Positions 1-64,000 are shown, numbered from the stretch's first letter. The stretch is 64,000 bases of DNA from a bacterium (GCA_021801645.1 JAJYXT010000051.1:1451-65450), one strand, 5' to 3'. A program made the numbers and translations. Notes: generated by a model not told the origin, from the sequence alone.

Positions 1-623
1 TGTCCTGGCTCATCCTGAAGGAACGGCGGGGAGCCTCCTTCTGGCCCCTGGCCGCGGTGGCGCTGGCCGGGGCCGCCCTCATCGTCACCGCGCAGATTCC
101 GGGCTCCCCCACTGGGGCCCTGCTGGCCGCGGTGTTCGTGATCGGCGCGGTGGTGCTCTGGGCTGCCGGAACTGTCCTCGGACGGCTGGCGCTGCACGAC
201 GTCTCCTTCACCACCACCACGGCGATGCGCTTCACCCTTGCCCTTCCCATCCTGTTCCTTCTCCTGCTCAGCAGCTCGGGGGGCCACTCGCCGTTTGCCG
301 GATACACCGCCGGCGAACTTCCCGCCTTCTTGGGCATCGCTCTCATCCCCGGGTTCTTGGCCCTTCTCCTGTACTACCGGGCTCTCTCCAGCACCCCGGC
401 GTCGGTCTCGACCCTGGCCGAGCTGGGATACCCGGCGGCGCTGTTCCTCGTCTTCTCCCTGCCGGCGCCGTACGGTTTCGCGGCTCCTCTCCGGCCCCAG
501 GAGATCGTGGGAGCCGTGTTGCTCGCCCTAGCCGTGACCACCATGAACCTGCTCAAGAGCCGCGGCCAACTGGTCACAGTGAGGGGCCGTACCACGCTCT
601 CGGTGGAGACCGAGACCGTCTAG
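1..623 (+). CDS. EamA/DMT-family transporter, C-terminal part (5' end lies outside the window)
   Basis: The frame is open from the window edge to the stop at 621-623. It is a multi-helix hydrophobic sequence (ALIPGFLALLLYYRALS, LAELGYPAALFLVF) typical of EamA repeats. Confidence 0.6.
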   Translation, partial: SWLILKERRGASFWPLAAVALAGAALIVTAQIPGSPTGALLAAVFVIGAVVLWAAGTVLGRLALHDVSFTTTTAMRFTLALPILFLLLLSSSGGHSPFAGYTAGELPAFLGIALIPGFLALLLYYRALSSTPASVSTLAELGYPAALFLVFSLPAPYGFAAPLRPQEIVGAVLLALAVTTMNLLKSRGQLVTVRGRTTLSVETETV

Positions 624-665
624 GGTGCTTGGGCCGCGGCCATCCGCGATCCCGCGACCCCCCGG

Positions 666-1370
666 ATGAGGGAAGACCCCGCTGCCTCAGCGGTGGTACC
701 AGGCTCCCCCCTCCCGGTCGTCTTCTCCTGGAGCGCCGGCAAGGACTCCGCCTACGGACTCATGACTCTGCTGGCGAACCGCCGGTTCCGGGTCGTGGGT
801 CTGTTGACCACCATGACCGAGGGCTACCGGAGGGTGACCATGTCGGGAGTGCGAGAGGAGCTTCTTGACCGGCAGGCCGAAGAGCTGGGCCTACCCCTCA
901 CCAAGGTCTGGATTCCTCCGGGCTGCTCCAACCAGCTCTACGAGGCCCGCATGGCGGCCGGCCTCTCTGCGGCGGGCGAGGATGGTATCCGTCACGTCGC
1001 CTTCTCCGACCTGTTCCTGGAGGATGTGCGCTCGTACCGGGAGCGCTGGCTGGCGGGCTTGGGCTTGAGCGGGGTATTCCCCCTCTTCGGCCGAAAGACG
1101 GATAGCCTGGCCCGGGAGATGATCGCCTGGGGACTTCGGGCCACCCTGGTTTGCCTGGATCCCCAGGTGTTGCCGTCCGAGTTCGCCGGGCGGGAATATG
1201 ACCTGGCTCTGCTTGGCTCTCTCCCCGCGTCGGTCGATCCCTGTGGGGAGCGAGGAGAGTTCCACACCTTCGTGCATTCGGCGCCGATCTTCCGCCAGTC
1301 CATCGGCTGCCACCAGGGGGAGGTGGTGCGGCGCGATGGCTTCGTCTACTGCGACCTGGAAGCGGGTTGA
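666..1370 (+). CDS. PP-loop ATP pyrophosphatase, Dph6/MJ0570-like ATP-binding domain protein
   Basis: An N-terminal PP-loop-like motif VVFSWSAGKDS (SxGxDS) is present. The size and the later GEFHTFV segment fit the diphthamide-synthase-like ATP-binding family. Confidence 0.6.
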   Translation: MREDPAASAVVPGSPLPVVFSWSAGKDSAYGLMTLLANRRFRVVGLLTTMTEGYRRVTMSGVREELLDRQAEELGLPLTKVWIPPGCSNQLYEARMAAGLSAAGEDGIRHVAFSDLFLEDVRSYRERWLAGLGLSGVFPLFGRKTDSLAREMIAWGLRATLVCLDPQVLPSEFAGREYDLALLGSLPASVDPCGERGEFHTFVHSAPIFRQSIGCHQGEVVRRDGFVYCDLEAG

Positions 1371-2242
1371 ACCCGGTCGGAAAACCCCAGAAGGCGGCGG
1401 GCGCGGGCCGCCACCGCATAGTCCACGAACTCCCCATCCACCACCAGGGACGACCGGCCCTGCTGCTCGGCGGCAGCGAAGGCGGAAAGGACGCGCTGCG
1501 CCCACTCCCGCTCCTCGGGGGTGGGAGCGAAAACCCTGGCCACCACCTCCGCCTGCCTCGGGTGGATGCAGGCCTTCCCCTGGAACCCCAGCTGCCGGGC
1601 CCTGACCGCCTCCGCCTCAAGGCCCGCAAGGTCCTGGAGGTCGAGATGCACCGGATCCAAGGGAGGCCCCACCCCGGCGCTGCGGCAGGCCACCACCAGC
1701 TCCGCCCGCGCGGCGGCCAGCAGCGGGCTGTCCCGCCCGATGCGGGCGCCCAGGTCCGCGGCCAGGTCGGCCACACCGAGGGCTAGGGCACACACCCTCG
1801 GGGAGGACCTGGCGATCTCCCCTGCCGCAGCCAGCCCGGCGGCGGTCTCCAGCAGAGGGAGGACCGCCACCTGCCCCTCGGGCACGCCTCGCTGCCGCTC
1901 CAGCCTCCCCAGCGCCCAGTCCAGCACCTCGATCTGGGCCGGAGATCCGACCTTGGGCACCATCACCCCCGCCAGCTGGGGGAGCACCACCGCCTCCAGG
2001 TCCGCCCGCCCCTCCCCACGGGCGGGAGAGTTGATCCGCACGAACGCCAGTCGGCCCCTTCCCACGTGTCCTTGCAGTAGCTCCCGGGCGGACCTCCGCG
2101 CTTCCTCCTTGCGCTCCCGGCTCACCCCGTCCTCCAGGTCGATGATGGCCACGTCGCAGCCCCCGGCCAGCGCCCGGTGACAGTGGCGGGGACTGGTGGC
2201 GGGGGCGAAGAGCCAGGTGGCCAGGCGGCCCTCCCGGCTCAT
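1346..2242 (-). CDS. CitE/HpcH-family acyl-CoA lyase (malyl-/citramalyl-CoA lyase-like)
   Basis: The 589-aa track ORF was trimmed to the ATG at 2240-2242 (MSREGRL). Motifs AIIDLEDGV, VMVPKV and ACIHPRQ are typical of the citrate lyase beta-like family. The upstream extension is R/G/P-rich and overlaps the neighbouring gene. Confidence 0.75.
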   Translation of the reverse strand: MSREGRLATWLFAPATSPRHCHRALAGGCDVAIIDLEDGVSRERKEEARRSARELLQGHVGRGRLAFVRINSPARGEGRADLEAVVLPQLAGVMVPKVGSPAQIEVLDWALGRLERQRGVPEGQVAVLPLLETAAGLAAAGEIARSSPRVCALALGVADLAADLGARIGRDSPLLAAARAELVVACRSAGVGPPLDPVHLDLQDLAGLEAEAVRARQLGFQGKACIHPRQAEVVARVFAPTPEEREWAQRVLSAFAAAEQQGRSSLVVDGEFVDYAVAARARRLLGFSDRVQPASRSQ

Positions 2243-2253
2243 GGAGACGGCGC

Positions 2254-3462
2254 TCAGACCACCCCCTCCTCCTCGAGCCTCTGGTGCTCGGCCAGGAGGC
2301 CTAGTTCGTCCAGGATCTCCTTGGTGTGCTGCCCCAGGGCCGGGCCGGTGGCCCGCACCATCCCCGGGGTGCGGCTCAGCTTGGGCACCACGTCCACCAG
2401 CTGCATCGGGCCGAAGTGCGGGTCCTCCACCTCCACGAACGACGGTCGCTCGCGGAAGCTTGGGTCCTGGTGGATCTGGGGGATGTCCTGGACCGGGCCG
2501 ACTGCGGCCTCGGCCCGCTCCATGATCTCGATCACCTCGGGAGCATCGTGCCTGCCGATCCACTCCCCGATCACCGAGTCCAGCTCGTCGACGTTCTCCA
2601 GCCGAGCGGCGTTGTCCGCAAACCGAGGGTCGTCCGCCAGCTCTGGCCTGCCGATGGCGGCGAAGACCCGGCGAGCGATCGAGGGGGTGCTGGCCGAGAG
2701 CGCCACCCAATTGCCATCCCGGCAGCGGTACACGTTGCGGGGTGCCACATGCACACTGCGACTCCCGGTCCGCTGCCCGGCGATCCCCAGCTGGCTCCAA
2801 TCCAGGAGTGAGGGCTCGATGAGGCGCAGAACAGAGTCGCAGAGCGAGAGGTCGATGCGCTGCCCCAGACCGTCCCCTCGCTCCCTGGCCCGGAGCGCCA
2901 GCATCACGGCGAAGGCTCCCATGATCCCCGCCACCCCGTCCGCCAGCCCCATGTTGGGAAGGGTCGGCGGTCCCTCCGGCTGGCCCGTGAGGTGGGCGAA
3001 GCCGGAGCGCGCCTCGGCCAGCGTCCCGAAGCCCGGGCGGCGGGCCAGCGGCCCACCCTGCCCGAACCCGGAGATCTCGAGCAGGATCACGCCGGGGTTG
3101 GCCGCCGCCATCCACCCATACCCGATCCCCCAGGAGTCCAGGGTCCCGGGTCGGAAGTTGGCGATCACCACGTCGGTGCGCCGGACCAGAAGACCGAGGA
3201 TCTCTGCCCCCCGCGGGGTGCGCAGGTCCAGGGTCAGGGAGCGCTTGTTGCGCGAGATCGACTTCCAGAAGATCGACTCGCCGGCCTTGCGGGTTCCCCA
3301 GCGCCGCTGCGGGTCCCCCTCCTTCGGCTTCTCCACCTTGATCACGTCGGCTCCGAACTCCGCCAGGTAGGCGGCGGCGGCCGGAGCCGCCATCATGGTG
3401 GCCAGGTCCAGGACCCGCACACCGTCCAGCGGAGGCGGAGCCTGACGGCCGACCTCAGCCAC
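2254..3462 (-). CDS. Family III CoA-transferase (CaiB/BaiF family)
   Basis: VRVLDLATMMAAPAAAAYLAEFGADVIKVEKP is the signature N-terminus of family III CoA transferases. The proposed GTG start at 3460-3462 overlaps the stop of the upstream gene (GTGGCTGA). The start is uncertain. Confidence 0.75.
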   Translation of the reverse strand: MAEVGRQAPPPLDGVRVLDLATMMAAPAAAAYLAEFGADVIKVEKPKEGDPQRRWGTRKAGESIFWKSISRNKRSLTLDLRTPRGAEILGLLVRRTDVVIANFRPGTLDSWGIGYGWMAAANPGVILLEISGFGQGGPLARRPGFGTLAEARSGFAHLTGQPEGPPTLPNMGLADGVAGIMGAFAVMLALRARERGDGLGQRIDLSLCDSVLRLIEPSLLDWSQLGIAGQRTGSRSVHVAPRNVYRCRDGNWVALSASTPSIARRVFAAIGRPELADDPRFADNAARLENVDELDSVIGEWIGRHDAPEVIEIMERAEAAVGPVQDIPQIHQDPSFRERPSFVEVEDPHFGPMQLVDVVPKLSRTPGMVRATGPALGQHTKEILDELGLLAEHQRLEEEGVV

Positions 3463-4486
3463 GAAGAGCCTCCGGTGCCGGCTGGGCCTGCGAGTCACCC
3501 GGGCGGGCGTGCTCCAGCCTCCCCTGTATCGAGCGACTGCGCTCCAGATAGCGTTCCAGGCTGAGGAAGTGGGCCGCCCGGCTCCCTCCCCCACCGGCCA
3601 GCTCTCGAACCCGACGCCCCAGCTCCGCCAGCCTCACCTGGTCAATGCCGGTGTCGAATCCCTCGGCCAGGAGCATGTAGTTCAGATCCTCGGTGGCGTA
3701 GTTGCCGAACTCCAGCGAGGGGTGCATGAGCGCAATCCCCGCCCCCACCCCACCCACGGCTCCCTCCAGCATCTCGGCCCCGGCCCGCAGGGCCGCCAGG
3801 GCGTTGGCCGGGGCAAGGCCGGCCAGGGTGTGCAGGTGCACCCCGAGCCTGAGGCTCGGGAAGCGCTCCTTGAGACCGGAGACGCGGCCGGCCACCAGGC
3901 TCGGCCAGGCCAGGCCGACGCTCTCTCCCAGCCAGACCTCCCGCACCCCCAGGTCGGCGATCCGGCCCACCAGTGAGTACAGCCGCTCCGGCGCGATGAC
4001 GCCCTCGTAGGGACAGACGAAGGCCGTGGCAACCGCCGCCACCATCTCCGCCCCGGAGCTGGACGCGACCCGGTGGACCTCTGCCCCGTCCTCCAGCCCC
4101 CGCTCCTGGTCCATGTTGGAGTTGAGCCGCTGATAGGTGGGGCTGGCGGCTATCAACCAGGCAAGCTTGGAGATCCCGGCATCCACTGCCCTGCCAGCCC
4201 CCCGCGCGTTGGGCACGAGAGCCCGCAGCCGGGCCCGGGCGCCGCTGGCCACGGCTCGCCGGGCCATCTCGTCGGCGTCGCTCAGGTTGGGGATCACCCG
4301 GGGGTGGACGAAGCCGGTGACCTCCACCTCCGGCATCCCGCAGGCGTCCAGCTCGGCCAGGATCTCGAGCTTCACCGATGTGGGGATGCGATCCCGGGCC
4401 CGGTCGCGGTCCACCGCCTGCAGGCCATCCCGGAGGAAGACGTCAGCCACCAAGGGGGCTGGCTGGCTGGTGGTCCCCGGGCTCAT
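3455..4486 (-). CDS. HMG-CoA lyase-like (HMGL family) acyl-CoA lyase
   Basis: DVFLRDGLQ near the N-terminus and a later HLHTLAGLAPANALAAL (HxH) metal site fit the family. Trimmed to the ATG at 4484-4486 (MSPGTT). Confidence 0.7.
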   Translation of the reverse strand: MSPGTTSQPAPLVADVFLRDGLQAVDRDRARDRIPTSVKLEILAELDACGMPEVEVTGFVHPRVIPNLSDADEMARRAVASGARARLRALVPNARGAGRAVDAGISKLAWLIAASPTYQRLNSNMDQERGLEDGAEVHRVASSSGAEMVAAVATAFVCPYEGVIAPERLYSLVGRIADLGVREVWLGESVGLAWPSLVAGRVSGLKERFPSLRLGVHLHTLAGLAPANALAALRAGAEMLEGAVGGVGAGIALMHPSLEFGNYATEDLNYMLLAEGFDTGIDQVRLAELGRRVRELAGGGGSRAAHFLSLERYLERSRSIQGRLEHARPGDSQAQPAPEALRG

Positions 4487-4615
4487 TCGACCGGGTTCCC
4501 CCGCAGGGTTCCCACCCGACCTCCCCGGACGGAGGTGCGCCGCTCCGCTGGAGCCTTCCACATAGCGGTTGTCATGCTACGATGTGGAACAGCTCGACGC
4601 AACCCCGAGGAGGCG

Positions 4616-5377
4616 ATGGCAGCCAGCTCAGAGCGGATCCTGGTCCTGGGCAAGGCCCGTGACCTCCTGGACTGCTTCAGCCCGGAGGAGCCGGAGCTGG
4701 GGTTCGGTGAGCTCCGGCGCCGCACCAGGCTCCCCCCTTCCACCTGCTCCCGGCTGCTCTCCAACCTCACCGAGCTCGGGTTTCTGGAGCGCCTGGGCGA
4801 GAGTTACAGACCCGGGGCTCGGCTGGTGCGCTGGAGCTCGGCGCGGCTGGCCTCGTCCCCCGGCCTTCAGGAGCTCGCCCGGCGACGGCTGGAGAAGCTC
4901 CGGGACGAGACCGGAGAGACCTCCCGCCTCTACGTGCGGGACGGCCTAGTTCGGGTATGCGTAGCGGCCGCCGAGACCAGGCGCCCAGTGGGCCGTGCGG
5001 TCCGGGTGGGTGAGGTGCTGCCGCTGTACGCGGGCGCGGCGGGGAAGGTGTTCCTCGCCTTCGACGAGACGCTGGACCTCCGGGAGGCGCTGGCCGAGGT
5101 CCGGCCCCTCACTGCCGCCACCATCACCGCCCAGAACGCCTGGGAGCGGGAGCTGGAGCGGATCCGCGAGGCGGGTTACGCGGCCTCATTCGGAGAGCGG
5201 GAGGGAGAGACGGCGGCGCTGGCCGCCCCGGTCCGGGACAGCTCGGGGAAGCTGGTGGCCGCCCTGGGCGTCGGTGCGCCTCGCTACCGGCTGGGGCCAA
5301 GGGCTGCGGCCCGTCTCGCCCCCCTGGTGGTGGAGGCGGCATCCCAGCTGTCGGTGGACCTCGGGGCCAGCGGGTAG
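4616..5377 (+). CDS. IclR-family transcriptional regulator
   Basis: Trimmed to the ATG at 4616 (MAASSERILVLGKARDLL). It has the winged-HTH LGFGELRRRTRLPPSTCSRLLSNLTELGFLER plus a C-terminal IclR effector-domain pattern. It is divergent from the CoA cluster. Confidence 0.8.
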   Translation: MAASSERILVLGKARDLLDCFSPEEPELGFGELRRRTRLPPSTCSRLLSNLTELGFLERLGESYRPGARLVRWSSARLASSPGLQELARRRLEKLRDETGETSRLYVRDGLVRVCVAAAETRRPVGRAVRVGEVLPLYAGAAGKVFLAFDETLDLREALAEVRPLTAATITAQNAWERELERIREAGYAASFGEREGETAALAAPVRDSSGKLVAALGVGAPRYRLGPRAAARLAPLVVEAASQLSVDLGASG

Positions 5378-5480
5378 GACGGAGAGCTTACCGCAGGCGC
5401 CCGCGCGGGAAGGGGCGGGCGGGAGCGGAGCGGGTCCGGCCACAATGAGAGGGAAAGGCCAGAACAAGGAGGTGCCATCC

Positions 5481-5900
5481 ATGAGCGTCGCGGCAGAGGA
5501 CCCCAACCAGGCGGTGATCCAGGAGTTTCGGGCCAACCAGGGGCGGGTCGGGGGCGGCTTCGCAGGAGCCCCGCTGCTCCTCCTGCACACCCGGGGGGCC
5601 AGGAGCGGAGCGGAGCGCGTCCACCCGGTCATGTACCTCGAGCTTGAGGGCCGGACCTTCGTCTTCGCCTCCAAGGCCGGCGCCGACTCCAACCCCGACT
5701 GGTACCACAACCTGCTCGCCCATCCAGAGGTCGAGGTGGAGATCGGACGGACGACCCGCTCCGCCCAGGCGGTCCTGGTCACCGGCGCAGAGCGCGATCG
5801 GATCTACGCCGAGCAGGTGAAGCGCTTTCCCGGGTTCGGCGAGTACCAGGCCAAGACCACCCGGGTGATCCCGGTGGTGGAGCTGGCGTTCTCCGAGTGA
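5481..5900 (+). CDS. Deazaflavin (F420)-dependent nitroreductase family protein (Ddn/DUF385-like)
   Basis: The ATG at 5481 is preceded by AAGGAGG (5466-5472). LLLLHTRGARSGAERVHPVMY, FASKAGADSNPDWYHNLLAHPEVEVE and the C-terminal RVIPVVEL match the family pattern. Confidence 0.75.
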   Translation: MSVAAEDPNQAVIQEFRANQGRVGGGFAGAPLLLLHTRGARSGAERVHPVMYLELEGRTFVFASKAGADSNPDWYHNLLAHPEVEVEIGRTTRSAQAVLVTGAERDRIYAEQVKRFPGFGEYQAKTTRVIPVVELAFSE

Positions 5901-5940
5901 ACTCGGGGCTCGCGGCCCCCGGCGGGGGTCGGCCCCGGAG

Positions 5941-6666
5941 GTGATCACCGCCGGGGTCGACCTCGCCAGCCAGCCCCGGAACACCGGGTTCTGCGTGCTC
6001 CGCTGGGAGGCCGGAGCCGTGCAGGTGGAGCACCTGGAGGGCCATCTGGACGACGGCGGCCTGCGGCGCCTCGTGCAGTCCTCAGCGGAGAAAGTAGGCG
6101 TGGACGTGCCCCTCGGCTGGCCCCGCCGGTTCGTGGAGCTGGTCCGCCGGCACAGCGAGATGCGTTTGGTCGAATCTGTCGAGATGAAACGTCTCACCCA
6201 TCGGGCCACCGACCATTGGGTGCGAGACCGGTGCGGCATCTGGCCGCTGTCGGTGTCCACCGACCGGATCGCATACCCCGCGCTCCGCGCCGCCCCCCTC
6301 CTCTCGGGAAAGCCGCGCGACGGGTCGGGCCAGGTGGTCGAGGTGTACCCGGCCGCGGCCCTGGTTGCGTGGGGGCTCGAAAGTCGGGGGTACAAGGGTC
6401 CGGAGGGACGGGCTGGGCGCGAGCGGATCTTGGCACGGCTGCTCGACGCCCTCCCGGGGCTCGGTGAGGGAACCCTCGACCCGGAACCGCTGCTCGCCGA
6501 CGACAACCGCCTGGACGCCCTGGTGGCGGCGCTCGTGGCTCGGGCCGTGGCCTGCGGACTCTGCGAGCCAATCCCTGCACGACACCTGGGGGACGCCCGG
6601 GCGGAGGGCTGGATCCACCTGCCCTCGGAGGGCAGCCTCGTCCGGTTGGGGGCGGGAGCGGCCTAG
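5941..6666 (+). CDS. DUF429-like (RNase H-fold) protein
   Basis: GTG start. The N-terminal ITAGVDLASQPRNTGFCVL resembles the DUF429 start. No catalytic assignment is possible. Confidence 0.45.
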   Translation: MITAGVDLASQPRNTGFCVLRWEAGAVQVEHLEGHLDDGGLRRLVQSSAEKVGVDVPLGWPRRFVELVRRHSEMRLVESVEMKRLTHRATDHWVRDRCGIWPLSVSTDRIAYPALRAAPLLSGKPRDGSGQVVEVYPAAALVAWGLESRGYKGPEGRAGRERILARLLDALPGLGEGTLDPEPLLADDNRLDALVAALVARAVACGLCEPIPARHLGDARAEGWIHLPSEGSLVRLGAGAA

Positions 6667-7307
6667 AAAGGCGCCAGAGCCGTGCCCAGGAGCATCCGCG
6701 GGCCGGGAATCGGGATCCCCAGCGCCTTCGTGCCCAGCTCCCTGACCCCCTCCAGCCTCAGGCCCGCCCTCTCCACCTCGAGGTCGGACTGCCGGTTCAG
6801 GTGGCAGCCCCCGGCGAGCCTGGTCCAGAGCGGGTCCACCAGGTCCTCCAGACGGCCGCCGGCGCCATGGCCGCGGACATGCTCCATGAAGCGGAACTCG
6901 CCTCCCGGGCGCAGGACCCTTCGCACCTCAAAGAGTGAGCCCGCCAGATCCTCCACCGAGCAGAGGACCAGCGCCGACACCACGGCGTCCTGGGAGCCGT
7001 CCGGAAGGGGGATCCGCTCGGCCACCCCGTCCAGCACCTCCACCGGGACCGGGACTCGGCGGGCGGCCCTGAGGGCCAGGCGGCGAAGCTGGGGCTCCGG
7101 CTCGATGGCCGTGACCTGCGCGACCTCTGGGGGATAGTGGCGGAAGTTCAGGCCACTCCCGCATCCGACCTCAACGACCGATCCCCGCAGCCCCTGCAGC
7201 AACTCCCGGCGCGCCATGGACCCGCCGCCGACCTCGCTGAGGGGAGCCAGGGCACCGTAGACGAGGGCAAAGATCGGGTGCCGGCGGCCCGGGACAATCT
7301 GGCTCAC
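6663..7307 (-). CDS. Class I SAM-dependent methyltransferase (type 11)
   Basis: Trimmed from the 487-aa track ORF to the GTG at 7305-7307. Motif I is VVEVGCGSGLN and the post-I region is RVLRPGGEFRF. Confidence 0.7.
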   Translation of the reverse strand: MSQIVPGRRHPIFALVYGALAPLSEVGGGSMARRELLQGLRGSVVEVGCGSGLNFRHYPPEVAQVTAIEPEPQLRRLALRAARRVPVPVEVLDGVAERIPLPDGSQDAVVSALVLCSVEDLAGSLFEVRRVLRPGGEFRFMEHVRGHGAGGRLEDLVDPLWTRLAGGCHLNRQSDLEVERAGLRLEGVRELGTKALGIPIPGPRMLLGTALAPF

Positions 7308-7367
7308 TGGCCCGATGGTCGCACGCCCAACGGGTGCACCGGCCCCGGGACGGTGGACAATGACCTC

Positions 7368-8195
7368 ATGACCGCGCAGGAGCGGTGGGCCGAGGCACTG
7401 GCCGCCTGGGCTATCCCCGAGGAGATCCTGGCCCAGGCGCGGGAATCTCCCTGGGAGCTTCCACCCCAGGCCTTCGCCAGCCGGGCGGAGAGGGCGCTGG
7501 AGTCCGCCCACTCCCCAACCCACCAGCTCGCACTGGAAGCGCTCCCCGCCGGGGGCACGGTGCTGGACGTGGGCGCCGGGGGCGGGGCGGCCAGCCTGCC
7601 GCTGGCGGGCAGCGCGGACCTCATCGTGGCCGTGGACCAGAGCCAGGAGATGCTGGACAGAATGGCCGACCTGGCCCGGGGACGGGTGCGGTTGCAGACG
7701 GTGCGGGGAGTCTGGCCCGAAGCCGCCCAAACAGTGCCCCTGGTGGACGTGGCCGTCTGCGCCAACGTTGCCTACAACGTCCCGGGACTTAGTGAGTTCA
7801 TCCTCGCCCTCGGGGCGCGGGCCCGGCGGCGGGTGGTCATAGAGCTCACCTGGCACCACCCGCAGGCCTCCCTCAGCTGGCTCTGGGAGCGCTTCTGGGG
7901 GCTCAGCCGCCCCGAGAGCCCCACCGCCGCCGACGCCGCCGATGTGGTTCGGGAGGCGCTGGGCCGGCCGGTGGAGGTCGAGCGCTGGCAGCGGGGGGAG
8001 GTGGACCCGTCCGGCCCATCTCCCGAGGAGGTCGCCTGGGTCAGACGGCGGCTGTGCCTCGATCCCTCCCGGGAAGCGGAGCTGGCGGCGGTGCTGGCGG
8101 AGCGGGTGGGTTCCGGCGCATCCCACCAGATGGCCACCATCTGGTGGGACATGGCGGCTCCCGGTGCCGCCCCTGCTTTGGATCTCGGGAGGTAG
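7368..8195 (+). CDS. Class I SAM-dependent methyltransferase
   Basis: Trimmed to the ATG at 7368 (MTAQERW). Motif I is VLDVGAGGGAASL. It is divergent from the previous methyltransferase. Confidence 0.6.
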   Translation: MTAQERWAEALAAWAIPEEILAQARESPWELPPQAFASRAERALESAHSPTHQLALEALPAGGTVLDVGAGGGAASLPLAGSADLIVAVDQSQEMLDRMADLARGRVRLQTVRGVWPEAAQTVPLVDVAVCANVAYNVPGLSEFILALGARARRRVVIELTWHHPQASLSWLWERFWGLSRPESPTAADAADVVREALGRPVEVERWQRGEVDPSGPSPEEVAWVRRRLCLDPSREAELAAVLAERVGSGASHQMATIWWDMAAPGAAPALDLGR

Positions 8196-8211
8196 GAGGA
8201 AAGCTCCTCCC

Positions 8212-8751
8212 TCAGCGGGAGCGGACCACCCGGGTGCCGGCGAGCTTGTCCATCCAACCCTGCTTCTTGGGATCCCACGCCGCCCAGAGATATCCCAGCA
8301 GCAGGGGGATTCCTGAGATCAGGTAGCCGATGTAGCGCACCACCGCCTGGGAGCCCTTGAGAGGCCCGCCCGTCTCCGAGTCCACCACCCGGATCCCCAC
8401 CAGCTGCTGTCCCAGGCTGGCCCCCCGGGTGGTCCAGAACCAGCTGAAGTACGCCAGCTCCAAGAGCAAGATGATCACCGTGGGAAGTGAGGATCCGGTG
8501 CGAACGGTGAGCGTAACCCCACCGACCACCTCAGTGGTGGTGGAGGTGAAGATGGCTCCCAGGACCAACTCGACCACAAAGAAGATCAGCCCGTCGATGA
8601 AGAGGCCGGCAAACCGGACCCAGAATCCGGCCAGCTCGGTCGCCGCCACGGCCGCCGGCGCCCCGCTTCCGCCCAAAGGTGGAGGAAGCTCACCGGCACC
8701 GCCGGGGAGCCCGCCGTAACCACCGCCGCCGGGCGGACTGACCTCGCTCAT
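8212..8751 (-). CDS. RDD-family membrane protein with a Gly/Pro-rich N-terminus
   Basis: Trimmed to the ATG at 8749-8751 (MSEVSPPGGGGYGG). WVRFAGLFIDGLIFFVV and RGASLGQQLVGIRVVD fit the RDD domain. Confidence 0.65.
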   Translation of the reverse strand: MSEVSPPGGGGYGGLPGGAGELPPPLGGSGAPAAVAATELAGFWVRFAGLFIDGLIFFVVELVLGAIFTSTTTEVVGGVTLTVRTGSSLPTVIILLLELAYFSWFWTTRGASLGQQLVGIRVVDSETGGPLKGSQAVVRYIGYLISGIPLLLGYLWAAWDPKKQGWMDKLAGTRVVRSR

Positions 8752-8839
8752 ATGGGGGCACCTCCTGGGAAGTGGGCATCCGGGTACGTGGCACCGGACC
8801 ATACCCAGGCGGCGGGTCAGGCGTCAAGCCAAAGGAGGA

Positions 8840-9214
8840 TCAGCTCTCCAGAAGGCTGGTGGCCTCGTCTAGGGGATAGTCGAAGCGCAGCACCTCGAAC
8901 TGGTGGTCGACCACCCAGCTGAGGAAGGCGGCGTGCAGCGGGTGGGTTACGTAGGCGTCCATGGCCGCCTGGTCGTCGAATTCGGTGAGCAGGGCGAACT
9001 GGTACCCCATCGCCCGGCCTCCGGTGTCGGCCCCGAAGCGGAGGCGCCTGAGCCCGGGGATCACCCCGGCCCAAGAGGAGATCTGCCGCCGCATCTCGGC
9101 CTCAACCTCAGGTCCCGGCGTGGTGGGAAGGCGGAAGAGCACCAGGTGCTGAACCGCCTTACCACCACCTTCGCCGGATGCCGGCCCCGGGCTAGAAGAA
9201 CTCAAAGTACTCAT
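8840..9214 (-). CDS. Dabb (stress-responsive alpha/beta-barrel) domain protein
   Basis: VQHLVLFRL...DAYVTHPLHAAF fits the Dabb domain. The start overlaps the 3' end of the GS-like gene by 23 nt and is uncertain. Confidence 0.6.
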   Translation of the reverse strand: MSTLSSSSPGPASGEGGGKAVQHLVLFRLPTTPGPEVEAEMRRQISSWAGVIPGLRRLRFGADTGGRAMGYQFALLTEFDDQAAMDAYVTHPLHAAFLSWVVDHQFEVLRFDYPLDEATSLLES

Positions 9215-10667
9215 TCTGCTCCCAGTCGGTGACCGTGGAGAGGAAGCGGGCCACCTCGGCTCGCTTCATCATGATCACGAAGTCGACGATCTCCCGCCCC
9301 AGCTTCTCGCGGAAGAAGGCGTCCCGGTCGAGGGCGTCAACCGCCTCCCAGAGGGAGGCGGGGAGCGGTGTGGCCTCGGCGGCATAGGGGTCAGAGGTGA
9401 CCATGGGCGGAGGCTCCAGCTGGCGGCGGATGCCGTCCAGCCCGGCGGCGATGTTGGCTGCCATGTAGAGGTAGGGATTGGCGGCAGGCTCTCCCAGCCG
9501 GTTCTCCAGATGGGAGCCGGGGTCTCCGGGCTGGCCCTGGACCCGGAGCATGGCGCCCCGGTTCTCCAGCGCCCAGGCCACCCGGTCGGGGGCGAACGAG
9601 TAGGGGCGGAAGCGCTTGAACCCGTTGATGGTGGGCGTGGAGAAGACGGTCATGGGCACGGCGTGCTCCAGGATGCCGGCGGCGAACTGCCGCCCCACGT
9701 CCGACAGCACCTCCTTCGGCCCTCCCTGGAAGGCGTTCTTCCCCCCCTTGAGGTTGCGCAGCGACTCGTGCAGGTGCCACCCGCTGGATGAGACGTTGGG
9801 CAGCAGGGGCCGGCACATGAAGGTGGCGTGGTAGCCCATCCGGTGGCAGACCTGCTTGATAGCCGAGCGCATCAGGATCATGGCGTCGGCGGAGCCCAGG
9901 CCAGGCATGGGGTCGAAGGTGATCTCGGTCTGACCCGGGCCCCACTCGTCCTCGATGCTGCGCAGCGGCAGCCCGATCGCCTCCAGGTGGTCCCGCAGCG
10001 GGTTGAGGATCTCGTCCAGCTGGGCGAGGCGGATCTCTGAGAGGTACTGGTAGCCCTGGGCCACCATGCTCACCGGGGGCGCCACTGGGGGCCATCCGGT
10101 CTGGTCGGGGGCGATCCGGGTCCACTCCCGGCGGGTGATGTAGAACTCCACCTCCAGCCCGCTGACGTACTCGAAGCCCATCTCAGCCGCAGCCTGCAGC
10201 TGGTGGCGCATAACCAGCCGGGTGGAGAGCGGGACCTCCTTGCCGTTGCCGAAGTACATGTCGCAGAGGACCCAACCGGTGGAGTCCGCCCAGGGCAGGA
10301 CCCGGAAGGTCGTGGGGTCGGGGACCAGCACCACGTCAGGGAACCCGGTCAACTCGGGGATGCCCAGTCCGCCCCCCTCCACAAACAGGGGTGGGAAGAC
10401 GTGGTTGGCCGAGTCCATGCTCAGCAGGGCACCGGAGAAGTCCATGCCGTTGCGCATGGAGAGGACGAAGTCCCGGGCGGAGATGAACTTGCCGCGGAGC
10501 GCCCCGTGCTGATCGGCCCACATCGCCCGCACCGTGCGGATCCCCTGGTCCGAGACCTGCGACTCCGCCCGCTCGGCGGCGGCACCCTTGGCCTCATCGT
10601 AGAGACCGTGCTCGGCCACAAAGCCCACCTTGCCCATGGCCAGATCCTGGCTGGGGATGGTCGTCAT
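9192..10667 (-). CDS. Glutamine synthetase family protein (gamma-glutamyl-amine ligase-like, GlnA3/PuuA-like)
   Basis: GS catalytic-domain signatures are present: ATFMCRPL, SSGWHLHESL, NRGAMLRV. Length is 491 aa. Confidence 0.8.
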   Translation of the reverse strand: MTTIPSQDLAMGKVGFVAEHGLYDEAKGAAAERAESQVSDQGIRTVRAMWADQHGALRGKFISARDFVLSMRNGMDFSGALLSMDSANHVFPPLFVEGGGLGIPELTGFPDVVLVPDPTTFRVLPWADSTGWVLCDMYFGNGKEVPLSTRLVMRHQLQAAAEMGFEYVSGLEVEFYITRREWTRIAPDQTGWPPVAPPVSMVAQGYQYLSEIRLAQLDEILNPLRDHLEAIGLPLRSIEDEWGPGQTEITFDPMPGLGSADAMILMRSAIKQVCHRMGYHATFMCRPLLPNVSSSGWHLHESLRNLKGGKNAFQGGPKEVLSDVGRQFAAGILEHAVPMTVFSTPTINGFKRFRPYSFAPDRVAWALENRGAMLRVQGQPGDPGSHLENRLGEPAANPYLYMAANIAAGLDGIRRQLEPPPMVTSDPYAAEATPLPASLWEAVDALDRDAFFREKLGREIVDFVIMMKRAEVARFLSTVTDWEQNEYFEFF

Positions 10668-10703
10668 CGCGCCCTCCTTCTCATTGCTTCTGCCGGCGAA
10701 GGC

Positions 10704-11426
10704 TCAGCCGCCACCCCGCGATCCGGACGTGGCCACCTCGTGTTCTCCCACCTCCACCGTGCTGCCCACGGGAACCAGCCGCCGGTCCGTCGCCCCGGGG
10801 AAGCAGAGTTCGAATACGGCCTGGTCGCCGGAGTGGAGGGCTGTGGCGGCCACCTGCGCCTCCGCGAGCTCGAACCTCCACATGGCGTTCATGGTGGATC
10901 CGGCGTAGGCCAGGGCCGGACCACTGGAGGGAAGGTAGCCGAAGTTGGCCGTCCCGCCGAGCCGGCGGTGAACCTCGATGAGCGCCGACTCCGCCCCCCA
11001 GCCCCCCTGCAGCAGCCGCTGGAGCAACCGGAACCCCACCTCGCTGTCCGCCCGGCCCTGCAGCAGACCGGCAAAGCTCTGGCGTTCCTCGTCGGCCCCG
11101 TCGAGCCGGCCGTTGTGACAGAAGGCGAACTCGCCCCCTTCGGTCCGGAACGGCTGGGTGTCGGCGAGGGAGATCTGGGATAGGTTGGACGGGCGACGGA
11201 GGTGGACCAGGAAGTGGGTGGAGCGCACCGCGGCGGTCTGCGCCCGTCCCTCTGGGTCCTGGGCCAGAGAGCTGGGATGCCGGTGGCTGCGGACCTCCCC
11301 GTCCTCCCTCCACGCGACACCCCACCCGTACCCTCCGAGGCCGAAACGCTCCAGACTCTCCACCCACGGCAGGGCGGCCGCGAAGGGGGTTGGCTCAGGC
11401 CAGGCCACGAGAAGCACTTCACACAC
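10704..11426 (-). CDS. Class II (Ntn) glutamine amidotransferase-like protein
   Basis: The protein begins MCEVLL (Cys2 nucleophile after Met removal), followed by FLVHLRRPS and FCHNG. Confidence 0.7.
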   Translation of the reverse strand: MCEVLLVAWPEPTPFAAALPWVESLERFGLGGYGWGVAWREDGEVRSHRHPSSLAQDPEGRAQTAAVRSTHFLVHLRRPSNLSQISLADTQPFRTEGGEFAFCHNGRLDGADEERQSFAGLLQGRADSEVGFRLLQRLLQGGWGAESALIEVHRRLGGTANFGYLPSSGPALAYAGSTMNAMWRFELAEAQVAATALHSGDQAVFELCFPGATDRRLVPVGSTVEVGEHEVATSGSRGGG

Positions 11427-11431
11427 TCAGG

Positions 11432-12028
11432 TCAAGCTCCACGACGACGGCCGGCCGCGCCCCCCCGACCCGGGGGTGGCTCCGCCTTACGGGCGGCCAG
11501 CAACTGCTGGGCCAGCTCCAGGTCGAAGGCCTTGGGGGGGTGATCGGTGAGCGACAGGAGGGTCTCGGTGCGGTGCACCCCGGGAACCTTCCAGACCCGG
11601 TCGAACAGGCAGTCCCGCAGATGCTGCTGGTCCCGCACCCGGAGCCGCACCAGGAGGTCGGAGGACCCGGTCACTATCTCCACCCGCTCCACTTCGGGCA
11701 GGGCGTTCAGCGCGGCCACCGTCTCGCGCTGCTCCCATCCCTGAACTCCGGTCACCGCCACGAAGGCGGTCACCCCGAATCCCAGGCGTCCCCAGTCGAC
11801 GATCGCCCGATATCCCTGGATGACCCCGGAGCGCTCCAGCCGGGCGATTCGCTCGGCCACCGCCGGAGCTGACATCCCGACCTGCTTGGCGATCTGGCGC
11901 ACCGAGCCGCGCGCGTCCGTGAGCAGGTTGACCAGGATGGCGAGGTCTACGGCGTCGGCCGTGGCCGGCGGCACAGGCTCCACGCCCCGGTTGCCATTGG
12001 TAAGGTGTTTCTCCGCAGCCGCCATCAC
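11432..12028 (-). CDS. Lrp/AsnC-family transcriptional regulator
   Basis: It has the HTH SVRQIAKQVGMSAPAVAERIARLERSGVI followed by a RAM-type ligand domain (VTAFVAV...VERVEIVTGSSDLLVRLRV). A Pro/Gly/Arg-rich C-terminal tail is present. Confidence 0.8.
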   Translation of the reverse strand: MMAAAEKHLTNGNRGVEPVPPATADAVDLAILVNLLTDARGSVRQIAKQVGMSAPAVAERIARLERSGVIQGYRAIVDWGRLGFGVTAFVAVTGVQGWEQRETVAALNALPEVERVEIVTGSSDLLVRLRVRDQQHLRDCLFDRVWKVPGVHRTETLLSLTDHPPKAFDLELAQQLLAARKAEPPPGRGGAAGRRRGA

Positions 12029-12055
12029 TTGGCGGTCCAGCGCTCGGTCCTCACC

Positions 12056-12083
12056 CTTACATCATAGCGGGTACTGGTATAAT
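12056..12083 (+). promoter_or_regulatory. Candidate sigma70/SigA-type promoter for the cupin-SDR-ilvE operon
   Basis: There is a perfect extended -10, TGgTATAAT (TG at 12075-12076, TATAAT at 12078-12083). A TTACA-type -35 (12057-12061) lies about 16 nt upstream. It sits in the Lrp/cupin divergent intergenic region, about 70 nt before the ATG at 12153. Confidence 0.5.
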
Positions 12084-12152
12084 CTGGCCTTCAATGTTGT
12101 GCTCGGGGCCCCGGTGGGCTTGGCGCCCGGAGGAGCCGGGGGGAGATCGAAC

Positions 12153-12572
12153 ATGAGCCTTGCCGACCAGTACTTCAGCCAGGTGGGGTCGGGCCGCCCG
12201 CCCACCGCGCCGGGACGCTTCGAGGACCTGGCCCGCGGCGGTGATCCCGTCCAGTTCGTCCCGGGGTTGGAATTCCGCTATCTGTTGGGCGAGCGAACCA
12301 TGCTCATGGCAGTTCACTTCGAGCCCCACACCGAGGCCCCCCGGCACGTTCATGACGAGGAGCAGATCACCCTGGTGATCGAGGGTGAGCTGGAGTTCGA
12401 GCTGGACGGGGAGACCCGGACGCTTCAGCCGGGCCAGGTGGCGGTGATCCCGGCCAACGTGCCCCATGCGGCCCGCACCCACGCCAAGTCCTGCCTGGAG
12501 TACGACGTTTTCAACCCTCCGCGGCAGGCGCTCCTGGACCTGGCGGATGCCGCCCGCCAAGCGGCGGATTAG
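12153..12572 (+). CDS. Cupin domain protein
   Basis: Trimmed to the ATG at 12153. The cupin motifs are HVHDEEQITLVIEGELEFELDGE and GQVAVIPANVPHAA. Confidence 0.7.
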   Translation: MSLADQYFSQVGSGRPPTAPGRFEDLARGGDPVQFVPGLEFRYLLGERTMLMAVHFEPHTEAPRHVHDEEQITLVIEGELEFELDGETRTLQPGQVAVIPANVPHAARTHAKSCLEYDVFNPPRQALLDLADAARQAAD

Positions 12573-12575
12573 GGG

Positions 12576-13358
12576 TTGGAGCTCGGCCTCCAGGGACGGC
12601 GGGCGCTGGTGACCGGGGGGTCCAAGGGGATCGGCTACGCGATCGCTGAGGAGCTGCTGCGGGAGGGGGCGGCGGTGGCGGTCTGCGCCCGCCATGCGGA
12701 GGAGCTCAGCTCGGCCGCTCGGGAGCTGGGGAAGGTGGGGGCGCCCGTCTTCGATCTGGTAGCGGATGTGACCCGGGCCACCGAGGTGGAGGAGCTGGTG
12801 GAGGATGCGGCTGGGAAGCTGGGCGGGCTGGACATCCTGGTGAACAACGCCGGCCGCGCCCACCCAGGAACGTTCGCCACCCTCACCGACGAGGACTTCC
12901 GGGAGGACCTGGAGGTCAAGCTCTTCTCCCAAATCCGCTGCAGCCGGGCCGCCCTCCCCCACTTGCGTCGCGCAGACGCGGGAACGATCATCAACATCAA
13001 CGCCATCTACGGGCGCCAGCCCGATCCCGCCTTCTTCGCCACCACCGTGGACCGGGCAGCCTGCCTGGCTCTGAGCAAGGCTCTGGCGATGGAGCTGGGG
13101 CGGGAGGGGATCCGGGTGAACAGCGTCAACATCGGCTTCGTGCGCACCCCGCAATGGGAGAACATCCACCGCCTCAAGGCGCCCGAGAGGGGACTGGAGC
13201 AGTTCCTCGCCGGCGTCGCGGAGCCGGAGGTTCCCCTGGGTCGGTTCGGCGAGCCGGGCGAGGTGGCCGGCCTGGTCGCGTTCCTGGCCAGCTCGCGGGC
13301 CAGCTATATCAGCGGGGCGTCCATCGACGTCTCTGGAGGCATGGGGAGGTACGTATGA
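12576..13358 (+). CDS. SDR-family protein (Rossmann fold, atypical active site)
   Basis: TGGSKGIGYAI (TGxxxGxG) and NNAG are present. At the expected Ser...YxxxK positions I read NINA...TTVDR, so the catalytic triad looks substituted. TTG start. Confidence 0.7.
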   Translation: MELGLQGRRALVTGGSKGIGYAIAEELLREGAAVAVCARHAEELSSAARELGKVGAPVFDLVADVTRATEVEELVEDAAGKLGGLDILVNNAGRAHPGTFATLTDEDFREDLEVKLFSQIRCSRAALPHLRRADAGTIININAIYGRQPDPAFFATTVDRAACLALSKALAMELGREGIRVNSVNIGFVRTPQWENIHRLKAPERGLEQFLAGVAEPEVPLGRFGEPGEVAGLVAFLASSRASYISGASIDVSGGMGRYV

Positions 13359-14311
13359 CAGTGCCGGGCGAGATCGTGTACTTCGAGGGTCGCTTCGTGC
13401 CCCAGGCGGAGGCCAGGGTGCCCATCACCACCCACGCCTTCAACTACGGGACCGGCTGTTTCGAGGGGATCAGGGCCTACTGGAGCCCCCGTCAGGAACG
13501 GCTCAACGTGGTGCGCCTACGGGAACACGCCGAACGGCTCCTGCGCTCCGCCCACATCCTGCACCTGGAGCCGCCCACGGAGCTCACGGTGGAGCGGGTG
13601 GGCGAGGTGGTGGTGGAGCTGTTGGCCCGCAACGGCTACCGGGAGGATGTCTACGTCCGGCCCATCCTCTACAAGTCGGGGGCCACCATCAAGGTGACCC
13701 TCTCCGGCATCAGCAGCAACCTCTGCATCTACACCCTGCCCTTCGGCGACTACCTGGACATCCGCTCCGGCCTGCGGGTCATGATCTCGGCCTGGAGGCG
13801 GATCGACGACAACTCCATCCCCAGCCGGGCCAAGCCCACCGGCGCCTATCTCAATGCCGCCCTGGCCTCGGACGAGGCCAGAGCCCGGGGCTTCGACGAG
13901 GCCATCATGCTCACCCAGGACGGGCACGTGTCGGAGGCGTCATCCTCCAACCTCTTCCTGGTCGAGCAGGGGGTCCTGGTCACCCCCCAGGCGCAGGACG
14001 ACGTGCTGGTGGGCATCACCCGGGACTGCGTGCTGGCGCTGGCCCGGGAGCGGGGCCTCGAGGTCGAGGTGCGCCGGGTGGACCGCAGTGAGCTGCTCTC
14101 CGCGGACGAGGCCTTCCTGGCCGGCACCGGGGTGCAGATCGCCCCGGTCACCGAGGTGGATGGCCGGACCATCGGAGGGGGTGCGCTGGGGCCGGTGACC
14201 AGGGAGCTGCAGGACGCCTATCTCTCGGTGGTGCGCGGCGAGACCGATTCCTGGCAGGAGTGGCTGACCCCGGTGGGCGCGCCGGAGACGGCGGAAGCCG
14301 GGAGGGCCTGA
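13355..14311 (+). CDS. ilvE: Branched-chain amino acid aminotransferase (class IV PLP enzyme)
   Basis: The ATG at 13355 overlaps the SDR stop (ATGA). FNYGTGCFEGIRAY, SRAKPTGAYLN and EASSSNLFLV are class IV aminotransferase signatures. Confidence 0.8.
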   Translation: MTVPGEIVYFEGRFVPQAEARVPITTHAFNYGTGCFEGIRAYWSPRQERLNVVRLREHAERLLRSAHILHLEPPTELTVERVGEVVVELLARNGYREDVYVRPILYKSGATIKVTLSGISSNLCIYTLPFGDYLDIRSGLRVMISAWRRIDDNSIPSRAKPTGAYLNAALASDEARARGFDEAIMLTQDGHVSEASSSNLFLVEQGVLVTPQAQDDVLVGITRDCVLALARERGLEVEVRRVDRSELLSADEAFLAGTGVQIAPVTEVDGRTIGGGALGPVTRELQDAYLSVVRGETDSWQEWLTPVGAPETAEAGRA

Positions 14312-14312
14312 G

Positions 14313-14717
14313 GTGGCGATGGTGAAGCTGGTCGAGGAGGCGGAGGCCACCGGCCTGGTGAGGGAGGTCTACGAGGAGATCATGTCCTCGCGCAACCTCG
14401 CCCGGGTGCCCAATTACTGGAAGGCGCTGGCCCACCAGCCGGAGTACCTGGCCGCCACCTGGAACAAGCTCAAGGCGGTGATGGCTGAGGGCCGGCTGGA
14501 TCGGCGCACCAAGGAGATCATCGCGGTGGCGGTATCAGCCACCAACAACTGCTCCTACTGCCTCTCCAGCCACACCGACGCCCTGCGCCAGATGGGCTTC
14601 GACGACGCCGACCTCCTGGAGCTGATGGCGGTGGTGGACTTCTTCAACGGCTCCAACGCGGTCGCCTCGGGTCTGAAGGTGGAGTACGAGCCCCCGGTGT
14701 TCCGGGAGCCCAGCTGA
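14313..14717 (+). CDS. Carboxymuconolactone decarboxylase (AhpD-like) family protein
   Basis: A CSYCLSSH (CxxC-x2-H) motif is present. It begins 2 nt after the ilvE stop. Confidence 0.7.
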   Translation: MAMVKLVEEAEATGLVREVYEEIMSSRNLARVPNYWKALAHQPEYLAATWNKLKAVMAEGRLDRRTKEIIAVAVSATNNCSYCLSSHTDALRQMGFDDADLLELMAVVDFFNGSNAVASGLKVEYEPPVFREPS

Positions 14718-14748
14718 TGGCCGGCCGGCCGGGTTCGGGAGACGCCAG

Positions 14749-15846
14749 ATGATCGACAGCCACGGACACCCCGTGTCCGAGACGGGAGGACCGCTGGATC
14801 TCTCGTCGATCAACGTTCAGCTGGCGGAAAGCGCGGACGAGCGGGCGGAGAGGGCCCGGAGCAGCCCTTCGCGGCTGAGCCACGAGATCCTCTCAGTCCG
14901 GCTGGCACGGTATCTGGGCTGCGATGTGGAGGAGGTGGGCGAGGCTCGTGGCCGGGCCAGCTCGGACTGGCCGGGGTACGTGCGCGGCCTGTTCGCGGAC
15001 GCCGGGATCAACGGCGTGGTCCTAGACCCGGGGTGGAAGCTGGATGCCACCACCGCCCAGGCCGAGCGCTTCTCGGAGCTGATCGGCTGCCCGGTGCGGC
15101 CAATCCTGCGGCTGGAGCCGCTGATCGACCAGATGATCCGGGACGGCGCCGGCGCCCAGGAGGTGTTCTTCGCGGTACAGGAGGCGGTCCGGCAGGCTCC
15201 CGGCAGTGGCTACCGGGGATTCAAGACGATCATCGCCTACCGGACCGGCCTCCGGGTGGACCCTGAGGCCAATCTGGAGAGGGCGCAGCGGTCGCTGGAC
15301 CAGACCCGAGGCATGCCCCCGAGGCGGCGGGGGAAGGCCCTGCGGGACCTCGTCCTCCGCTCCGCCCTGGGCTGGGCGGCGGAGATGGGAATGCCCTTCC
15401 AGATCCACACCGGTTTCGGGGACTCGGAGATCCGCCTCAGCGAGGCCAATCCCCTCCTTCTGGAGGAGCTGCTGCAGACTCCCGAGGGTAGGGCGGCCAC
15501 CATCGTGCTCATCCACGGCTCCTACCCCTGGCACGAGGAGCTGGCCTTCCTCACCCTGGCCCGGCCTAATGTGTACGCGGAGATCTCCGAGTTCAACCTC
15601 TACACCGTCGGCACCGTGGCCCAGAGGCTGGAGCAGATCCTCGACTTCGCCCCCACCTCGAGGGTCCTCTGTGGCACAGATGGGCACGGGCACCCCGAGA
15701 CCTACTGGTTCGGGGCCAAGGTGCTCCAGGAGGCCTGGGCCACGGTGCGCCGCCGCTGGGCCGACCAGGGCGCTCGGAGCGGCTGGCTCGAGGCCGTTGA
15801 GCAGGACATCATGGAGCGCAACACGGCTCGCCTGTACGGCTTCTGA
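14749..15846 (+). CDS. Amidohydrolase-family metal-dependent hydrolase
   Basis: The N-terminal MIDSHGHP (HxH metal site) and later IHTGFGD, LIHGSYPW and GTDGHG fit the TIM-barrel amidohydrolase pattern. Confidence 0.7.
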   Translation: MIDSHGHPVSETGGPLDLSSINVQLAESADERAERARSSPSRLSHEILSVRLARYLGCDVEEVGEARGRASSDWPGYVRGLFADAGINGVVLDPGWKLDATTAQAERFSELIGCPVRPILRLEPLIDQMIRDGAGAQEVFFAVQEAVRQAPGSGYRGFKTIIAYRTGLRVDPEANLERAQRSLDQTRGMPPRRRGKALRDLVLRSALGWAAEMGMPFQIHTGFGDSEIRLSEANPLLLEELLQTPEGRAATIVLIHGSYPWHEELAFLTLARPNVYAEISEFNLYTVGTVAQRLEQILDFAPTSRVLCGTDGHGHPETYWFGAKVLQEAWATVRRRWADQGARSGWLEAVEQDIMERNTARLYGF

Positions 15847-15874
15847 CCTGAGCCGGGGGCGCCACCCGCAGTCG

Positions 15875-16072
15875 TCAGGCGGCCGGTGGGCGCCCTCGGC
15901 GTGCCGGCGGGCCGGCACGCTCCGGCATCCGACCTGCCTGCCTCAGCGCCTGGCGCAGCAGCACCTCGATCTGGGCGTTCACGCTCCGCAGCTCGTCGGC
16001 GGCCCAGCGGGCGAGGGCTTCGTGGACCGCCGGGTCCATGCGCAGGAGTACCGGCTTGCGTTCCGCCGCCAT
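15875..16072 (-). CDS. Small ribbon-helix-helix (Arc/MetJ-like) protein
   Basis: This is a 65-aa [41 protein letters not shown] has a beta-strand plus two-helix RHH pattern. Its ATG directly abuts the SPFH stop (TGAATG). Confidence 0.5.
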
Positions 16073-17002
16073 TCACGGATAGAGGGTGCCGGCGTTCACC
16101 ACCGGCGATGCCGGCTGGTCGCTGCAGAGCACCACCATGAGGTTGCTCACCATCGCCGCCTTGCGCTCCTCGTCAAGCTCCACGATCCCGCGCCGATTGA
16201 GCTGGTCCAGGGCCATCTCCACCATCCCCACCGCCCCGTCTACGATCCGCTCCCGCGCCGCCACCACCGCGCCAGCCTGTTGCCGTCTCAGCATCGCCTG
16301 GGCGATCTCTGCAGCGTAGGCCAGGTGGCTGATGCGGACCTCCACGATCTCCACCCCGGCGATGGCCACCCGGTCGGCCACCTCCTCCTCGAGCTCGTGG
16401 GCGACCTGGTCTATGGAGCCGCGGAGCGAGATCCCCTGACCCACCGGCTCGTCGTAAGGGTGGGTGGTGGCCACGTGTCGGAGGGCGGACTCCGACTGCA
16501 CCCGCACGAAGTTCAGGTAGTCCTCCACCGCGTAGACCGCTCGGGCGGTGTCCGCCACCTGCCAGACCACGATGGCGGCGATCTCCACCGGGTTGCCGTC
16601 GGCATCGTTGACCTTCAGGTGGCCGGTCTCGAAGTTCCTCACCCTGACGCTGACCCGCCGGCGCACGGTGAGAGGCAGGGTCCAGGAGAAGCCGGTGGTG
16701 CGCACCGTGCCCACGTAGCTACCGAAGAAGCGCACCACCTGGGTCTGGCCAGGCTGAACGACCACCAGGGAGGCAGCGACCACGGCCGCCGCCACCAGGA
16801 GAACCACGGCGCCGACCGACTGTCCGGCGTCGAACAGGTAGTGAGCGGCAATGATGGCGGCCACGATGGCCAGCACCCCGAGCCAGCCGTTCAGAGCCGG
16901 TGCCGCCCGCTCCTCCACTGCGACGCGCGCCGGCTGCCGACCAGCTCGCAACTCCGCCGGTCCCGTTCCGGCCGACCCTTCGCTCTTCATGGCCTCTCCC
17001 AC
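16073..17002 (-). CDS. SPFH/Band 7 (stomatin/prohibitin-like) membrane protein
   Basis: It has an N-terminal TM pair followed by the SPFH core ([67 protein letters not shown]). Confidence 0.8.
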
Positions 17003-17087
17003 TGCTCGCCGAGATAAATCGATATCACAGAGCTATCATAGCCCACGGCCCGCGGTGTCGGGGCCGGGGGCCGGGGAGGCAGGATCC

Positions 17088-17672
17088 TCAGCCGGCGGAG
17101 GAGGAGGGGGTGACGGCCCTCCCCAGGTCGTGAAACTCGGGATTGGGCCGAAGGTCGAGGGCGAGGGCCATCCGGTTGGCCAGGGCGAAAAGGGCCACGA
17201 CCGCGGAGATGTCCCAGATCTCCTCCTCTCCGAACCCGGCGGCGAACAGGGAGTCCCGGTCCGGCTCACCCACCAGCTCGGGGGTCAGGGAGAGCTTCAG
17301 AGCGTAGTCGAGCATGGCGCGCTGGCGGGCGCTGATCGGAGCGAGCCGATGGTTCACCGCCAGCAGATCGGAGATGTGGGGATCGCGGGCCCGCACCCGG
17401 AGGATGGCTCCGTGGGCGATGACGCAGTAGGGACAGCTGCGCGCCGCGCTGGTGACCACCACGATCATCTCGCGCTCAGCCTTGCTCAGACCGTCCCGGC
17501 GGTCCATCACCGCGTCGTGGTAGTCCATGAAGGCCCGCAGCTCCGCCGGCCGGTGGCCGAGGGCCAGCAGCACGTTGGGGACGAAGCCCGTGCGGGAGGC
17601 GATCTCCCCCACCCGCTCGGCGAGATCCGGGGGCAGATCCTCCAACTGCGGGACCGGGAACCTACTGATCAT
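17088..17672 (-). CDS. Peroxidase-related AhpD-family protein
   Basis: Trimmed to the ATG at 17670-17672 (MISRFPVPQLEDLPPDL) with GAGGAGGAG upstream. A CPYCVIAH motif is present. Confidence 0.75.
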   Translation of the reverse strand: MISRFPVPQLEDLPPDLAERVGEIASRTGFVPNVLLALGHRPAELRAFMDYHDAVMDRRDGLSKAEREMIVVVTSAARSCPYCVIAHGAILRVRARDPHISDLLAVNHRLAPISARQRAMLDYALKLSLTPELVGEPDRDSLFAAGFGEEEIWDISAVVALFALANRMALALDLRPNPEFHDLGRAVTPSSSAG

Positions 17673-17703
17673 GGTCTCCTCCTCATGTCGCCCGGCAGCG
17701 CGG

Positions 17704-19014
17704 TCAGAGCCAGCCCCGAAGGGAGCGCTCCACCCCCTCCAGGGTGGGTTCGGCCCGCCGGATCCCCGGCAGTCCCGCCAGGTGCTCCTCGACGTAGGCG
17801 GTGTCCTTGAGCTGGTGCCCGGTGAGAACCAGCACCACCCTAGTCCCCGCGGGGACCTGGCCGCTCTGGCGCATCCTCCGGAGGCCGGCGAGGCTCGCGG
17901 CCGAGGCGGGCTCACATCCCACCCCGAGCTCGGCCAGCCGCCTCTTGGCCGTCTCGATCTCGGAATCCGGCACCGCGGCGGTGAGCCCTCGGGTCCTGAG
18001 GAGCGCCCTCATGGCTCGGGGCCAGTTGGCAGGCCGGCCGATGCGGATCGCGGTCGCCCGGGTCTCAGGATGGTCCTCAGGCACCAGCTCCTCCGCCCCT
18101 GAGGACCACATGCGGTGGAATGGGCTGGCGCCCTCGGCCTGGACCACCCCGAGACGGGGCACATCCGTAACCAACCCCGCGTCGGCCAGCTCCGAGATCC
18201 CCTTGCCCAGTGCGGAGACGTTGCCCAGGTTGCCGCCGGGCAGGATGAGGTAGTCGGGCGGCCGCCAGTCCAGCTGCTCCAAGAGCTCCACCACGGCCGT
18301 CTTCTGCCCCTCCAGGCGGAAGGGGTTGATCGAATTGGCCAGGTAGAGGTTGAGCCGGGGAGCCAGCTGCCGGAGGAGGAGGAACGCCTCGTCGAAGGTC
18401 TGCCCGGCCTGCACCACCATGGCCCCGAAGTCCAGCGCCTGGGCCAGCTTGGCGGCCGTGACCTGCCCCTCGGGCACCAGGACCAGAGCTCGCAGCCCCG
18501 CCCGGGCGGCGTAGGCAGCCATCGAGGCCGAGGTGTTGCCGGTGGAGGCGCAGGCAACCACGCCCCTCCCCAGGGCCCGGGCCTCGGTCACGCAGACGGT
18601 CATCCCGAGGTCCTTGAAGGAGCCGGTGGGGTTGACGCCGAGGTGCTTCACCCAAAGGCTCTCCAGCTGGAGCTCCTCCGCCAGCTGCGGGAGCTCCACG
18701 AGCGGCGTCCCTCCCTCACCCAGGGTGACCGCTTCCACCCCCGCCGGGGTCGAGGGCAACAGCTCCGAGAAGCGCCAAACCCCGCTCCGGCCCGCCGCGT
18801 CCCGGCCGGGCAGGCGCGCGCGCCAGCGCTCCGGCCAGGCGCGGGCCTCCTCCGGGTCCATCTCCAGCACCAGCTCGGCCAGCTGGCCGCAGCGTGGGCA
18901 GGAGTACACGCCATCCTCCCGGCTGAGCCAGGTGCCACAGGCGGGGTCAGAGCAGCGGATCCGGCTGGCCGCCGCGCGCCCGGAAGGGGCGGCGCCGGGG
19001 GACGGTTGGGTCAC
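17704..19014 (-). CDS. thrC: Threonine synthase
   Basis: The PLP lysine motif is TGSFKDLGMTV. It has an N-terminal Cys4 zinc ribbon (CSDPACG...CPRCGQ), ASTGNTSAS, and length 436 aa. Confidence 0.85.
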   Translation of the reverse strand: MTQPSPGAAPSGRAAASRIRCSDPACGTWLSREDGVYSCPRCGQLAELVLEMDPEEARAWPERWRARLPGRDAAGRSGVWRFSELLPSTPAGVEAVTLGEGGTPLVELPQLAEELQLESLWVKHLGVNPTGSFKDLGMTVCVTEARALGRGVVACASTGNTSASMAAYAARAGLRALVLVPEGQVTAAKLAQALDFGAMVVQAGQTFDEAFLLLRQLAPRLNLYLANSINPFRLEGQKTAVVELLEQLDWRPPDYLILPGGNLGNVSALGKGISELADAGLVTDVPRLGVVQAEGASPFHRMWSSGAEELVPEDHPETRATAIRIGRPANWPRAMRALLRTRGLTAAVPDSEIETAKRRLAELGVGCEPASAASLAGLRRMRQSGQVPAGTRVVLVLTGHQLKDTAYVEEHLAGLPGIRRAEPTLEGVERSLRGWL

Positions 19015-19943
19015 GCTGGGATCTCGATCCGTCTCAGCTGGGCCCCCAGGTTGTCGCCCGATGCCACCCGGGTGCTGGCGCTGATCCCGGCCCCGGCGAA
19101 GGCCTCCCGGAAGAGCTCGCTCACCTCGCCCTCGGATCCTCGCACCACCCCCACCACGGATGACCCCGCCCCGCTGAGGAACACCCCCAGCAGATCGGGG
19201 TGCCGCACATCGAGGCAGTCGGCGATGCCCGGGACCAGTTGGGCCCGGCGCCCCTGGTGCAGCCGGTCGGAGAACAGCTCCGGGGTGAGGCTGACGGGGT
19301 CGGAGAAGAACGCTGCCGTGAGCAGAGCCGCCCGCTGCAGATTCCAGGTCACATCCTCGCGATCGTAGCTGGAGGGGAGGACCGCTCGGGACGCGGAGGT
19401 GGGCAGCGCCAGCGCCGGGGTGGCGATCACGAACCGCAGCTGGCTGGGCAAATCGGTGCGCCGGGTGAGGACCTCGGAGGGGCTGTGGGCGGCCACCACG
19501 AAGCCCCCGAGGAGCGCCGCCGCGGCGTTGTCGGGATGACCCTCAAGCCGGGCGGCCACCCCGAGCAGCTCCTCCCGAGAGTGGCCTTCGCCATCCATCT
19601 CCCCACCGATCAGGACACCCGCCACTAGCGCGGCGGCGCTTGACCCCAGCCCCACCCCGATGGGGATCTGACTTCGGACGGCGAGGCGCACTCCGCCGGC
19701 CGCCTCTCCCGTCACCTCCGCCATCGCCCGGCAGATGAGGTTGTCCTGGCCGAGCGGGACCTGCTCGGAATCGGGCCCTTGATACGCCATCTCCACCCCC
19801 CCTTCGGGGATCCAGAGGCACTGGACCTCCAGGTAGAGGTCCAGCGCCAGAGCGGCGGTGTCGAAGGCGCTGCCCAGATTGGCCGAGCTCGCCGGAACCC
19901 GGACCAGGAGCCCTTGGTCCGGGCTACCGCGCAAGGTTGGCAA
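19011..19943 (-). CDS. thrB: Homoserine kinase (GHMP kinase)
   Basis: [13 protein letters not shown] and the GHMP motif [16 protein letters not shown] are present. There is a 4-nt overlap with thrC. Confidence 0.8.
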
Positions 19944-20814
19944 AGGGGCGGCGGCGGCGGAAGTCGGAGGCCATCTCCTCCATGGTCACGAAGGTCACCC
20001 CCGGATGCGAGCGGATGTGCCCCAGCAGCCGCTCCAGCATCAGCAGCACCTGGGGCCGGCCGCTCACATCCGGGTGGATGGTGAGGGGGAAGACGGCATA
20101 GTCCATCTCTCGGTAGACCCAGTCGAACTCATCTCGCCACATCTGCTCCAGCTCTCTCGGGTTGACGAAGCCGTGGCTGTTGGGGGACTGCTTGATGAAC
20201 ATCATGGGTGGCAGATCGTCGAGGTACCAGTTGGCGGCGATCTCCACCAGGTCGACCTCCCGGCCGCGTTGAAGGGGGCGCATCCAGCTCTCGGCCGGCT
20301 GGGAATAGTCGACCTTGGTCCAGCTGTCACCCACGCGGGCGTAGAAGGGTAGGAAGTCGTGATAGCCCTGGCTGTTGTCGTAGGTGAAGCCATGGGCCAG
20401 GAGCAGCTCCGCGGTGGACTCGGACATCTCCCACCAGGGGGCCACGTACCCGCGGGGCCTGCGCCCACTCACCTTTTCGATCAGCTCCACACAGCGGGCG
20501 AGGACTGCGGCCTCCTGCTCCCTGGTCATGGCGATCGGGTTCTCGTGCGAGTAGCCGTGAGCGCCCACCTCGTGGCCCTGGGAAACGACCTGCTCGACCT
20601 GGGACGGGAACGTCTCCAGGGAGTGCCCGGGGATGAACCAGGTGGTGCGCAGCTGCAGGCGCCGGAAGAGCTCCAGGAGGCGGGGGATCCCCACCTCCCC
20701 GGCGAACATCCCGCGCTGGATGTCGGAGGGGGAGTCCTGCCCGCCGTACGAGCCCAGCCAGCCGGCCACAGCGTCCACGTGGACCCCGATCGCGCACCGG
20801 ATCTCCTTGGTCAT
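19924..20814 (-). CDS. Polysaccharide deacetylase (NodB-like / PuuE-like) family protein
   Basis: [24 protein letters not shown] and YVAPWWEMS fit a divergent NodB homology domain. No signal peptide is present. Confidence 0.65.
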
Positions 20815-20884
20815 GCTCCTCCACGCCGGGCGCGGAGGCCCGGGGTTGGAGGGGCCGCCGCTCCCCGCGGCGACCCCTCCGGGA

Positions 20885-22495
20885 TCAGGCTGAAGGGGTT
20901 GTGGCCGGGTCCTCGGTGATCGAGGTGCCGGTCCAATGGGTGCCGCTCCAGTAGCCGATGTAGTAGAAGGCGAGGGCGATCACCGCGAAGATCAGGGAGT
21001 CGTAGGGGAAGGGGAGGATGTTGCGCCCGCCGAAGTCGGTGCCTCCGAGGAAGGACACGAGCAGGATCACCCCCAGGTAGGCCGGCATCCAGATGCCGTA
21101 AACGATGTCCTGCCGGGTGAGCGGGCGGGTGCGGCGATAGAAGCCGAGAAGGAGGACGCCCACCACCACCGAGGGGATGAGGATCCGCACCGCCGTCCAC
21201 CCGGACCAGTAGACCATGAGGCTGGCCACCACGAAGGCCAGCGGCCCCAGAACCGGCAGGGCGGGCATCCGGTAGGGCCGGGGCTCGTCGGGATGGCGCT
21301 GGCGGAAGATGGCGCACGCCAGTGGGCCGGGCGCGTACGACAGGACCAGCGCGGAGGCCACCAGGGGGAACAGGCTGGAGAAGGCCGGCAGCAGGATGAG
21401 GTAGATGGCCACCACCACCAGCACCAGGATGAGGGAGACCATGGGGATCCCCTGAAGGGTGAGGCGGGAGAAGATGGGCGGCAGGTAGTTGTCGTAGCGG
21501 GCCATGGTCTGGCCCACCCGGGCCGCGCCCCCCGAGTAGATGTACCCGTCCTTGAAGGAGGCGATCAGGGTGGTGACGACGGCGATCAGCCCGATGCTGG
21601 CGAGCCCGGCTCCGTTGGAGACGGTGACAAAGGGGAACTGCAGAGCGGAGAGCGAGGCCCAGGCGCCGGATCCCAGCTTCATGGCGTGCCAGTTGATCGC
21701 CCCCACGTAGAAGAAGCTCTCGAGGCAGAACAAGACGAGGACGATCACCATGGTGAGCAGGACCGCCCGGGGGATGGTCCGGCCCGGGTCCTTGACCTCC
21801 TCGGCGTAGTCAATCGGTTGGCGGAAGCCGCCGTACCCGTAGACGGTGGCGGAGACCGCTAGGAGCAGCCCGCTGGCCCCGGCCGGGAAGAGGCCGTGGA
21901 AGCTGGTGAAGTTGCTGCCGTGGAAGTGGGTGAGAAGGCCCACCATGACCACCACCAACCCCAGGATGGTGAAGATGGTGAGGGCGTTGTTGATCTCGCC
22001 CATGTAGCGGATGCGCAGGCTGTTGATCACCAGCATGGCGATCAGGGTGAGGAAGGCGATGAAGATCCCCAGCCAGGTGAGGGTCCCGTTGGCGAAGAAG
22101 GACGGGAACCAGTAGCTGAGGTACTCGACGAAGGCCACGATGATCGAGGGCACCGCCAGGGAGTAGCCGATGAACGCCCCCCAGGCGTTCAGCACCCCGA
22201 CCAGCGGCCCGCTGGCCCGGGCGGGGTAGTAGGCCACCCCGCCTGCCCGCGGCCACATGGTGCCCAGCTCGATGTACGACATGGCCAGCACCAGGATCAT
22301 GGCGAAGGCGATGATCCAAGAGAAGATCCCGGCCGGCCCGGCCAGCCCCAGGACCGAGACCGGGGTGAAGCCCACCGCCGGCCCGAGGATGGCTCCGGTG
22401 GCCAGGAAGACCACCGACCACAGGCCCAGGTCCTTCTTGTACGAACGGGACGCCTGCTCGGTGGCGGCGACCCCTGTCAAGGTCTGGTCAGACAC
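20885..22495 (-). CDS. APC-family amino acid/polyamine permease
   Basis: It is a 536-aa polytopic membrane protein (about 12-14 TM). The GTG start is preceded by GGGGGAAG. It is the first gene of the permease-deacetylase-thrB-thrC string. Confidence 0.75.
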
Positions 22496-22562
22496 CTCAG
22501 CTTCCCCCTACCAACATGGTCGTGACCTGCACCGTCCCGGCGCGCGAGGCTCCGGTCGCGCG

Positions 22563-22592
22563 AGGTTAGCAGTGGTCGAGCACCGATGTCAA
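22563..22592 (-). promoter_or_regulatory. Candidate promoter for the APC permease operon
   Basis: On the minus strand I read TTGACA (22587-22592), an 18-nt spacer, then TAACCT (22563-22568). It lies about 70 nt upstream of the GTG start. A 7-bp stem (CGCGCGA...TCGCGCG, 22541-22562) follows. Confidence 0.4.
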
Positions 22593-22781
22593 GCCAAGCG
22601 GTCAATTCATCCCCGAAGTGCAGCGGCACGCTGCGCCTAGCAGCATGCGAATGTAAGGCAGTCTCGGGGTGTGGCCTTCGCAAGTTGAAGATGCCAGCCC
22701 GGACAGCACGGGGCGACCTCGCATCTCGGCTCCGAGCCGGCCCGCCGGGCCTGGGCGACCGTTGGTACCATCTCCGCCACC

Positions 22782-23183
22782 ATGCTCAAACGTGTGCTGA
22801 CTGAGCACGCCGGGCCGGGGGATGGGGGTCAGGGAGCCCCACCACCGGTTGGAGTTGGCGAATTCAGCCGCCTCGCGGCTAGGTTCGCCGGCGGCGCGGA
22901 GACCGACCTCCCGGAGTCCGGCGGCGGAAGGGGCCGGTTCGGGGCCGATGCTCTCCGGGTGCGCGGCCGGATCTTCGCTTTGGAAAGCCACGGACAGCTG
23001 GTGGTCAAGCTGCCCGAGGCTCGGGCTCGCGAGCTCATCCTCCAGGGGACCGGGGTGCCGTTCACCGCCGGCCGGGGCGTCCCCATGCGCGGCTGGGTGG
23101 CGCTCCCCGCCCGGGACCCCGGCCTTCAGGAGAGGCTCGCCGAGGAGGCCTTCACCTATGTCCGGTCGCTCGGGCCGCGCTGA
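22782..23183 (+). CDS. TfoX N-terminal-domain-like protein
   Basis: FGADALRVRGRIFALESHGQLVVKLPEARARELI...GRGVPMRGWVALP resembles the TfoX/Sxy N-domain pattern. This is a weak call. Confidence 0.4.
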   Translation: MLKRVLTEHAGPGDGGQGAPPPVGVGEFSRLAARFAGGAETDLPESGGGRGRFGADALRVRGRIFALESHGQLVVKLPEARARELILQGTGVPFTAGRGVPMRGWVALPARDPGLQERLAEEAFTYVRSLGPR

Positions 23184-23190
23184 GCCGCCC

Positions 23191-24360
23191 GTGACCCGCT
23201 TTTCGGACTACGAGCAGGAGATCTACCTCCGGGGCAGCCGGGGGGAGGTGCCGGCGCTGCCCATGACGGCCCCGGAGATGGAGGCGAGCGCCCGCGAGGT
23301 GATGACCGCCCAGGCCTTCAGCTACGTGGCGGGATCGGCGGGGCTGGAGCAGACGGCACGGGCCAACCTCAGGGCCTTCCGGAGATGGAGCCTCCTGCCC
23401 CGGCAGCTCCAAGGTGTGGCGGAGAGGGACCTCTCGGTCGAGCTTCTGGGCAGACGGCTGCCCAGCCCGCTGCTCCTGGCTCCGATCGGTGCCCTGGGCG
23501 CCGTCGCTGAGGCCGCCGAGGTCAAGGTCGCCCGGGCGGCGGCGGGCCTCGGGGTCCCGATGGTCCTTTCCACCGTCTCCAGCACCAGGCTGGAGTTGGT
23601 CGCGTCCGAGCTCCAGGCGGCACCGTCGGGAGTTGGGTGGTTCCAGCTCTACTGGCCCAGCGACCGCGATCTCGCGCTGAGCTTGGTGAGCCGGGCGGAG
23701 GCGGCGGGGTACTCAGCCCTGGTGGTGACCGTGGACACCTGGACACTCGCCTGGCGTCCTCGCGACCTCGCCCACGGCTACCTGCCGTTCCTCACCGGGG
23801 AGGGGCTGGCCAACTATCTCTCCGATCCGGTCTTCCGCTCCCGGCTCGATGCCGATCCGGAGGCCGACCCGGCGGCGGCGATCGCTCTCTGGAGCCGGGT
23901 CTTCAGCCATCCCGGACTGCGCTGGGAGGACATCTCCTGGCTCCGGGGCCAGACTCGCCTGCCCATCGTGGTCAAGGGGATCTGCCACCCGGAGGACGCC
24001 CGACTGGCCGCCGAGGCCGGGGCCACCGCGCTGGTGGTCTCCAACCATGGCGGCCGCCAGGTGGATGGCGCGGCCGCGGCCCTGGACTGCCTGGCGGACG
24101 TCGCCTCCTCCTCCCCGCCCCTCCCCCTGCTCTTCGACTCGGGGATCAGGTCCGGAGCCGACTGCGCCAAGGCGCTGGCGCTGGGGGCCCGGGCGGTCCT
24201 CATCGGCCGCCCCTATGTGTACGGGCTGGCGGTGGGTGGCGAGGAGGGGGTGCGGCATGTCCTCCGCTGCCTCTTGGCAGAGCTGGACCTCACCCTGGGC
24301 CTGAGCGGGCATGCCCGGGTGTCCGATCTCTCCCCGGCGTCCCTGCGTCGCTCCGGCTGA
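23191..24360 (+). CDS. FMN-dependent alpha-hydroxy-acid oxidase/dehydrogenase (lactate/glycolate oxidase family)
   Basis: Trimmed from the 512-aa track ORF. VSNHGGRQVDG, LFDSGIRSGAD and GRPYVYGLA are family signatures. The start is either the GTG at 23191 or the ATG at 23158. Confidence 0.8.
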   Translation: MTRFSDYEQEIYLRGSRGEVPALPMTAPEMEASAREVMTAQAFSYVAGSAGLEQTARANLRAFRRWSLLPRQLQGVAERDLSVELLGRRLPSPLLLAPIGALGAVAEAAEVKVARAAAGLGVPMVLSTVSSTRLELVASELQAAPSGVGWFQLYWPSDRDLALSLVSRAEAAGYSALVVTVDTWTLAWRPRDLAHGYLPFLTGEGLANYLSDPVFRSRLDADPEADPAAAIALWSRVFSHPGLRWEDISWLRGQTRLPIVVKGICHPEDARLAAEAGATALVVSNHGGRQVDGAAAALDCLADVASSSPPLPLLFDSGIRSGADCAKALALGARAVLIGRPYVYGLAVGGEEGVRHVLRCLLAELDLTLGLSGHARVSDLSPASLRRSG

Positions 24361-24369
24361 GCCGGCGCC

Positions 24370-25380
24370 TCAGTCGGGCCGGGGGCTCTCGCCGTACCGG
24401 TAGGAGGGATCGGGGTAGCGGTCCCCGGCGGCCACCCCCGGGGGAAAGAGAGCGGAGAGCTCCAGCACCTGGCCCCGGCTGAGGACGACGGTCGCCGCCC
24501 CGGCGTTCTCCTCCAGTGCCGGGACGCGCTTGGTCCCGGGGATGGGGACGACATCCTCGCCCTGGTGCAGCAACCAGGCGATGGCCAGCTGGGCGGGGGT
24601 CGCGCCCAGCTCCGCCGCCAGCTTCTCCACCCGCGCCACCAGCTCCAGGTTGCGTTGGAAGTTCTCACCCTGAAAGCGAGGATTGTGGCGGCGGAAGTCG
24701 TCCTCGGCGAAGTCCTGGGGGCTGCGCAGCCGGCCCGAGAGGAAGCCGCGGCCAAGGGGGCTGTACGGGACGATGCCCACGCCCAGGGAGCGGGCCACCC
24801 CTAGCACCTCCTGCTCCAGATCGCGGGTCCAGAGGGACCACTCGCTCTGCAGCGCGGTGATGGGGTGCACGGAGCAGGCCCTTCTCAGGGAGTCCGCGCT
24901 CGCCTCGGAGAGCCCCAGGTGGCGCACCTTGCCCTCCGCCACCAGCTCGGCCATGGTCCCCACCGTCTCCTCGATCGGCACCTCGGGGTCGACCCGGTGC
25001 TGGTAGTAGAGGTCGATGTGGTCGGTCTCCAGCCGGGCGAGGGATCCCTCGCAGCTGCTGCGCACATAGTCGGGGCGACCGCAGATGGAGCTGGCCATCG
25101 GGCCGTCGTGGCGGATGCCGAACTTGGTGGCCAGGAAGACCCGCTCGCGGCGCCCACGGAGCGCCCGGGCCAGGAGGCGCTCGTTGGCCCCGCCGCCATA
25201 GGCGTCGGCGGTGTCCCAGAAGTACACCCCCAGCTCCAGGGCGCGGTCCAGGGTGCGCAGCGACTCGGCCTCATCCGCCGGCCCGTATGACTGGGACATG
25301 CCCATGCAGCCAAGTCCGAGGGCGGAAACCTCAGGCCCTCCCTGTCCCAGGCGGCGGATGGGGACGGGGTCCGGGCTCAC
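24370..25380 (-). CDS. Aldo/keto reductase
   Basis: [30 protein letters not shown] and DLYYQHRVD are present. Confidence 0.85.
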
Positions 25381-25405
25381 CTAGTCAATTTAGCAGCGGG
25401 AGGGC

Positions 25406-26293
25406 TCAGCCGCCCAGCAGCTCCCTCCGGGCGCGGTCCATCTCCTCCCGCCTCGGGCCGTCAGGTGCCGGGATTCGCATGTCCAGCTGCGAGATGGCGT
25501 TCACCACCAGCCCCCCCACCAGCGCCCGGAGCTGGTACTTGTGGTCGGCAGGGACCACGTGCCAGGGAGCCCAGCTAGTGGAGGTGGCGGTGATCGCCTC
25601 CTCGTAGCAGCGCTGATAGGCGTCCCAGAGGCGCCGCTCCGCCAGGTCGCCGGGGGAGAACTTCCACCACTTCCTGGGGTCCTCCAGCCGCTCTAGGAGG
25701 CGGCGCCGCTGCTCCTCCTGGGACACGTGCAGGAACACCTTGACCACCCGGGTGCCCTGACGGTGCAGGTGGCGCTCGAATGCGTTGATGTCCTGGAAGC
25801 GGCGCCTCCAGAACCGGTCCGGCGGGGAGCCAGCCGTCTCCCTGCCCAGCAGCTCCGGGTGCACCCGGACCACCAGCACCTCCTCGTAGTAGGAGCGGTT
25901 GAAGATCACGATCTCGCCCCGTGCGGGGAGCCGCTGCTGGTAGCGCCAGAGGAAGTCGTGGGCCAGCTCCTCCCGGGAGGGCTGCTTGAAGGCGTACACC
26001 CGGCAGCCCTGGGGATTCACCCCGGACATCACGTGCTTGATGGTGCCGTCCTTGCCGGCGGCATCCTGGGCCTGGAGCACCACCAGCACTGAGTGCGTGG
26101 CGCTGGCGTACAGCAGCTCCTGGGCACGCTCCAGCTCCTGCACGAACCCCGCCAGGTCCTCCTCGACCATCTGCTTCCCGCCGTCCCCGTCGGGCCACCG
26201 GGTCATCACCCGGTCGGTGGGCCTGGAGGCGAGGCCGGCGGCCCGGCCGGGGCTCACTCGAAGCTCGCGGACCAGGTCCCGAGGCAGCCTCAC
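25406..26293 (-). CDS. Polyphosphate kinase 2 family protein
   Basis: VLVVLQAQDAAGKDGTIKHV (P-loop), FLWRYQQRLPARGEIVIFNRSYYEEV and WKFSPGDL are PPK2 signatures. Confidence 0.85.
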   Translation of the reverse strand: MRLPRDLVRELRVSPGRAAGLASRPTDRVMTRWPDGDGGKQMVEEDLAGFVQELERAQELLYASATHSVLVVLQAQDAAGKDGTIKHVMSGVNPQGCRVYAFKQPSREELAHDFLWRYQQRLPARGEIVIFNRSYYEEVLVVRVHPELLGRETAGSPPDRFWRRRFQDINAFERHLHRQGTRVVKVFLHVSQEEQRRRLLERLEDPRKWWKFSPGDLAERRLWDAYQRCYEEAITATSTSWAPWHVVPADHKYQLRALVGGLVVNAISQLDMRIPAPDGPRREEMDRARRELLGG

Positions 26294-26405
26294 GGCCCGG
26301 GCACCCGATGGACATCAGTGGCAGGCCTCCGAACCTGCAATTGGCAGCCCACCTGGCGATTGTCGCAGCGAGAGCTGTGAGTCGGTGGTGCTTTATCGTG
26401 GCGGG

Positions 26406-27437
26406 GTGCGGGAGGCTCTGATCCTGGGTGGCACCGGGGCCATCGGGACGGCGGTGGCCCGTCGGCTTCTGACCCACGGCTGGAAGGTGACCGTGACCGG
26501 GAGGGATGAGTCCCACGTGGACGCCCCGCTTCTGGGTCAGGGAGTGCGGTTCCAAGCCCTGGAGCGCACCGATCGGGGGGCGGTCGCCGCCGTCCTGGGC
26601 GCCGGCGTGGACCTCCTCCTTGACTGCGCCTGCTTCACCGCCAGGGACGCCGAGCTCCTCCTGCCCCTCCTGTCCCTGGTGGGCAGCCCGGTGATGGTCT
26701 CCAGCAAGGCCGTCTACATGGATGCCCGGGGACGTCACTCCAACTCCCCGGAACCCCCGTGTTTCGACGGTCCGATCCGGGAGGACCAAGCCACCCTGCC
26801 GCCAGGCGGAGGCTGGGGTCAGGACACCGGAGAGGGCTATGGACGCCACAAGGTGGCGGCCGAGCGGGTCCTCCTGGAGAGCGGAGCGCCGGTCACGGTC
26901 CTGCGCCCGTCCAAGGTGCACGGCCGGAGGGCTCGCCCGCCGCGCGAGTGGGTCTTCGTGAAACGCGCCTTGGACCAGCGGCCCTTCGTGCTCCTGGCCC
27001 GCGAGGGCCGGGGCGTCGACCACCCGACGTCAGCCGCCAACCTCGCCGCCCTGGTCGAGCTGGCGGCGGAGAAGCCGGGGCCGAGGGTGCTGAACGCCGC
27101 CGACCCGGATGCTCCCGAGGCGCTGGAGATCTCCCGCGTGGTGGCGGCCCACCTGGGACACCGGTGGGAGGAGGTGCTGCTCCCGGAGGGAGCCCGCCCG
27201 GAGCTGGGGGATCACCCCTGGAACCGCCCCTTCCCCATCGTCCTGGACATGTCGGCCGCCGAGCTCCTGGGGTACCGGCCGGTGGGTGGTTACTCCTCGA
27301 CGGTGGTCGAGGAGCTGGACTGGCTCACGGACCTCGCCGGGTCAGACCCATGGCCACGGGAACTGGGAGACGGCTACTTCTCCCGGTACTTCGACTACGA
27401 GGCGGAGGACCGGTTCCTGGAGCGGCGCGCCGGCTGA
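26406..27437 (+). CDS. NAD-dependent epimerase/dehydratase family protein
   Basis: Trimmed to a GTG near 26406 (VREALILGGTGAIGTAV is a GxxGxxG Rossmann motif). YGRHK is a candidate YxxxK. The start is uncertain (26385-26406). Confidence 0.65.
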   Translation: MREALILGGTGAIGTAVARRLLTHGWKVTVTGRDESHVDAPLLGQGVRFQALERTDRGAVAAVLGAGVDLLLDCACFTARDAELLLPLLSLVGSPVMVSSKAVYMDARGRHSNSPEPPCFDGPIREDQATLPPGGGWGQDTGEGYGRHKVAAERVLLESGAPVTVLRPSKVHGRRARPPREWVFVKRALDQRPFVLLAREGRGVDHPTSAANLAALVELAAEKPGPRVLNAADPDAPEALEISRVVAAHLGHRWEEVLLPEGARPELGDHPWNRPFPIVLDMSAAELLGYRPVGGYSSTVVEELDWLTDLAGSDPWPRELGDGYFSRYFDYEAEDRFLERRAG

Positions 27438-27455
27438 GCGCCGCCGCTCTCACGG

Positions 27456-28310
27456 TCAGCGGACCAGGGCGGACACCAGGGCGGTGCAGAGGAAGAAGGC
27501 GAAGAGGTAGAGGATGGAGTAGCGGAAGAGCTGGCGGGCCCAGCGCATCGAGCGGCCCTCCCGCAGCACCCTTAAGGCGAGATAGAGGAAGACGGCCCCG
27601 AGCCCGCCCGCCACCGCCAGCTCCCAGGGACCCAGCCAGACCGCCAGCGCGAGGCTGGCCAGGACCATCACCAGGGTGTAGGTGAGGATGGCCTCGCGGG
27701 TCCGGCTCACCCCCAGCTCCACCGGCCGCATGGGCACCCCGGCGGCCTGATAGTCGCGACGCACGATGAGGGAGAGTGCCCAGAAGTGGGGCGGAGTCCA
27801 GAGGAAGATGAGGAGGAAGAGGGCCAGGCCGATAGGACCCACTCCGTGGGTCACCACCGCCCATCCCACCAGTGGCGGAACGGCGCCGGCGGCGCCGCCG
27901 ATCACGATGTTCTCCTTGGTGGTGCGCTTCAGCCAGAGCGTGTAGACGAACACGTAGTAGGCCCCGCCGGCGACCGAGAGCGCGGCGGCGACGGGGTTGG
28001 CCAGCCACAGGAAGGTGGCGAAGCCGAGGGCGCTGAGCACGAGGCCAAAGACGATGGCCCGGTTCGGGGAGATCCTGCCCGCGGGGACGGGGCGGTTGCG
28101 GGTCCGGCCCATGACGGCGTCGATGTCCCGGTCGTACCAGCAGTTGACCGCCGAGGCACCGCCGGCTGAGAGCGCACCACCGAGGAGCGCCACGGCGCTC
28201 GGACCCCAGCCAGGGAAGCCCCGGGCGGCGGTGACCATCGCCAGGTACTCGGTCACCAGGAGCAAGCTCATCACCCCGGGCTTGGTGAGGCTGAGGTAAT
28301 CCTGGAGCAC
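27456..28310 (-). CDS. ctaB: Protoheme IX farnesyltransferase (heme O synthase)
   Basis: LSLTKPGVMSLLLVT, NCWYDRDIDAVMGRTRNRP and WTPPHFWAL are UbiA-fold CtaB/CyoE signatures. Confidence 0.85.
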   Translation of the reverse strand: MLQDYLSLTKPGVMSLLLVTEYLAMVTAARGFPGWGPSAVALLGGALSAGGASAVNCWYDRDIDAVMGRTRNRPVPAGRISPNRAIVFGLVLSALGFATFLWLANPVAAALSVAGGAYYVFVYTLWLKRTTKENIVIGGAAGAVPPLVGWAVVTHGVGPIGLALFLLIFLWTPPHFWALSLIVRRDYQAAGVPMRPVELGVSRTREAILTYTLVMVLASLALAVWLGPWELAVAGGLGAVFLYLALRVLREGRSMRWARQLFRYSILYLFAFFLCTALVSALVR

Positions 28311-28500
28311 CTGGCGGAGCGGCCGGGAGGCCAGCCCCGGGGCCGCCAGCAGATCCCCCTCCGCTGTCGCCCGGGCTAGCGCGGAGTCCGCGATGACACC
28401 TTCCTCCCTGAGAGCACCGCTACGGAGACAGACGAGCGGGAACGATCATATCGCCGCCGAGCCGGCCATCCCGGGCGTCGGCAGGGTCCGGGCGGCAACC

Positions 28501-30093
28501 TCACGGGGCCAGGATCTTGGCGAGATCCTGGGCCAGCGACCTGGCCCGGAGCTGCCCCACCTGGATGGCGGCGATGCGGCCGGAGCCGGTGACGAACACG
28601 GCCACCGGCAGTCCGGGCACACCGTAGCGGAGGGCGGTCTGGCCGGAGGAGTCCAAGAGGCTGGGAACCCGGATGGCCTGCTGGCGCAGGAAGCCGAGGA
28701 CGGTGGACCGGGACTCCTCGTAGTCCACCAGCAGGAGCCGCAGGCCCAGCCCGCGGTAGCGCAGGGCCTGGCTGGTTACCAGCCGCATGTCCTGCCGGCA
28801 GTTGGCGCACCAGGTGGCCCAGAAGTCGATCAGAACCGGATGCCCCAGCTCCCCCGCCAGGGATCCCGTCCCGCCCGCTGTGGAGCTGAGGACGAATCCG
28901 GGGGCGGGGCGGCCGACCGCGGCCACGCCCCCAGTGGCCGCCAGCGAGGTGTAAACCCCCTGCTGCTCGAGCAGTGGGGTGATGCTTTGGAGCAGCGACT
29001 GGGGCGTCCAGCTGCCGCCGGAGTGCAGCTGCTGCAGGCCCTGGCTGTCCAGGTAGGTGTAGATGGTCCTGGGCAGGCTGGTCGCGGCCAGCTGTGGCCA
29101 GGACTGGTACTCGGTGACCACGTACCCCTCCGGGTTGATCACTTCCACCACCGAGGCGTGGACCAGGTTGTAGGGCTCGGGCCGCCCGGTGAACTGGTCC
29201 ACCAGCGCGGGCCCGTTCCAGGGGAGGGCCTCCACCGGCGGCACCTTGAGCGCCGCCCAGAAGCTGGCGATGGTGTTGGGACTTCCTGTGAGCAGCGGCC
29301 AGCTGAGCCCGAAGCGCTGCTGGTAGCGCCGCAGGATGGGCGGGGTGTCGTCCGCCGGGTCCTGGGTCACCTCCACGATCTGTACCCTTCCCTGCAGCTG
29401 CTCCCGGTCCACCTCGCGCTGGAGCTGGAGCAGGGCGGCGGCCACCAGCGGACAGGTCTCCTGGCACTCGGTGAGGAAGTTGGCCAGGATCACCACCTTG
29501 CCGCGGTACTCCCTAAGGCTGACCGGATGGCCGAACTGGTCAGTGAGGTTGACAGTGGGCGCGGACATCACCGTGCCGGCCGCGACCTGGAGCCCGAAGT
29601 TGACGTCCTGGTTGCCGCCGTAGGCGCCCTGCAGGGACGCCCCAGACGCCCGGTCCAGGTGGAAGGAGAAGAGCAGCGGGGCCAGCTGGCCGGCGGTCAC
29701 CTGGAGGCGCAGTGGACTCGTGGCCACCAGCCGGCGGCCCCCCAAGCTGTAGGTGAGCCGGGCCGCCCCGTAGGTGCCGGCGGGCACCCCCACCACTGCG
29801 GTCGAGGCTGCCCCGGGGGCCACCGCCGACCTGGAAAGGGAGAAGGGGCTGTCGAGGTGGATGGAGACTTCGCCGGCCGAGCCTGAGAGCGCGAGGCTGG
29901 ACAGCTGCCCCTGGAGGTGGAACCCACTGGGCGCGGAAGCCGCCGCCACCGTCATGAGGATCAGGACCCGACCGCTGGGCTGGGTGCGGTGCACGAGCCA
30001 GTAGGCGGCGCCGGACACGATCACCAGGGCGGCGAGGGCCGCGGCCAGGGCCGGCCGCCACCTCGTCGGGACCCACCTGGAGGCCGACCTCAT
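28501..30093 (-). CDS. Membrane-anchored Sco1/SenC - TlpA-like thioredoxin fusion protein
   Basis: It has an N-terminal TM helix. The Sco motif is FLTECQETCP (CxxxC) with a downstream NLVHAS histidine. A C-terminal redoxin domain carries FWATWCANC (WCxxC). Confidence 0.75.
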   Translation of the reverse strand: MRSASRWVPTRWRPALAAALAALVIVSGAAYWLVHRTQPSGRVLILMTVAAASAPSGFHLQGQLSSLALSGSAGEVSIHLDSPFSLSRSAVAPGAASTAVVGVPAGTYGAARLTYSLGGRRLVATSPLRLQVTAGQLAPLLFSFHLDRASGASLQGAYGGNQDVNFGLQVAAGTVMSAPTVNLTDQFGHPVSLREYRGKVVILANFLTECQETCPLVAAALLQLQREVDREQLQGRVQIVEVTQDPADDTPPILRRYQQRFGLSWPLLTGSPNTIASFWAALKVPPVEALPWNGPALVDQFTGRPEPYNLVHASVVEVINPEGYVVTEYQSWPQLAATSLPRTIYTYLDSQGLQQLHSGGSWTPQSLLQSITPLLEQQGVYTSLAATGGVAAVGRPAPGFVLSSTAGGTGSLAGELGHPVLIDFWATWCANCRQDMRLVTSQALRYRGLGLRLLLVDYEESRSTVLGFLRQQAIRVPSLLDSSGQTALRYGVPGLPVAVFVTGSGRIAAIQVGQLRARSLAQDLAKILAP

Positions 30094-30192
30094 CGGCGCC
30101 TCAATCTGCGGCCGACGGCACCCGGCGCAGAGACGTCGGGGGCCTGAAGTTGCTCTCCTGCACCAGGGCCATGCTAGCCCGCCCGCCCGCCG

Positions 30193-30930
30193 TCAGTCGG
30201 TGAAGCAGAGGTCCCTCATCCGGGAGGCCAACCCTGGGTCGGGCGCAGGCAGATCCACCCGCCGGTAGAGCCAGAGAAGGAGGTCGGAAGCCCTGGCCCG
30301 GAGCAGCGGGGCGCCGGCCTCCGCTCCCGGGCGATGCACCAACGTGCCGGGTGCGCTGCCGTCCTGGACCGTCCAGGCAGCATCCCAGTCAGTGCAGGAG
30401 AGCACGAGCCGCCCTCCCAGCGCCGGCCTTGGGGGATCGGCCGGGTCCGCCTCCGACGAGACCGAGAAGGTGAGGAACTCGTCCACCGCGTCCGCGGCCT
30501 CCTGGGGATCGATCGAGATCGGGATCCCGGCGGCCCGGGCGGCATCCCAGTGGTGCACGGCGGCCTCCTGGACCTGATGGCGGATGACGAAGGCCACATC
30601 CTGCTGGGCGGGCGCCCACGTCCAGCAGGGCGCTCCGGGATCGGCGGCGCCCAGGACCGCCACCAGCCGGGCGGCGCCGGCCCGGAAGGTCTGCAGGAGA
30701 TCGACATCCGCAGCCGGGGCGGGGCGGCGGGCCTCCGGCGGCGGTTCCTGGAGCAACTCCTCGACTATGGTCGCCCAGAACCAGTGAACTTCGGTGAGGT
30801 GCCTGACCAGGTCACCCACGCGCCATCCGGGGCAGCCCTCAACGGGCTCTTCGAGGTTGCCCTCGGCCGCCATGGCCAGGCCTGAGCTGTGCTCAGCGAT
30901 GGCCGCCAGGGGATCGAAGTCGAGAGGCAC
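30193..30930 (-). CDS. DinB-fold / mycothiol-dependent maleylpyruvate isomerase N-terminal domain protein
   Basis: VEGCPGWRVGDLVRHLTEVHWFWATIV fits the MDMPI_N/TIGR03083-type pattern (recalled from memory). Confidence 0.65.
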   Translation of the reverse strand: MPLDFDPLAAIAEHSSGLAMAAEGNLEEPVEGCPGWRVGDLVRHLTEVHWFWATIVEELLQEPPPEARRPAPAADVDLLQTFRAGAARLVAVLGAADPGAPCWTWAPAQQDVAFVIRHQVQEAAVHHWDAARAAGIPISIDPQEAADAVDEFLTFSVSSEADPADPPRPALGGRLVLSCTDWDAAWTVQDGSAPGTLVHRPGAEAGAPLLRARASDLLLWLYRRVDLPAPDPGLASRMRDLCFTD

Positions 30931-31020
30931 CCGCCGACCGTAGCACGCCGGGGCGACAGCCGGGCGCCGACGCCGCGAGCGAAGTTGCCGGAAGCGGCAG
31001 GGGCCCGCGAGGATGGTGGG

Positions 31021-31767
31021 ATGGCAAGATGGTCACGATGGCTGGGCAGCTGGGAGGCGCAGCAGCAGGCCCTCCTGCCCCGTCGCGAGGAGCGCTTCAG
31101 CATCATCTGCGCCGCCGTGGCGGAGGGATGCGGGACCCATCCGCGAGTCCTGGACCTGGGGAGCGGGCCGGGCTCCCTGGCCCTCCGGGTGGCGAGATCG
31201 CTACCCTCGGCTGAGGTGGTGGCCGTGGATCGCGACCCGGTGTTGCTGGAGATCGGTCGCCGGGCGCTGGTGCGCCGACCCCAGGTCTCCTTCGCCGACC
31301 GAGACCTCGCCGACCCCCGGCTGCCCGACCTGGGCACCGGCTTCGACGCCGCGGTCTCCAGCACCGCGCTGCACTGGCTGGAGCGGTCCGCCCTGGCCAC
31401 GCTGTACCGAAGCCTGGCCGCCATGCTGCGCCCGGGGGGGCTGTTCCTCAACGCCGACCACATCCCGCGGGCCGGGGGGGAGATCGCGGAGCTGACCCAG
31501 GGGCTGGAGCACCCGGCCGTCGCGGGGCACCCGGTGACCGCTCCCTCCGGGCCCCGGAGCTGGGACGGGTGGTGGTCCATGGCGGAGGGGGCGGCCGAGC
31601 TGTCCGAGGCGGTGGCGGAGCGGCACCTCCGGGAGCACCATCATCCCGAGCGCGGCACCCCGGTCACCCTGGAGCAACACCAGGAGGCCCTGCGGTCCGC
31701 AGGCTTTTCAGAGGTCGGGTGCCTGTGGCAGCACCTCAATGACCGCATCCTGGTGGCCGTTCGCTGA
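31021..31767 (+). CDS. Class I SAM-dependent methyltransferase
   Basis: Trimmed to the ATG at 31021. Motif I is VLDLGSGPGSLAL, then DAAVSSTALHWL and LRPGGLFLNAD. Confidence 0.7.
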   Translation: MARWSRWLGSWEAQQQALLPRREERFSIICAAVAEGCGTHPRVLDLGSGPGSLALRVARSLPSAEVVAVDRDPVLLEIGRRALVRRPQVSFADRDLADPRLPDLGTGFDAAVSSTALHWLERSALATLYRSLAAMLRPGGLFLNADHIPRAGGEIAELTQGLEHPAVAGHPVTAPSGPRSWDGWWSMAEGAAELSEAVAERHLREHHHPERGTPVTLEQHQEALRSAGFSEVGCLWQHLNDRILVAVR

Positions 31768-31867
31768 ACCGGATCGGCCCAGACCGGGTCGCCGGCGGTG
31801 CCGGACGCACTGGCTTCGTCCAGCCCCTCCGGGGGCGGCGCCGACCCGGGTTGACCGCCCGGGAACC

Positions 31868-33385
31868 TCAGGAAGGCGTCGCAGCACCCCCCTGAGCCAC
31901 GGGCTGGCTCGCCTCCTGGGAGGCGCGCCGGGGAAGGAGCAGGGTGACCGCGAGAACGAGGGCCACCAGGCAGAAGCCGGCGAAGACCCGGAAGCCGGCG
32001 TCGGTGGACTGGACCAGCGCTCGCCCCAGGTTTCCGCTCAGCGCTCCGCCCGCGCCCAGGAACACGCGAACCGCCAGCTGGGGCGGAAGGCTGGCCTCGG
32101 CCACCACCAGGGCGAGGGTGAAGGAGAGTGCCATCCCCACGTTGCGCAGGGTGAAGAACATCCCCGACGCCACGCCGGTCCGCTCTCGGGGGACCGAGGA
32201 GACCACCGCCTTGGTGAGCGCGGGCCAGGCGAAACCGTTGCCCGCCGAGATCAGGAGCAGGGGAACCACCACCGCGACCAGGTCGAGGCGGGTGCCCAGG
32301 CGGCTCAGCAGCAAGGCCCCGGAGATGAGCAGGACCAGCCCCAGCATCACCGGACGGGCGGCGCCGAAGCGGTCAGCCAGGGCGCCACCCAAGGGGGCCA
32401 GCCCGAGTTGGGGAACGGCGATGGGCAGCAGCGCCAGCCCCGCGTCGAGGGGGCTGAGCCGGAGCGCTCCCTGGAGGTAGAAGGTGAGCAGGAACGTGGT
32501 CGCGAACATGCCGGTGGCGTAGAAGACGACCACCGCCAGCGCCCCGCGAAGCTGGGGCCGGCGGAGCAGCCGAAGGTCGAAGGTGGGCAGGCGGGCGCGC
32601 AGCTCCCAGCCGATGAACCCGGCCAGCGCCAGAGCCGACACCACGAACAGACCCACGATCCGCGCCGAGCCCCAGCCCCATGCCAAGCCCTCGGACAGGG
32701 CAACGAGAAGGGAGACCAGCGCCACCGTAAACGCGCCGGCCCCCACCCAGTCGGTGCTCACCCCCCTCCGAGAGGAGTGGTCAGCCGGCAGCCAGTAAGC
32801 CCCGGCCGCGAGCCCGGCCAGGGCGAAGGGCACGGTGACGAAGAAGATCCAGCGCCACCCCAGGCTCCCCACCAGCGCCCCCCCAGCCACCGGGCCCACG
32901 ATCGAGCCCATCACCCAGGCTGTCGAATTGATCCCCAGGGCGCGGCCGGTCTGGGCTGCCGGGAAGGCCCCGGCGATCAGCGGGACCGCGGTCGCCGAGG
33001 AGAGCGCTGCTCCGACCCCCTGCAGCAGCCGCCAACCCACCAGCGCTCCCCCGGAGGGGGCGAACCCGCAGAGGACCGTCCCCAGGCCAAACAGCCCCAC
33101 ACCGACCAGGAAGATCCGCTTCCGCCCCACCAGGTCCGACCACCGCCCCGCCGGCAGCAGGAAGACCGTGCTGGTAATGATGTATCCGGTCAGGGTCCAG
33201 AGGCCGGTGGTGATCGTGGTGTGCAGCCCCTGGACGATCCGGGGCAGCCCGACCACCACGATGGTGCCGTCGACATTGCCGATGAAGGCCACCACGGTGA
33301 CTACGGCGAGGATCAGCCAGCGACGCGGATGGCCTTGGACCTGGGACAAGTGGGCACCTGGATTGAGGGGCGGCGCGCGCAGCAC
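31868..33385 (-). CDS. MFS transporter (DHA2/EmrB-like, about 14 TM)
   Basis: It is 505 aa. GRWSDLVGRKRIFLVG (MFS motif A) is present and hydrophobic periodicity runs throughout. Confidence 0.8.
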   Translation of the reverse strand: MLRAPPLNPGAHLSQVQGHPRRWLILAVVTVVAFIGNVDGTIVVVGLPRIVQGLHTTITTGLWTLTGYIITSTVFLLPAGRWSDLVGRKRIFLVGVGLFGLGTVLCGFAPSGGALVGWRLLQGVGAALSSATAVPLIAGAFPAAQTGRALGINSTAWVMGSIVGPVAGGALVGSLGWRWIFFVTVPFALAGLAAGAYWLPADHSSRRGVSTDWVGAGAFTVALVSLLVALSEGLAWGWGSARIVGLFVVSALALAGFIGWELRARLPTFDLRLLRRPQLRGALAVVVFYATGMFATTFLLTFYLQGALRLSPLDAGLALLPIAVPQLGLAPLGGALADRFGAARPVMLGLVLLISGALLLSRLGTRLDLVAVVVPLLLISAGNGFAWPALTKAVVSSVPRERTGVASGMFFTLRNVGMALSFTLALVVAEASLPPQLAVRVFLGAGGALSGNLGRALVQSTDAGFRVFAGFCLVALVLAVTLLLPRRASQEASQPVAQGGAATPS

Positions 33386-33434
33386 CCGGCGCGCCCGAAC
33401 TGCTCGAGTATAGGTGGGACCGGCAGCCCAGCTC

Positions 33435-35261
33435 TCAGCCGCCCAGATGGCTCGCGAGGAACTGGAGCGCTCGGGGATAGGCGTCCAGCCGGTTGCGCCG
33501 GCGCGCGAGACCGTGACCCTCGTCCGGGTAGACGAGGAGGTGGCACTCCACCTGCCGCTGGCGAAGCCGCCTGGCCAGCTGCTCAGCCTCGCTGAGGGGT
33601 ACCCGCGGGTCGTTGGCCCCGTGGATCATGAAGAGAGGGGCGCGAATGCTGTCCACCCGCGCGAGCGGAGACGCCCGCTCGAGGAAGTCGAGATCGGCCT
33701 CCAGTGAGCCGTACTCGCGCTCCCGAGCCGCTCTGCGGTAGCCGGAGGTGTTGCGCAGGAAGCTGGCCAGGGAGGAGATCCCGACGATGTCCACCCCCGC
33801 AGCCCAGAGCTGGGGCTGGAAGGCCAAGCCGGCGAGGACCATGTAGCCGCCGTAGGAGCCACCCCAGAGGGCCGCCCGAGAGGGGTCTGCCCCCACCTGC
33901 GGCAGCCAGGCGTGGATCACCTCGAGATCGGCGACCGAGTCCAGCCGCCGGCGGCCGTCGTCCGCGGAGTACCAGCTCCTTCCGTATCCGGTGGATCCGC
34001 GGACGTTGGGGACCAGGACGGTGTGGCCGGCCGCCGCCAGGCCCTGGATCACCGGGTTGAAGCTAGCCACCGACTGGGACTCGGGGCCACCGTGGACCAC
34101 GACGACCGCCGAGCCGGCGAGCGGGCCACCGGCTGCGGTGGGCGCGTAGACCCAGCAGGGGATCGGCCGACCGGCTGGCGAGGGAACCTCATGCAGGGTG
34201 GGCAAGCTGAGGGTGTGGGCGTCGAGTCCCCCCTGGCTGCTGGCGACGGTGGCCGCCTCCCCGGTGAGGGCGTCGACCCTCAACGCATCTCCAGGGACCG
34301 TGGGGCTGCTGAAGGAGATGGCGGACCATCTGCCCGACGGCGACCAGGTGGGAGACGGCAGCGTCGGCTCCCCGATCCATCCGGCTCCCGGCAGGGCGAC
34401 CGGGATGGGCGCCCGCTCGTCGTCCAGTTCGTGAAGCTCCAACTCCGCCCAACCTCCCCGGTTGACCCGCAGAAGGAGGCGGCTGCCAGAGGGTGCCAGG
34501 TGGCCGCTCACGTCCAGTCCTGGTCGGGAGATGAGCTCCCTCCACCGCCCGCTCTCGAGGTCCAGTTCGACGACTGCGGTGTGCTCGCGCTCACGGTCGG
34601 TAGTGACGACCAGGCGGGACTGGCTGGCGAAACTGGGGAACAGGTGCTGGGCGGGCAGGTCGGAGCCGGTGAGCTCGCGGGCTGGCTCGCCGATGGGGTC
34701 CACCAGGAGAAGCTGCTCCGACATGGGGCTCACGGCGGCCCGCGTTAGAACGCCTGCATCCCCGGATGGTGCGAGGGCCACACCCTCGACCATGCCGCCG
34801 GCGGCGTACACCTGACGCTCGGCGCCCGTCCTGAGGCTTCGGATCAACACATCGAAGTCGACGCCGTTGCGCCGGTTGGTGGCGTAAACCACCTGGCCGG
34901 GACGCACCGAGACCAGCTGGTGCAGGAAGCGGGGATCGCGAACCAGTGGTTGGAGCCGGTCCAGCCCCACCGGCTCGGCCGGCAGGTCCCGGAGGTCCAG
35001 AAGCGACAGCTGCTGGCGCTCATCCCCGTCTTGGTCATGCTCGACCACCACCAGGCGTTGTCCGGGTACGTACCGACCGGAGCAGCCGCCCGGGAGGTCA
35101 GTGAGCCAGGTGGGGGTGCCATCGAAGGCCAGCTCCACCAGCTGGGTGGTTCCTGGGACGTCGCAGCCCGCCAGCAGCCGGCCCTCGTCATCCACGTCCA
35201 TGGCCCGCCAGACCGGGGCGGCCAGGAAGTCACGGATGTCTGGGGCCACGGTGGCGACCAT
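33435..35261 (-). CDS. S9-family serine peptidase (prolyl oligopeptidase/acylaminoacyl-peptidase-like)
   Basis: An N-terminal beta-propeller-like region is followed by an alpha/beta hydrolase with the nucleophile elbow WGGSYGGYM, then HGANDPRV and PDEGHG. Confidence 0.8.
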   Translation of the reverse strand: MVATVAPDIRDFLAAPVWRAMDVDDEGRLLAGCDVPGTTQLVELAFDGTPTWLTDLPGGCSGRYVPGQRLVVVEHDQDGDERQQLSLLDLRDLPAEPVGLDRLQPLVRDPRFLHQLVSVRPGQVVYATNRRNGVDFDVLIRSLRTGAERQVYAAGGMVEGVALAPSGDAGVLTRAAVSPMSEQLLLVDPIGEPARELTGSDLPAQHLFPSFASQSRLVVTTDREREHTAVVELDLESGRWRELISRPGLDVSGHLAPSGSRLLLRVNRGGWAELELHELDDERAPIPVALPGAGWIGEPTLPSPTWSPSGRWSAISFSSPTVPGDALRVDALTGEAATVASSQGGLDAHTLSLPTLHEVPSPAGRPIPCWVYAPTAAGGPLAGSAVVVVHGGPESQSVASFNPVIQGLAAAGHTVLVPNVRGSTGYGRSWYSADDGRRRLDSVADLEVIHAWLPQVGADPSRAALWGGSYGGYMVLAGLAFQPQLWAAGVDIVGISSLASFLRNTSGYRRAAREREYGSLEADLDFLERASPLARVDSIRAPLFMIHGANDPRVPLSEAEQLARRLRQRQVECHLLVYPDEGHGLARRRNRLDAYPRALQFLASHLGG

Positions 35262-35310
35262 ACCAGGGCGAAAACGGCCCGACCATGCGGGCGGTGGATG
35301 GCGATGGCGC

Positions 35311-36156
35311 TTGTCGCCCCAGTACGCTGGCCTGGTGGGGATCGCCCTGAGCCTGTGCGCCGCAGTGGGCTACGGCGCCTCCGACTTCCTCGCCGGCGTG
35401 GCCGGGCGCCGTGGGTCAACGGCCCTGGTGGCAGTCACCGGGCAGCCCCTGGCCCTGGCCGCGGCAGTTCTGGGGCTGCTGCTCTTCCCCTGGTCCGGGC
35501 CGGCTCCGGCCGCCCTCGCCTGGGGGGCGGCGAGCGGCTTGGGCAGCGGGTTCGGGATCCTGGCGCTCTACCGCGGCCTGGCGATCGGCGAGATGACGGT
35601 CGTGGCGACGCTATCCGGGGTGCTGGCAGCGCTGATACCAGCGGCCGTGGGGCTGGCGCTGGGGAACCGGCCGGCCGGGGTGCAGCTGGCCGGGATGGTG
35701 ATCGCCATCCCGGCGGTGGCCATGGTCTCGTGGCAGGCCCGGGACCACCGCGCTAGAGGCCGCGGCGTTCCTGAGGCGCTCCTAGCGGGCGTGGGATTCG
35801 CCCTTCTCTTCATCGCCCTGGATCGGGCCGGAACGGCATCCGGCACCTGGCCACTGATCTCCGGGCAGCTGATGTCGCTCCTCATCGTTGGCGGCGCCGC
35901 GGCCCGAACGGGTGGCGGCGGCTGGCGCCGAGTGGCACCCCTGGCCGCCGGGGCGGGGATCCTGGGGGGCGCCGGCAACATCCTCTTTCTGCGGGCGACC
36001 GGCCTCTCCCAGCTGGCCCTGGTGGCGGTCATCAGCTCCCTCTATCCAGCTGTGACCGTGCTTCTGGCCCGCTTCGGGCTGGGAGAGCACTGGAACCGGG
36101 TGCAACGGGTAGGCCTGCTGGCCGCCGCCATCTCGGTCGTACTCATCGGGATCTGA
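35311..36156 (+). CDS. EamA/DMT-family transporter
   Basis: Trimmed to the TTG at 35311 (start uncertain). It has ten hydrophobic segments. AAVGYGASDFLAG and SSLYPAVTVLLA are EamA-like. Confidence 0.65.
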   Translation: MSPQYAGLVGIALSLCAAVGYGASDFLAGVAGRRGSTALVAVTGQPLALAAAVLGLLLFPWSGPAPAALAWGAASGLGSGFGILALYRGLAIGEMTVVATLSGVLAALIPAAVGLALGNRPAGVQLAGMVIAIPAVAMVSWQARDHRARGRGVPEALLAGVGFALLFIALDRAGTASGTWPLISGQLMSLLIVGGAAARTGGGGWRRVAPLAAGAGILGGAGNILFLRATGLSQLALVAVISSLYPAVTVLLARFGLGEHWNRVQRVGLLAAAISVVLIGI

Positions 36157-36270
36157 CTCGGCGCAGGATCGGCGCCGCGGCCCAGGCCAATTCGCACCGG
36201 CACGAGGGATCTGGTGTACACTTGCCTCAGCAAGCCATACCCCCAGGGGTACATTCACAGCGAGGCAGCC

Positions 36271-36648
36271 ATGGCCACCACCGCACTCGGCGAGGCAGAT
36301 TTCGAGAAGACGGTAAGCGGGCCGGGGATGGTCCTGGTCGACTTCTGGGCGGCCTGGTGCGGCCCCTGCCGGGCCTTCGCTCCGGTGTTCCAGGCGGCCT
36401 CGGAGAAGCATCCTTCGATGGTGTTCGCCAAGGTCGACACCGAGGCCGAGCCGGGGCTGGCGCAGGCGCTGGGGATCCGCTCGATCCCAACGCTGATGAT
36501 CTTCCGGGACGGGATCCTGGTTTTCGCCCAGCCAGGGGCGCTGCCGGCCAGCTCACTGGAGAAGCTCATCGCGGCGGTCGAAGAGCTGGACATGGACCAG
36601 GTCCGCGCCCAGGTGGCGGCGGCCCAGGCCGCCCCCGAGGCCGTCTGA
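36271..36648 (+). CDS. trxA: Thioredoxin
   Basis: VLVDFWAAWCGPCRAFAP (WCGPC) and IRSIPTLMIF are present. Trimmed to the ATG at 36271. Confidence 0.85.
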   Translation: MATTALGEADFEKTVSGPGMVLVDFWAAWCGPCRAFAPVFQAASEKHPSMVFAKVDTEAEPGLAQALGIRSIPTLMIFRDGILVFAQPGALPASSLEKLIAAVEELDMDQVRAQVAAAQAAPEAV

Positions 36649-36650
36649 CG

Positions 36651-37067
36651 GTGGCGGCGGGAACCGCCGCCGAGGTCGCCGTGCGGGTCGAGCACGAGTC
36701 CGGAGACCGCTTCCGGCTCTCCATGCGCCAGCACGTCCTGCACGTTGACCAGCCGGAGATGGACGGCGGCGAGGACACCGCCCCCACCCCCACCGAGCTC
36801 TTCATCGCCAGCCTGGCCGCCTGCGTCGGTTTCTATGTACGCCGCTTCCTCTCACGCCACGGCCACCCCGTGGATGGCCTGGCCGTCACCTCGGAGGTCG
36901 AGTACGCCACCCGGCCCTACCGGGTGAGCCGGATCTCACTCGGGGTGAGCGGGGTCTCCCACCTGCCACCGGAGGTGCAGGAATCGCTGCTCTCGGTGGC
37001 CGCCCGCTGCACCGTCCACAACTCCCTGCGCCAGCCCCCCGAGGTCAGCATCGCCGTATCCGCGTAG
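36651..37067 (+). CDS. OsmC/Ohr-family peroxiredoxin-like protein
   Basis: The GTG lies 2 nt after the trxA stop. PTPTELFIASLAACVGF and ARCTVHNSL supply the two conserved Cys. Confidence 0.7.
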   Translation: MAAGTAAEVAVRVEHESGDRFRLSMRQHVLHVDQPEMDGGEDTAPTPTELFIASLAACVGFYVRRFLSRHGHPVDGLAVTSEVEYATRPYRVSRISLGVSGVSHLPPEVQESLLSVAARCTVHNSLRQPPEVSIAVSA

Positions 37068-37127
37068 ATCCGGCGCCGGTCGGCTCGCGCGAGCACCCAC
37101 CGTCCACCCGGGGAGCTATGCAGCCCC

Positions 37128-38432
37128 TCAGGCGGGCAGTGGCGCCCGGTTCACCGCCTCGGGCAGCCAGCGGGCCAGAAGTGAGGCCCAGACCGCGAGC
37201 CCAACGGCGACCACGGCCCAGGTCAGCCACATCCAGGGCCGCAGGAACGACCCCACCAGGACTCCCCCCAGGCTGGGTCCAACCAGCAGTCCAATCGACC
37301 ATGAGAGGTTGAAGGTGGCCATGTAGCGGCCGCGAAGAGCCGGGCGCGCCAGATCGGCGACCAGCGGTCCGAGGGTGGCGCTGAGCAGGCACTCGCCGGC
37401 GCCGAAGATCACGGCGAAGACCCCGAGCCAGGCAGCCGCCGCCAGGCCCCGCTCCACGCTGGCCAGCCAACCGACCATCCAGCACGCCGCCCAGACCGCC
37501 CCGCACAGGGTGAGAGTCGTGGTGCGGGGCACCGTGCGGACGGCTCTGGCCAGCGGCAGCTGGGCGAGGACGATGAACGCGGTGTTGGCAGCAAGAATGA
37601 GTCCGATGGCGGCCGTGGGCACCCTGAGGAAGACCCGGGCATACAGCGGCACAGAGCTGTCCAGCTGGGAGTAGGTGGAGACCACCACCATGACGTTGAA
37701 GAGCACCACCGCCATGAAGCGCCAGTCCCGAAGGACGGCGAGATACCCGGAGCTCTTGGCCCGCTCCTGCTGGTGCCTTCCCGAAGGCACCAGCAGGAGC
37801 GCCACCGCGGCGAAGACCACGAAGGTGGCGGCGTCCAGCAGGTAGACCAGGGTGAAGCTGCTGGGGCGCGTGGTGGACACCAGGAGCCCTCCCACGATGG
37901 CGCCCACGCCGATCCCGAGGTTGTTGGCGGCGTATTGAAGCGAGGCGGCGGCGGTCCGCTCCGCCCGGGTGGTTATGGCCGCCAGCAGCGCCCCCAGGGC
38001 GGGGAAGAAGCAGCCCGCTCCCAGCCCCACCAGCCCCAGCGAGAGTGCGGCCTGGGGGATCCCGGTGGCAAACCCCAGAGAAGCAAACCCCACCGTCTGG
38101 AATCCCAGGCCGAGGAGGATCACCACCTTGGGGCTGAGCCGGTCGACCAGGGTGCCCCCGGCCACTGCCACCAGCAGCGAGGCCAGCGCCGAGAAGGAAA
38201 GGAGAGCGCCCACCACAGGGATCGGGATCCCGCGCACCACATGTAGGTAGATGGAGCCGTACGGAAGCACGAAGCCGTTGCCCAGTGCGGACACCGCTCC
38301 CCCGGCCACCACGGTCCACACCGCGGCCGGGAGCCGTGGTCTGAGGCCGAGCAGGTACCCGGTGACACCTCCAAGGAGTCGGTCCGGCTCTTCCAGAATG
38401 GCCTCCCGAACTGGATCGGCAGCGACCGCCAC
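37128..38432 (-). CDS. MFS transporter (12 TM)
   Basis: It is a 434-aa polytopic protein. GGTLVDRLSPKVVILLG resembles MFS motif A. Confidence 0.75.
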   Translation of the reverse strand: MAVAADPVREAILEEPDRLLGGVTGYLLGLRPRLPAAVWTVVAGGAVSALGNGFVLPYGSIYLHVVRGIPIPVVGALLSFSALASLLVAVAGGTLVDRLSPKVVILLGLGFQTVGFASLGFATGIPQAALSLGLVGLGAGCFFPALGALLAAITTRAERTAAASLQYAANNLGIGVGAIVGGLLVSTTRPSSFTLVYLLDAATFVVFAAVALLLVPSGRHQQERAKSSGYLAVLRDWRFMAVVLFNVMVVVSTYSQLDSSVPLYARVFLRVPTAAIGLILAANTAFIVLAQLPLARAVRTVPRTTTLTLCGAVWAACWMVGWLASVERGLAAAAWLGVFAVIFGAGECLLSATLGPLVADLARPALRGRYMATFNLSWSIGLLVGPSLGGVLVGSFLRPWMWLTWAVVAVGLAVWASLLARWLPEAVNRAPLPA

Positions 38433-38863
38433 GGCAAGCCCAGGGCAGGAGTCCCAGACCTGCGAGCGATCAGGCCGGCTCGCCGACCCCTAACCGCGGA
38501 TGATACATCTGTTCTTCCACCCTCCGCTCCCGCAATCCGATCAGCGGTCTGGAGCGCCCTCGGCGAAGTGGGCGGGCGGCCGGGCACGGAGGCCGACCCA
38601 CGCCACGAGGCGCACCCAAACCCCGTCAGATGAGCCAGCTCCTCGGCCCAGTCGCAGCCCCAGGGAACGCCCAACGAGATCGGCGGCGCTCCGCCCACAA
38701 GATCCGAGGCGCCGCCCTTCACGGCGTGAACCGGCAGGTGCGGCCTCCGGCCCGGGACGCCTGGCCGCCGGGCCGGAGATGGCCCAGGCAGATGCCGCCG
38801 CCATAGGGGTGGGTCCGGGTGGCCTGGGACCCTGTCCCGCTGCTCGGTGGTACATGAGATCGG

Positions 38864-38895
38864 CCTAATGTTCACCTAATCATCGACTCATCGAC
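38864..38895 (+). promoter_or_regulatory. Direct-repeat element upstream of the two-component operon (candidate response-regulator site)
   Basis: CCTAAT occurs at 38864-38869 and 38875-38880 (11-bp phasing). CATCGAC follows at 38881-38887 and 38889-38895. A palindrome TCGACG-n8-CGTCGA lies at 38891-38910. The stretch is locally AT-richer than its surroundings. Confidence 0.35.
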
Positions 38896-38929
38896 GGGTC
38901 CCATCGTCGAGCCCGGAGGTACCCGACCA

Positions 38930-39244
38930 TTGCTCCCGATCCCCCTGCCGTCCCACATCCCCAGGGCCGCCTGGCTGTTCCTGGTGGTGGGGTGCGCCTT
39001 GGCGGTGGCACTCCTGCTCGGCCCCAACCTGACCGTGCGGCCGAGCACTGTTCCTTCGGCGGTGCGACTTGGCTCCAGCAGCCCCTCAGCGGCTCCATCC
39101 CCCCTCACCGGCGTCTCGGTCGCCGGCGAGCCGGTGGAGACCGTCACTCCCCCGGCTCCGGTGATCACGGTGCCCACGCCGGAGTCGACAGACGGAAAGG
39201 GTGGCTGCTCGGGCGGAGATTCCTGCTCTGGAAGCGACGGCTGA
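38930..39244 (+). CDS. Small exported/membrane-anchored Pro/Ser-rich protein with a Gly/Cys-rich C-terminus (hypothetical)
   Basis: The TTG start lies 10 nt after GGAGG (38915-38919). It has an N-terminal hydrophobic helix (AAWLFLVVGCALAVALLL), a P/S/T/V-rich linker, and ends GKGGCSGGDSCSGSDG. No homology is recognised. Confidence 0.35.
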   Translation: MLPIPLPSHIPRAAWLFLVVGCALAVALLLGPNLTVRPSTVPSAVRLGSSSPSAAPSPLTGVSVAGEPVETVTPPAPVITVPTPESTDGKGGCSGGDSCSGSDG

Positions 39245-39305
39245 GACCCGCCAGGGACTGGGCACGCTGGAGGTGGCGGGGACCGCGGAGGCGGGGAGAG
39301 CAAAC

Positions 39306-40727
39306 GTGGGTCGGGGTCCGAGGCTGGGCACCGCGGCGCGGCTTCTCCTGCTTCACGCCTTCGTGCTGGCCCTGGTCCTGGGGGTTGTCCTCGTGCAGGT
39401 GGTCCGGGACTTCTCCGCCCATTACCAGAACACCGTCCTGGCGGATCTGGGGGATGAGCTGAGCGGCTATGCCGCCTCGTTCGGCACCCGCACCCCGGGG
39501 CAGAGCCTCGAGGCCTTCAGCCGGGGATACCTCCTCACCCACCCCCTTCCACCGGGAGAGGTGCTGCTGATCGCCGTAAGCCACCAGCCGGTGCTGGGAT
39601 CCGGAGCGGCGGCTGAGCTGTCCAGGGCGCCTCTCGTCCGCCGCACCCTGCTGAACCCTCCCCGGACCACCAGGACCATGAATCTCTCCCTGGGCACCAC
39701 CCCCTACCTGGCCCTGGCCAGCCCGATAGTGGAGGCCGGGAAGGTCCGAGGAGTGGTCATCGCCGCCGGCAGCCTGGGCCGCCTCCAGAGTGAGACTGAC
39801 CAGGTGGCGCTGCTCGCCGCCGCGGAGGCGGCCGTAGCCCTTGTGGTCGCACTCCTCAGCGCTTACCTCATCCTCAGGCGGGTGCTGCGCACCGTGGGGG
39901 CGCTGACCCAGACGGCGGTGGAGGCCAGTTCGGGCGACCTGACCCGCCGCGTTGGATACCGGGGGGCGGACGACGAGGTCGGGCGGATGGCCGCGGCCTT
40001 CGACGAGCTCCTGGGCCGGATCTCGGCGACCGTGGCCGCCCAGCGCGCCCTGCTCTCAGACGTCTCGCACCAGCTGCGGACGCCGCTCACCATCGCCAAG
40101 GGGCACCTGGAGGTGCTGCGGAGAGGTGGCGCCCTCGATCCAGACGAGGTGGCGGAGACGACCGCCGTGGTGGTGGAAGAGCTGGACCAGATGAGCGCCA
40201 TGGTTGACCAGCTGCTCCTGCTCGGGCACTCCCTGGAGCCGGATTTCATCCAGCGGGAGCTGGTGGACCTCAGGTCGTTCATGGCCGACCTCTCGGCCGC
40301 GGCCCAGGTTCTGGCCCCACGGCACTGGATGCTGGATCCGGTGCCGGACGCGGTGCTGGTAGTCGATCCGGCCAAGCTCCGCGGCGCCCTGCTCAACCTG
40401 CTGGACAACGCGGTCAAGGCCACGGTGGAGGGAGACTCCATCACTCTGGGCGCGAGCTGCGGGCCGGGGGTCCGCCTCTCCGTCACTGACACCGGGTCTG
40501 GCATCGACCCCGAGCTCCAGGAAGCGGTCTTCGACCGCTTCCGCCGGGGCGCCCAGGGGGGCCAGCGGGGAGCCGGGCTGGGACTGGCGATCGTCAAGGC
40601 CGTGGTCGAGGGCCACGGTGGTCACGTGGAGTTGAGCAGCGCTCCGGGACGCGGGACCTCGGTCGTCCTGGTGCTGCCACCGGCGTGCCTCTGGGCCGGG
40701 GCCCCGGACGATGAGGGGGTGCAATGA
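39306..40727 (+). CDS. Sensor histidine kinase (two TM, HAMP, HisKA, HATPase_c)
   Basis: The H-box is SDVSHQLRTPLT, the N-box LLDNAVKAT, and the G-boxes DTGSGI and GAGLGLAIV. Start chosen at the GTG at 39306 after GGGGAGAG; the track ORF start at 39201 is also possible. Confidence 0.85.
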   Translation: MGRGPRLGTAARLLLLHAFVLALVLGVVLVQVVRDFSAHYQNTVLADLGDELSGYAASFGTRTPGQSLEAFSRGYLLTHPLPPGEVLLIAVSHQPVLGSGAAAELSRAPLVRRTLLNPPRTTRTMNLSLGTTPYLALASPIVEAGKVRGVVIAAGSLGRLQSETDQVALLAAAEAAVALVVALLSAYLILRRVLRTVGALTQTAVEASSGDLTRRVGYRGADDEVGRMAAAFDELLGRISATVAAQRALLSDVSHQLRTPLTIAKGHLEVLRRGGALDPDEVAETTAVVVEELDQMSAMVDQLLLLGHSLEPDFIQRELVDLRSFMADLSAAAQVLAPRHWMLDPVPDAVLVVDPAKLRGALLNLLDNAVKATVEGDSITLGASCGPGVRLSVTDTGSGIDPELQEAVFDRFRRGAQGGQRGAGLGLAIVKAVVEGHGGHVELSSAPGRGTSVVLVLPPACLWAGAPDDEGVQ

Positions 40728-41413
40728 TCCTGCTGGTGGAGGACGACGCCCGAATCGCCGCCTTTCTCGCCAAGGGCCTGCAGGCGGAGGGGTACGCGGT
40801 CACCCGAGCGCCCGATGCCCGCACCGCCCTGGGTGTGGTGGATGCCAGTGGCGAGGATCTGGATCTGGCGCTCCTCGACCTCGGTCTCCCCGACCGAGAC
40901 GGGCTCGAGGTTCTCCGGCTCTGGAGGGTCCGCCGGCCCGGGCTCCCGGTGATCATCCTCACCGCCCGTGACGACGTCGCCAGCAAGGTGGCCGGGCTGG
41001 ACGCCGGGGCCACCGACTACGTGACCAAGCCGTTCTCCTTCGACGAGCTGCTGGCGCGGGTGCGGGCCGTGCTCCGGACCAAGGAGCAGACGGTGTCCAC
41101 CGAGCTGGAGGTGGGCGACCTCAGGCTGGACCTGCTATCCAAGGTGGCGTTCCGGGCCGACCGCCGCATCGAGCTGGCCCACCGAGAGTGGGCGCTCCTG
41201 GAGCTCTTCATGCGCCACCCCAATCAGGTGCTGTCTCGCACCCAGATTCTGAACCGGGTGTGGGAGTACGACTTTGATCCGGGCAGCAATGTGGTCGATG
41301 TCTACGTGAGCTACCTGCGACGGAAGCTGAATCGAGAAGGCCTCGCCCCACTGATCCACACGGTCCGCGGCGCCGGGTACCGGCTGCTTCCGGTTCCCGG
41401 CCAGGGGAACTGA
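40724..41413 (+). CDS. OmpR/PhoB-family response regulator
   Basis: MILLVEDD and LDLGLPDRDG form the receiver. The winged-helix region is LSRTQILNRVW...VHTVRGAGYRL. There is a 4-nt overlap with the kinase stop. Confidence 0.9.
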   Translation: MILLVEDDARIAAFLAKGLQAEGYAVTRAPDARTALGVVDASGEDLDLALLDLGLPDRDGLEVLRLWRVRRPGLPVIILTARDDVASKVAGLDAGATDYVTKPFSFDELLARVRAVLRTKEQTVSTELEVGDLRLDLLSKVAFRADRRIELAHREWALLELFMRHPNQVLSRTQILNRVWEYDFDPGSNVVDVYVSYLRRKLNREGLAPLIHTVRGAGYRLLPVPGQGN

Positions 41414-41454
41414 AGGTAATCTAATCCCCCTCCCACGATCAGCTCATCCCCACG

Positions 41455-42081
41455 GTGAATCCTCGAAGGAGCGCACGGAGCGCCTCTTGGAGGAGACCGA
41501 TGATGAGAACAGCAGCGGCAAGTGTCGCGATCGGAGCGGTGGCGGTGGCGGGAGGGGTCTGGGCCGCCACCCGGGGTGGCGGCGCCACTTCCGTCCCCAC
41601 CCGGGTCAGCCTGGTGGCGGCGAACAGCCCGGCCGCGGCCGCCGACCAGGCAGCCCTGACCTATGTCAGCCAGAACTACCCCGGGGCGGGAGCGGCCAAG
41701 GTGTTGCGGACGGAGGCGGACACGGAGCACGGTGTTGCGGTCTACGACGTCGTGGTCCTGGCACCGAATGGCGCCACCTACTCCCTGTCGGTGCGTGCCA
41801 GCAATGACTCGGTGCTGGCCGCCCACCTGAGCGAATCCAGCCCCACGCCGCTGGGCACCCTTACCGGCCCCACTCCGACGTCGGCTGAGACCCCCGACGC
41901 GAGCCGGACGCCGGAGCCCACGGATACCCCCGATGCCCAGCAGACTCCGGAGCCTCAGCAGACCCCGGAGGCCCACCAGACTCCCGAGGCCACGGCGACA
42001 CCGGCAGGCTCGGGGAGCAGCCCCGACCAGAACGGCTCTGGCGGTGACTCGGGCCAGTCGCCGCAGCCCTCGGACGGCTGA
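41455..42081 (+). CDS. PepSY-domain exported protein with a hexapeptide-repeat tail
   Basis: It has a signal/TM segment (AAASVAIGAVAVAGGVWA). The PepSY-like core is DQAALTYVSQNYPGAGAAKVLRTEADTEHGVAVYDVVVLAPNGATYSLSV, followed by the repeat tail. The start could be the internal MM at about 41500. Confidence 0.6.
   Translation: MNPRRSARSASWRRPMMRTAAASVAIGAVAVAGGVWAATRGGGATSVPTRVSLVAANSPAAAADQAALTYVSQNYPGAGAAKVLRTEADTEHGVAVYDVVVLAPNGATYSLSVRASNDSVLAAHLSESSPTPLGTLTGPTPTSAETPDASRTPEPTDTPDAQQTPEPQQTPEAHQTPEATATPAGSGSSPDQNGSGGDSGQSPQPSDG
41884..42009 (+). repeat. Seven imperfect 18-nt tandem repeats (xxTP[ED][AP] hexapeptides) inside the PepSY gene
   Basis: Reading in frame gives AETPDA, SRTPEP, TDTPDA, QQTPEP, QQTPEA, HQTPEA, TATPAG. 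The DNA units are CAGCAGAC(T/C)CCGGAGSCY-like. Confidence 0.8.
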
Positions 42082-42085
42082 TCTG

Positions 42086-42117
42086 GGTGGGTGGGAGGCT
42101 GCGGCCTCCCACCCACC
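42086..42117. terminator. Strong GC hairpin between convergent genes (candidate bidirectional terminator)
   Basis: This is a perfect 14-bp inverted repeat, GGTGGGTGGGAGGC-tgcg-GCCTCCCACCCACC, starting 5 nt after the PepSY stop. There is no U-tract, as is common in high-GC genomes. Confidence 0.55.
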
Positions 42118-42382
42118 GCCGGCGGTGGAGCTGATCGCTGTCGTATCCGCGCTGCGGGTGCGTCGCACCGCGGGCAGAAGCGATGTCGGGCGGGGCGGGC
42201 GGGAGCAGCCACAGCTCTAGCGATCGAGACCCCCGCGCCCTGCAGCCGGGATCTCGGGACCGGCACCCGATGAGCCGCTCGCACTGGCCCCCGGCTGCAC
42301 CCCACCAACCGTCAGAATGTCGCCGTCCACGGTCCGGTGCGCCGCATGAGAGGCGGGTGGCACGCCGTCTCGACCCTAACCC

Positions 42383-44386
42383 TCAGCCGGTGCCCGGATG
42401 GGTAGGGGTCGCACCTCCCGCCATGAGGACGTCGAATCCGTCCGGCTCAACCAGGTAGCCCGGCGCGGTGCCAGGCACCCCCTTGACGCCGTACTGCCAG
42501 ACCGACGCCCCGGTCGCCGGGTCGATGGCGATCATGCGGTCGTTCTGGTCGTCGTTGAGCATGAACACGCCGCTGGGAAGCAGCTCGACCAGCGACGGGT
42601 GGTTCAGGGCACCCGGCCCGGAGCTCACCTGATAGCGGTAGAGCGTCTGGCCCTGGCTGTTGAACTCCAGGATCACCCCGGGGTTGGTGTATCCGGCGAT
42701 GAGATAGGTGGCGGCCCCGATCTGCTGGGGATCCGATGGGTAGGTCAGGTTGAGCCGGGCCGCCCACACCAGATGGCCCTGCGGGGTGTACTCGCTCACC
42801 CACCCCCCGCTGATCTCGGAGATCAGGAAGTTACCGTTGGGCAGAGGGGTGTCGCCGTTGGGAGACCCCAGGTGGGTGGGAGGGGCGTGCACGCAGGACC
42901 TGGTGGTACCGATCTGGCTGGCGATCGATCCATTGGGGTTGATGATCAGGATTCGACAGTTGGCGATGTCGGCCACCGAGACCTGCCCGGACTTCAGCTG
43001 GAAGGCGTCATCCGGGGTGTTGAGATATCCCGGAGCACTCCCGGCCACCCCCGGGTGGCCGTAGGTCCAGAGGACCTTGCCAGAGGGGTAGGCGATCTTC
43101 ACGATCTCCTGGTAGCTCTCCATGTTCATGATGATGCTGGTGCCCTGGTTGGCGAAGAAGGCGTCGTCGGGGTAGAAGAAGCCCCCCGAGGGCGGGGGGG
43201 CGGAGGGATTGGGGTAGGTCCAGATGACCTGTCCCTCCGGGTTGAGCAGCAGAATCCGGTTGGCGCCGGCGTCGGCGATCAGCAGGTTGCCGCCAAAATA
43301 CGGTGAGCCCGCACCGGCCTCCCCGGCCATCCCGAACCCAGAGTTGGGGATCAGCATCTGCACCGCCGACACCGGGCCCTGGGCGGCCTCCCCGCCCACC
43401 AACCACGCGCGCTCCCCCAGCACGGCGATGGCGGCGTGGGAAACGGGGACCCGGAGCTGGCCGGCGGCGAGGAGCTGGTAGGACCGGGGGTCAAAGGCCC
43501 AGATGGTGCCATTGGGGGCGGTCCCCCCCACCGCCGAGGTCTCACCTCCGGCCACGTAAACCGTGCCGGCGAGGGTGGCAGCGCTGGCGCCGGTGAGCGG
43601 CTCGGGGAGGGATCCGACAACGCGGGCGGCTCCGGTGGCCGGGTCGATCTGCTGGACGGCGGCGGTGGGCTCCCCGTCCGCCGTCTGACCGCCGAAGACG
43701 TAGATGAGGCCGCCCAGCACGGCGACCGCGGGGTAGCGCACGGGTACCGGGAGCGGGGCGACGTCCTTGAAGGTCGCTCCGTCGGTGGTGGCGAGAACCG
43801 CGGCATCGAACGAGCTCCCGTCGTAGCCGCCGATCACGTAGGCCGTCCCCCCGATGGTCACGGCGGCGGAATCGGAGCGGGCCTGGGGAAGGGTGCCGGC
43901 TGGGATCGCAGACCCAAGTGCGGCGGGAAGCCGCTGCACCGCGGCCGAGCTGGCCACCACGCCTCCGCCGAAGACCACCGGCTGACCGCCCAGAACCACC
44001 CCAGCGGCGTCATGGAGGGGGCCCAGCAGGGCGCCGGAACCGGAGAGTGCTCCGTTGGAGGTGCTCAGGGTGAAGACACCGGACGCTGATCCCCCCCCGG
44101 CCTCGAGGCCTCCCAGGATGGTCAGCTGGCCCGCTCCCGGTCCCGGCAGAAGGACCTCGCGGCTGATGGGGTTGGGAAGTGACCAGGGCAGGACCCCGGA
44201 CTCGGCGGCGGGCATCTGCAGGGGTGCGGCGGACGGGGAGGGAAGCGGTGGGGAAGGTTTGGCAACCTTGACCGGATGGGTGGCACACCCCGCGGCGCTG
44301 AGCGCCAGAGCCCCCATGGCGCCGAGAGCGGCCAGGAACCGCTGTGGTCGCGAAGGGCTGCGCAGTGTTGCTGGGGGGCGACTCAT
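42383..44386 (-). CDS. Lipoprotein with Kelch-type repeats and a second beta-propeller-like (arylsulfotransferase/NHL-like) domain
   Basis: Trimmed to the ATG at 44384-44386. The lipobox is ALALSAAGC. Kelch-like units include GGTAYVIGGYDG, GGLIYVFGGQ and AGTVYVAGGE. The C-terminal half has repeated VIWTY / VLWTYGHPGVAGSAPGY / SVWQYGVKGVPGTAPGY blades. Confidence 0.7.
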   Translation of the reverse strand: MSRPPATLRSPSRPQRFLAALGAMGALALSAAGCATHPVKVAKPSPPLPSPSAAPLQMPAAESGVLPWSLPNPISREVLLPGPGAGQLTILGGLEAGGGSASGVFTLSTSNGALSGSGALLGPLHDAAGVVLGGQPVVFGGGVVASSAAVQRLPAALGSAIPAGTLPQARSDSAAVTIGGTAYVIGGYDGSSFDAAVLATTDGATFKDVAPLPVPVRYPAVAVLGGLIYVFGGQTADGEPTAAVQQIDPATGAARVVGSLPEPLTGASAATLAGTVYVAGGETSAVGGTAPNGTIWAFDPRSYQLLAAGQLRVPVSHAAIAVLGERAWLVGGEAAQGPVSAVQMLIPNSGFGMAGEAGAGSPYFGGNLLIADAGANRILLLNPEGQVIWTYPNPSAPPPSGGFFYPDDAFFANQGTSIIMNMESYQEIVKIAYPSGKVLWTYGHPGVAGSAPGYLNTPDDAFQLKSGQVSVADIANCRILIINPNGSIASQIGTTRSCVHAPPTHLGSPNGDTPLPNGNFLISEISGGWVSEYTPQGHLVWAARLNLTYPSDPQQIGAATYLIAGYTNPGVILEFNSQGQTLYRYQVSSGPGALNHPSLVELLPSGVFMLNDDQNDRMIAIDPATGASVWQYGVKGVPGTAPGYLVEPDGFDVLMAGGATPTHPGTG

Positions 44387-44570
44387 CAGGACTCCGGGGG
44401 GCGGGCTCCCATCGGGGGGGCGGGTATTCCCTGGGCGAAGCTTGTTCGGCGTGAGGCAGGTGAACCGGCGCCGGCCGCGGTGCTCTCTCGACATGCATCC
44501 GCCCCGCCGGGAATGGCTGCTGGCAGGTTAGCCGAGCATCCTGAGGATTAGCTGGGCGGGCGCCTCGCTG

Positions 44571-45398
44571 GTGGGTAGTACCGTGGCGCCGGTGCACGCC
44601 CGATCACTGGCATTCCGCACCGACCTAATGGTCCTGCGCCTCGCCGGAGCCGAGGTGGAGGACCGCGGGGACCACCTGGTGGTGCGCACGCCCCTCAACC
44701 CATATTTCTATTGGGGAAACTTCATCCTCCTTTCCGGCACGGCGCCGGTGCAGGACGCTTCCCGGTGGCTCCGGACCTTCCGGAGGGCCTTCCCGGTAGC
44801 CCGGCATGTGGCGATCGGTTGGGACCGCGGCTCGGAGCGCTGCTCCAGCCGCCTCCGTCCCCTGATCCAAGCAGGGCTGGAGCTGACCGTGGATCAGGTC
44901 CTGCTCGCCAAGACGCTCACCTCCCCCCGGCTCCCTCCGCCCGAAATCGTGGTGCGCCCGCTGGCTGGAGAGGACGACTGGGAGGGGCAGGGGCGCCTCA
45001 CGGCAGCATGCTGGTCGGGCGCGGGAAGCCAGGAGTTCCAGTCCGCCCGGCAGGCGGACTTTCGGCGGCTGGAAGCCACCGGTCGTGCGGTCTTCTTCGG
45101 TGCCTTCCGGAGGGGGGAGCTGGTCTCCGGGTGCGGGATCGTGAGTGGGAGGGGAGGTACCGCCCGCTTCCAGCACGTGCAGACCCATCCGGAGCACCGG
45201 CGCCGAGGGCTCGCCGCCGCCGTTCTACTCACGGCGTCCCGCCACGCCGCAGCCCACCTTTCGGCGCGACGGCTGGTGATCGTGGCGGAGCCGGGTGGGC
45301 CGGCCCTCCCCCTCTACCGGGAGCTGGGCTTCAGGCCGGCGGGATCACAGCTGCAGCTCACCGCCGCCCCCGTCGCCGAGCCGACCACACCCGGGTGA
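44571..45398 (+). CDS. GNAT-family N-acetyltransferase
   Basis: The C-terminal acetyl-CoA motif is FQHVQTHPEHRRRGLAAAVL (Q/RxxGxG/A-like). GTG start. Confidence 0.6.
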   Translation: MGSTVAPVHARSLAFRTDLMVLRLAGAEVEDRGDHLVVRTPLNPYFYWGNFILLSGTAPVQDASRWLRTFRRAFPVARHVAIGWDRGSERCSSRLRPLIQAGLELTVDQVLLAKTLTSPRLPPPEIVVRPLAGEDDWEGQGRLTAACWSGAGSQEFQSARQADFRRLEATGRAVFFGAFRRGELVSGCGIVSGRGGTARFQHVQTHPEHRRRGLAAAVLLTASRHAAAHLSARRLVIVAEPGGPALPLYRELGFRPAGSQLQLTAAPVAEPTTPG

Positions 45399-45473
45399 TT
45401 TCCCCCTGGGGATCGGCGGCGGTTGGGTCTAGGCTCGCGCTGGGGTCTCTGGCCCCGCAGGAGAGTCGGAGGG

Positions 45474-45971
45474 ATGCGCATGGATACCGAGACCGCACTG
45501 CCGAGGGTGTGGGAGGTCATGAGCCGGGACGTGGTCTCCATCCCCAGCCACACGCCCCGGTCGGAGGCGGTGAGCACCCTGAGGAGGCGCGGGCTGGTCA
45601 CAGCCCCGGTGGTGAACGAGCACATGGAGGTGGTGGGAACCCTCGGTCCGCGTGAGCTCACCCGCCGGGGCGGCCACACCGTCGAGGACTTCATGGCGGT
45701 GCCGGCCCAGACTCTGGACGAGGAACGCCCGCTCACCGAGGCCGCCGACCTGCTCCTCAACCGCCGCCTCAGCAGCCTGCCGGTGGTCAGCCACGGGAAG
45801 TTGGTCGGGCGACTGTCCCGCACCGCCCTCGTCTCGTACCTCTGCCACCACGTGTGGGTATGTGGCCGCTGCGGCGCCTCCCAACGGGGGCTCACACCAC
45901 CACCCACCTGCCCCGAGTGCGGCGCCCCGGCGGCCGAGTTCCATCTCGAGGACTCCTGGCCCGGCCTCTGA
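45474..45971 (+). CDS. CBS-pair protein fused to a C-terminal Cys4 zinc ribbon
   Basis: Two CBS units are present (VMSRDVVSIPSH...APVVNEHMEVVGTL and FMAVPAQTLDEE...LPVVSHGKLVGRLS). They are followed by CGRCG-x14-CPECG. Confidence 0.7.
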   Translation: MRMDTETALPRVWEVMSRDVVSIPSHTPRSEAVSTLRRRGLVTAPVVNEHMEVVGTLGPRELTRRGGHTVEDFMAVPAQTLDEERPLTEAADLLLNRRLSSLPVVSHGKLVGRLSRTALVSYLCHHVWVCGRCGASQRGLTPPPTCPECGAPAAEFHLEDSWPGL

Positions 45972-46018
45972 GCGGCTCCCCTGTCGCGCCTCCCGTCGCC
46001 GCTGGTACGGTCTGGGCA

Positions 46019-46408
46019 GTGACGACCCTTCACCTCGCCCCCAAGGAGATGGCCGTGACTCGACTGGAGGTGGATGCAGAGATCCCCGCGTGGGCCTGGT
46101 CCCGAGGCTGGGCCAGCGTCAGCCGCACCGCGGACGAGGTATCCATCGTCCACTCCTGGGAGCTCTCGGCAGACGCGGGACGGCGCAGCGGACCGTGGCG
46201 GATGCTGAGCGTCGAGGGCCCGCTCGCCCACGACCTGGTCGGGGTGCTGCTGGCCCTGCTGGAGCCGCTGGCGCGGGCCGGCGTGCCGGTGTTCGTGATC
46301 TCGACCTTCGACACCGATCACGTCCTGGTCCCTGCCCCCCGGCTGGCGGCGGCCGTTGCGGCCCTCACGGGCGCGGGGCACCGGGTCGTGCCGATGCCGG
46401 AGGGCTAG
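46019..46408 (+). CDS. ACT-domain protein (ACT_7-like)
   Basis: Trimmed to the GTG at 46019 (VTTLHLAPKEMAVTRL). GPWRMLSVEGPLAHDLVGVLLALLEPLARAGVPVFVISTFDTDHVLV matches the small ACT protein pattern. Confidence 0.6.
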   Translation: MTTLHLAPKEMAVTRLEVDAEIPAWAWSRGWASVSRTADEVSIVHSWELSADAGRRSGPWRMLSVEGPLAHDLVGVLLALLEPLARAGVPVFVISTFDTDHVLVPAPRLAAAVAALTGAGHRVVPMPEG

Positions 46409-46434
46409 CCCAAGGGCGATCTGAGTGGTGGGCC

Positions 46435-46635
46435 CTAGGTCTTGCGGAGTGCCTGGTCCCGCCGCTTGTGGGTCCGGTGGAAGCGGAAGAGGGAGAGCAC
46501 GGTCCAGATGATGGCCAGGGCTATCACCACATGGATGATCAGCGATAGCGCGGGCAGCACCACAAAGAAGATCACGAAGAGGGCCACCAGGACCACCAGG
46601 ACCAGGGAGAGGGGATGGCGCAGGAGGTGAGTCAT
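46435..46635 (-). CDS. Small two-TM membrane protein (hypothetical)
   Basis: It is 66 aa with two clean hydrophobic helices and a basic C-terminus (RFHRTHKRRDQALRKT). GC content is lower than the surroundings. It lies directly downstream of the amidase on the same strand. Confidence 0.5.
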   Translation of the reverse strand: MTHLLRHPLSLVLVVLVALFVIFFVVLPALSLIIHVVIALAIIWTVLSLFRFHRTHKRRDQALRKT

Positions 46636-46695
46636 AGCCGGATGGTACGCCTCAGCCGGAATCCCGGCCCATTTGAGCGGCAGGCGGACTGGCCG

Positions 46696-47838
46696 TCAGA
46701 AGGGCAGGTCGTCATAGATCGAGCCCCGCTCCCGCCGCCGGCGCAGCGGCTCGTCCGGATGCACCATCTCCACCACCCGGCTGGGGTGGGTCGCCGCCCC
46801 CGGTACCCGCCACCGCTCCGCTCCCCTGCCCTGCCGACGCTCCGGGCGGCGCGCCGGGCGGCGCTCCTGGCGGTGGGACGCGGTGGGGCGGGTTCTCGTG
46901 GCGGACACCCGGCGTTCGGTGCGGGGGCTGGCGGCCAGCGCGTCTGAGAGCCGGGAGGCCACCTCCCGGCGGACCCTCCGATACGCCCAGCGCTCGGCCC
47001 GTCCCAGTGTGTCCCGGTAGAGGGCCAGGAAGAGCAGGATCGCGGTCATCCCCGCCGCCACGGCCCAGCCCCTCACCGTCGAGAGGAGGGTCCCCTGCCT
47101 TGCGGCCTTCAGTCGGGCCGCCGCCTGGCGGGCCTGGGCCGCCTGGTAGGCGAGCTGCTGGGCGTGGATGGTTTGGATCTGGGGGGCGAAGGCCAGCACC
47201 CCGTCGTAGATCCCCTGGGCCAGCGCCTGACGGAAACCGGGCTCAGCCAGCAGCTCGGAGTCCTTCTGGTTGCTCATGAACCCGGATTCGATGGTGACAG
47301 TGGGCATGGTGGCGTGCACCCACAGCTGAGGTAGCGGCTGAATCCCCCGGTTGCCCATCCCGTATGGAGCGATCGTCTTGCCCATGGCCTCGTCGATCGC
47401 CTGGGCGAAGGGGGTGTCGGAGGAGTGCGGGGTGAAGACGGTCACCCCCTCCAGGCTGGCGGTGCTCCAGTCGTTCACCCAGAGGCTCACGAAGACGTTG
47501 GCGTGGTTTTTCTCGGCGACCGCCTCCATGCCGGCGATGCTCACGTAGGTGTCGGTGGTCCGGCTCATCACCACCTTGACCCCCTCTGCCTCCAGGAGGG
47601 CCCGGAGGTCCAAGCCGACGGAGAGGGTGACGTTCTTCTCCTCAAGCCCGTTGTAGGGCGACACCGCCCCCGGGTCATAGCCTCCGTGCCCCGGGGCTAT
47701 GGCCACCACGTAGGGGGTCGGCGGGGCCTTGGGAGCCGACGGGGCGGCCGCCACCGGCATGAGGGCGAAAAGCGACCAGGCTCCGAGGCCCAGGGCCAAG
47801 GCGAGGATGTGGAGAAGACGGTGGGGCCCGCTGCGCAT
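46696..47838 (-). CDS. N-acetylmuramoyl-L-alanine amidase (Amidase_3) with a C-terminal TM anchor and a basic cytoplasmic tail
   Basis: Trimmed to the ATG at 47836-47838 (signal/TM LLHILALALGLGAWSLFALMPVAAA). IAPGHGGYDPGA, NVFVSLWVN and TIESGFMSN are Amidase_3 motifs. A later TM (WAVAAGMTAILLFLALY) precedes an Arg-rich tail of about 100 aa ending IYDDLPF. Confidence 0.8.
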   Translation of the reverse strand: MRSGPHRLLHILALALGLGAWSLFALMPVAAAPSAPKAPPTPYVVAIAPGHGGYDPGAVSPYNGLEEKNVTLSVGLDLRALLEAEGVKVVMSRTTDTYVSIAGMEAVAEKNHANVFVSLWVNDWSTASLEGVTVFTPHSSDTPFAQAIDEAMGKTIAPYGMGNRGIQPLPQLWVHATMPTVTIESGFMSNQKDSELLAEPGFRQALAQGIYDGVLAFAPQIQTIHAQQLAYQAAQARQAAARLKAARQGTLLSTVRGWAVAAGMTAILLFLALYRDTLGRAERWAYRRVRREVASRLSDALAASPRTERRVSATRTRPTASHRQERRPARRPERRQGRGAERWRVPGAATHPSRVVEMVHPDEPLRRRRERGSIYDDLPF

Positions 47839-47980
47839 GGCGCTCGGGAGAGTATAGACGCCAGTACCCGGGAGGAGGTGGCCAATGGCCTTGCAGCACC
47901 GCCGTCCGGATCTCAAGATGGGCAGCGAGACCGGGCCCCAGCCGGCTTTGAGCGATGGCGGCCCCGGAGGTGGGTGGGAG

Positions 47981-49375
47981 ATGGACATGGACGTCGAGGA
48001 TCCGGATCGGGCCTGGGGACAGCTGCCCAAGCCCAGCTATTGGCTCTCGCAGCCGGCCGGCCCCACTCGGGCGCCCCTGGAGGGGAACGTCTCCGCTGAC
48101 TTCGCCATCGTGGGTGGCGGCTTCACCGGTCTCTGGTCGGCGATCCGCCTTGCCGAGGCGGTGCCCGGCGCCAGGATCGTGGTCCTGGAGGCGCGGCAGG
48201 TCGGCTTCGGCGCCAGCGGCCGGAACGGTGGGTTCGCCATGACCATGGTGGGGCGCAACATCCATGACCTGGTGCGCAAGGTCGGGCCCGCCGCCGCGCG
48301 CCGCGTCCACCTGGAGATGGTGGCTGCCCTGGGGGAGATCGAGCGCTTCTGCGCCGACGAGTCCATCGACTGCCAGCTGAGCCATCCCGGGATCCTCACG
48401 GTCTCCAACGGGCCGGAACAGGACGTGCGTATCGAACAGGACCTGCGCGCGGCGCGACTCTGCGGCCTGGACGACTTCCGAGAGGTCACGGGGCCCGAGT
48501 GCTGGGAGATGGTCAGGGCGTACGGGGTGCGGAGGGGCCACTTCGAGGAGCACGGACTGCTGGTCGACCCGGCGGCGCTGGCCCGCGGCCTCCGGGATGC
48601 CGCCGAGCGCCGGGGGGTCACGGTGTTCGAGTCAACCCCGGTGACGAGCCTGGATGCCCGCCCCTACCGGGTGCAGCTGTCCACCCCGCAGGGCCGGGTG
48701 GACAGCCGGCAGGCGCTGGTGGCCACCAACGCCTATGCCCAGGTGGTGCCCCAGCTGCGGCGCTACCTCTTCACCGTCTGTGCCTACATCACCCTCTCGG
48801 CACCTCTGTCCCCGGAGCAATGGGCAAGAGTCGGGTGGAGCAGCGGGATGGGCATCGAGGACAAGCGCATCATGCCCCACTTCCATCGTCCAACCGCCGA
48901 CGGGCGGATCCTCTGGGGAGGGAGGGACGCCCCCCTCGTCGCCGGCCCCCCGGACCCGGGCCGGGACTCCGACCCCCGCATCTTCCAGAGGCTGGAGGAG
49001 ACCTTCCGTCAGACCTTCCCCCAGCTCCCCGACGTGCGCCTGGAGCACGGATGGGGCGGTCCGGTGGGAGGCACGGTCTCCTGCATACCTCACGCCGGGT
49101 GGCTGGCGCGGGGCCGGGTTCTGTACGCCCTGGGGTACTCCGGTCACGGGGTGGGGCCGTCCGCCCTCATGGCCAAGGTGGCGAGGGATCTGCTCCTGGG
49201 CCGGGAGACTCCGCTCACCAAGCTCCCCCTGGTCACCAGGCGGCTCACCCCTCTGCCTCCCCCGCCGCTGCAGGCCAAGGTGCTGGAGCTGTCGCAGCGG
49301 GTCCTGCAGCGGTCGGACGACCGAGGTGGGCCGAGGGGGCCGCTGGCTGGCCTGGCCCTCCGCCTCCTGCAGTGA
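47981..49375 (+). CDS. FAD-dependent oxidoreductase (DAO family)
   Basis: Trimmed to the ATG at 47981. The dinucleotide motif is DFAIVGGGFTGLWSA. Length is about 464 aa. Confidence 0.75.
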   Translation: MDMDVEDPDRAWGQLPKPSYWLSQPAGPTRAPLEGNVSADFAIVGGGFTGLWSAIRLAEAVPGARIVVLEARQVGFGASGRNGGFAMTMVGRNIHDLVRKVGPAAARRVHLEMVAALGEIERFCADESIDCQLSHPGILTVSNGPEQDVRIEQDLRAARLCGLDDFREVTGPECWEMVRAYGVRRGHFEEHGLLVDPAALARGLRDAAERRGVTVFESTPVTSLDARPYRVQLSTPQGRVDSRQALVATNAYAQVVPQLRRYLFTVCAYITLSAPLSPEQWARVGWSSGMGIEDKRIMPHFHRPTADGRILWGGRDAPLVAGPPDPGRDSDPRIFQRLEETFRQTFPQLPDVRLEHGWGGPVGGTVSCIPHAGWLARGRVLYALGYSGHGVGPSALMAKVARDLLLGRETPLTKLPLVTRRLTPLPPPPLQAKVLELSQRVLQRSDDRGGPRGPLAGLALRLLQ

Positions 49376-49406
49376 GCGTAAGTGCCGGCGCGGCCCGGGG
49401 GCCGCG

Positions 49407-50267
49407 TTGAGCTTCGGGCTGGCCGCCGCTGCCGCCCTCCTACTCGGACTCGCGGCCGCGGCGCAGCAGCGCTCCGCCCGCGCCCAGCCTCCCCACCGCC
49501 CGCTGAGCGTCCTGCTGGTCTGGGACCTCGTCCGAGACCGCGTCTGGCTCCTGGCGGTGGTGCTGATGGTCCTCGCCTATGGCCTCCAGGCCGCCGCCCT
49601 CGGAGAGGGGCAGCTGGCGCTGGTGGAGCCGATCCTCAGTGGCTACCTGGTGGTGGCACTACTGGCGGGAGCCGTCCTGGCGCGCCGCCTCATGACCATC
49701 GCCGAGCTCGCCGCCGCGCTGGCAGCCAGCTCCGGAATCGCCCTGTTCCTGCTTCAGCTGAGTCCGGGACGGGGAGCCAGGGCGGCCCCGGGCCGGAGCT
49801 GGGCGGAGATCCTGCTCCTGCTGGGCCTGCTGCTCCTGGCGGCCCTGCCCCTGATCTGGCGGACCGCAGGTTCGGGGCGGGCGGTGGTTCTGGGGACACT
49901 GGCGGGCCTCACGCTGGGCGTCTCCGACGCCCTCACCAAGCAGACCATCGCGGTGGTGGCCACCGACCGCCTCGGCTCGCTGGCCACCTGGGAGCCGTAC
50001 CTCCTGCTGGTGGTGGGAGCGCTGGGATTCCTGCTGCAGCAGAGCGCCTACCACGCCGGCCCGCTCAGCTCCGGCCTGCCCCCGCTCAGCGTCCTAGAGC
50101 CGGTATCAGGCACCGTTCTGGGGCTGCTCGCCTTCCATGAGGCGGTCGCTCCCGGTGCCTCCTCACCGCTCCTCCTGGGAGCGGTTGCCCTGATGTTCTG
50201 GGGAGTCCAGCGGCTGGCTCGGTCCGACCTGGTCGCCGCTCTGCCCCGGGCGCCCGTCGACGGCTGA
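49407..50267 (+). CDS. DMT-like polytopic membrane protein
   Basis: Trimmed from the 537-aa track ORF to the TTG at 49407 (start uncertain). It has about 9 hydrophobic segments and Ala/Leu-rich helices. Confidence 0.5.
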   Translation: MSFGLAAAAALLLGLAAAAQQRSARAQPPHRPLSVLLVWDLVRDRVWLLAVVLMVLAYGLQAAALGEGQLALVEPILSGYLVVALLAGAVLARRLMTIAELAAALAASSGIALFLLQLSPGRGARAAPGRSWAEILLLLGLLLLAALPLIWRTAGSGRAVVLGTLAGLTLGVSDALTKQTIAVVATDRLGSLATWEPYLLLVVGALGFLLQQSAYHAGPLSSGLPPLSVLEPVSGTVLGLLAFHEAVAPGASSPLLLGAVALMFWGVQRLARSDLVAALPRAPVDG

Positions 50268-50276
50268 GCCGTCCGG

Positions 50277-50639
50277 TCAGACGCCGCCCTCACGGGATCG
50301 CAGCACGCAGAACTCGTTGCCCTCCGGGTCTCGCATCACCACCCAGGTGACGTCCGGCCCCTGGCCAATGTCCGCGCGGGTCGCCCCCAGCCCCTCCAGC
50401 CGCTCCACCTCCCGATCCCGGTCGTCCGGGTTGAGATCCAGGTGGAGCCGGTTCTTCACCGTCTTGGCCTCCGGCACGGGAACGAAGATCAGCGCCGGGT
50501 AGGTGTCCTCGTCCCGGGCCACCACCACCTCATCAGGGGCCTCGTACACCACCTGGTAGTCGAGCGCCCTGGCCCAGAACTCCGCCAGCCGCCGCGGCTC
50601 GTGGGAGTCCACCACCACTGTGTAGAGACGGGACGGCAT
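50277..50639 (-). CDS. VOC-family (glyoxalase/bleomycin resistance-like) protein
   Basis: Trimmed to the ATG at 50637-50639. LAEFWARALDY, RLHLDL and MRDPEGNEFCV are present. Confidence 0.75.
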   Translation of the reverse strand: MPSRLYTVVVDSHEPRRLAEFWARALDYQVVYEAPDEVVVARDEDTYPALIFVPVPEAKTVKNRLHLDLNPDDRDREVERLEGLGATRADIGQGPDVTWVVMRDPEGNEFCVLRSREGGV

Positions 50640-50644
50640 CGGCG

Positions 50645-51523
50645 TCAGCCCAGCAGCTGGCGGTCCAGCTCCCGCCACTCCGCCAGCGGCACGACCAAAG
50701 GGTCACCGGTCAGGACCTGGATGGCCACATGGTCGGCGCCCGCCTGCAGGTGCTCACGAAGGCGTTGGGCCACCACCTCGGCGCTGCCGTGGGCGACGAT
50801 GGCGTCCACCAGGCGGTCGCTCCCCCCTCCTTCGCAGTCGGCCTCGGAGAAGCCCAGCCGCAGCAGGTTCTGGCGGTAATTGGGCAGCCTGAGATAGGCG
50901 CCGGTATGGCGGCGCGCCACCTCCCGGGCCGAGCGGGGGTCGGGGTCCATGACCACCGCCTGCTCCGGGCAGAGCAGCTTCCCCGGCCCCATGATCCTTC
51001 GGGCCAGCTCGGTGTGGGAAACCGGCACGAAGTAGGGGTGGGCGCCGTCGGCCCTCTCCGCGGCCAGCTCCAGCATCCGGGGGCCGAGGGCCGCCAGCAC
51101 CCTGATGGGTGACTCGGCCGGAGCGGGCGACTCGTACCGGGCCTGGTCCATCGCGTCCAGGTAGGCGCGCATCGCCGAGTAGGGCCGGTCGTACCGATGG
51201 CCCCGAGTGTCCACCAGCGGCACGTGGCTCACCCCCAGGCCGAGCAGGAATCGGGCGGGGTAGGCCTCCGCCAGGGTTAACTGCCCGGCCCGCATGGCCT
51301 GGGCGTCGCGGGCCCAGATGTTGGCGATCCCGGTGGCCACCACGAGGCGGCTGGAGGCGGAGAGGAAGAGAGCCGAGTTGGCGAACGGCTCGCGCCGGAA
51401 CGCCTCCCCAACCCAGAGGGCGGAGAGGCGGGTCCGGTCAAGCTCGGCGACCGCCTGCCGCACCGTGGCGGCCGGCTGGCGATCCAGCGCCGAGGTCCAG
51501 ATCCCGAAGCGCCCCAGCTCCAC
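50645..51523 (-). CDS. LLM-class F420-dependent oxidoreductase
   Basis: MELGRFGIWTSALD...LWVGEAF...GIANIWARD fits the luciferase-like monooxygenase F420 subfamily pattern. Confidence 0.75.
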   Translation of the reverse strand: MELGRFGIWTSALDRQPAATVRQAVAELDRTRLSALWVGEAFRREPFANSALFLSASSRLVVATGIANIWARDAQAMRAGQLTLAEAYPARFLLGLGVSHVPLVDTRGHRYDRPYSAMRAYLDAMDQARYESPAPAESPIRVLAALGPRMLELAAERADGAHPYFVPVSHTELARRIMGPGKLLCPEQAVVMDPDPRSAREVARRHTGAYLRLPNYRQNLLRLGFSEADCEGGGSDRLVDAIVAHGSAEVVAQRLREHLQAGADHVAIQVLTGDPLVVPLAEWRELDRQLLG

Positions 51524-51532
51524 CGGGCCAGC

Positions 51533-51913
51533 TTAAGGGACGGGGGGCCCAGCCGGGGCAGGGCTCATGGTTGAGCGAAATTGCTGGTACGCCTCCCAGG
51601 CCCTGGGCCCGTAGACGGTGGCCGGGCCACCGTCCAGGAGGACGGTGATCCCGATCATCTCGGCCACCTCCTCGGGGGTGGCACCGCGGCGGGCGGCACC
51701 CCGGGCATGCGAGGCGATGCAGCCGTCGCAGCGCTTGACGATGGAGACCGCCAGGGCGATCAGCTCCTTGTGGCGCTGGCTTAGCGCCCCCTCCCCCAGC
51801 GCCGCCCGGTGCATCGCCGCGTACGAGGACCAGACATCGGGGATCCGCGCCCTGAGCTGAGCGACCGGGCCGGCCAGGTCCGACAGCACCTCCTGGTAGT
51901 CCACCTTGCTCAT
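51533..51913 (-). CDS. Carboxymuconolactone decarboxylase (AhpD-like) family protein
   Basis: Trimmed to the ATG at 51911-51913 (MSKVDYQE). A CDGCIASH motif is present. Confidence 0.75.
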   Translation of the reverse strand: MSKVDYQEVLSDLAGPVAQLRARIPDVWSSYAAMHRAALGEGALSQRHKELIALAVSIVKRCDGCIASHARGAARRGATPEEVAEMIGITVLLDGGPATVYGPRAWEAYQQFRSTMSPAPAGPPVP

Positions 51914-51928
51914 CCCAAACCTCCCACA

Positions 51929-52729
51929 ATGTCCGGCCTGCATCCCCGGAGCGGCCGGTGCCACAATGCCGCCGTGTGCTACGCCGATGATGCCCTACCG
52001 CCGTTCCCTCCTGTCAGGGGGGCGGCCCCGGATGGAGAGAGGCTGGTCCTCACCTCGGCCGACGGGACCTCCTTCTCGGCCTACGGTGCCCGGGCCGAGG
52101 GGCCGGATCCTGCGGGGATCGTGATCCTCCCGGACGTCCGGGGGCTGCACCACTTCTACGAGGAGCTGGCTCTGCGGTTTGCGGAGGCCGGGGTGACGGC
52201 GGTGGCCATCGACTACTTCGGGCGCACCGCCGGGCACGAGCCCCGGGATGACAGCTTCGAGTTCCGCCCCCATGTGGAGCGGACCACGCCCGAGCAGGTC
52301 GCGCAGGACACCGGGGCCGCGGTGGCCTGGCTGCGCGCGCATGATGGGGGCGGGGTCCGCGACGTCTTCACCGTGGGCTTCTGCTTCGGAGGCAGCAACT
52401 CCTGGAACCAGGCGGCCTTCGGCCACCGCCTCTCGGGCTGCATCGGCTTCTACGGCCAGCCCCAGCGCACCGAGCCATTCCTGGCGAGGTTGCGGGCGCC
52501 GCTGCTGCTGCTGATCGCCGGCGCCGACTTCACCCCGGCCGAGGCCTACGCGCGGTTCGCGGAGGAGCTCAGAGAGGCCGGCGTCGAGTTCGAGCAGCAC
52601 ACGTATCCAGGCGCACCGCACAGCTTCTTCGACCGGACCTTCGCCGAGCACCAGGAGGCTTGCGCCGACGCCTGGACCAGGATGCTCGACTTCATCGTCC
52701 GGCACCGCGGCTCCCAGGCCGCTGGGTAG
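51929..52729 (+). CDS. Dienelactone hydrolase family protein
   Basis: Trimmed to the ATG at 51929. The nucleophile elbow is VGFCFGGS (Cys-type), then IVILPDVRGL and YPGAPHSF. Confidence 0.75.
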   Translation: MSGLHPRSGRCHNAAVCYADDALPPFPPVRGAAPDGERLVLTSADGTSFSAYGARAEGPDPAGIVILPDVRGLHHFYEELALRFAEAGVTAVAIDYFGRTAGHEPRDDSFEFRPHVERTTPEQVAQDTGAAVAWLRAHDGGGVRDVFTVGFCFGGSNSWNQAAFGHRLSGCIGFYGQPQRTEPFLARLRAPLLLLIAGADFTPAEAYARFAEELREAGVEFEQHTYPGAPHSFFDRTFAEHQEACADAWTRMLDFIVRHRGSQAAG

Positions 52730-52759
52730 CCTCGGGCCGAGCGCAGTCGCTCGGTAGCC

Positions 52760-53449
52760 ATGAAGGCCCGGACGTGGGTCGAGACGGTGGGCGTGGGACG
52801 GCGGTCGGCCGAGCCCGACGGCCTAGAGCTGCTGCTGGAGATGAGCTGCCGGGAGGCCAAGGTGGCGGATGCGCTGAGCCGGCTGGCGGCGGCCACGGGC
52901 CGCCTCGCAACCGTCTTTGAGAGCCAGGGGATTCCCGCTTCGGACCGCCGCACCCGCGCGCTAAACGTGGACCCGTGGCACGGTCGGTCCGGGGAGCTGC
53001 TGGGCCATCTGGCCCGGCGCGCCACGCTGGTGCGGCTGCGCGAACTCGACCAGGTGGGGCGGCTCCTCATCGCCGCCGGTGACCTCGGAGATGGGCTCCA
53101 GATCAGCCAGCTGCACTGGACCTCGTCTAGGGCCCCGGAGTACCGGGTCGAGGCGCGCCAACTCGCGGTCCGGGATGCGCTGGCTCGGGCCTCACAGATG
53201 GCCGGCGCCGCCGGGTTGGTTCCGGGCCAGGTGGTTCGCCTCGAGGAGCTGCAGGATTCCGGTGGCTTTACAGTTCACCGTGGCCAGCGGTTCCTGGCCG
53301 CCTCGGCCGGGCCCGCTCAGCTCGAGCTGGAGCCGGGGGAGCTGGAATACACAGTCCAGGTGCGGCTCAGGTGCCGACTCCGTCAGGCCGACTCCGGTGC
53401 GCCCGGAAGGCGCCGCCGGAGAGGACCGGCACCTCCAGGGAGACGTTGA
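52760..53449 (+). CDS. SIMPL (DUF541)-like protein
   Basis: The pattern TVGVGRRSAEPDGLELLLEM...GIPASDRRTRALNVDP...ARDALARASQMAGAAG resembles SIMPL domains. The Arg/Pro-rich C-terminal 27 aa overlap the convergent gene. Confidence 0.45.
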   Translation: MKARTWVETVGVGRRSAEPDGLELLLEMSCREAKVADALSRLAAATGRLATVFESQGIPASDRRTRALNVDPWHGRSGELLGHLARRATLVRLRELDQVGRLLIAAGDLGDGLQISQLHWTSSRAPEYRVEARQLAVRDALARASQMAGAAGLVPGQVVRLEELQDSGGFTVHRGQRFLAASAGPAQLELEPGELEYTVQVRLRCRLRQADSGAPGRRRRRGPAPPGRR

Positions 53450-54203
53450 GGGCCGCGGCCCAATCGATCTCCTCCCCGTACCCGCGACCCGCCTGCTCCC
53501 TTCCGGACACCGCCTCGGTCAGGGTCCGTCTCAGCCCCCGGCGCCGGGCCCAGAGGTAGGCCTGGGCCGCCGCCCCGGCCTCGGGCGAGCGCCGGCGCCG
53601 GCGCAGCCCGTCCACGATGGCCCCCGCCCCGACCAGGTCCTCCAGCGCAGGGTCCAGACCGCCATCCGGCCACCGCTCGCCGGCGGGAACCACGGAGATC
53701 CGCCGCCCCAGCCGGCGGGCCAGGCGGCTGACCGCGGCGGCGTTGCGGAGGCAGCCGGCCAGCACCAGCACGCCGGTCGCGCCCGCGGCCGCCGCCACGG
53801 CGGAGCCGTTGGGTGAGGGCAGGACGATCGAGCTGCCGCGGGGCGCCCGGTGAAGGGTGGCCGGCGAGAGCGAGTACGGGTGCTCGGCGTCGACCCGGGA
53901 CCGCCGGACCGCCAGCTGGGCGCCCAGTCCCGCCGCCATCTCTGCCGCCGCCCCCGGGTCCCAGGGGGAGGGATGGACCTCACAGCCCCGGTCCACGGCG
54001 ACGCTGACGGCGGTCGAGAAGGTGATCAAGTCCACCACCACCAGGACGTCCGAGCTGGGGGCTAGCGCCAGGGCACCGTCCAGCCCCCAGCCGAGGCGCA
54101 CTGAGAAGCCTGAGGGGTCGGCCAGAGCCGCCACCCGGTCCTGTCCGAACTGCCGCGCGGAGGAAGGTCTGCTGCTCACATCGCAAGCTTGCCGGATCGG
54201 CAC
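53367..54203 (-). CDS. 2-phosphosulfolactate phosphatase (ComB) family protein
   Basis: VLVVVDLITFSTAVSVAV, SLSPATL, LPSPNGSAV, GCLRNAAAV and VVPAGERW...PALEDLVGAGAIV follow the ComB family layout. The start may be the internal GTG at 54101. Confidence 0.6.
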   Translation of the reverse strand: MPIRQACDVSSRPSSARQFGQDRVAALADPSGFSVRLGWGLDGALALAPSSDVLVVVDLITFSTAVSVAVDRGCEVHPSPWDPGAAAEMAAGLGAQLAVRRSRVDAEHPYSLSPATLHRAPRGSSIVLPSPNGSAVAAAAGATGVLVLAGCLRNAAAVSRLARRLGRRISVVPAGERWPDGGLDPALEDLVGAGAIVDGLRRRRRSPEAGAAAQAYLWARRRGLRRTLTEAVSGREQAGRGYGEEIDWAAALNVSLEVPVLSGGAFRAHRSRPDGVGT

Positions 54204-54292
54204 CGGGACAGCGGCGAGGCGGGGGCCGCACCGCCCTTGGCTATAGTGAGACCCATGTCGACGCCCTCACCAGTCGGCTTGGCGGAGTCCTC

Positions 54293-55687
54293 TTGACCCT
54301 TCCCTCCACCGTTGGCGAGCTGCGCGGCAGCGAGTACCGGGTCCGCAGCGTGCGAGAGGAGCTGCGCGACAACCTGGTGGCCCGCCTGAGGGCCGGTGAG
54401 CCGGCCTTCCCCGGGCTGGTCGGGTACGAGGACTCGGTCCTTCCCCAGGTGGAAAACGCCATTCTCGCCGGCCAGGACCTCATCTTCCTGGGGGAGCGCG
54501 GGCAGGCCAAGTCGCGGCTGATCCGGGCCCTTGCCGGTCTGCTGGACGAGCGGATCCCGGCGATCTCCGGTAGCGAGGTCAACGACCATCCCTACTCCCC
54601 TATCAGCCGCTTCGGGAGGGAGCTCCTGGCGGAGCGCGGTGACGCCACCCCCATCACCTGGCTGGACCGGGAGCGGCGCTTCGCCGAGAAGCTGGCCACC
54701 CCCGACACTTCCATCGCCGACCTGATCGGCGAGGTCGACCCCATCAAGGTGGCCGAGGGGAGGTATCTCGCCGACGAGTACACGATCCACTACGGGCTGC
54801 TGCCCCGGGTGAACCGTGGGATCTTCGCGGTCAACGAACTCCCGGACCTGGCCGAACGTATCCAGGTCGGATTGCTCAACATCATGGAGGAGCGGGACAT
54901 CCAGATCCGGGGCTTCTTGGTCCGGCTGCCCCTGGACGTCCTGGTGGTGGCCACCGCCAACCCCGAGGACTACACCAACCGGGGCCGGATCATCACCCCC
55001 CTCAAGGACCGCTTCGGGGCCCAGGTGCGCACCCACTACCCCAGGACGGCGGAGCAGGAGGTGGAGATCGTGCGCCAGGAGCAGGCTCCGTTCCAGGGTC
55101 TGCCGGTTGAGCTCCACCTGCCCCAGTACATGCGTGAGGTGGTGGCCGAGATCTCCCAGCTGGCCCGGCGCAATCCCCAGGTGAACCAGCGCTCCGGGGT
55201 GTCGGTGCGGCTGTCCATCGCCAACCAGGAGAGCCTCTGCGCCAACGCGGTGCGGCGGGCCATCCTGCTCCAGGAGCCGCTGGCGGTACCCCGGATCAGC
55301 GACCTGGGGGCCCTGGCCGCTTCCACCACCGGCAAGCTCGAGCTGGAGACCTGGGAGGAGGGGGAGGACGCGCAGCTGCTGTCCAAGCTGACCCGGGGCG
55401 CCGTTCAGAACGTATTCCGCCGCCACTTCTCGCTCGCCGAGTTCGCCCCCCTGCTGGCGCTCTTCGAGCAGGGGCTCTCGGTGGAGGTGGGCGAGATGCT
55501 GAGCTCAGCCGCCTACGCCGCCGCCGCCGCGCAGATCCCCGACACCACCCGTATCCTGGCCGACCTGGACGAGCCCCGGGAACCCGCCGCCGTGGCGGCG
55601 GCGCTGGAGCTGGTCCTGGAGGGACTGCACCTGGCCAAGCGGCTCAACAAGACGACGGTTGACGGGACCGCCGTGTACAACGGCTGA
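54293..55687 (+). CDS. ChlI/BchI-like AAA+ ATPase (often auto-annotated as sigma54-interaction-domain protein)
   Basis: TTG start. The Walker A-like motif is LIFLGERGQAKS and Walker B is GIFAVNELPDL. The sensor/arginine-finger region is VVATANPEDYTNRGRIITPLKDRFG. Confidence 0.75.
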   Translation: MTLPSTVGELRGSEYRVRSVREELRDNLVARLRAGEPAFPGLVGYEDSVLPQVENAILAGQDLIFLGERGQAKSRLIRALAGLLDERIPAISGSEVNDHPYSPISRFGRELLAERGDATPITWLDRERRFAEKLATPDTSIADLIGEVDPIKVAEGRYLADEYTIHYGLLPRVNRGIFAVNELPDLAERIQVGLLNIMEERDIQIRGFLVRLPLDVLVVATANPEDYTNRGRIITPLKDRFGAQVRTHYPRTAEQEVEIVRQEQAPFQGLPVELHLPQYMREVVAEISQLARRNPQVNQRSGVSVRLSIANQESLCANAVRRAILLQEPLAVPRISDLGALAASTTGKLELETWEEGEDAQLLSKLTRGAVQNVFRRHFSLAEFAPLLALFEQGLSVEVGEMLSSAAYAAAAAQIPDTTRILADLDEPREPAAVAAALELVLEGLHLAKRLNKTTVDGTAVYNG

Positions 55688-55694
55688 GGCGCAG

Positions 55695-57677
55695 GTGACA
55701 GCGGCCCGCTACAGCCGCTGGGACGGGACTCAGGACCCCGGAGCCCCTGACCCGCAGGAGGTCTTCTCCCGGCTGGCGGAGGACGTGTTCCAGGGCTGGG
55801 ACTTCGAATCTGCCCTCCGGCGACTGCTGGGGCAGGGCTTTCAGGACCACGAGGGGAACCGCATCCCGGGCTTGGAAGGGCTGCTGGAGCAGCTCCGCCA
55901 GAGACGGCAGGCGGAGCTGCAGCGCTACAGCCTGGAGGGCCTCTTCCAGAACCTCGAGGAGCGGCTGGACCGGATCGTCCAGAGGGAGCGCGGGACACTG
56001 GCCGAACGGCGGAAGGCGGCGCTGGGCCCAGATGGCGAGGGGTCGGTGGGCCGGCTGCTGGCTGCCCGCCAGGAGCAGCTCGACCGGATTCCTCCCGAGA
56101 CCGGCTCCGCCATCCGCTTCCTGCAGGACTACGAGTTCGTGGACCCGGCCGCCGAGTCCGACTTCCGGGAGCTCTTGGACGAGCTTCGGCGCCAGCTGGT
56201 GGAGTCCCACCTGAGACAGGTGGGCGAGCGCCTCGGGGAGATGGGCGGGGCACAGATGGCTCAGCTGAAGGAGATGGTCGCGGACCTCAACTCGATGCTG
56301 GAGCGCCACCTGGCCGGCGAGCCCGATCGCTACGAGCAGTTCATGGAGCGCTGGGGCCAGGCCTTCCCCGACCATCCCGACAATCTGGAGGACTTCGTCC
56401 GCCAGCTGCAGCAGCGGATGGCGGAGATGGAGTCCCTAGTCCAATCGCTCAGCCCCGAGTCCCGAGCGGAGCTGGAGGCGATGATGGCGGCGGCGCTGGA
56501 CGACCCCGGGATCCAGGAGGAGCTGGCCCAGCTAGGCCAGCTGCTCTCAGGACTCGCCCCCGGCGGCCGCCTGGGGGGCAGGATGCAATTCTCCGGCGGG
56601 GAGGAGCTGGACTTCCCCGAGGCCATGGAGGTCATGGGGAGGCTGCGGCGCACCGAGGAGCTGGAGCGAGCGCTGCGAGCCGCCTACCGAGGACAGTCGC
56701 TCAGCGAGGAGCTGCGCTCCGCCCTCCTGGAGGAGCTGGGGCCGGAGGCAGCATCCGGGGTGGCTGCCATCGAGGAGCTGATGGCCGAACTGGCCCGCTC
56801 GGGCCAGCTCAGACTGAGCAGCGAGGGCGCCTCGCTGACCCCCCAGGGGGTGCGCCGGATCGGCCAGAAGGCGCTGGGAGACGTCTTCCGCCGCCTTCCC
56901 CCGGACCGCTTCGGCGGGCATCGCACCGATCGCACCGGTATCGGGGTGGAACCTGGGGACGAGACCAAGAGATACGAGTTCGGCGACCCCTTCCGCCTGG
57001 ATGTGGAGCGCACTGTGCGCAACGCGCTGCGAAGGGGACCGGGCCCTCCACCACTGACCCTGCGGCAGGAGGACTTCGAGGTGGTGCGCTCCGAGAGCCA
57101 GGTGCGGGCCACCACGGTGCTCATGCTGGACATGAGCCGGAGCATGCCGCTGCGGGGCTATTTCTACGCGGCCAAGAAGATGGCCCTGGCGCTGGAGTCC
57201 CTGATCCGCACCCAATACCCCCGCGACACCCTCTACGTGGTGGGGTTCTCCGACTACGCCAGGGAGATCCCCGCGACCGCTCTCGCCGAGCTCTCCTACA
57301 GCGAGTATGTGTACGGCACCAACCTCCAACACGGGCTGATGCTGGCCCGGCGGTTGCTCAGCCGCCACCGCGGGGGAAGCCGCCAGGTGATCGTGGTCTC
57401 GGACGGAGAGCCAACCGCTCACCTGGAGGGGGGGCGGCTGGTCTTCCGCTACCCGCCGCTCCCGGAGACCTTCCACAGGACGCTGGAGGAGGTGCGGCGC
57501 TGCACCGAGGAGCGCATCGTCATCAACACCTTCATGCTGGAGACCAACGGCCACCTGGTCCACTTCGTGCGCCAGCTGACCCGCCTCAATCGGGGGCGGG
57601 CCTTCTTCGTCAGCCCGGACCGGCTGGGAGACTACGTCCTCGTGGACTACGTCAGCGCGCGGGCCGGGAGCGTCTGA
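55695..57677 (+). CDS. VWA-domain protein with a long helical N-terminal region
   Basis: The GTG lies 7 nt after the AAA+ stop. About 400 aa are E/L/R/Q-rich and helical. The VWA domain then has MIDAS VLMLDMSRSM, plus VVGFSDYA and VVSDGEPTAH. Confidence 0.75.
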   Translation: MTAARYSRWDGTQDPGAPDPQEVFSRLAEDVFQGWDFESALRRLLGQGFQDHEGNRIPGLEGLLEQLRQRRQAELQRYSLEGLFQNLEERLDRIVQRERGTLAERRKAALGPDGEGSVGRLLAARQEQLDRIPPETGSAIRFLQDYEFVDPAAESDFRELLDELRRQLVESHLRQVGERLGEMGGAQMAQLKEMVADLNSMLERHLAGEPDRYEQFMERWGQAFPDHPDNLEDFVRQLQQRMAEMESLVQSLSPESRAELEAMMAAALDDPGIQEELAQLGQLLSGLAPGGRLGGRMQFSGGEELDFPEAMEVMGRLRRTEELERALRAAYRGQSLSEELRSALLEELGPEAASGVAAIEELMAELARSGQLRLSSEGASLTPQGVRRIGQKALGDVFRRLPPDRFGGHRTDRTGIGVEPGDETKRYEFGDPFRLDVERTVRNALRRGPGPPPLTLRQEDFEVVRSESQVRATTVLMLDMSRSMPLRGYFYAAKKMALALESLIRTQYPRDTLYVVGFSDYAREIPATALAELSYSEYVYGTNLQHGLMLARRLLSRHRGGSRQVIVVSDGEPTAHLEGGRLVFRYPPLPETFHRTLEEVRRCTEERIVINTFMLETNGHLVHFVRQLTRLNRGRAFFVSPDRLGDYVLVDYVSARAGSV

Positions 57678-57682
57678 TCCGG

Positions 57683-58558
57683 GTGCCGGCCCCTTCCCTG
57701 GATTCCCGGCGGCAGGAGTTCCAGCTCCGCCTGCTGACCCAGCTTCGGGCACGCTACCCCGACTGGTCACTGGAGGCAGCTCCCGATGGCTTCGGGATCC
57801 TCGCCCGCAAGGACCGAGCGAGGGTCACGCTGACCCTGGAGACGCTGTACGGTAGCTGCCGCCAGGAGGAGGCCGCCACTCCGGCGCTGATCTCCAGCTT
57901 CGTGGCGGCGGCGGCGCCCCGTCTGGCCGCTGCCGAGGCGTCTCCGGAGTCCGGGGCCGCGCCCGACCCCGATGCCCTCGTCTGGTGCGTCCGGCTGGAG
58001 AAGGTGGTGCGGGGATACAGCAGGTCCCCGGAGCTGGTCACCCGCCCCCTGCCGGGCGGGCTGCTGGCCTTCGTCTCCGAGGCCCTCCCCGGCGAGGTGA
58101 TGCGCGGGGTGTCGGCGACTGAGGCCGAGGCGGCGGGCCTGTCGGCAGAGCACCTGGCCGAGATGGCAGACCGCAACACCTCTCTGCGGCTCGGGGGGTG
58201 GCGCGAGACCCTGGACCAGCACCCTGGCCAGCGACGCTGGCTCTTCTCGGATGATCCTCTCTTCGCCAGCAGCCTGCTGGTTGTCCCCGAGTTCCTGGCG
58301 GCGCTGGCCCAGCGGGGGGGCGGCGAGGCGGCACTCCTGGTTCCTGATCGGGGAATGGTGGTGGGGGCGGTCGGCGAGGCGGCTGGTCCGCCCCAGCTCC
58401 AGCACCTCTCGCGGCGGCTGTACGGCATGGCCAGGAGCCCGCTCATCCCCCAGGTGCTGGCCACCGACGGCACCACCTTGGTGCTCCACCCCGCCGAGGC
58501 GGTGCCCCGCCGGCCCTGGTCGGGCTGGCGCCAGGTCCTGGGGCTGCGGGAGAGGTGA
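57683..58558 (+). CDS. Conserved-looking hypothetical protein (possibly DUF1444/YtpQ-like)
   Basis: The GTG lies 5 nt after the VWA stop. The codon usage looks like coding sequence. The N-terminus (FQLRLLTQLRARYPDWSLEAAPDGFGILARKDRARVTLTLETLY) is reminiscent of DUF1444, but that is memory only. Confidence 0.5.
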   Translation: MPAPSLDSRRQEFQLRLLTQLRARYPDWSLEAAPDGFGILARKDRARVTLTLETLYGSCRQEEAATPALISSFVAAAAPRLAAAEASPESGAAPDPDALVWCVRLEKVVRGYSRSPELVTRPLPGGLLAFVSEALPGEVMRGVSATEAEAAGLSAEHLAEMADRNTSLRLGGWRETLDQHPGQRRWLFSDDPLFASSLLVVPEFLAALAQRGGGEAALLVPDRGMVVGAVGEAAGPPQLQHLSRRLYGMARSPLIPQVLATDGTTLVLHPAEAVPRRPWSGWRQVLGLRER

Positions 58559-59406
58559 CGGGCCAGCAGGCAGCCGTCGCCCGTGGGATCGCGACGCTGG
58601 CCGAGGAGGCCCGCCGGCGCTACGGGTTGCCACTGGTGCGGGTCCAGGTGCTCGGTCGCGGGGTGATGGGGTCTGTCGGCCTGGCCTCCCAGGAGGAGGC
58701 GGTTCGGCGCCTCATGAGTGGGAGCTGGCCCTCTGGGGAGGTGAGGATCCTGGTGCTGGCCATGCGGCGGGCACGGGTCGGCCTCGGCCCCGGGGTGCTG
58801 CCGCTCAAGATCTGGCGCTCCCCGCTCCCCACCGAACGGGGTGGGCGGGAGCTGACCACCGAGCTCCTGCCGGGCGACCCGCCGGCGGCGCTCCTGGCGG
58901 TCTTTCCCGACCACCTCCTGGTGCGGGCCCCTGGGGAGGCGGTCGGCTGGGTGGACCGGTCCCCCGACCTTCGGTTCGGACCTCCTCCGGCAGCCTTCCA
59001 GAGCCGGGCCTCCTGGGACCCCGAGCTGGTCCTGGATTCAGCGCTGGGCCATCTCGGCAGGCCATACGTCTGGGGTGGCACCGGGGCCGAGGGGCTGGAC
59101 TGCTCGGGACTCGTCTGGCGAAGCTTCCTCGAGGCGGGGGTCCTGCTACCCCGCAACAGCCGGGCGCAACGGCTCCTGGGACGCCGGGTCAGGATCTCCG
59201 AACTGCAGCCGGCTGACCTGGTGGCGGCGCTCAGCCGGGGGCCGGCCCGGCACAGCCACGTGGCCCTGGCCCTGGGGCCGGACGAGGTAGTCCACGCCTG
59301 CAGCGAGACCAGGGCGGTGCGGCGGGAGGCGCTAAAGGACTTCCAGGATCGGTACCAGGTGGTCGCCGTACGCCGGCTTTCGGGCGTCCACCCAGACTCC
59401 CGGTAA
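58555..59406 (+). CDS. Cytoplasmic SH3b + NlpC/P60 (C40) peptidase, YkfC-like
   Basis: It has a GTGA overlap with the upstream stop and no signal peptide. The catalytic Cys is in GRPYVWGGTGAEGLDCSGLVW, with His in HSHVALAL. The upstream segment is SH3b-like (LPLKIWRSP...LLVRAPGEAVGWVD). Confidence 0.75.
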   Translation: MTGQQAAVARGIATLAEEARRRYGLPLVRVQVLGRGVMGSVGLASQEEAVRRLMSGSWPSGEVRILVLAMRRARVGLGPGVLPLKIWRSPLPTERGGRELTTELLPGDPPAALLAVFPDHLLVRAPGEAVGWVDRSPDLRFGPPPAAFQSRASWDPELVLDSALGHLGRPYVWGGTGAEGLDCSGLVWRSFLEAGVLLPRNSRAQRLLGRRVRISELQPADLVAALSRGPARHSHVALALGPDEVVHACSETRAVRREALKDFQDRYQVVAVRRLSGVHPDSR

Positions 59407-59415
59407 TCTGAGGCG

Positions 59416-60951
59416 GTGCTTCCCGCCGCCACGCAGGGCCTCCCGGCATCCGCCGCCCTCCGGGTCCCCTCCCGGCTGGAGGGCCCTCGTGACCGGCGTA
59501 TTGACGTGGTCGGGGTCGGGAGTGTCGAGGGAGGGGAGATGGCTCACTTCCTCCTGGCGGCCGGCTTCACCCGGGTGGTGGGCCATGACCTCAGCCCCGA
59601 CCTCCAGGAGCTCGCCAGGGCTCACCGGCTCGCGCACGCCGGCATGGGTGCCGAGGCAGCTCGGGAACAGCTGGAGGGTCTGCTCGCCGGCCTGGCGGAG
59701 CTCCACCTGGGGGAGCGCTATCTGCAGGGCATCGCGGAGAGCAGCCTGGTGGTGCCCACCCAGGCCTGGTTCCTGCACCCCAGAAACCGCGAGCTGCACC
59801 AGCTCCGGGAGCAGGGCTTCCCCTTCTACTCTCTGATCCAGGCTTACCTGGACCTCTGCCGCGGGCCGGTGCTGGGGGTCACAGGAAGCCACGGCAAGTC
59901 CACCACCTCGGCGCTGGTGGCGCGGGGGCTGAGGGCGATCGCTCCTCTGGTGTGGCTGGCGGGCAACGACCGCCATAACCAGCAGGCGCTGGAGGCGGTG
60001 TCCCGGGACGCTGCCGGCGAGGGGTGGCTGGTGCTGGAGATCTCCAACCGTCAGCTTCTGCAGATGGATCGTGCCCCCAGGGTGGGCTGCATCACCAACA
60101 TCACCCCCAACCACCTGGAGGAGCACGGGGGGATGGACGCCTACGTGGCCTGCAAGCGGCGCATCTACGAGCTCCCCGGTTGTGAGGTGGGGGTCCGCAA
60201 CGCCGACGACCCGGTCAGCTGGGCCGCCGGCCCCCTGCCGCGGGGGGTCCGCCAGGTGTTGTTCGCAAAGGAAGAGGCCGCGCTCGGGGAGAGCGACGGC
60301 TGCTTCGAGGAGGACGGCTGGGCGGTGGTCCGCCGAGGGAAGGAGCGCCGGGCGGTGCTGGAGCTGGACAGCCTGCGCCTGCCCGGCCAGCACAACCGGG
60401 CCAACGTCCGGGCGGCCCTGGCGATGCTGGCCGCCTCGGACGAGGTCCTAGGGCCCCAGCTCCCCGAGGCGGCGCGGGCGCTGGCCGAGCTGCGGCCACT
60501 CCCCCACCGCATCCAGCTGGTCTGGCAACAGGGAGGCGTGGACTACTTCGACGACCTCTCCAGCACCACCCCCCAGTCCACCGTGGCCGCGGTCCGGACG
60601 CTGGCGCGGGAGGTGGTCCTCATCTGCGGGGGTGACGACAAGTCCATCCCCTTCGACGAGCTTGCCGGCCTCGTGGGGCACGAGGTGCGCCAGGTGCTGC
60701 TGCTGCCCGGCACAGGGTCGGCGCGGCTGCTGGAGGCGGTGCGCCGCAGCGGCGGCGGGGCGCTGGTACGGGAGATGGGGAGCCTCGAGGAGGCGGTCCA
60801 GGCGGCCCGCTCCCTGGCTCGCCCGGGAGACGCCGTGCTCCTCTCCCCCGCCTGCCCGGGTTTCTTCTCCGCCCACTATGGAGCGGGAGGCTACCGGCGG
60901 GCCCTCAGGGGCAAACCTACTTCTCCTCGTCCACGAACGGAGCCAGGGTGA
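59416..60951 (+). CDS. MurD-like Mur ligase (divergent paralogue)
   Basis: The Rossmann-like N-domain is IDVVGVGSVEGGEMAHFLL and the P-loop is GVTGSHGKSTT. NITPNHLEEHGGMDAYVACKRRI and HNRANV follow. The C-domain reads DDLSSTTPQS where I recall NDSKATN in E. coli MurD. Confidence 0.7.
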   Translation: MLPAATQGLPASAALRVPSRLEGPRDRRIDVVGVGSVEGGEMAHFLLAAGFTRVVGHDLSPDLQELARAHRLAHAGMGAEAAREQLEGLLAGLAELHLGERYLQGIAESSLVVPTQAWFLHPRNRELHQLREQGFPFYSLIQAYLDLCRGPVLGVTGSHGKSTTSALVARGLRAIAPLVWLAGNDRHNQQALEAVSRDAAGEGWLVLEISNRQLLQMDRAPRVGCITNITPNHLEEHGGMDAYVACKRRIYELPGCEVGVRNADDPVSWAAGPLPRGVRQVLFAKEEAALGESDGCFEEDGWAVVRRGKERRAVLELDSLRLPGQHNRANVRAALAMLAASDEVLGPQLPEAARALAELRPLPHRIQLVWQQGGVDYFDDLSSTTPQSTVAAVRTLAREVVLICGGDDKSIPFDELAGLVGHEVRQVLLLPGTGSARLLEAVRRSGGGALVREMGSLEEAVQAARSLARPGDAVLLSPACPGFFSAHYGAGGYRRALRGKPTSPRPRTEPG

Positions 60952-61084
60952 AGGGGGCTGTCGCCACCACCTCGAAGACCGCCCCGCAGTTGGGGCAGTC
61001 CACCAGCGCCCCCACCTCCTCGTCCCCCAGGAGGTCCAGGTCGGCGCCGCAATCGGGGCAGCAGCGGTCGGATCGGTCGGCCAT
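60917..61084 (-). CDS. LysW-like zinc-ribbon protein (amino-group carrier protein family) with a non-canonical C-terminus
   Basis: The 55-aa product is MADRSDRCCPDCGADLDLLGDEEVGALVDCPNCGAVFEVVATAPFTLAPFVDEEK. It has two CPxCGA knuckles and an acidic tail. GGAG lies 7 nt before the ATG at 61082-61084. Trimmed from the 111-aa track ORF. Confidence 0.65.
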   Translation of the reverse strand: MADRSDRCCPDCGADLDLLGDEEVGALVDCPNCGAVFEVVATAPFTLAPFVDEEK

Positions 61085-61098
61085 CTGGTATCTCCTGC

Positions 61099-62118
61099 GT
61101 GGCGGCGGCTGAGGCCGGCGGCGGGCACCCCCCGCCTCCCAATTTAGCGAAAGCTCCACCATCCCCGCCCCCGACCCCGCTGGAGCCGGCTCCCGAGCTG
61201 GGATCGCTACTGGGGATCGAGGAGCTCTGGTTGAAGCGGGAGGACCTCTCACCGGACGGCTCGCACAAGGGCCGCAGCGCCGAGAGGATGCTGGTGGAGA
61301 TGGCCGCCCAGGGCCATTCAGCCGCAGTGGTCAGCTCCTCGGGCAATGCCGCTCTGGCGCTGGCCCGCCGCGCCGGCGCCCACGGGGTCCGCCTGCTGGC
61401 CCTGGTGTCTCCCCTCACCCCGGCGGTGAAGCTGCGCCGCCTCCTGGCGACCGGCGAGATGGTGGTGGCCAGCCACCACCCGGTGGCTCTGCTGCACCAC
61501 GCCGTGGACCAGTGGGGAATGGCCGACCTGCGCGGCTCGACCAACGAACTGGCGCCTCTCGCCTACCGCCCGCTCGCCGGTGAGCTGGCTCCGGCCGGGC
61601 CCTGGTCGGCGGTCTTCGTGTACAGCTCGAGCGGCGCCACCGCCCTGGGGCTCGGCCAGGGCTGGCGGGAGAGCGGCACGCCCCCCCAGCTCCACCCCGT
61701 GGAAGGGGCCCCCGGAGGTGAGCTGACCCGCCCCTGGTACCGGGGCCAGCCGTCCCTCGAGCCGGCCCCGGTGGGTGAGCTGGGAACTCACCGCAGCCGC
61801 CTCTCCCCCCTGCTTCGCCGGGAGGTGATGCGCAGTGGGGGACGTGGCTGGCGAGTGGGTGCCGGTCAGCTGGCAAAGGTGCGGACCGCCGCCCGTGAGT
61901 GTGGGCTGGAGACCTCCTGGGAGGGGTTGGCGGCACTGGCAGCCGCCTCTCTCTGGTCCGCGGAGGCCGGAGGGCGGACCCTGGTCCTGCTGACCGGGGC
62001 GGGTTGGCAGCTTGACCTGACCCCCTCCCCCACCCCCCTTGCCCCGACGGCGGACACGCCCGCCGAGCTGGATGCGATCCTAGGCCCAGCGGGGTTCCGG
62101 AGGGAGGGAGGACGGTGA
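61099..62118 (+). CDS. Fold-type II PLP-dependent enzyme (Trp-synthase-beta/threonine-synthase-like)
   Basis: TPLEPAPELGSLLGIEELWLKREDLSPDGSHKGRSA matches the SxK[DG]R[GS]A lysine motif, and VVSSSGNAALALA the SSGN motif. The only plausible start is the GTG at 61099. Confidence 0.65.
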   Translation: MAAAEAGGGHPPPPNLAKAPPSPPPTPLEPAPELGSLLGIEELWLKREDLSPDGSHKGRSAERMLVEMAAQGHSAAVVSSSGNAALALARRAGAHGVRLLALVSPLTPAVKLRRLLATGEMVVASHHPVALLHHAVDQWGMADLRGSTNELAPLAYRPLAGELAPAGPWSAVFVYSSSGATALGLGQGWRESGTPPQLHPVEGAPGGELTRPWYRGQPSLEPAPVGELGTHRSRLSPLLRREVMRSGGRGWRVGAGQLAKVRTAARECGLETSWEGLAALAAASLWSAEAGGRTLVLLTGAGWQLDLTPSPTPLAPTADTPAELDAILGPAGFRREGGR

Positions 62119-63344
62119 CCGGCGGCCGGGTGTTCTACGTCGCCCCCGACCCGGTGGCCGCGCTGGGATCGCAGCTGTCTGTCCTGGCTGCCAGCGATGC
62201 CGGACTTGCGGCGGACCCCGGCCGGATCACCGTGGTACCGGGCGGGGGCCGGGCTGGCCGCTCCCTGCTGGACATCCCGGAGGTCGGGCGGAGGCTGCAG
62301 CGGGAGGCGTCGGCAGTGGTCCTCTGGACCGGGTCCGCCGCCGCACGGCGGCGGCTCGCCGAGCTCGGTGTCCCAAGCGCCAACAGCGATCCCCAGATCG
62401 CCCGCCGGCTGGAGAACAAGGCCCACTTCCAGGACGCGGCCCGCGCCCGGGGGATCCCGGTGCCCCGGAGCGTCTCCGGCGTCGCCGGCCCCGCCCTCCT
62501 GGCTGCCGCCTCCCACTGCGGCCGGGCGGTCTTCCAGCTGGCCCGGGGATACTCCGGTGCCGCGACCTTTCCGGTCCAGGACGCCTCCGAGCTTGCCGCG
62601 CTGGTCACCAGGTTTGAGGGCCACCCCTGCCGGGTGGCCGAGTTCATCGAGGGGACGCCGGTCACGGTGACCGGGGTGGCCCTCGAGGAAAGGGTGGCCC
62701 TCGGCCCCCCCTGCCTCCAGCTCACCGGCCTTGCCGAGCTGACCCCGCACCCACTGGGATCCTGCGGCAATGACTTCAGCTCCCCGGTACCGGGAGCGGA
62801 GGCGGTGGCCGAGGTTGCCCAGCGGACCGGCGAGTGGCTCCGGGAGCTCGGCCATCGGGGGATATTCGGGGTGGACCTGGTGGTGGATCCGAAAGGGCGC
62901 CCCTGGTGCATCGAGGTGAACCCGCGGCTGGTGGCCAGCCTGCCGCTCTGGTCGCTCTCCGCGCCTGCCGGCAGCTCGCTGCTCGACCTGCACCTGGCAG
63001 CCTTCGGGCTCGCCGAGGACACCGGGGCCTCCCTGGACTGCCATTGGTCTCAGCTCATCCTCTACCAGCAGGGCAGGGCGGGGAGCGCTGAGGCGCCAGT
63101 GAGCGAGGAGGGAGCGTGGGGCTCGGCCGGAGGCTTCGTTCCCGATCGCCGCCTCACCCTGGCCGGCCCGGGCCTGGGCCGGGTGGGCCTGATCCGGCGG
63201 TCCCCCGCCGGGCCCGGGAAGGAGCTGGCCCGCCTGATCCTCGAGGGTCCCCTCATCGGGGCCGGCGGCGGTCTCCTGCCTCATCTGAGGGCCGCCGTCC
63301 TGGCCCTGCGCGCGGAGCTGGAGCCGGAGCCTGCGCACCAGTAG
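62115..63344 (+). CDS. ATP-grasp ligase
   Basis: It has a GTGA overlap with the PLP-enzyme stop. NKAHFQDAARARGIPVP, VAEFIEGTPVTVTG and FGVDLVVDPKGRPWCIEVNPRL (E-x-N Mg/ATP motif) are present. Confidence 0.7.
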   Translation: MTGGRVFYVAPDPVAALGSQLSVLAASDAGLAADPGRITVVPGGGRAGRSLLDIPEVGRRLQREASAVVLWTGSAAARRRLAELGVPSANSDPQIARRLENKAHFQDAARARGIPVPRSVSGVAGPALLAAASHCGRAVFQLARGYSGAATFPVQDASELAALVTRFEGHPCRVAEFIEGTPVTVTGVALEERVALGPPCLQLTGLAELTPHPLGSCGNDFSSPVPGAEAVAEVAQRTGEWLRELGHRGIFGVDLVVDPKGRPWCIEVNPRLVASLPLWSLSAPAGSSLLDLHLAAFGLAEDTGASLDCHWSQLILYQQGRAGSAEAPVSEEGAWGSAGGFVPDRRLTLAGPGLGRVGLIRRSPAGPGKELARLILEGPLIGAGGGLLPHLRAAVLALRAELEPEPAHQ

Positions 63345-63987
63345 GCCCGAGCCAGTCCAGGACCACCGCGGTGCGGTCGTCCCACTTGCGCCCCACCTCC
63401 ACCAGCGCCTCGGCGGCCATCTGAGCTGAGGACGGCGAGAGAGCCCCGGCCAGCTCCTCCGCACTCAGAACGTCCGGGGAAAAGTCCCCGGTGACGCCGT
63501 CAGTCACCAGAGCCATCCGGTCCCCGGCTTGCAGGTCCAGCCGTCCGCGCTGACGGGTCAGAAGGCCGTCAGGCTCGGGAAACCCGAGGGCCGAGTCGAG
63601 CAGATTCCCCTCGCCCTGGTCCCGGCTCACCTGCACCAGCTCCCGGCCGCGGAGCAGGTAGAGGCGGGAGTCGCCGACCGATAGCCACCAGCCGGCCTCG
63701 CCCACCACCCAGACGGCCGTCACGGTGGTCGCCCCGAGCCCGAGGGCGGCGATCCTGGAGCCGACCGCCTCCACCGCCCGGGCCAGCCGCTCCAGCGGTT
63801 CCCCGGGCAGCCGGCGGCACAGATGGGGCAGCTCCCGAGCGGCGAACTCCGCGGCGCGTTCGCTGCCCTCCACCCCGCCGACGCCGTCGAAGACGGCGAA
63901 CAGCCCAAGTTCCGGGTCCACCAGGAACCGGTCCTGCCCGTGAATCCGGAGCTCAGAGGTGCCCACCGCGACCCTGACGCCCGCCAC
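63253..63987 (-). CDS. PP2C-family Ser/Thr protein phosphatase
   Basis: FAVFDGVGGVEGSERAA, TTVTAV, GDSRLYLL and LVTDGV are PP2C motifs. The frame stays open to the window edge, so the start may lie upstream. The 3' end overlaps the ATP-grasp gene by 92 nt. Confidence 0.75.
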   Translation of the reverse strand: MAGVRVAVGTSELRIHGQDRFLVDPELGLFAVFDGVGGVEGSERAAEFAARELPHLCRRLPGEPLERLARAVEAVGSRIAALGLGATTVTAVWVVGEAGWWLSVGDSRLYLLRGRELVQVSRDQGEGNLLDSALGFPEPDGLLTRQRGRLDLQAGDRMALVTDGVTGDFSPDVLSAEELAGALSPSSAQMAAEALVEVGRKWDDRTAVVLDWLGPTGAQAPAPAPRAGPGRRPSDEAGDRRRPR

Positions 63988-64000
63988 TTGGCGGCGATCG

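Follow-up and report, generated by a model that had tools for sequence, protein, structure and literature searches.

A five-gene bacterial cassette with a Lys-terminated LysW-like protein and a MurD-derived ligase, and its possible role at the D-glutamate step of peptidoglycan precursor synthesis

A cassette of five genes, encoding an NlpC/P60 peptidase, a MurD-derived ligase (MurD*), a small zinc-ribbon carrier candidate of the LysW fold, a threonine synthase (ThrC)-like PLP enzyme and an ATP-grasp ligase, occurs as a single unit across distant bacterial lineages. We propose, with a probability of roughly 0.5, that it serves the position-2 (D-Glu) step of peptidoglycan precursor synthesis as a carrier-protein module, with chemistry that we infer. 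The DNA analysed was a bacterial stretch of 64,000 nt (GCA_021801645.1 JAJYXT010000051.1:1451-65450; the window). The initial annotation of this DNA had envisaged a carrier-tethered amino-acid or peptide pathway that could not be mapped to a described one. Indeed, no described pathway matching the cassette was found in the searchable literature; the decisive context, however, is not that of a free-standing pathway but that of peptidoglycan precursor synthesis, where the cassette can take the slot of murD.

The small zinc-ribbon protein and its partner enzymes

The proposed carrier is a protein of 55 aa (MADRSDRCCPDCGADLDLLGDEEVGALVDCPNCGAVFEVVATAPFTLAPFVDEEK), encoded at 60917..61084 on the minus strand and preceded by a Shine-Dalgarno sequence (GGAGAT) 5 nt upstream of the ATG. 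The GC3 of the ORF (0.93) and the pN/pS values of 0.00-0.47 relative to 15 orthologues indicate that it is a real gene. The likeness to LysW, noted at the outset, is borne out by Pfam (PF21344, Zn_ribbon_LysW; 45.5 bits versus a gathering score of 27), by the best PDB matches (LysW of Thermus, 3wwl, E 1e-7, and of Thermococcus, 5k2m; the LysW PDB chains count 53 and 54 aa) and by Foldseek, where the top four matches of the AF2 model are all LysW chains. The scores in both NCBIfam LysW models are below the cut-off. The four Cys of the protein lie in CPDC...CPNC; its tail is extended and acidic and closes in F-V-D-E-E-K, and the AF2 model lacks secondary structure beyond residue 38.

In canonical carriers the substrate is attached to a C-terminal Glu (E53 in T. 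kodakarensis; PMC12998189). The altered tip DEEK with its terminal Lys, which the initial annotation had singled out, is a property of the family: the tail reads EEK in 60/60 genome and contig loci and in 52/54 metagenome loci (terminal Lys in 54/54), giving a pooled count of 112 of some 114 related loci, all of them Lys-terminated. Among library representatives, the clusters of the EEK type are separate from those of the EDWGE-type LysW proteins. By its sequence, the small protein is best classified as a diverged LysW-fold zinc ribbon with a conserved non-canonical C-terminus, not as a canonical LysW. There are no lysX/Z/Y/J/K genes in the 64-kb window, where Pfam scans of 50 ORFs detected no AA_kinase, Semialdhyde_dh, Aminotran_3, M20 or RimK protein, in agreement with the absence of LysZ/Y/J/K-like genes reported before.

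The fold-type II PLP enzyme (61099..62118, plus strand; Pfam PALP, 102.8 bits) has its PLP lysine within the motif LKREDxxPxGSHKxR and an invariant SSSGNAA loop. A profile of 14 orthologues had its best, full-length matches with threonine synthases (6cgq, 2e-27; 2zsj, 2d1f and 1uim) and also matched serine and aspartate racemases; the nearest relatives are synthases and dehydratases, not racemases. Nevertheless, the enzyme scores far under every cut-off of the NCBIfam ThrC, CysM and SbnA models, and the true thrC of the genome is a different gene (17704-19014, minus strand; TIGR00260, 260.9 versus a cut-off of 167.1). It is threonine-synthase-like, yet not ThrC, and the analogy with CysM/CysO that had been drawn for it found no support. 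The gene is translationally coupled, via the GTGA overlap already described, to that of the 409-aa ATP-grasp ligase (62115..63344, plus strand; ATP-grasp_3, 37.9 bits). With 19.4 bits in rimK_fam against a cut-off of 143.4, the latter is not of the LysX/RimK type, in line with the non-RimK look noted before. Its AF2 model (pLDDT 94) has PurK, PurD, biotin carboxylase and PylC as best Foldseek matches, at a TM of about 0.6; PDB sequence and profile matches are all weak (CPS, BesA, of which the likeness is local, and PGM1), and there is no match to the Ddl family above noise.

The gene for MurD* (59416..60951, plus strand) converges on the carrier gene, as had been noticed, and overlaps it at its 3' end by 35 nt on the opposite strand. 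The product matches Mur_ligase_M and Mur_ligase_C and reaches 195 in the murD model TIGR01087 (cut-off 211.95); the MurD N-domain PF21799 gave no match. Like MurD, it has three domains, a P-loop and the carbamylated-Lys position, and no variation occurs among 68 cassette ligases at the equivalents of the catalytic residues H183, K198, N138, S159, D317, T321 and K348. This MurD ancestry, together with the MurD catalytic residues, speaks against the cyanophycin synthetase proposed as a parallel. The ligase differs from MurD in a 17-aa insertion in the N domain, a WF insertion in the SPG loop and further cassette-specific loops, in the change of GNIG to GNDRHxxQ and of SSFQ to SNRQ, in a 2-residue deletion with loss of the conserved Arg-Gly after the Ser415 position and, in some lineages, in its fusion to the peptidase. 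Since the N-terminal domain is remodelled and not recognised as that of MurD, binding of UDP-MurNAc-L-Ala is not assured.

The acceptor pocket is altered as well. In E. coli MurD, T321 and K348 hold the alpha-carboxylate mimic of D-Glu inhibitors and Ser415 contacts the second carboxylate (PMC3527612). The Ser415 equivalent is Ser in 21/21 true MurDs and in 0/68 cassette ligases, a loss that, judged from the alignment, argues against ordinary free D-Glu as the substrate. The equivalent of F161 is Arg in 66/68 and that of A414 is Pro in 52/68 cassette ligases; that of L416 is Phe in 61/68, but also in 12/21 true MurDs, so that this position does not discriminate. The L-Glu ligase MurD2 has Pro and Phe at the A414 and L416 positions, respectively (PMC8788868).

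The NlpC/P60 gene (58555..59406, plus strand) overlaps the gene directly upstream by 4 nt. Its product of 283 aa, with the catalytic Cys in GLDCSGLV, was assigned by profile search and PDB matches, which include cytoplasmic dipeptidyl-peptidase VI/YkfC-type chains (3npf, 3pvq and 3h41); the NCBIfam NlpC/P60 models matched only below threshold. No N-terminal hydrophobic signal is visible when the sequence is read by eye, and the protein is most probably a cytoplasmic cysteine peptidase. Known carrier systems dock electrostatically (PMC11726168), and the acidic carrier (pI 4.05) versus the basic P60 (pI 10.9) was counted for the carrier reading. Three genes on the plus strand are tightly packed upstream of the P60 gene. 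They encode a MoxR-type AAA+ ATPase (54293-55687), an Rv0959-type VWA protein (55659-57677) and a product of 291 aa that matches neither Pfam nor NCBIfam (57683-58558). This trio is kept upstream of the cassette in Dormibacterota loci and absent beside it in Chloroflexota and low-GC loci; it is linked to the cassette only in the Dormibacterota lineage and lies outside the core.

Distribution and genomic context

The cassette recurs in Dormibacterota, Chloroflexota and other MAGs. All five genes are found in 43/59 species-level genome loci, and in 14 of the others a contig end truncates the locus. The co-occurrence of zinc ribbon, PALP enzyme and ATP-grasp, which the initial annotation had put up for checking, was confirmed wherever the flanking DNA sufficed; the unit, however, has five genes, of which P60 had been missed. 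The small ORF is conserved, its tail is not freely variable and its neighbours co-occur with it, the opposite of what was said beforehand to count against the proposal. The association extends to gene fusions: P60 is fused N-terminally to the Mur ligase in L007, L056, L059, L061, L063, L070 and L071, a fusion present in Chloroflexota loci (proteins of 855-890 aa), and the PLP enzyme and the ATP-grasp ligase share one ORF in L053 and L058. The catalytic residues are kept in every cassette enzyme.

The genomic context links the cassette to the division and cell-wall (dcw) genes, which neighbour it at 36/58 metagenome loci. In 23 of these loci, all on low-GC contigs, it lies between mraY and ftsW, the slot of murD. 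In 21 of the 23, P60, carrier, PLP enzyme and ATP-grasp exactly fill a gap of 2.5-3.4 kb that contains no MurD, and MurE, MurC-like and MurF-like genes are present in the cassette-bearing dcw clusters. A cassette-type ligase adjoins ftsW in L072, L090 and L093; in L072 and L093 mraY is also in view and the ligase stands in the murD position, the L093 homologue clearing the murD cut-off with 247 bits. There are no dcw genes near the cassette in the lineage of the window or in any high-GC locus.

A proposed carrier-based route to D-Glu

We propose that the small protein serves as carrier subunit in a five-gene module that acts at the MurD step, where it would both supply and install D-glutamate. 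First, the ATP-grasp ligase would link L-Glu, through its gamma-carboxyl, to the epsilon-amino group of the Lys at the C-terminus of the carrier. The substrate would then be held by its carboxyl group with the alpha-amino group free, and the polarity would therefore be opposite to that of LysW. Second, the ThrC-like enzyme would bind the free alpha-amine and invert C-alpha; the ancestral ThrC substrate, O-phosphohomoserine, is an amino acid of four carbons whose gamma substituent is bulky. Third, the MurD-derived ligase would couple UDP-MurNAc-L-Ala to the tethered D-Glu. This last step cannot be universal, because 21 loci have no Mur ligase in the cassette; if the reading holds, the ATP-grasp ligase or a distant MurD must perform it there.

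The LysW/ArgW carrier systems (Thermus, Sulfolobus, Thermococcus, and the AmCP clusters of Streptomyces and Serratia) share with the cassette the small zinc-ribbon fold, a carrier pI of ~4 and a C-terminal extension that is flexible, and they too pair the carrier with an ATP-dependent amide ligase. Their tail, however, ends in Glu (EDWGE) instead of Glu-Glu-Lys, and the cassette lacks their LysX/RimK-type ligase, kinase, reductase, M20 hydrolase and aminotransferase, the last of which takes part in every AmCP pathway known (PMC11726168). In their place it has a Mur ligase, NlpC/P60, a ThrC-like PLP enzyme and a non-RimK ATP-grasp, in a context of cell-wall genes. MurD2/MurL (Xanthomonas, Micromonospora) provides a precedent for the D-Glu step having been re-solved before: a MurD paralogue with an altered Glu pocket and an ATP-using partner supply D-Glu without MurI or Dat. 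Both MurD2 and the cassette ligase have Pro at the A414 position, and they share Phe at L416 with many true MurDs. The cassette has no MurL homologue and instead four accessory proteins, including the carrier and the PLP enzyme; its ligase keeps K348, which is Arg in MurD2, and has lost Ser415, and the phylogenetic range is different.

The combination of a fold-type II PLP enzyme, a carrier C-terminus and a releasing hydrolase is known from CysO/CysM/Mec, MetO/MetM (MetM being ThrC-like) and HcyS/MetY/HcyD. Those carriers are sulfur-carrying beta-grasp proteins with a Gly-Gly end and E1-like adenylation, whereas the zinc-ribbon carrier ends in Lys and its activating enzymes form acyl phosphates. 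Finally, cytoplasmic papain-like amidases of the NlpC/P60 or CHAP type that act on gamma-glutamyl amides are known from the gamma-D-glutamyl-L-diamino-acid endopeptidases (YkfC/dipeptidyl-peptidase VI) and from glutathionylspermidine synthetase/amidase (GspSA). In GspSA a single protein combines the amidase with an ATP-dependent ligase for the very bond that the amidase targets. The similarity of the cassette P60 to YkfC/dipeptidyl-peptidase VI is confined to the catalytic domain, and its fusion partner is a Mur ligase, versus an ATP-grasp in GspSA.

Alternative readings

The small protein might instead be a non-covalent scaffold or regulator in a cell-wall module, organising or gating the ligase and the peptidase through a Glu-Lys-COOH end that mimics the end of UDP-MurNAc-tripeptide. 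The tail resembles the Glu-Lys terminus of the stem tripeptide, the element recognised by NlpC/P60 enzymes and Mur ligases. Inversion of the small gene, with an antisense overlap, in two lineages that are far apart points to control of its dosage. We nevertheless consider this rather unlikely: the PLP enzyme would be left without a role, the co-evolution of two ATP-dependent amide ligases and an amidase with an unchanging terminal residue is better explained by covalent chemistry, and the characterised members of the LysW fold family are covalent carriers without exception (PMC11726168).

A carrier-built non-proteinogenic amino acid or small peptide (of the DADH/vazabitide or pearlin type), unrelated to the cell wall, is a somewhat weaker candidate. 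The encoded Lys would then stand for a substrate loaded in advance or imitate the product-bound state; P60 would release the product and the ligases would reload the carrier. ThrC-like PLP enzymes and ATP-grasp ligases are typical of peptide antimetabolite clusters such as those for rhizocticin and dapdiamide, a pairing found here too. The carriers HcyS and QbsE, made with one additional residue at the C-terminus for the releasing hydrolase to cut off, offer a precedent, as does MetO/MetM, cited in the GapMind 2026 preprint. In addition, the cassette lies outside dcw in the high-GC lineages. It is, however, vertically conserved through whole lineages amid housekeeping genes (folD, aconitase and hisS), it is not accompanied by transporter, regulator or tailoring genes in the surveyed loci, the murD slot is occupied in 23 loci and the ligase keeps the full MurD catalytic set.

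We think it improbable that the PLP enzyme and the ATP-grasp form an unusual racemase and D-Ala-D-X ligase pair for the stem-peptide terminus, with a divergent MurD, a recycling peptidase in P60 and co-location due to shared regulation instead of a single pathway. Fold-type II PLP racemases exist, as the racemase matches illustrate, Ddl is an ATP-grasp enzyme, and the low-GC dcw clusters have no ddl after murG and mostly no MurC above cut-off there. Yet the ATP-grasp had no Ddl-family match above noise, the cassette replaces murD and not ddl in 21 loci, the loss of Ser415 argues against free D-Glu as ligase substrate, and the carrier with its invariant Lys would be left unexplained. An ordinary LysW that serves the synthesis of lysine via alpha-aminoadipate or of arginine, its LysX/Z/Y/J/K partners being encoded at another place in the genome, agrees with the Pfam domain, the fold and the name 'lysine biosynthesis protein LysW' given to homologues by NCBI/JGI, but is highly improbable given the missed NCBIfam cut-offs, a C-terminus that is Lys and never the substrate-bearing Glu, the dcw location in 36 loci, the missing lysX/Z/Y/J/K genes in the window and their adjacency in 0 of ~114 loci, where the four cassette enzymes always adjoin instead.

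If the carrier-based reading of the D-Glu step is true, the cassette would represent an undescribed carrier-protein step in the production of peptidoglycan precursors.

The five-gene cassette and its gene surroundings

The small gene singled out in the initial annotation belongs to a cassette of five, encoding an NlpC/P60 peptidase (58555-59406, plus strand), a MurD-like ligase (59416-60951, plus), a LysW-like putative carrier (60917-61084, minus), a ThrC-like PLP enzyme (61099-62118, plus) and an ATP-grasp protein (62115-63344, plus). The GTGA overlap of the PLP and ATP-grasp genes described at the outset is indeed there, and so is the convergence of the MurD-like gene on the small gene. The surmised association of small gene, PLP enzyme and ATP-grasp also recurs across genomes, the unit comprising all five genes. 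A scan of one genome per species, with an alignment of ATP-grasp homologues as query and followed by ORF profile searches, yielded 59 loci; 43 of these hold the five genes together and 14 are cut by contig ends. Two loci lack the adjacent P60 gene upstream of the ligase, L010 (1-7292) and L041 (1-1909), both on Dormibacterota MAG contigs. In L010 the synteny with the window (90% identity) extends precisely up to the first codon of the ligase gene and no further; this could reflect a rearrangement or a chimeric assembly.

The cassette is carried by Dormibacterota (with DNA identity to the window of up to 90%), by Anaerolineae and Caldilineae, and by MAGs deposited as Proteobacteria, Planctomycetota or Solibacter. 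Five loci (L019, L020, L031, L040 and L043) are syntenic with those of Dormibacterota and encode ATP-grasp proteins 45-53% identical to that of the window, under deposited names that include Acidiferrales, Nanopelagicaceae, Micrarchaeaceae/Micrarchaeia archaeon and Verrucomicrobiia; the bins were probably given wrong labels.

In the Chloroflexota all five genes point the same way, and a single protein of 855-890 aa combines P60 and ligase. Moreover, the PLP enzyme and the ATP-grasp share a single reading frame in loci L053 and L058. The cassette can therefore be divided into two functional pairs plus the carrier. It is flanked in those lineages by housekeeping genes (folD, aconitase, hisS) and not by a secondary-metabolite cluster. 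In high-GC Dormibacterota (L001, L003-L006, L010-L050) and in low-GC loci embedded in the cell-wall and division (dcw) cluster (L072-L120) the small gene runs against the four enzyme genes, and its 3' end and that of the ligase gene overlap (by 35 nt in the window, 60917-60951). That lineages so far apart have kept this antisense overlap suggests that it controls carrier dosage.

Immediately upstream of P60 (54293-58558) lie genes for a MoxR-type AAA+ ATPase, an Rv0959-type VWA protein and a 291-aa protein for which no family match was found, the last gene of the three overlapping the P60 gene by 4 nt. This trio is kept upstream of the cassette throughout the Dormibacterota and is not found beside it in other lineages. 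On the other side, a gene for a PP2C-type Ser/Thr phosphatase (63253-63987, minus) converges on the ATP-grasp gene with a 3'-end overlap of about 90 nt; it is there in the closest relatives (L010-L016), and dnaJ takes its place in more distant Dormibacterota. Elsewhere in the window (9192-12028, minus) a glutamine-synthetase-like protein, with scores below cut-off for both type III glutamine synthetase and gamma-glutamylputrescine synthetase, is encoded beside a class-II amidotransferase-like protein and an AsnC regulator, which looks like a gamma-glutamylation catabolic unit.

Position of the cassette within cell-wall gene clusters

Two representatives with an EEK-type carrier (tail ending Glu-Glu-Lys), both from low-GC contigs, place the cassette inside the dcw cluster. 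In locus L072, mraY is followed by genes for a PaaX-like protein, a P60-like protein, a cassette-type ligase, the small protein (encoded on the other strand), the PLP enzyme and the ATP-grasp protein, and then by ftsW, murG, an ftsQ-like gene and ftsA; in L074 and L075 the order is the same but there is no ligase gene. The PaaX-like regulator gene (9383-10147 of L072) is a feature of one dcw-embedded version of the cassette.

A metagenome scan queried with low-GC PLP enzyme sequences recovered 58 cassette loci, 36 of them with dcw neighbours. Twenty-three lie between mraY and ftsW, and in 21 of these the gap of 2.5-3.4 kb is filled exactly by P60, carrier, PLP enzyme and ATP-grasp, thus leaving no room for a murD gene of 1.35 kb. 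Upstream of mraY such clusters encode MurE (311-422 bits with NCBIfam, above cut-off) together with MurC/Mpl-like and MurF-like ligases, and NCBIfam models detected no MurD in them. The cassette fills the murD slot and its position is therefore strong guilt-by-association evidence for a role in the MurD step. The cassette-type ligase itself is found between mraY and ftsW in L072 and L093, and it abuts ftsW in L090, where mraY lies beyond view. In the high-GC lineages, the window included, neither a dcw gene nor a true MurD was found within 10 kb. Overall, we estimate a probability of about one half that the cassette serves the addition of D-Glu, at position 2, to the peptidoglycan precursor.

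The MurC-like and MurF-like ligases of the low-GC dcw clusters (5580-6914 in L100; 2021-3436 and 6697-7947 in L083) score below the equivalog cut-offs, at 204-262 versus 335 for MurC, with an Mpl score nearly as high, and at 233 versus 289 for MurF. Simple divergence may account for this; alternatively, the MurC-like enzyme may resemble Mpl in accepting a preformed peptide.

Properties of the four enzymes and the carrier

We aligned 68 cassette ligases with 21 true MurDs. The equivalents of H183, K198, N138, S159, D317, T321 and K348 are invariant in all 68, and the wider Mur catalytic set (the P-loop and the equivalents of E157, N268/N271 and R302) is present in the 13 that were checked for it. 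By this alignment the cassette ligase is MurD-derived. Its substrate loops depart from those of MurD in a consistent manner: the N domain has 17 inserted residues and the SPG loop an extra Trp-Phe, GNIG has become GNDRHxxQ, and SSFQ has become SNRQ (F161 being Arg in 66 of the 68). The murD model TIGR01087 gives 195 for the window ligase and 247 for its L093 homologue (cut-off 211.95), and the Pfam MurD N-domain PF21799 matches true MurDs only and not the window ligase. The alignment does not bear out a loss of the UDP contacts Asp35-Thr36-Arg37: it shows a Rossmann-like GxG loop and an equivalent of Asp35 in the cassette ligase, and the Thr36-Arg37 positions vary in true MurDs too.

E. coli MurD binds D-Glu mimics at both ends of its pocket, with Lys348 and Thr321 at the carboxylate that adjoins the nitrogen and Ser415 and Phe422 at the distal one (PMC3527612). 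The cassette ligases conserve this D-Glu pocket in part: T321 and K348 are kept, but the Ser415 position is never Ser (it is G, F, Y or H) and is followed by a two-residue deletion. This pattern suggests that the ligase would still expect an alpha-amino acid, but not one with a free gamma-carboxylate. Compared with the L-Glu ligase MurD2 (PMC8788868), the Pro at A414 is matched in 52 of the 68 cassette ligases and the Phe at L416 in 61, but the latter is also found in 12 of the 21 true MurDs. Cyanophycin synthetase, initially put forward as an analogy, gave only trace matches.

In the P60 protein the DCSG catalytic motif is visible and the catalytic domain with its Cys and His is present (PDB matches to NlpC/P60 proteins at 1e-14 to 1e-7); low-GC versions lie near the Pfam gathering score of 23 (23.8, 22.1, 20.2 and 16 bits). 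The protein is very basic (pI 10.9), no signal peptide was seen on reading the sequence by eye, and its fusion to an ATP-dependent ligase argues that it is cytoplasmic.

A profile of 14 PLP enzyme orthologues matched four ThrC structures over the full length (2e-27 to 6e-21), and the fold-type II ThrC-like domain is complete and contains the PLP lysine. Nevertheless, the enzyme is far below every cut-off of the curated ThrC, CysM and SbnA models (39.5 versus 303 for ThrC). In the alignment the ThrC loops GNTSA, PYR and GNAGN, which we take to function in phosphate binding, correspond to GNAAx, PLA and SSGxS. The window also has a canonical thrB-thrC pair (17704-19943, minus; TIGR00260 260.9 bits, cut-off 167.1) and the cassette enzyme is therefore a second, non-housekeeping paralogue. 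The CysM/CysO system, suggested at first as a precedent, had to be abandoned since the profile is ThrC-like and the CysM matches are partial and weaker.

The predicted structure of the ATP-grasp protein (pLDDT 94) comes closest to those of PurK, PurD, biotin carboxylase and PylC, at a TM-score of no more than about 0.6, with LysX not among the best neighbours, and its sole sequence matches in the PDB are local (BesA, PGM1 and carbamoyl-phosphate synthetase). A LysX-like role was ruled out on this basis and by the absence of a RimK/LysX signal (TIGR00768 19.4 versus 143.4), which bears out the earlier description of the protein as non-RimK-looking.

The carrier has 55 residues, two CxxC pairs and the tail APFVDEEK, and its reading frame is preceded by a GGAGAT ribosome-binding site. 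With a GC3 of 0.93 and a pN/pS of 0.00-0.47 against 15 orthologues, it is a real gene; scans for promoters, terminators, Rfam families and tRNAs around it found nothing. The small zinc-ribbon domain (CxxC...CxxC) of the LysW/ArgW carriers is present. The profile comparison that the initial annotation had proposed divides: the Pfam LysW zinc ribbon PF21344 is passed (45.5 bits, gathering score 27), and both NCBIfam LysW models are missed (TIGR01206 38.5 versus 53.2; NF041070 35.6 versus 75). Thermus LysW (3wwl) and Thermococcus LysW (5k2m) align to the carrier in a PDB search (E of about 1e-7), and the four best PDB neighbours of its AlphaFold model (mean pLDDT 79, no secondary structure beyond residue 38) are LysW chains according to Foldseek.

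Canonical carriers bear their substrate on a C-terminal Glu (PMC12998189). The last residue of the window carrier is Lys, in place of the terminal Glu of the EDWGE-type end of LysW/ArgW. This altered C-terminus, remarked on from the start, is a general property: the tail is DEEK in 14 of 14 close homologues and FEEEEK in Chloroflexota homologues, and EEK ends all 60 small ORFs of the genome and contig loci and 52 of the 54 metagenomic ones (the exceptions being EKEK and AMK). The terminal Lys is universal among the approximately 114 orthologues. When 1.8 billion representative proteins were searched with a profile, the top 150 matches included about 22 EEK-type clusters, which stand apart from the EDWGE-type LysW clusters (about a dozen) and from numerous proteins whose acidic tails are of other kinds; two further EEK-type proteins are on contigs of only about 1 kb. 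The representative proteins of this search (P0233-P0380) also reveal that the LysW-like ribbon is far more diverse than the two uses known for it. Many of the small proteins bear a long poly-acidic tail with an end other than EDWGE or EEK, in some the tail is basic and rich in Arg, and certain larger proteins contain 2-10 tandem copies of the ribbon.

No lysX (RimK-type), lysZ, lysY, lysJ or lysK gene is present in the 64-kb window. The earlier statement that LysZ/Y/J/K-like genes are missing was confirmed by Pfam scans of 50 further window ORFs, which turned up nothing of the lysXZYJK set (no such kinase or reductase, no aminotransferase, and neither an M20 nor a RimK protein), and no such partner lies beside the small gene in any related locus. 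Canonical LysW identity was thus rejected in view of its tail, its scores and its context. Since the terminal Glu that defines the family is lacking and its partner enzymes were sought and not found in the window or beside the gene in related loci, we place the carrier functionally outside the LysW family, as a putative variant of the carrier-protein kind that would be loaded at its tail.

A proposed carboxyl-tethering scheme and its alternatives

PLP enzymes require substrates whose amine is free, and tethering of the LysW type blocks that amine. For this reason we propose tethering of a carboxyl group to Lys, and with the terminal Lys as amine handle this leads to a scheme of four steps. The ATP-grasp would link the gamma-carboxyl of L-Glu to N-epsilon of Lys55. 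Next, the ThrC-like enzyme would invert C-alpha, although its nearest relatives give no indication of racemase activity. O-phosphohomoserine, the substrate of its ancestor, shares the four-carbon skeleton and has a bulky gamma substituent. The MurD-derived ligase would then join UDP-MurNAc-L-Ala and the tethered D-Glu, in keeping with its retained alpha-carboxylate pocket and lost gamma-carboxylate pocket. Finally P60, a member of a family that cuts between gamma-D-Glu and Lys/DAP, would free the dipeptide precursor and the carrier. The order of the steps matches the two fusions, tether and invert followed by ligate and release; the ligase-less loci need another enzyme for the third step. The D-Glu step has been re-invented before, in MurD2/MurL (PMC8788868). 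According to the latest AmCP paper found (PMC11726168), all known AmCP pathways use aminotransferases. Of class-IV aminotransferases, the window encodes IlvE alone.

The chemistry of these four steps is put forward with considerable reserve. We likewise regard as tentative the wider reading, in which a LysW-fold protein has become a carboxyl-group carrier, with Glu held on its Lys, epimerised by a ThrC-derived PLP enzyme and passed to the peptidoglycan precursor in large uncultured lineages without canonical MurD or glutamate racemase. These would be low-GC, probably Patescibacteria-like lineages, and possibly Dormibacterota and Anaerolineae.

Several alternatives should be considered. The small protein might act as a non-covalent scaffold or as a mimic of the stem peptide, which is rather unlikely. 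A pathway that makes a metabolite on the carrier and has nothing to do with the wall would suit the high-GC loci, with their lack of dcw neighbours, and has the murD-slot position and the housekeeping flanks against it; we consider it unlikely. It is quite improbable that the cassette consists of a racemase and Ddl-like pair with an ordinary divergent MurD. That the small protein is an ordinary LysW, which its ribbon fold would permit, can hardly be entertained given its tail, scores and context.

MurD and a D-Glu at position 2 of the stem peptide are regarded as features of all peptidoglycan synthesis, and MurD is also a target for drugs. To our knowledge, MurD2/MurL is the only alternative to the MurD route described. 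We found no description of the cassette in the literature that connects LysW/AmCP with Mur ligases, ATP-grasp enzymes, peptidoglycan or MurD (full text, few subscription journals), nor in that on MurD or D-glutamate in Patescibacteria/CPR or Chloroflexi. If correct, the assignment would add a second, carrier-based alternative to MurD and alter the reconstruction of cell-wall synthesis in Dormibacterota, Chloroflexota and many uncultured low-GC bacteria. It would also extend the LysW carrier concept from the tethering of amino groups to that of carboxyl groups, and under the carboxyl-carrier reading the cassette would be a shared derived character of its lineages. Systematic mis-annotation, of the carrier as a lysine-biosynthesis protein and of the ligase as MurD, would have hidden the gap. 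With five small genes at hand, the supply of D-Glu in these lineages would become a directly testable question.
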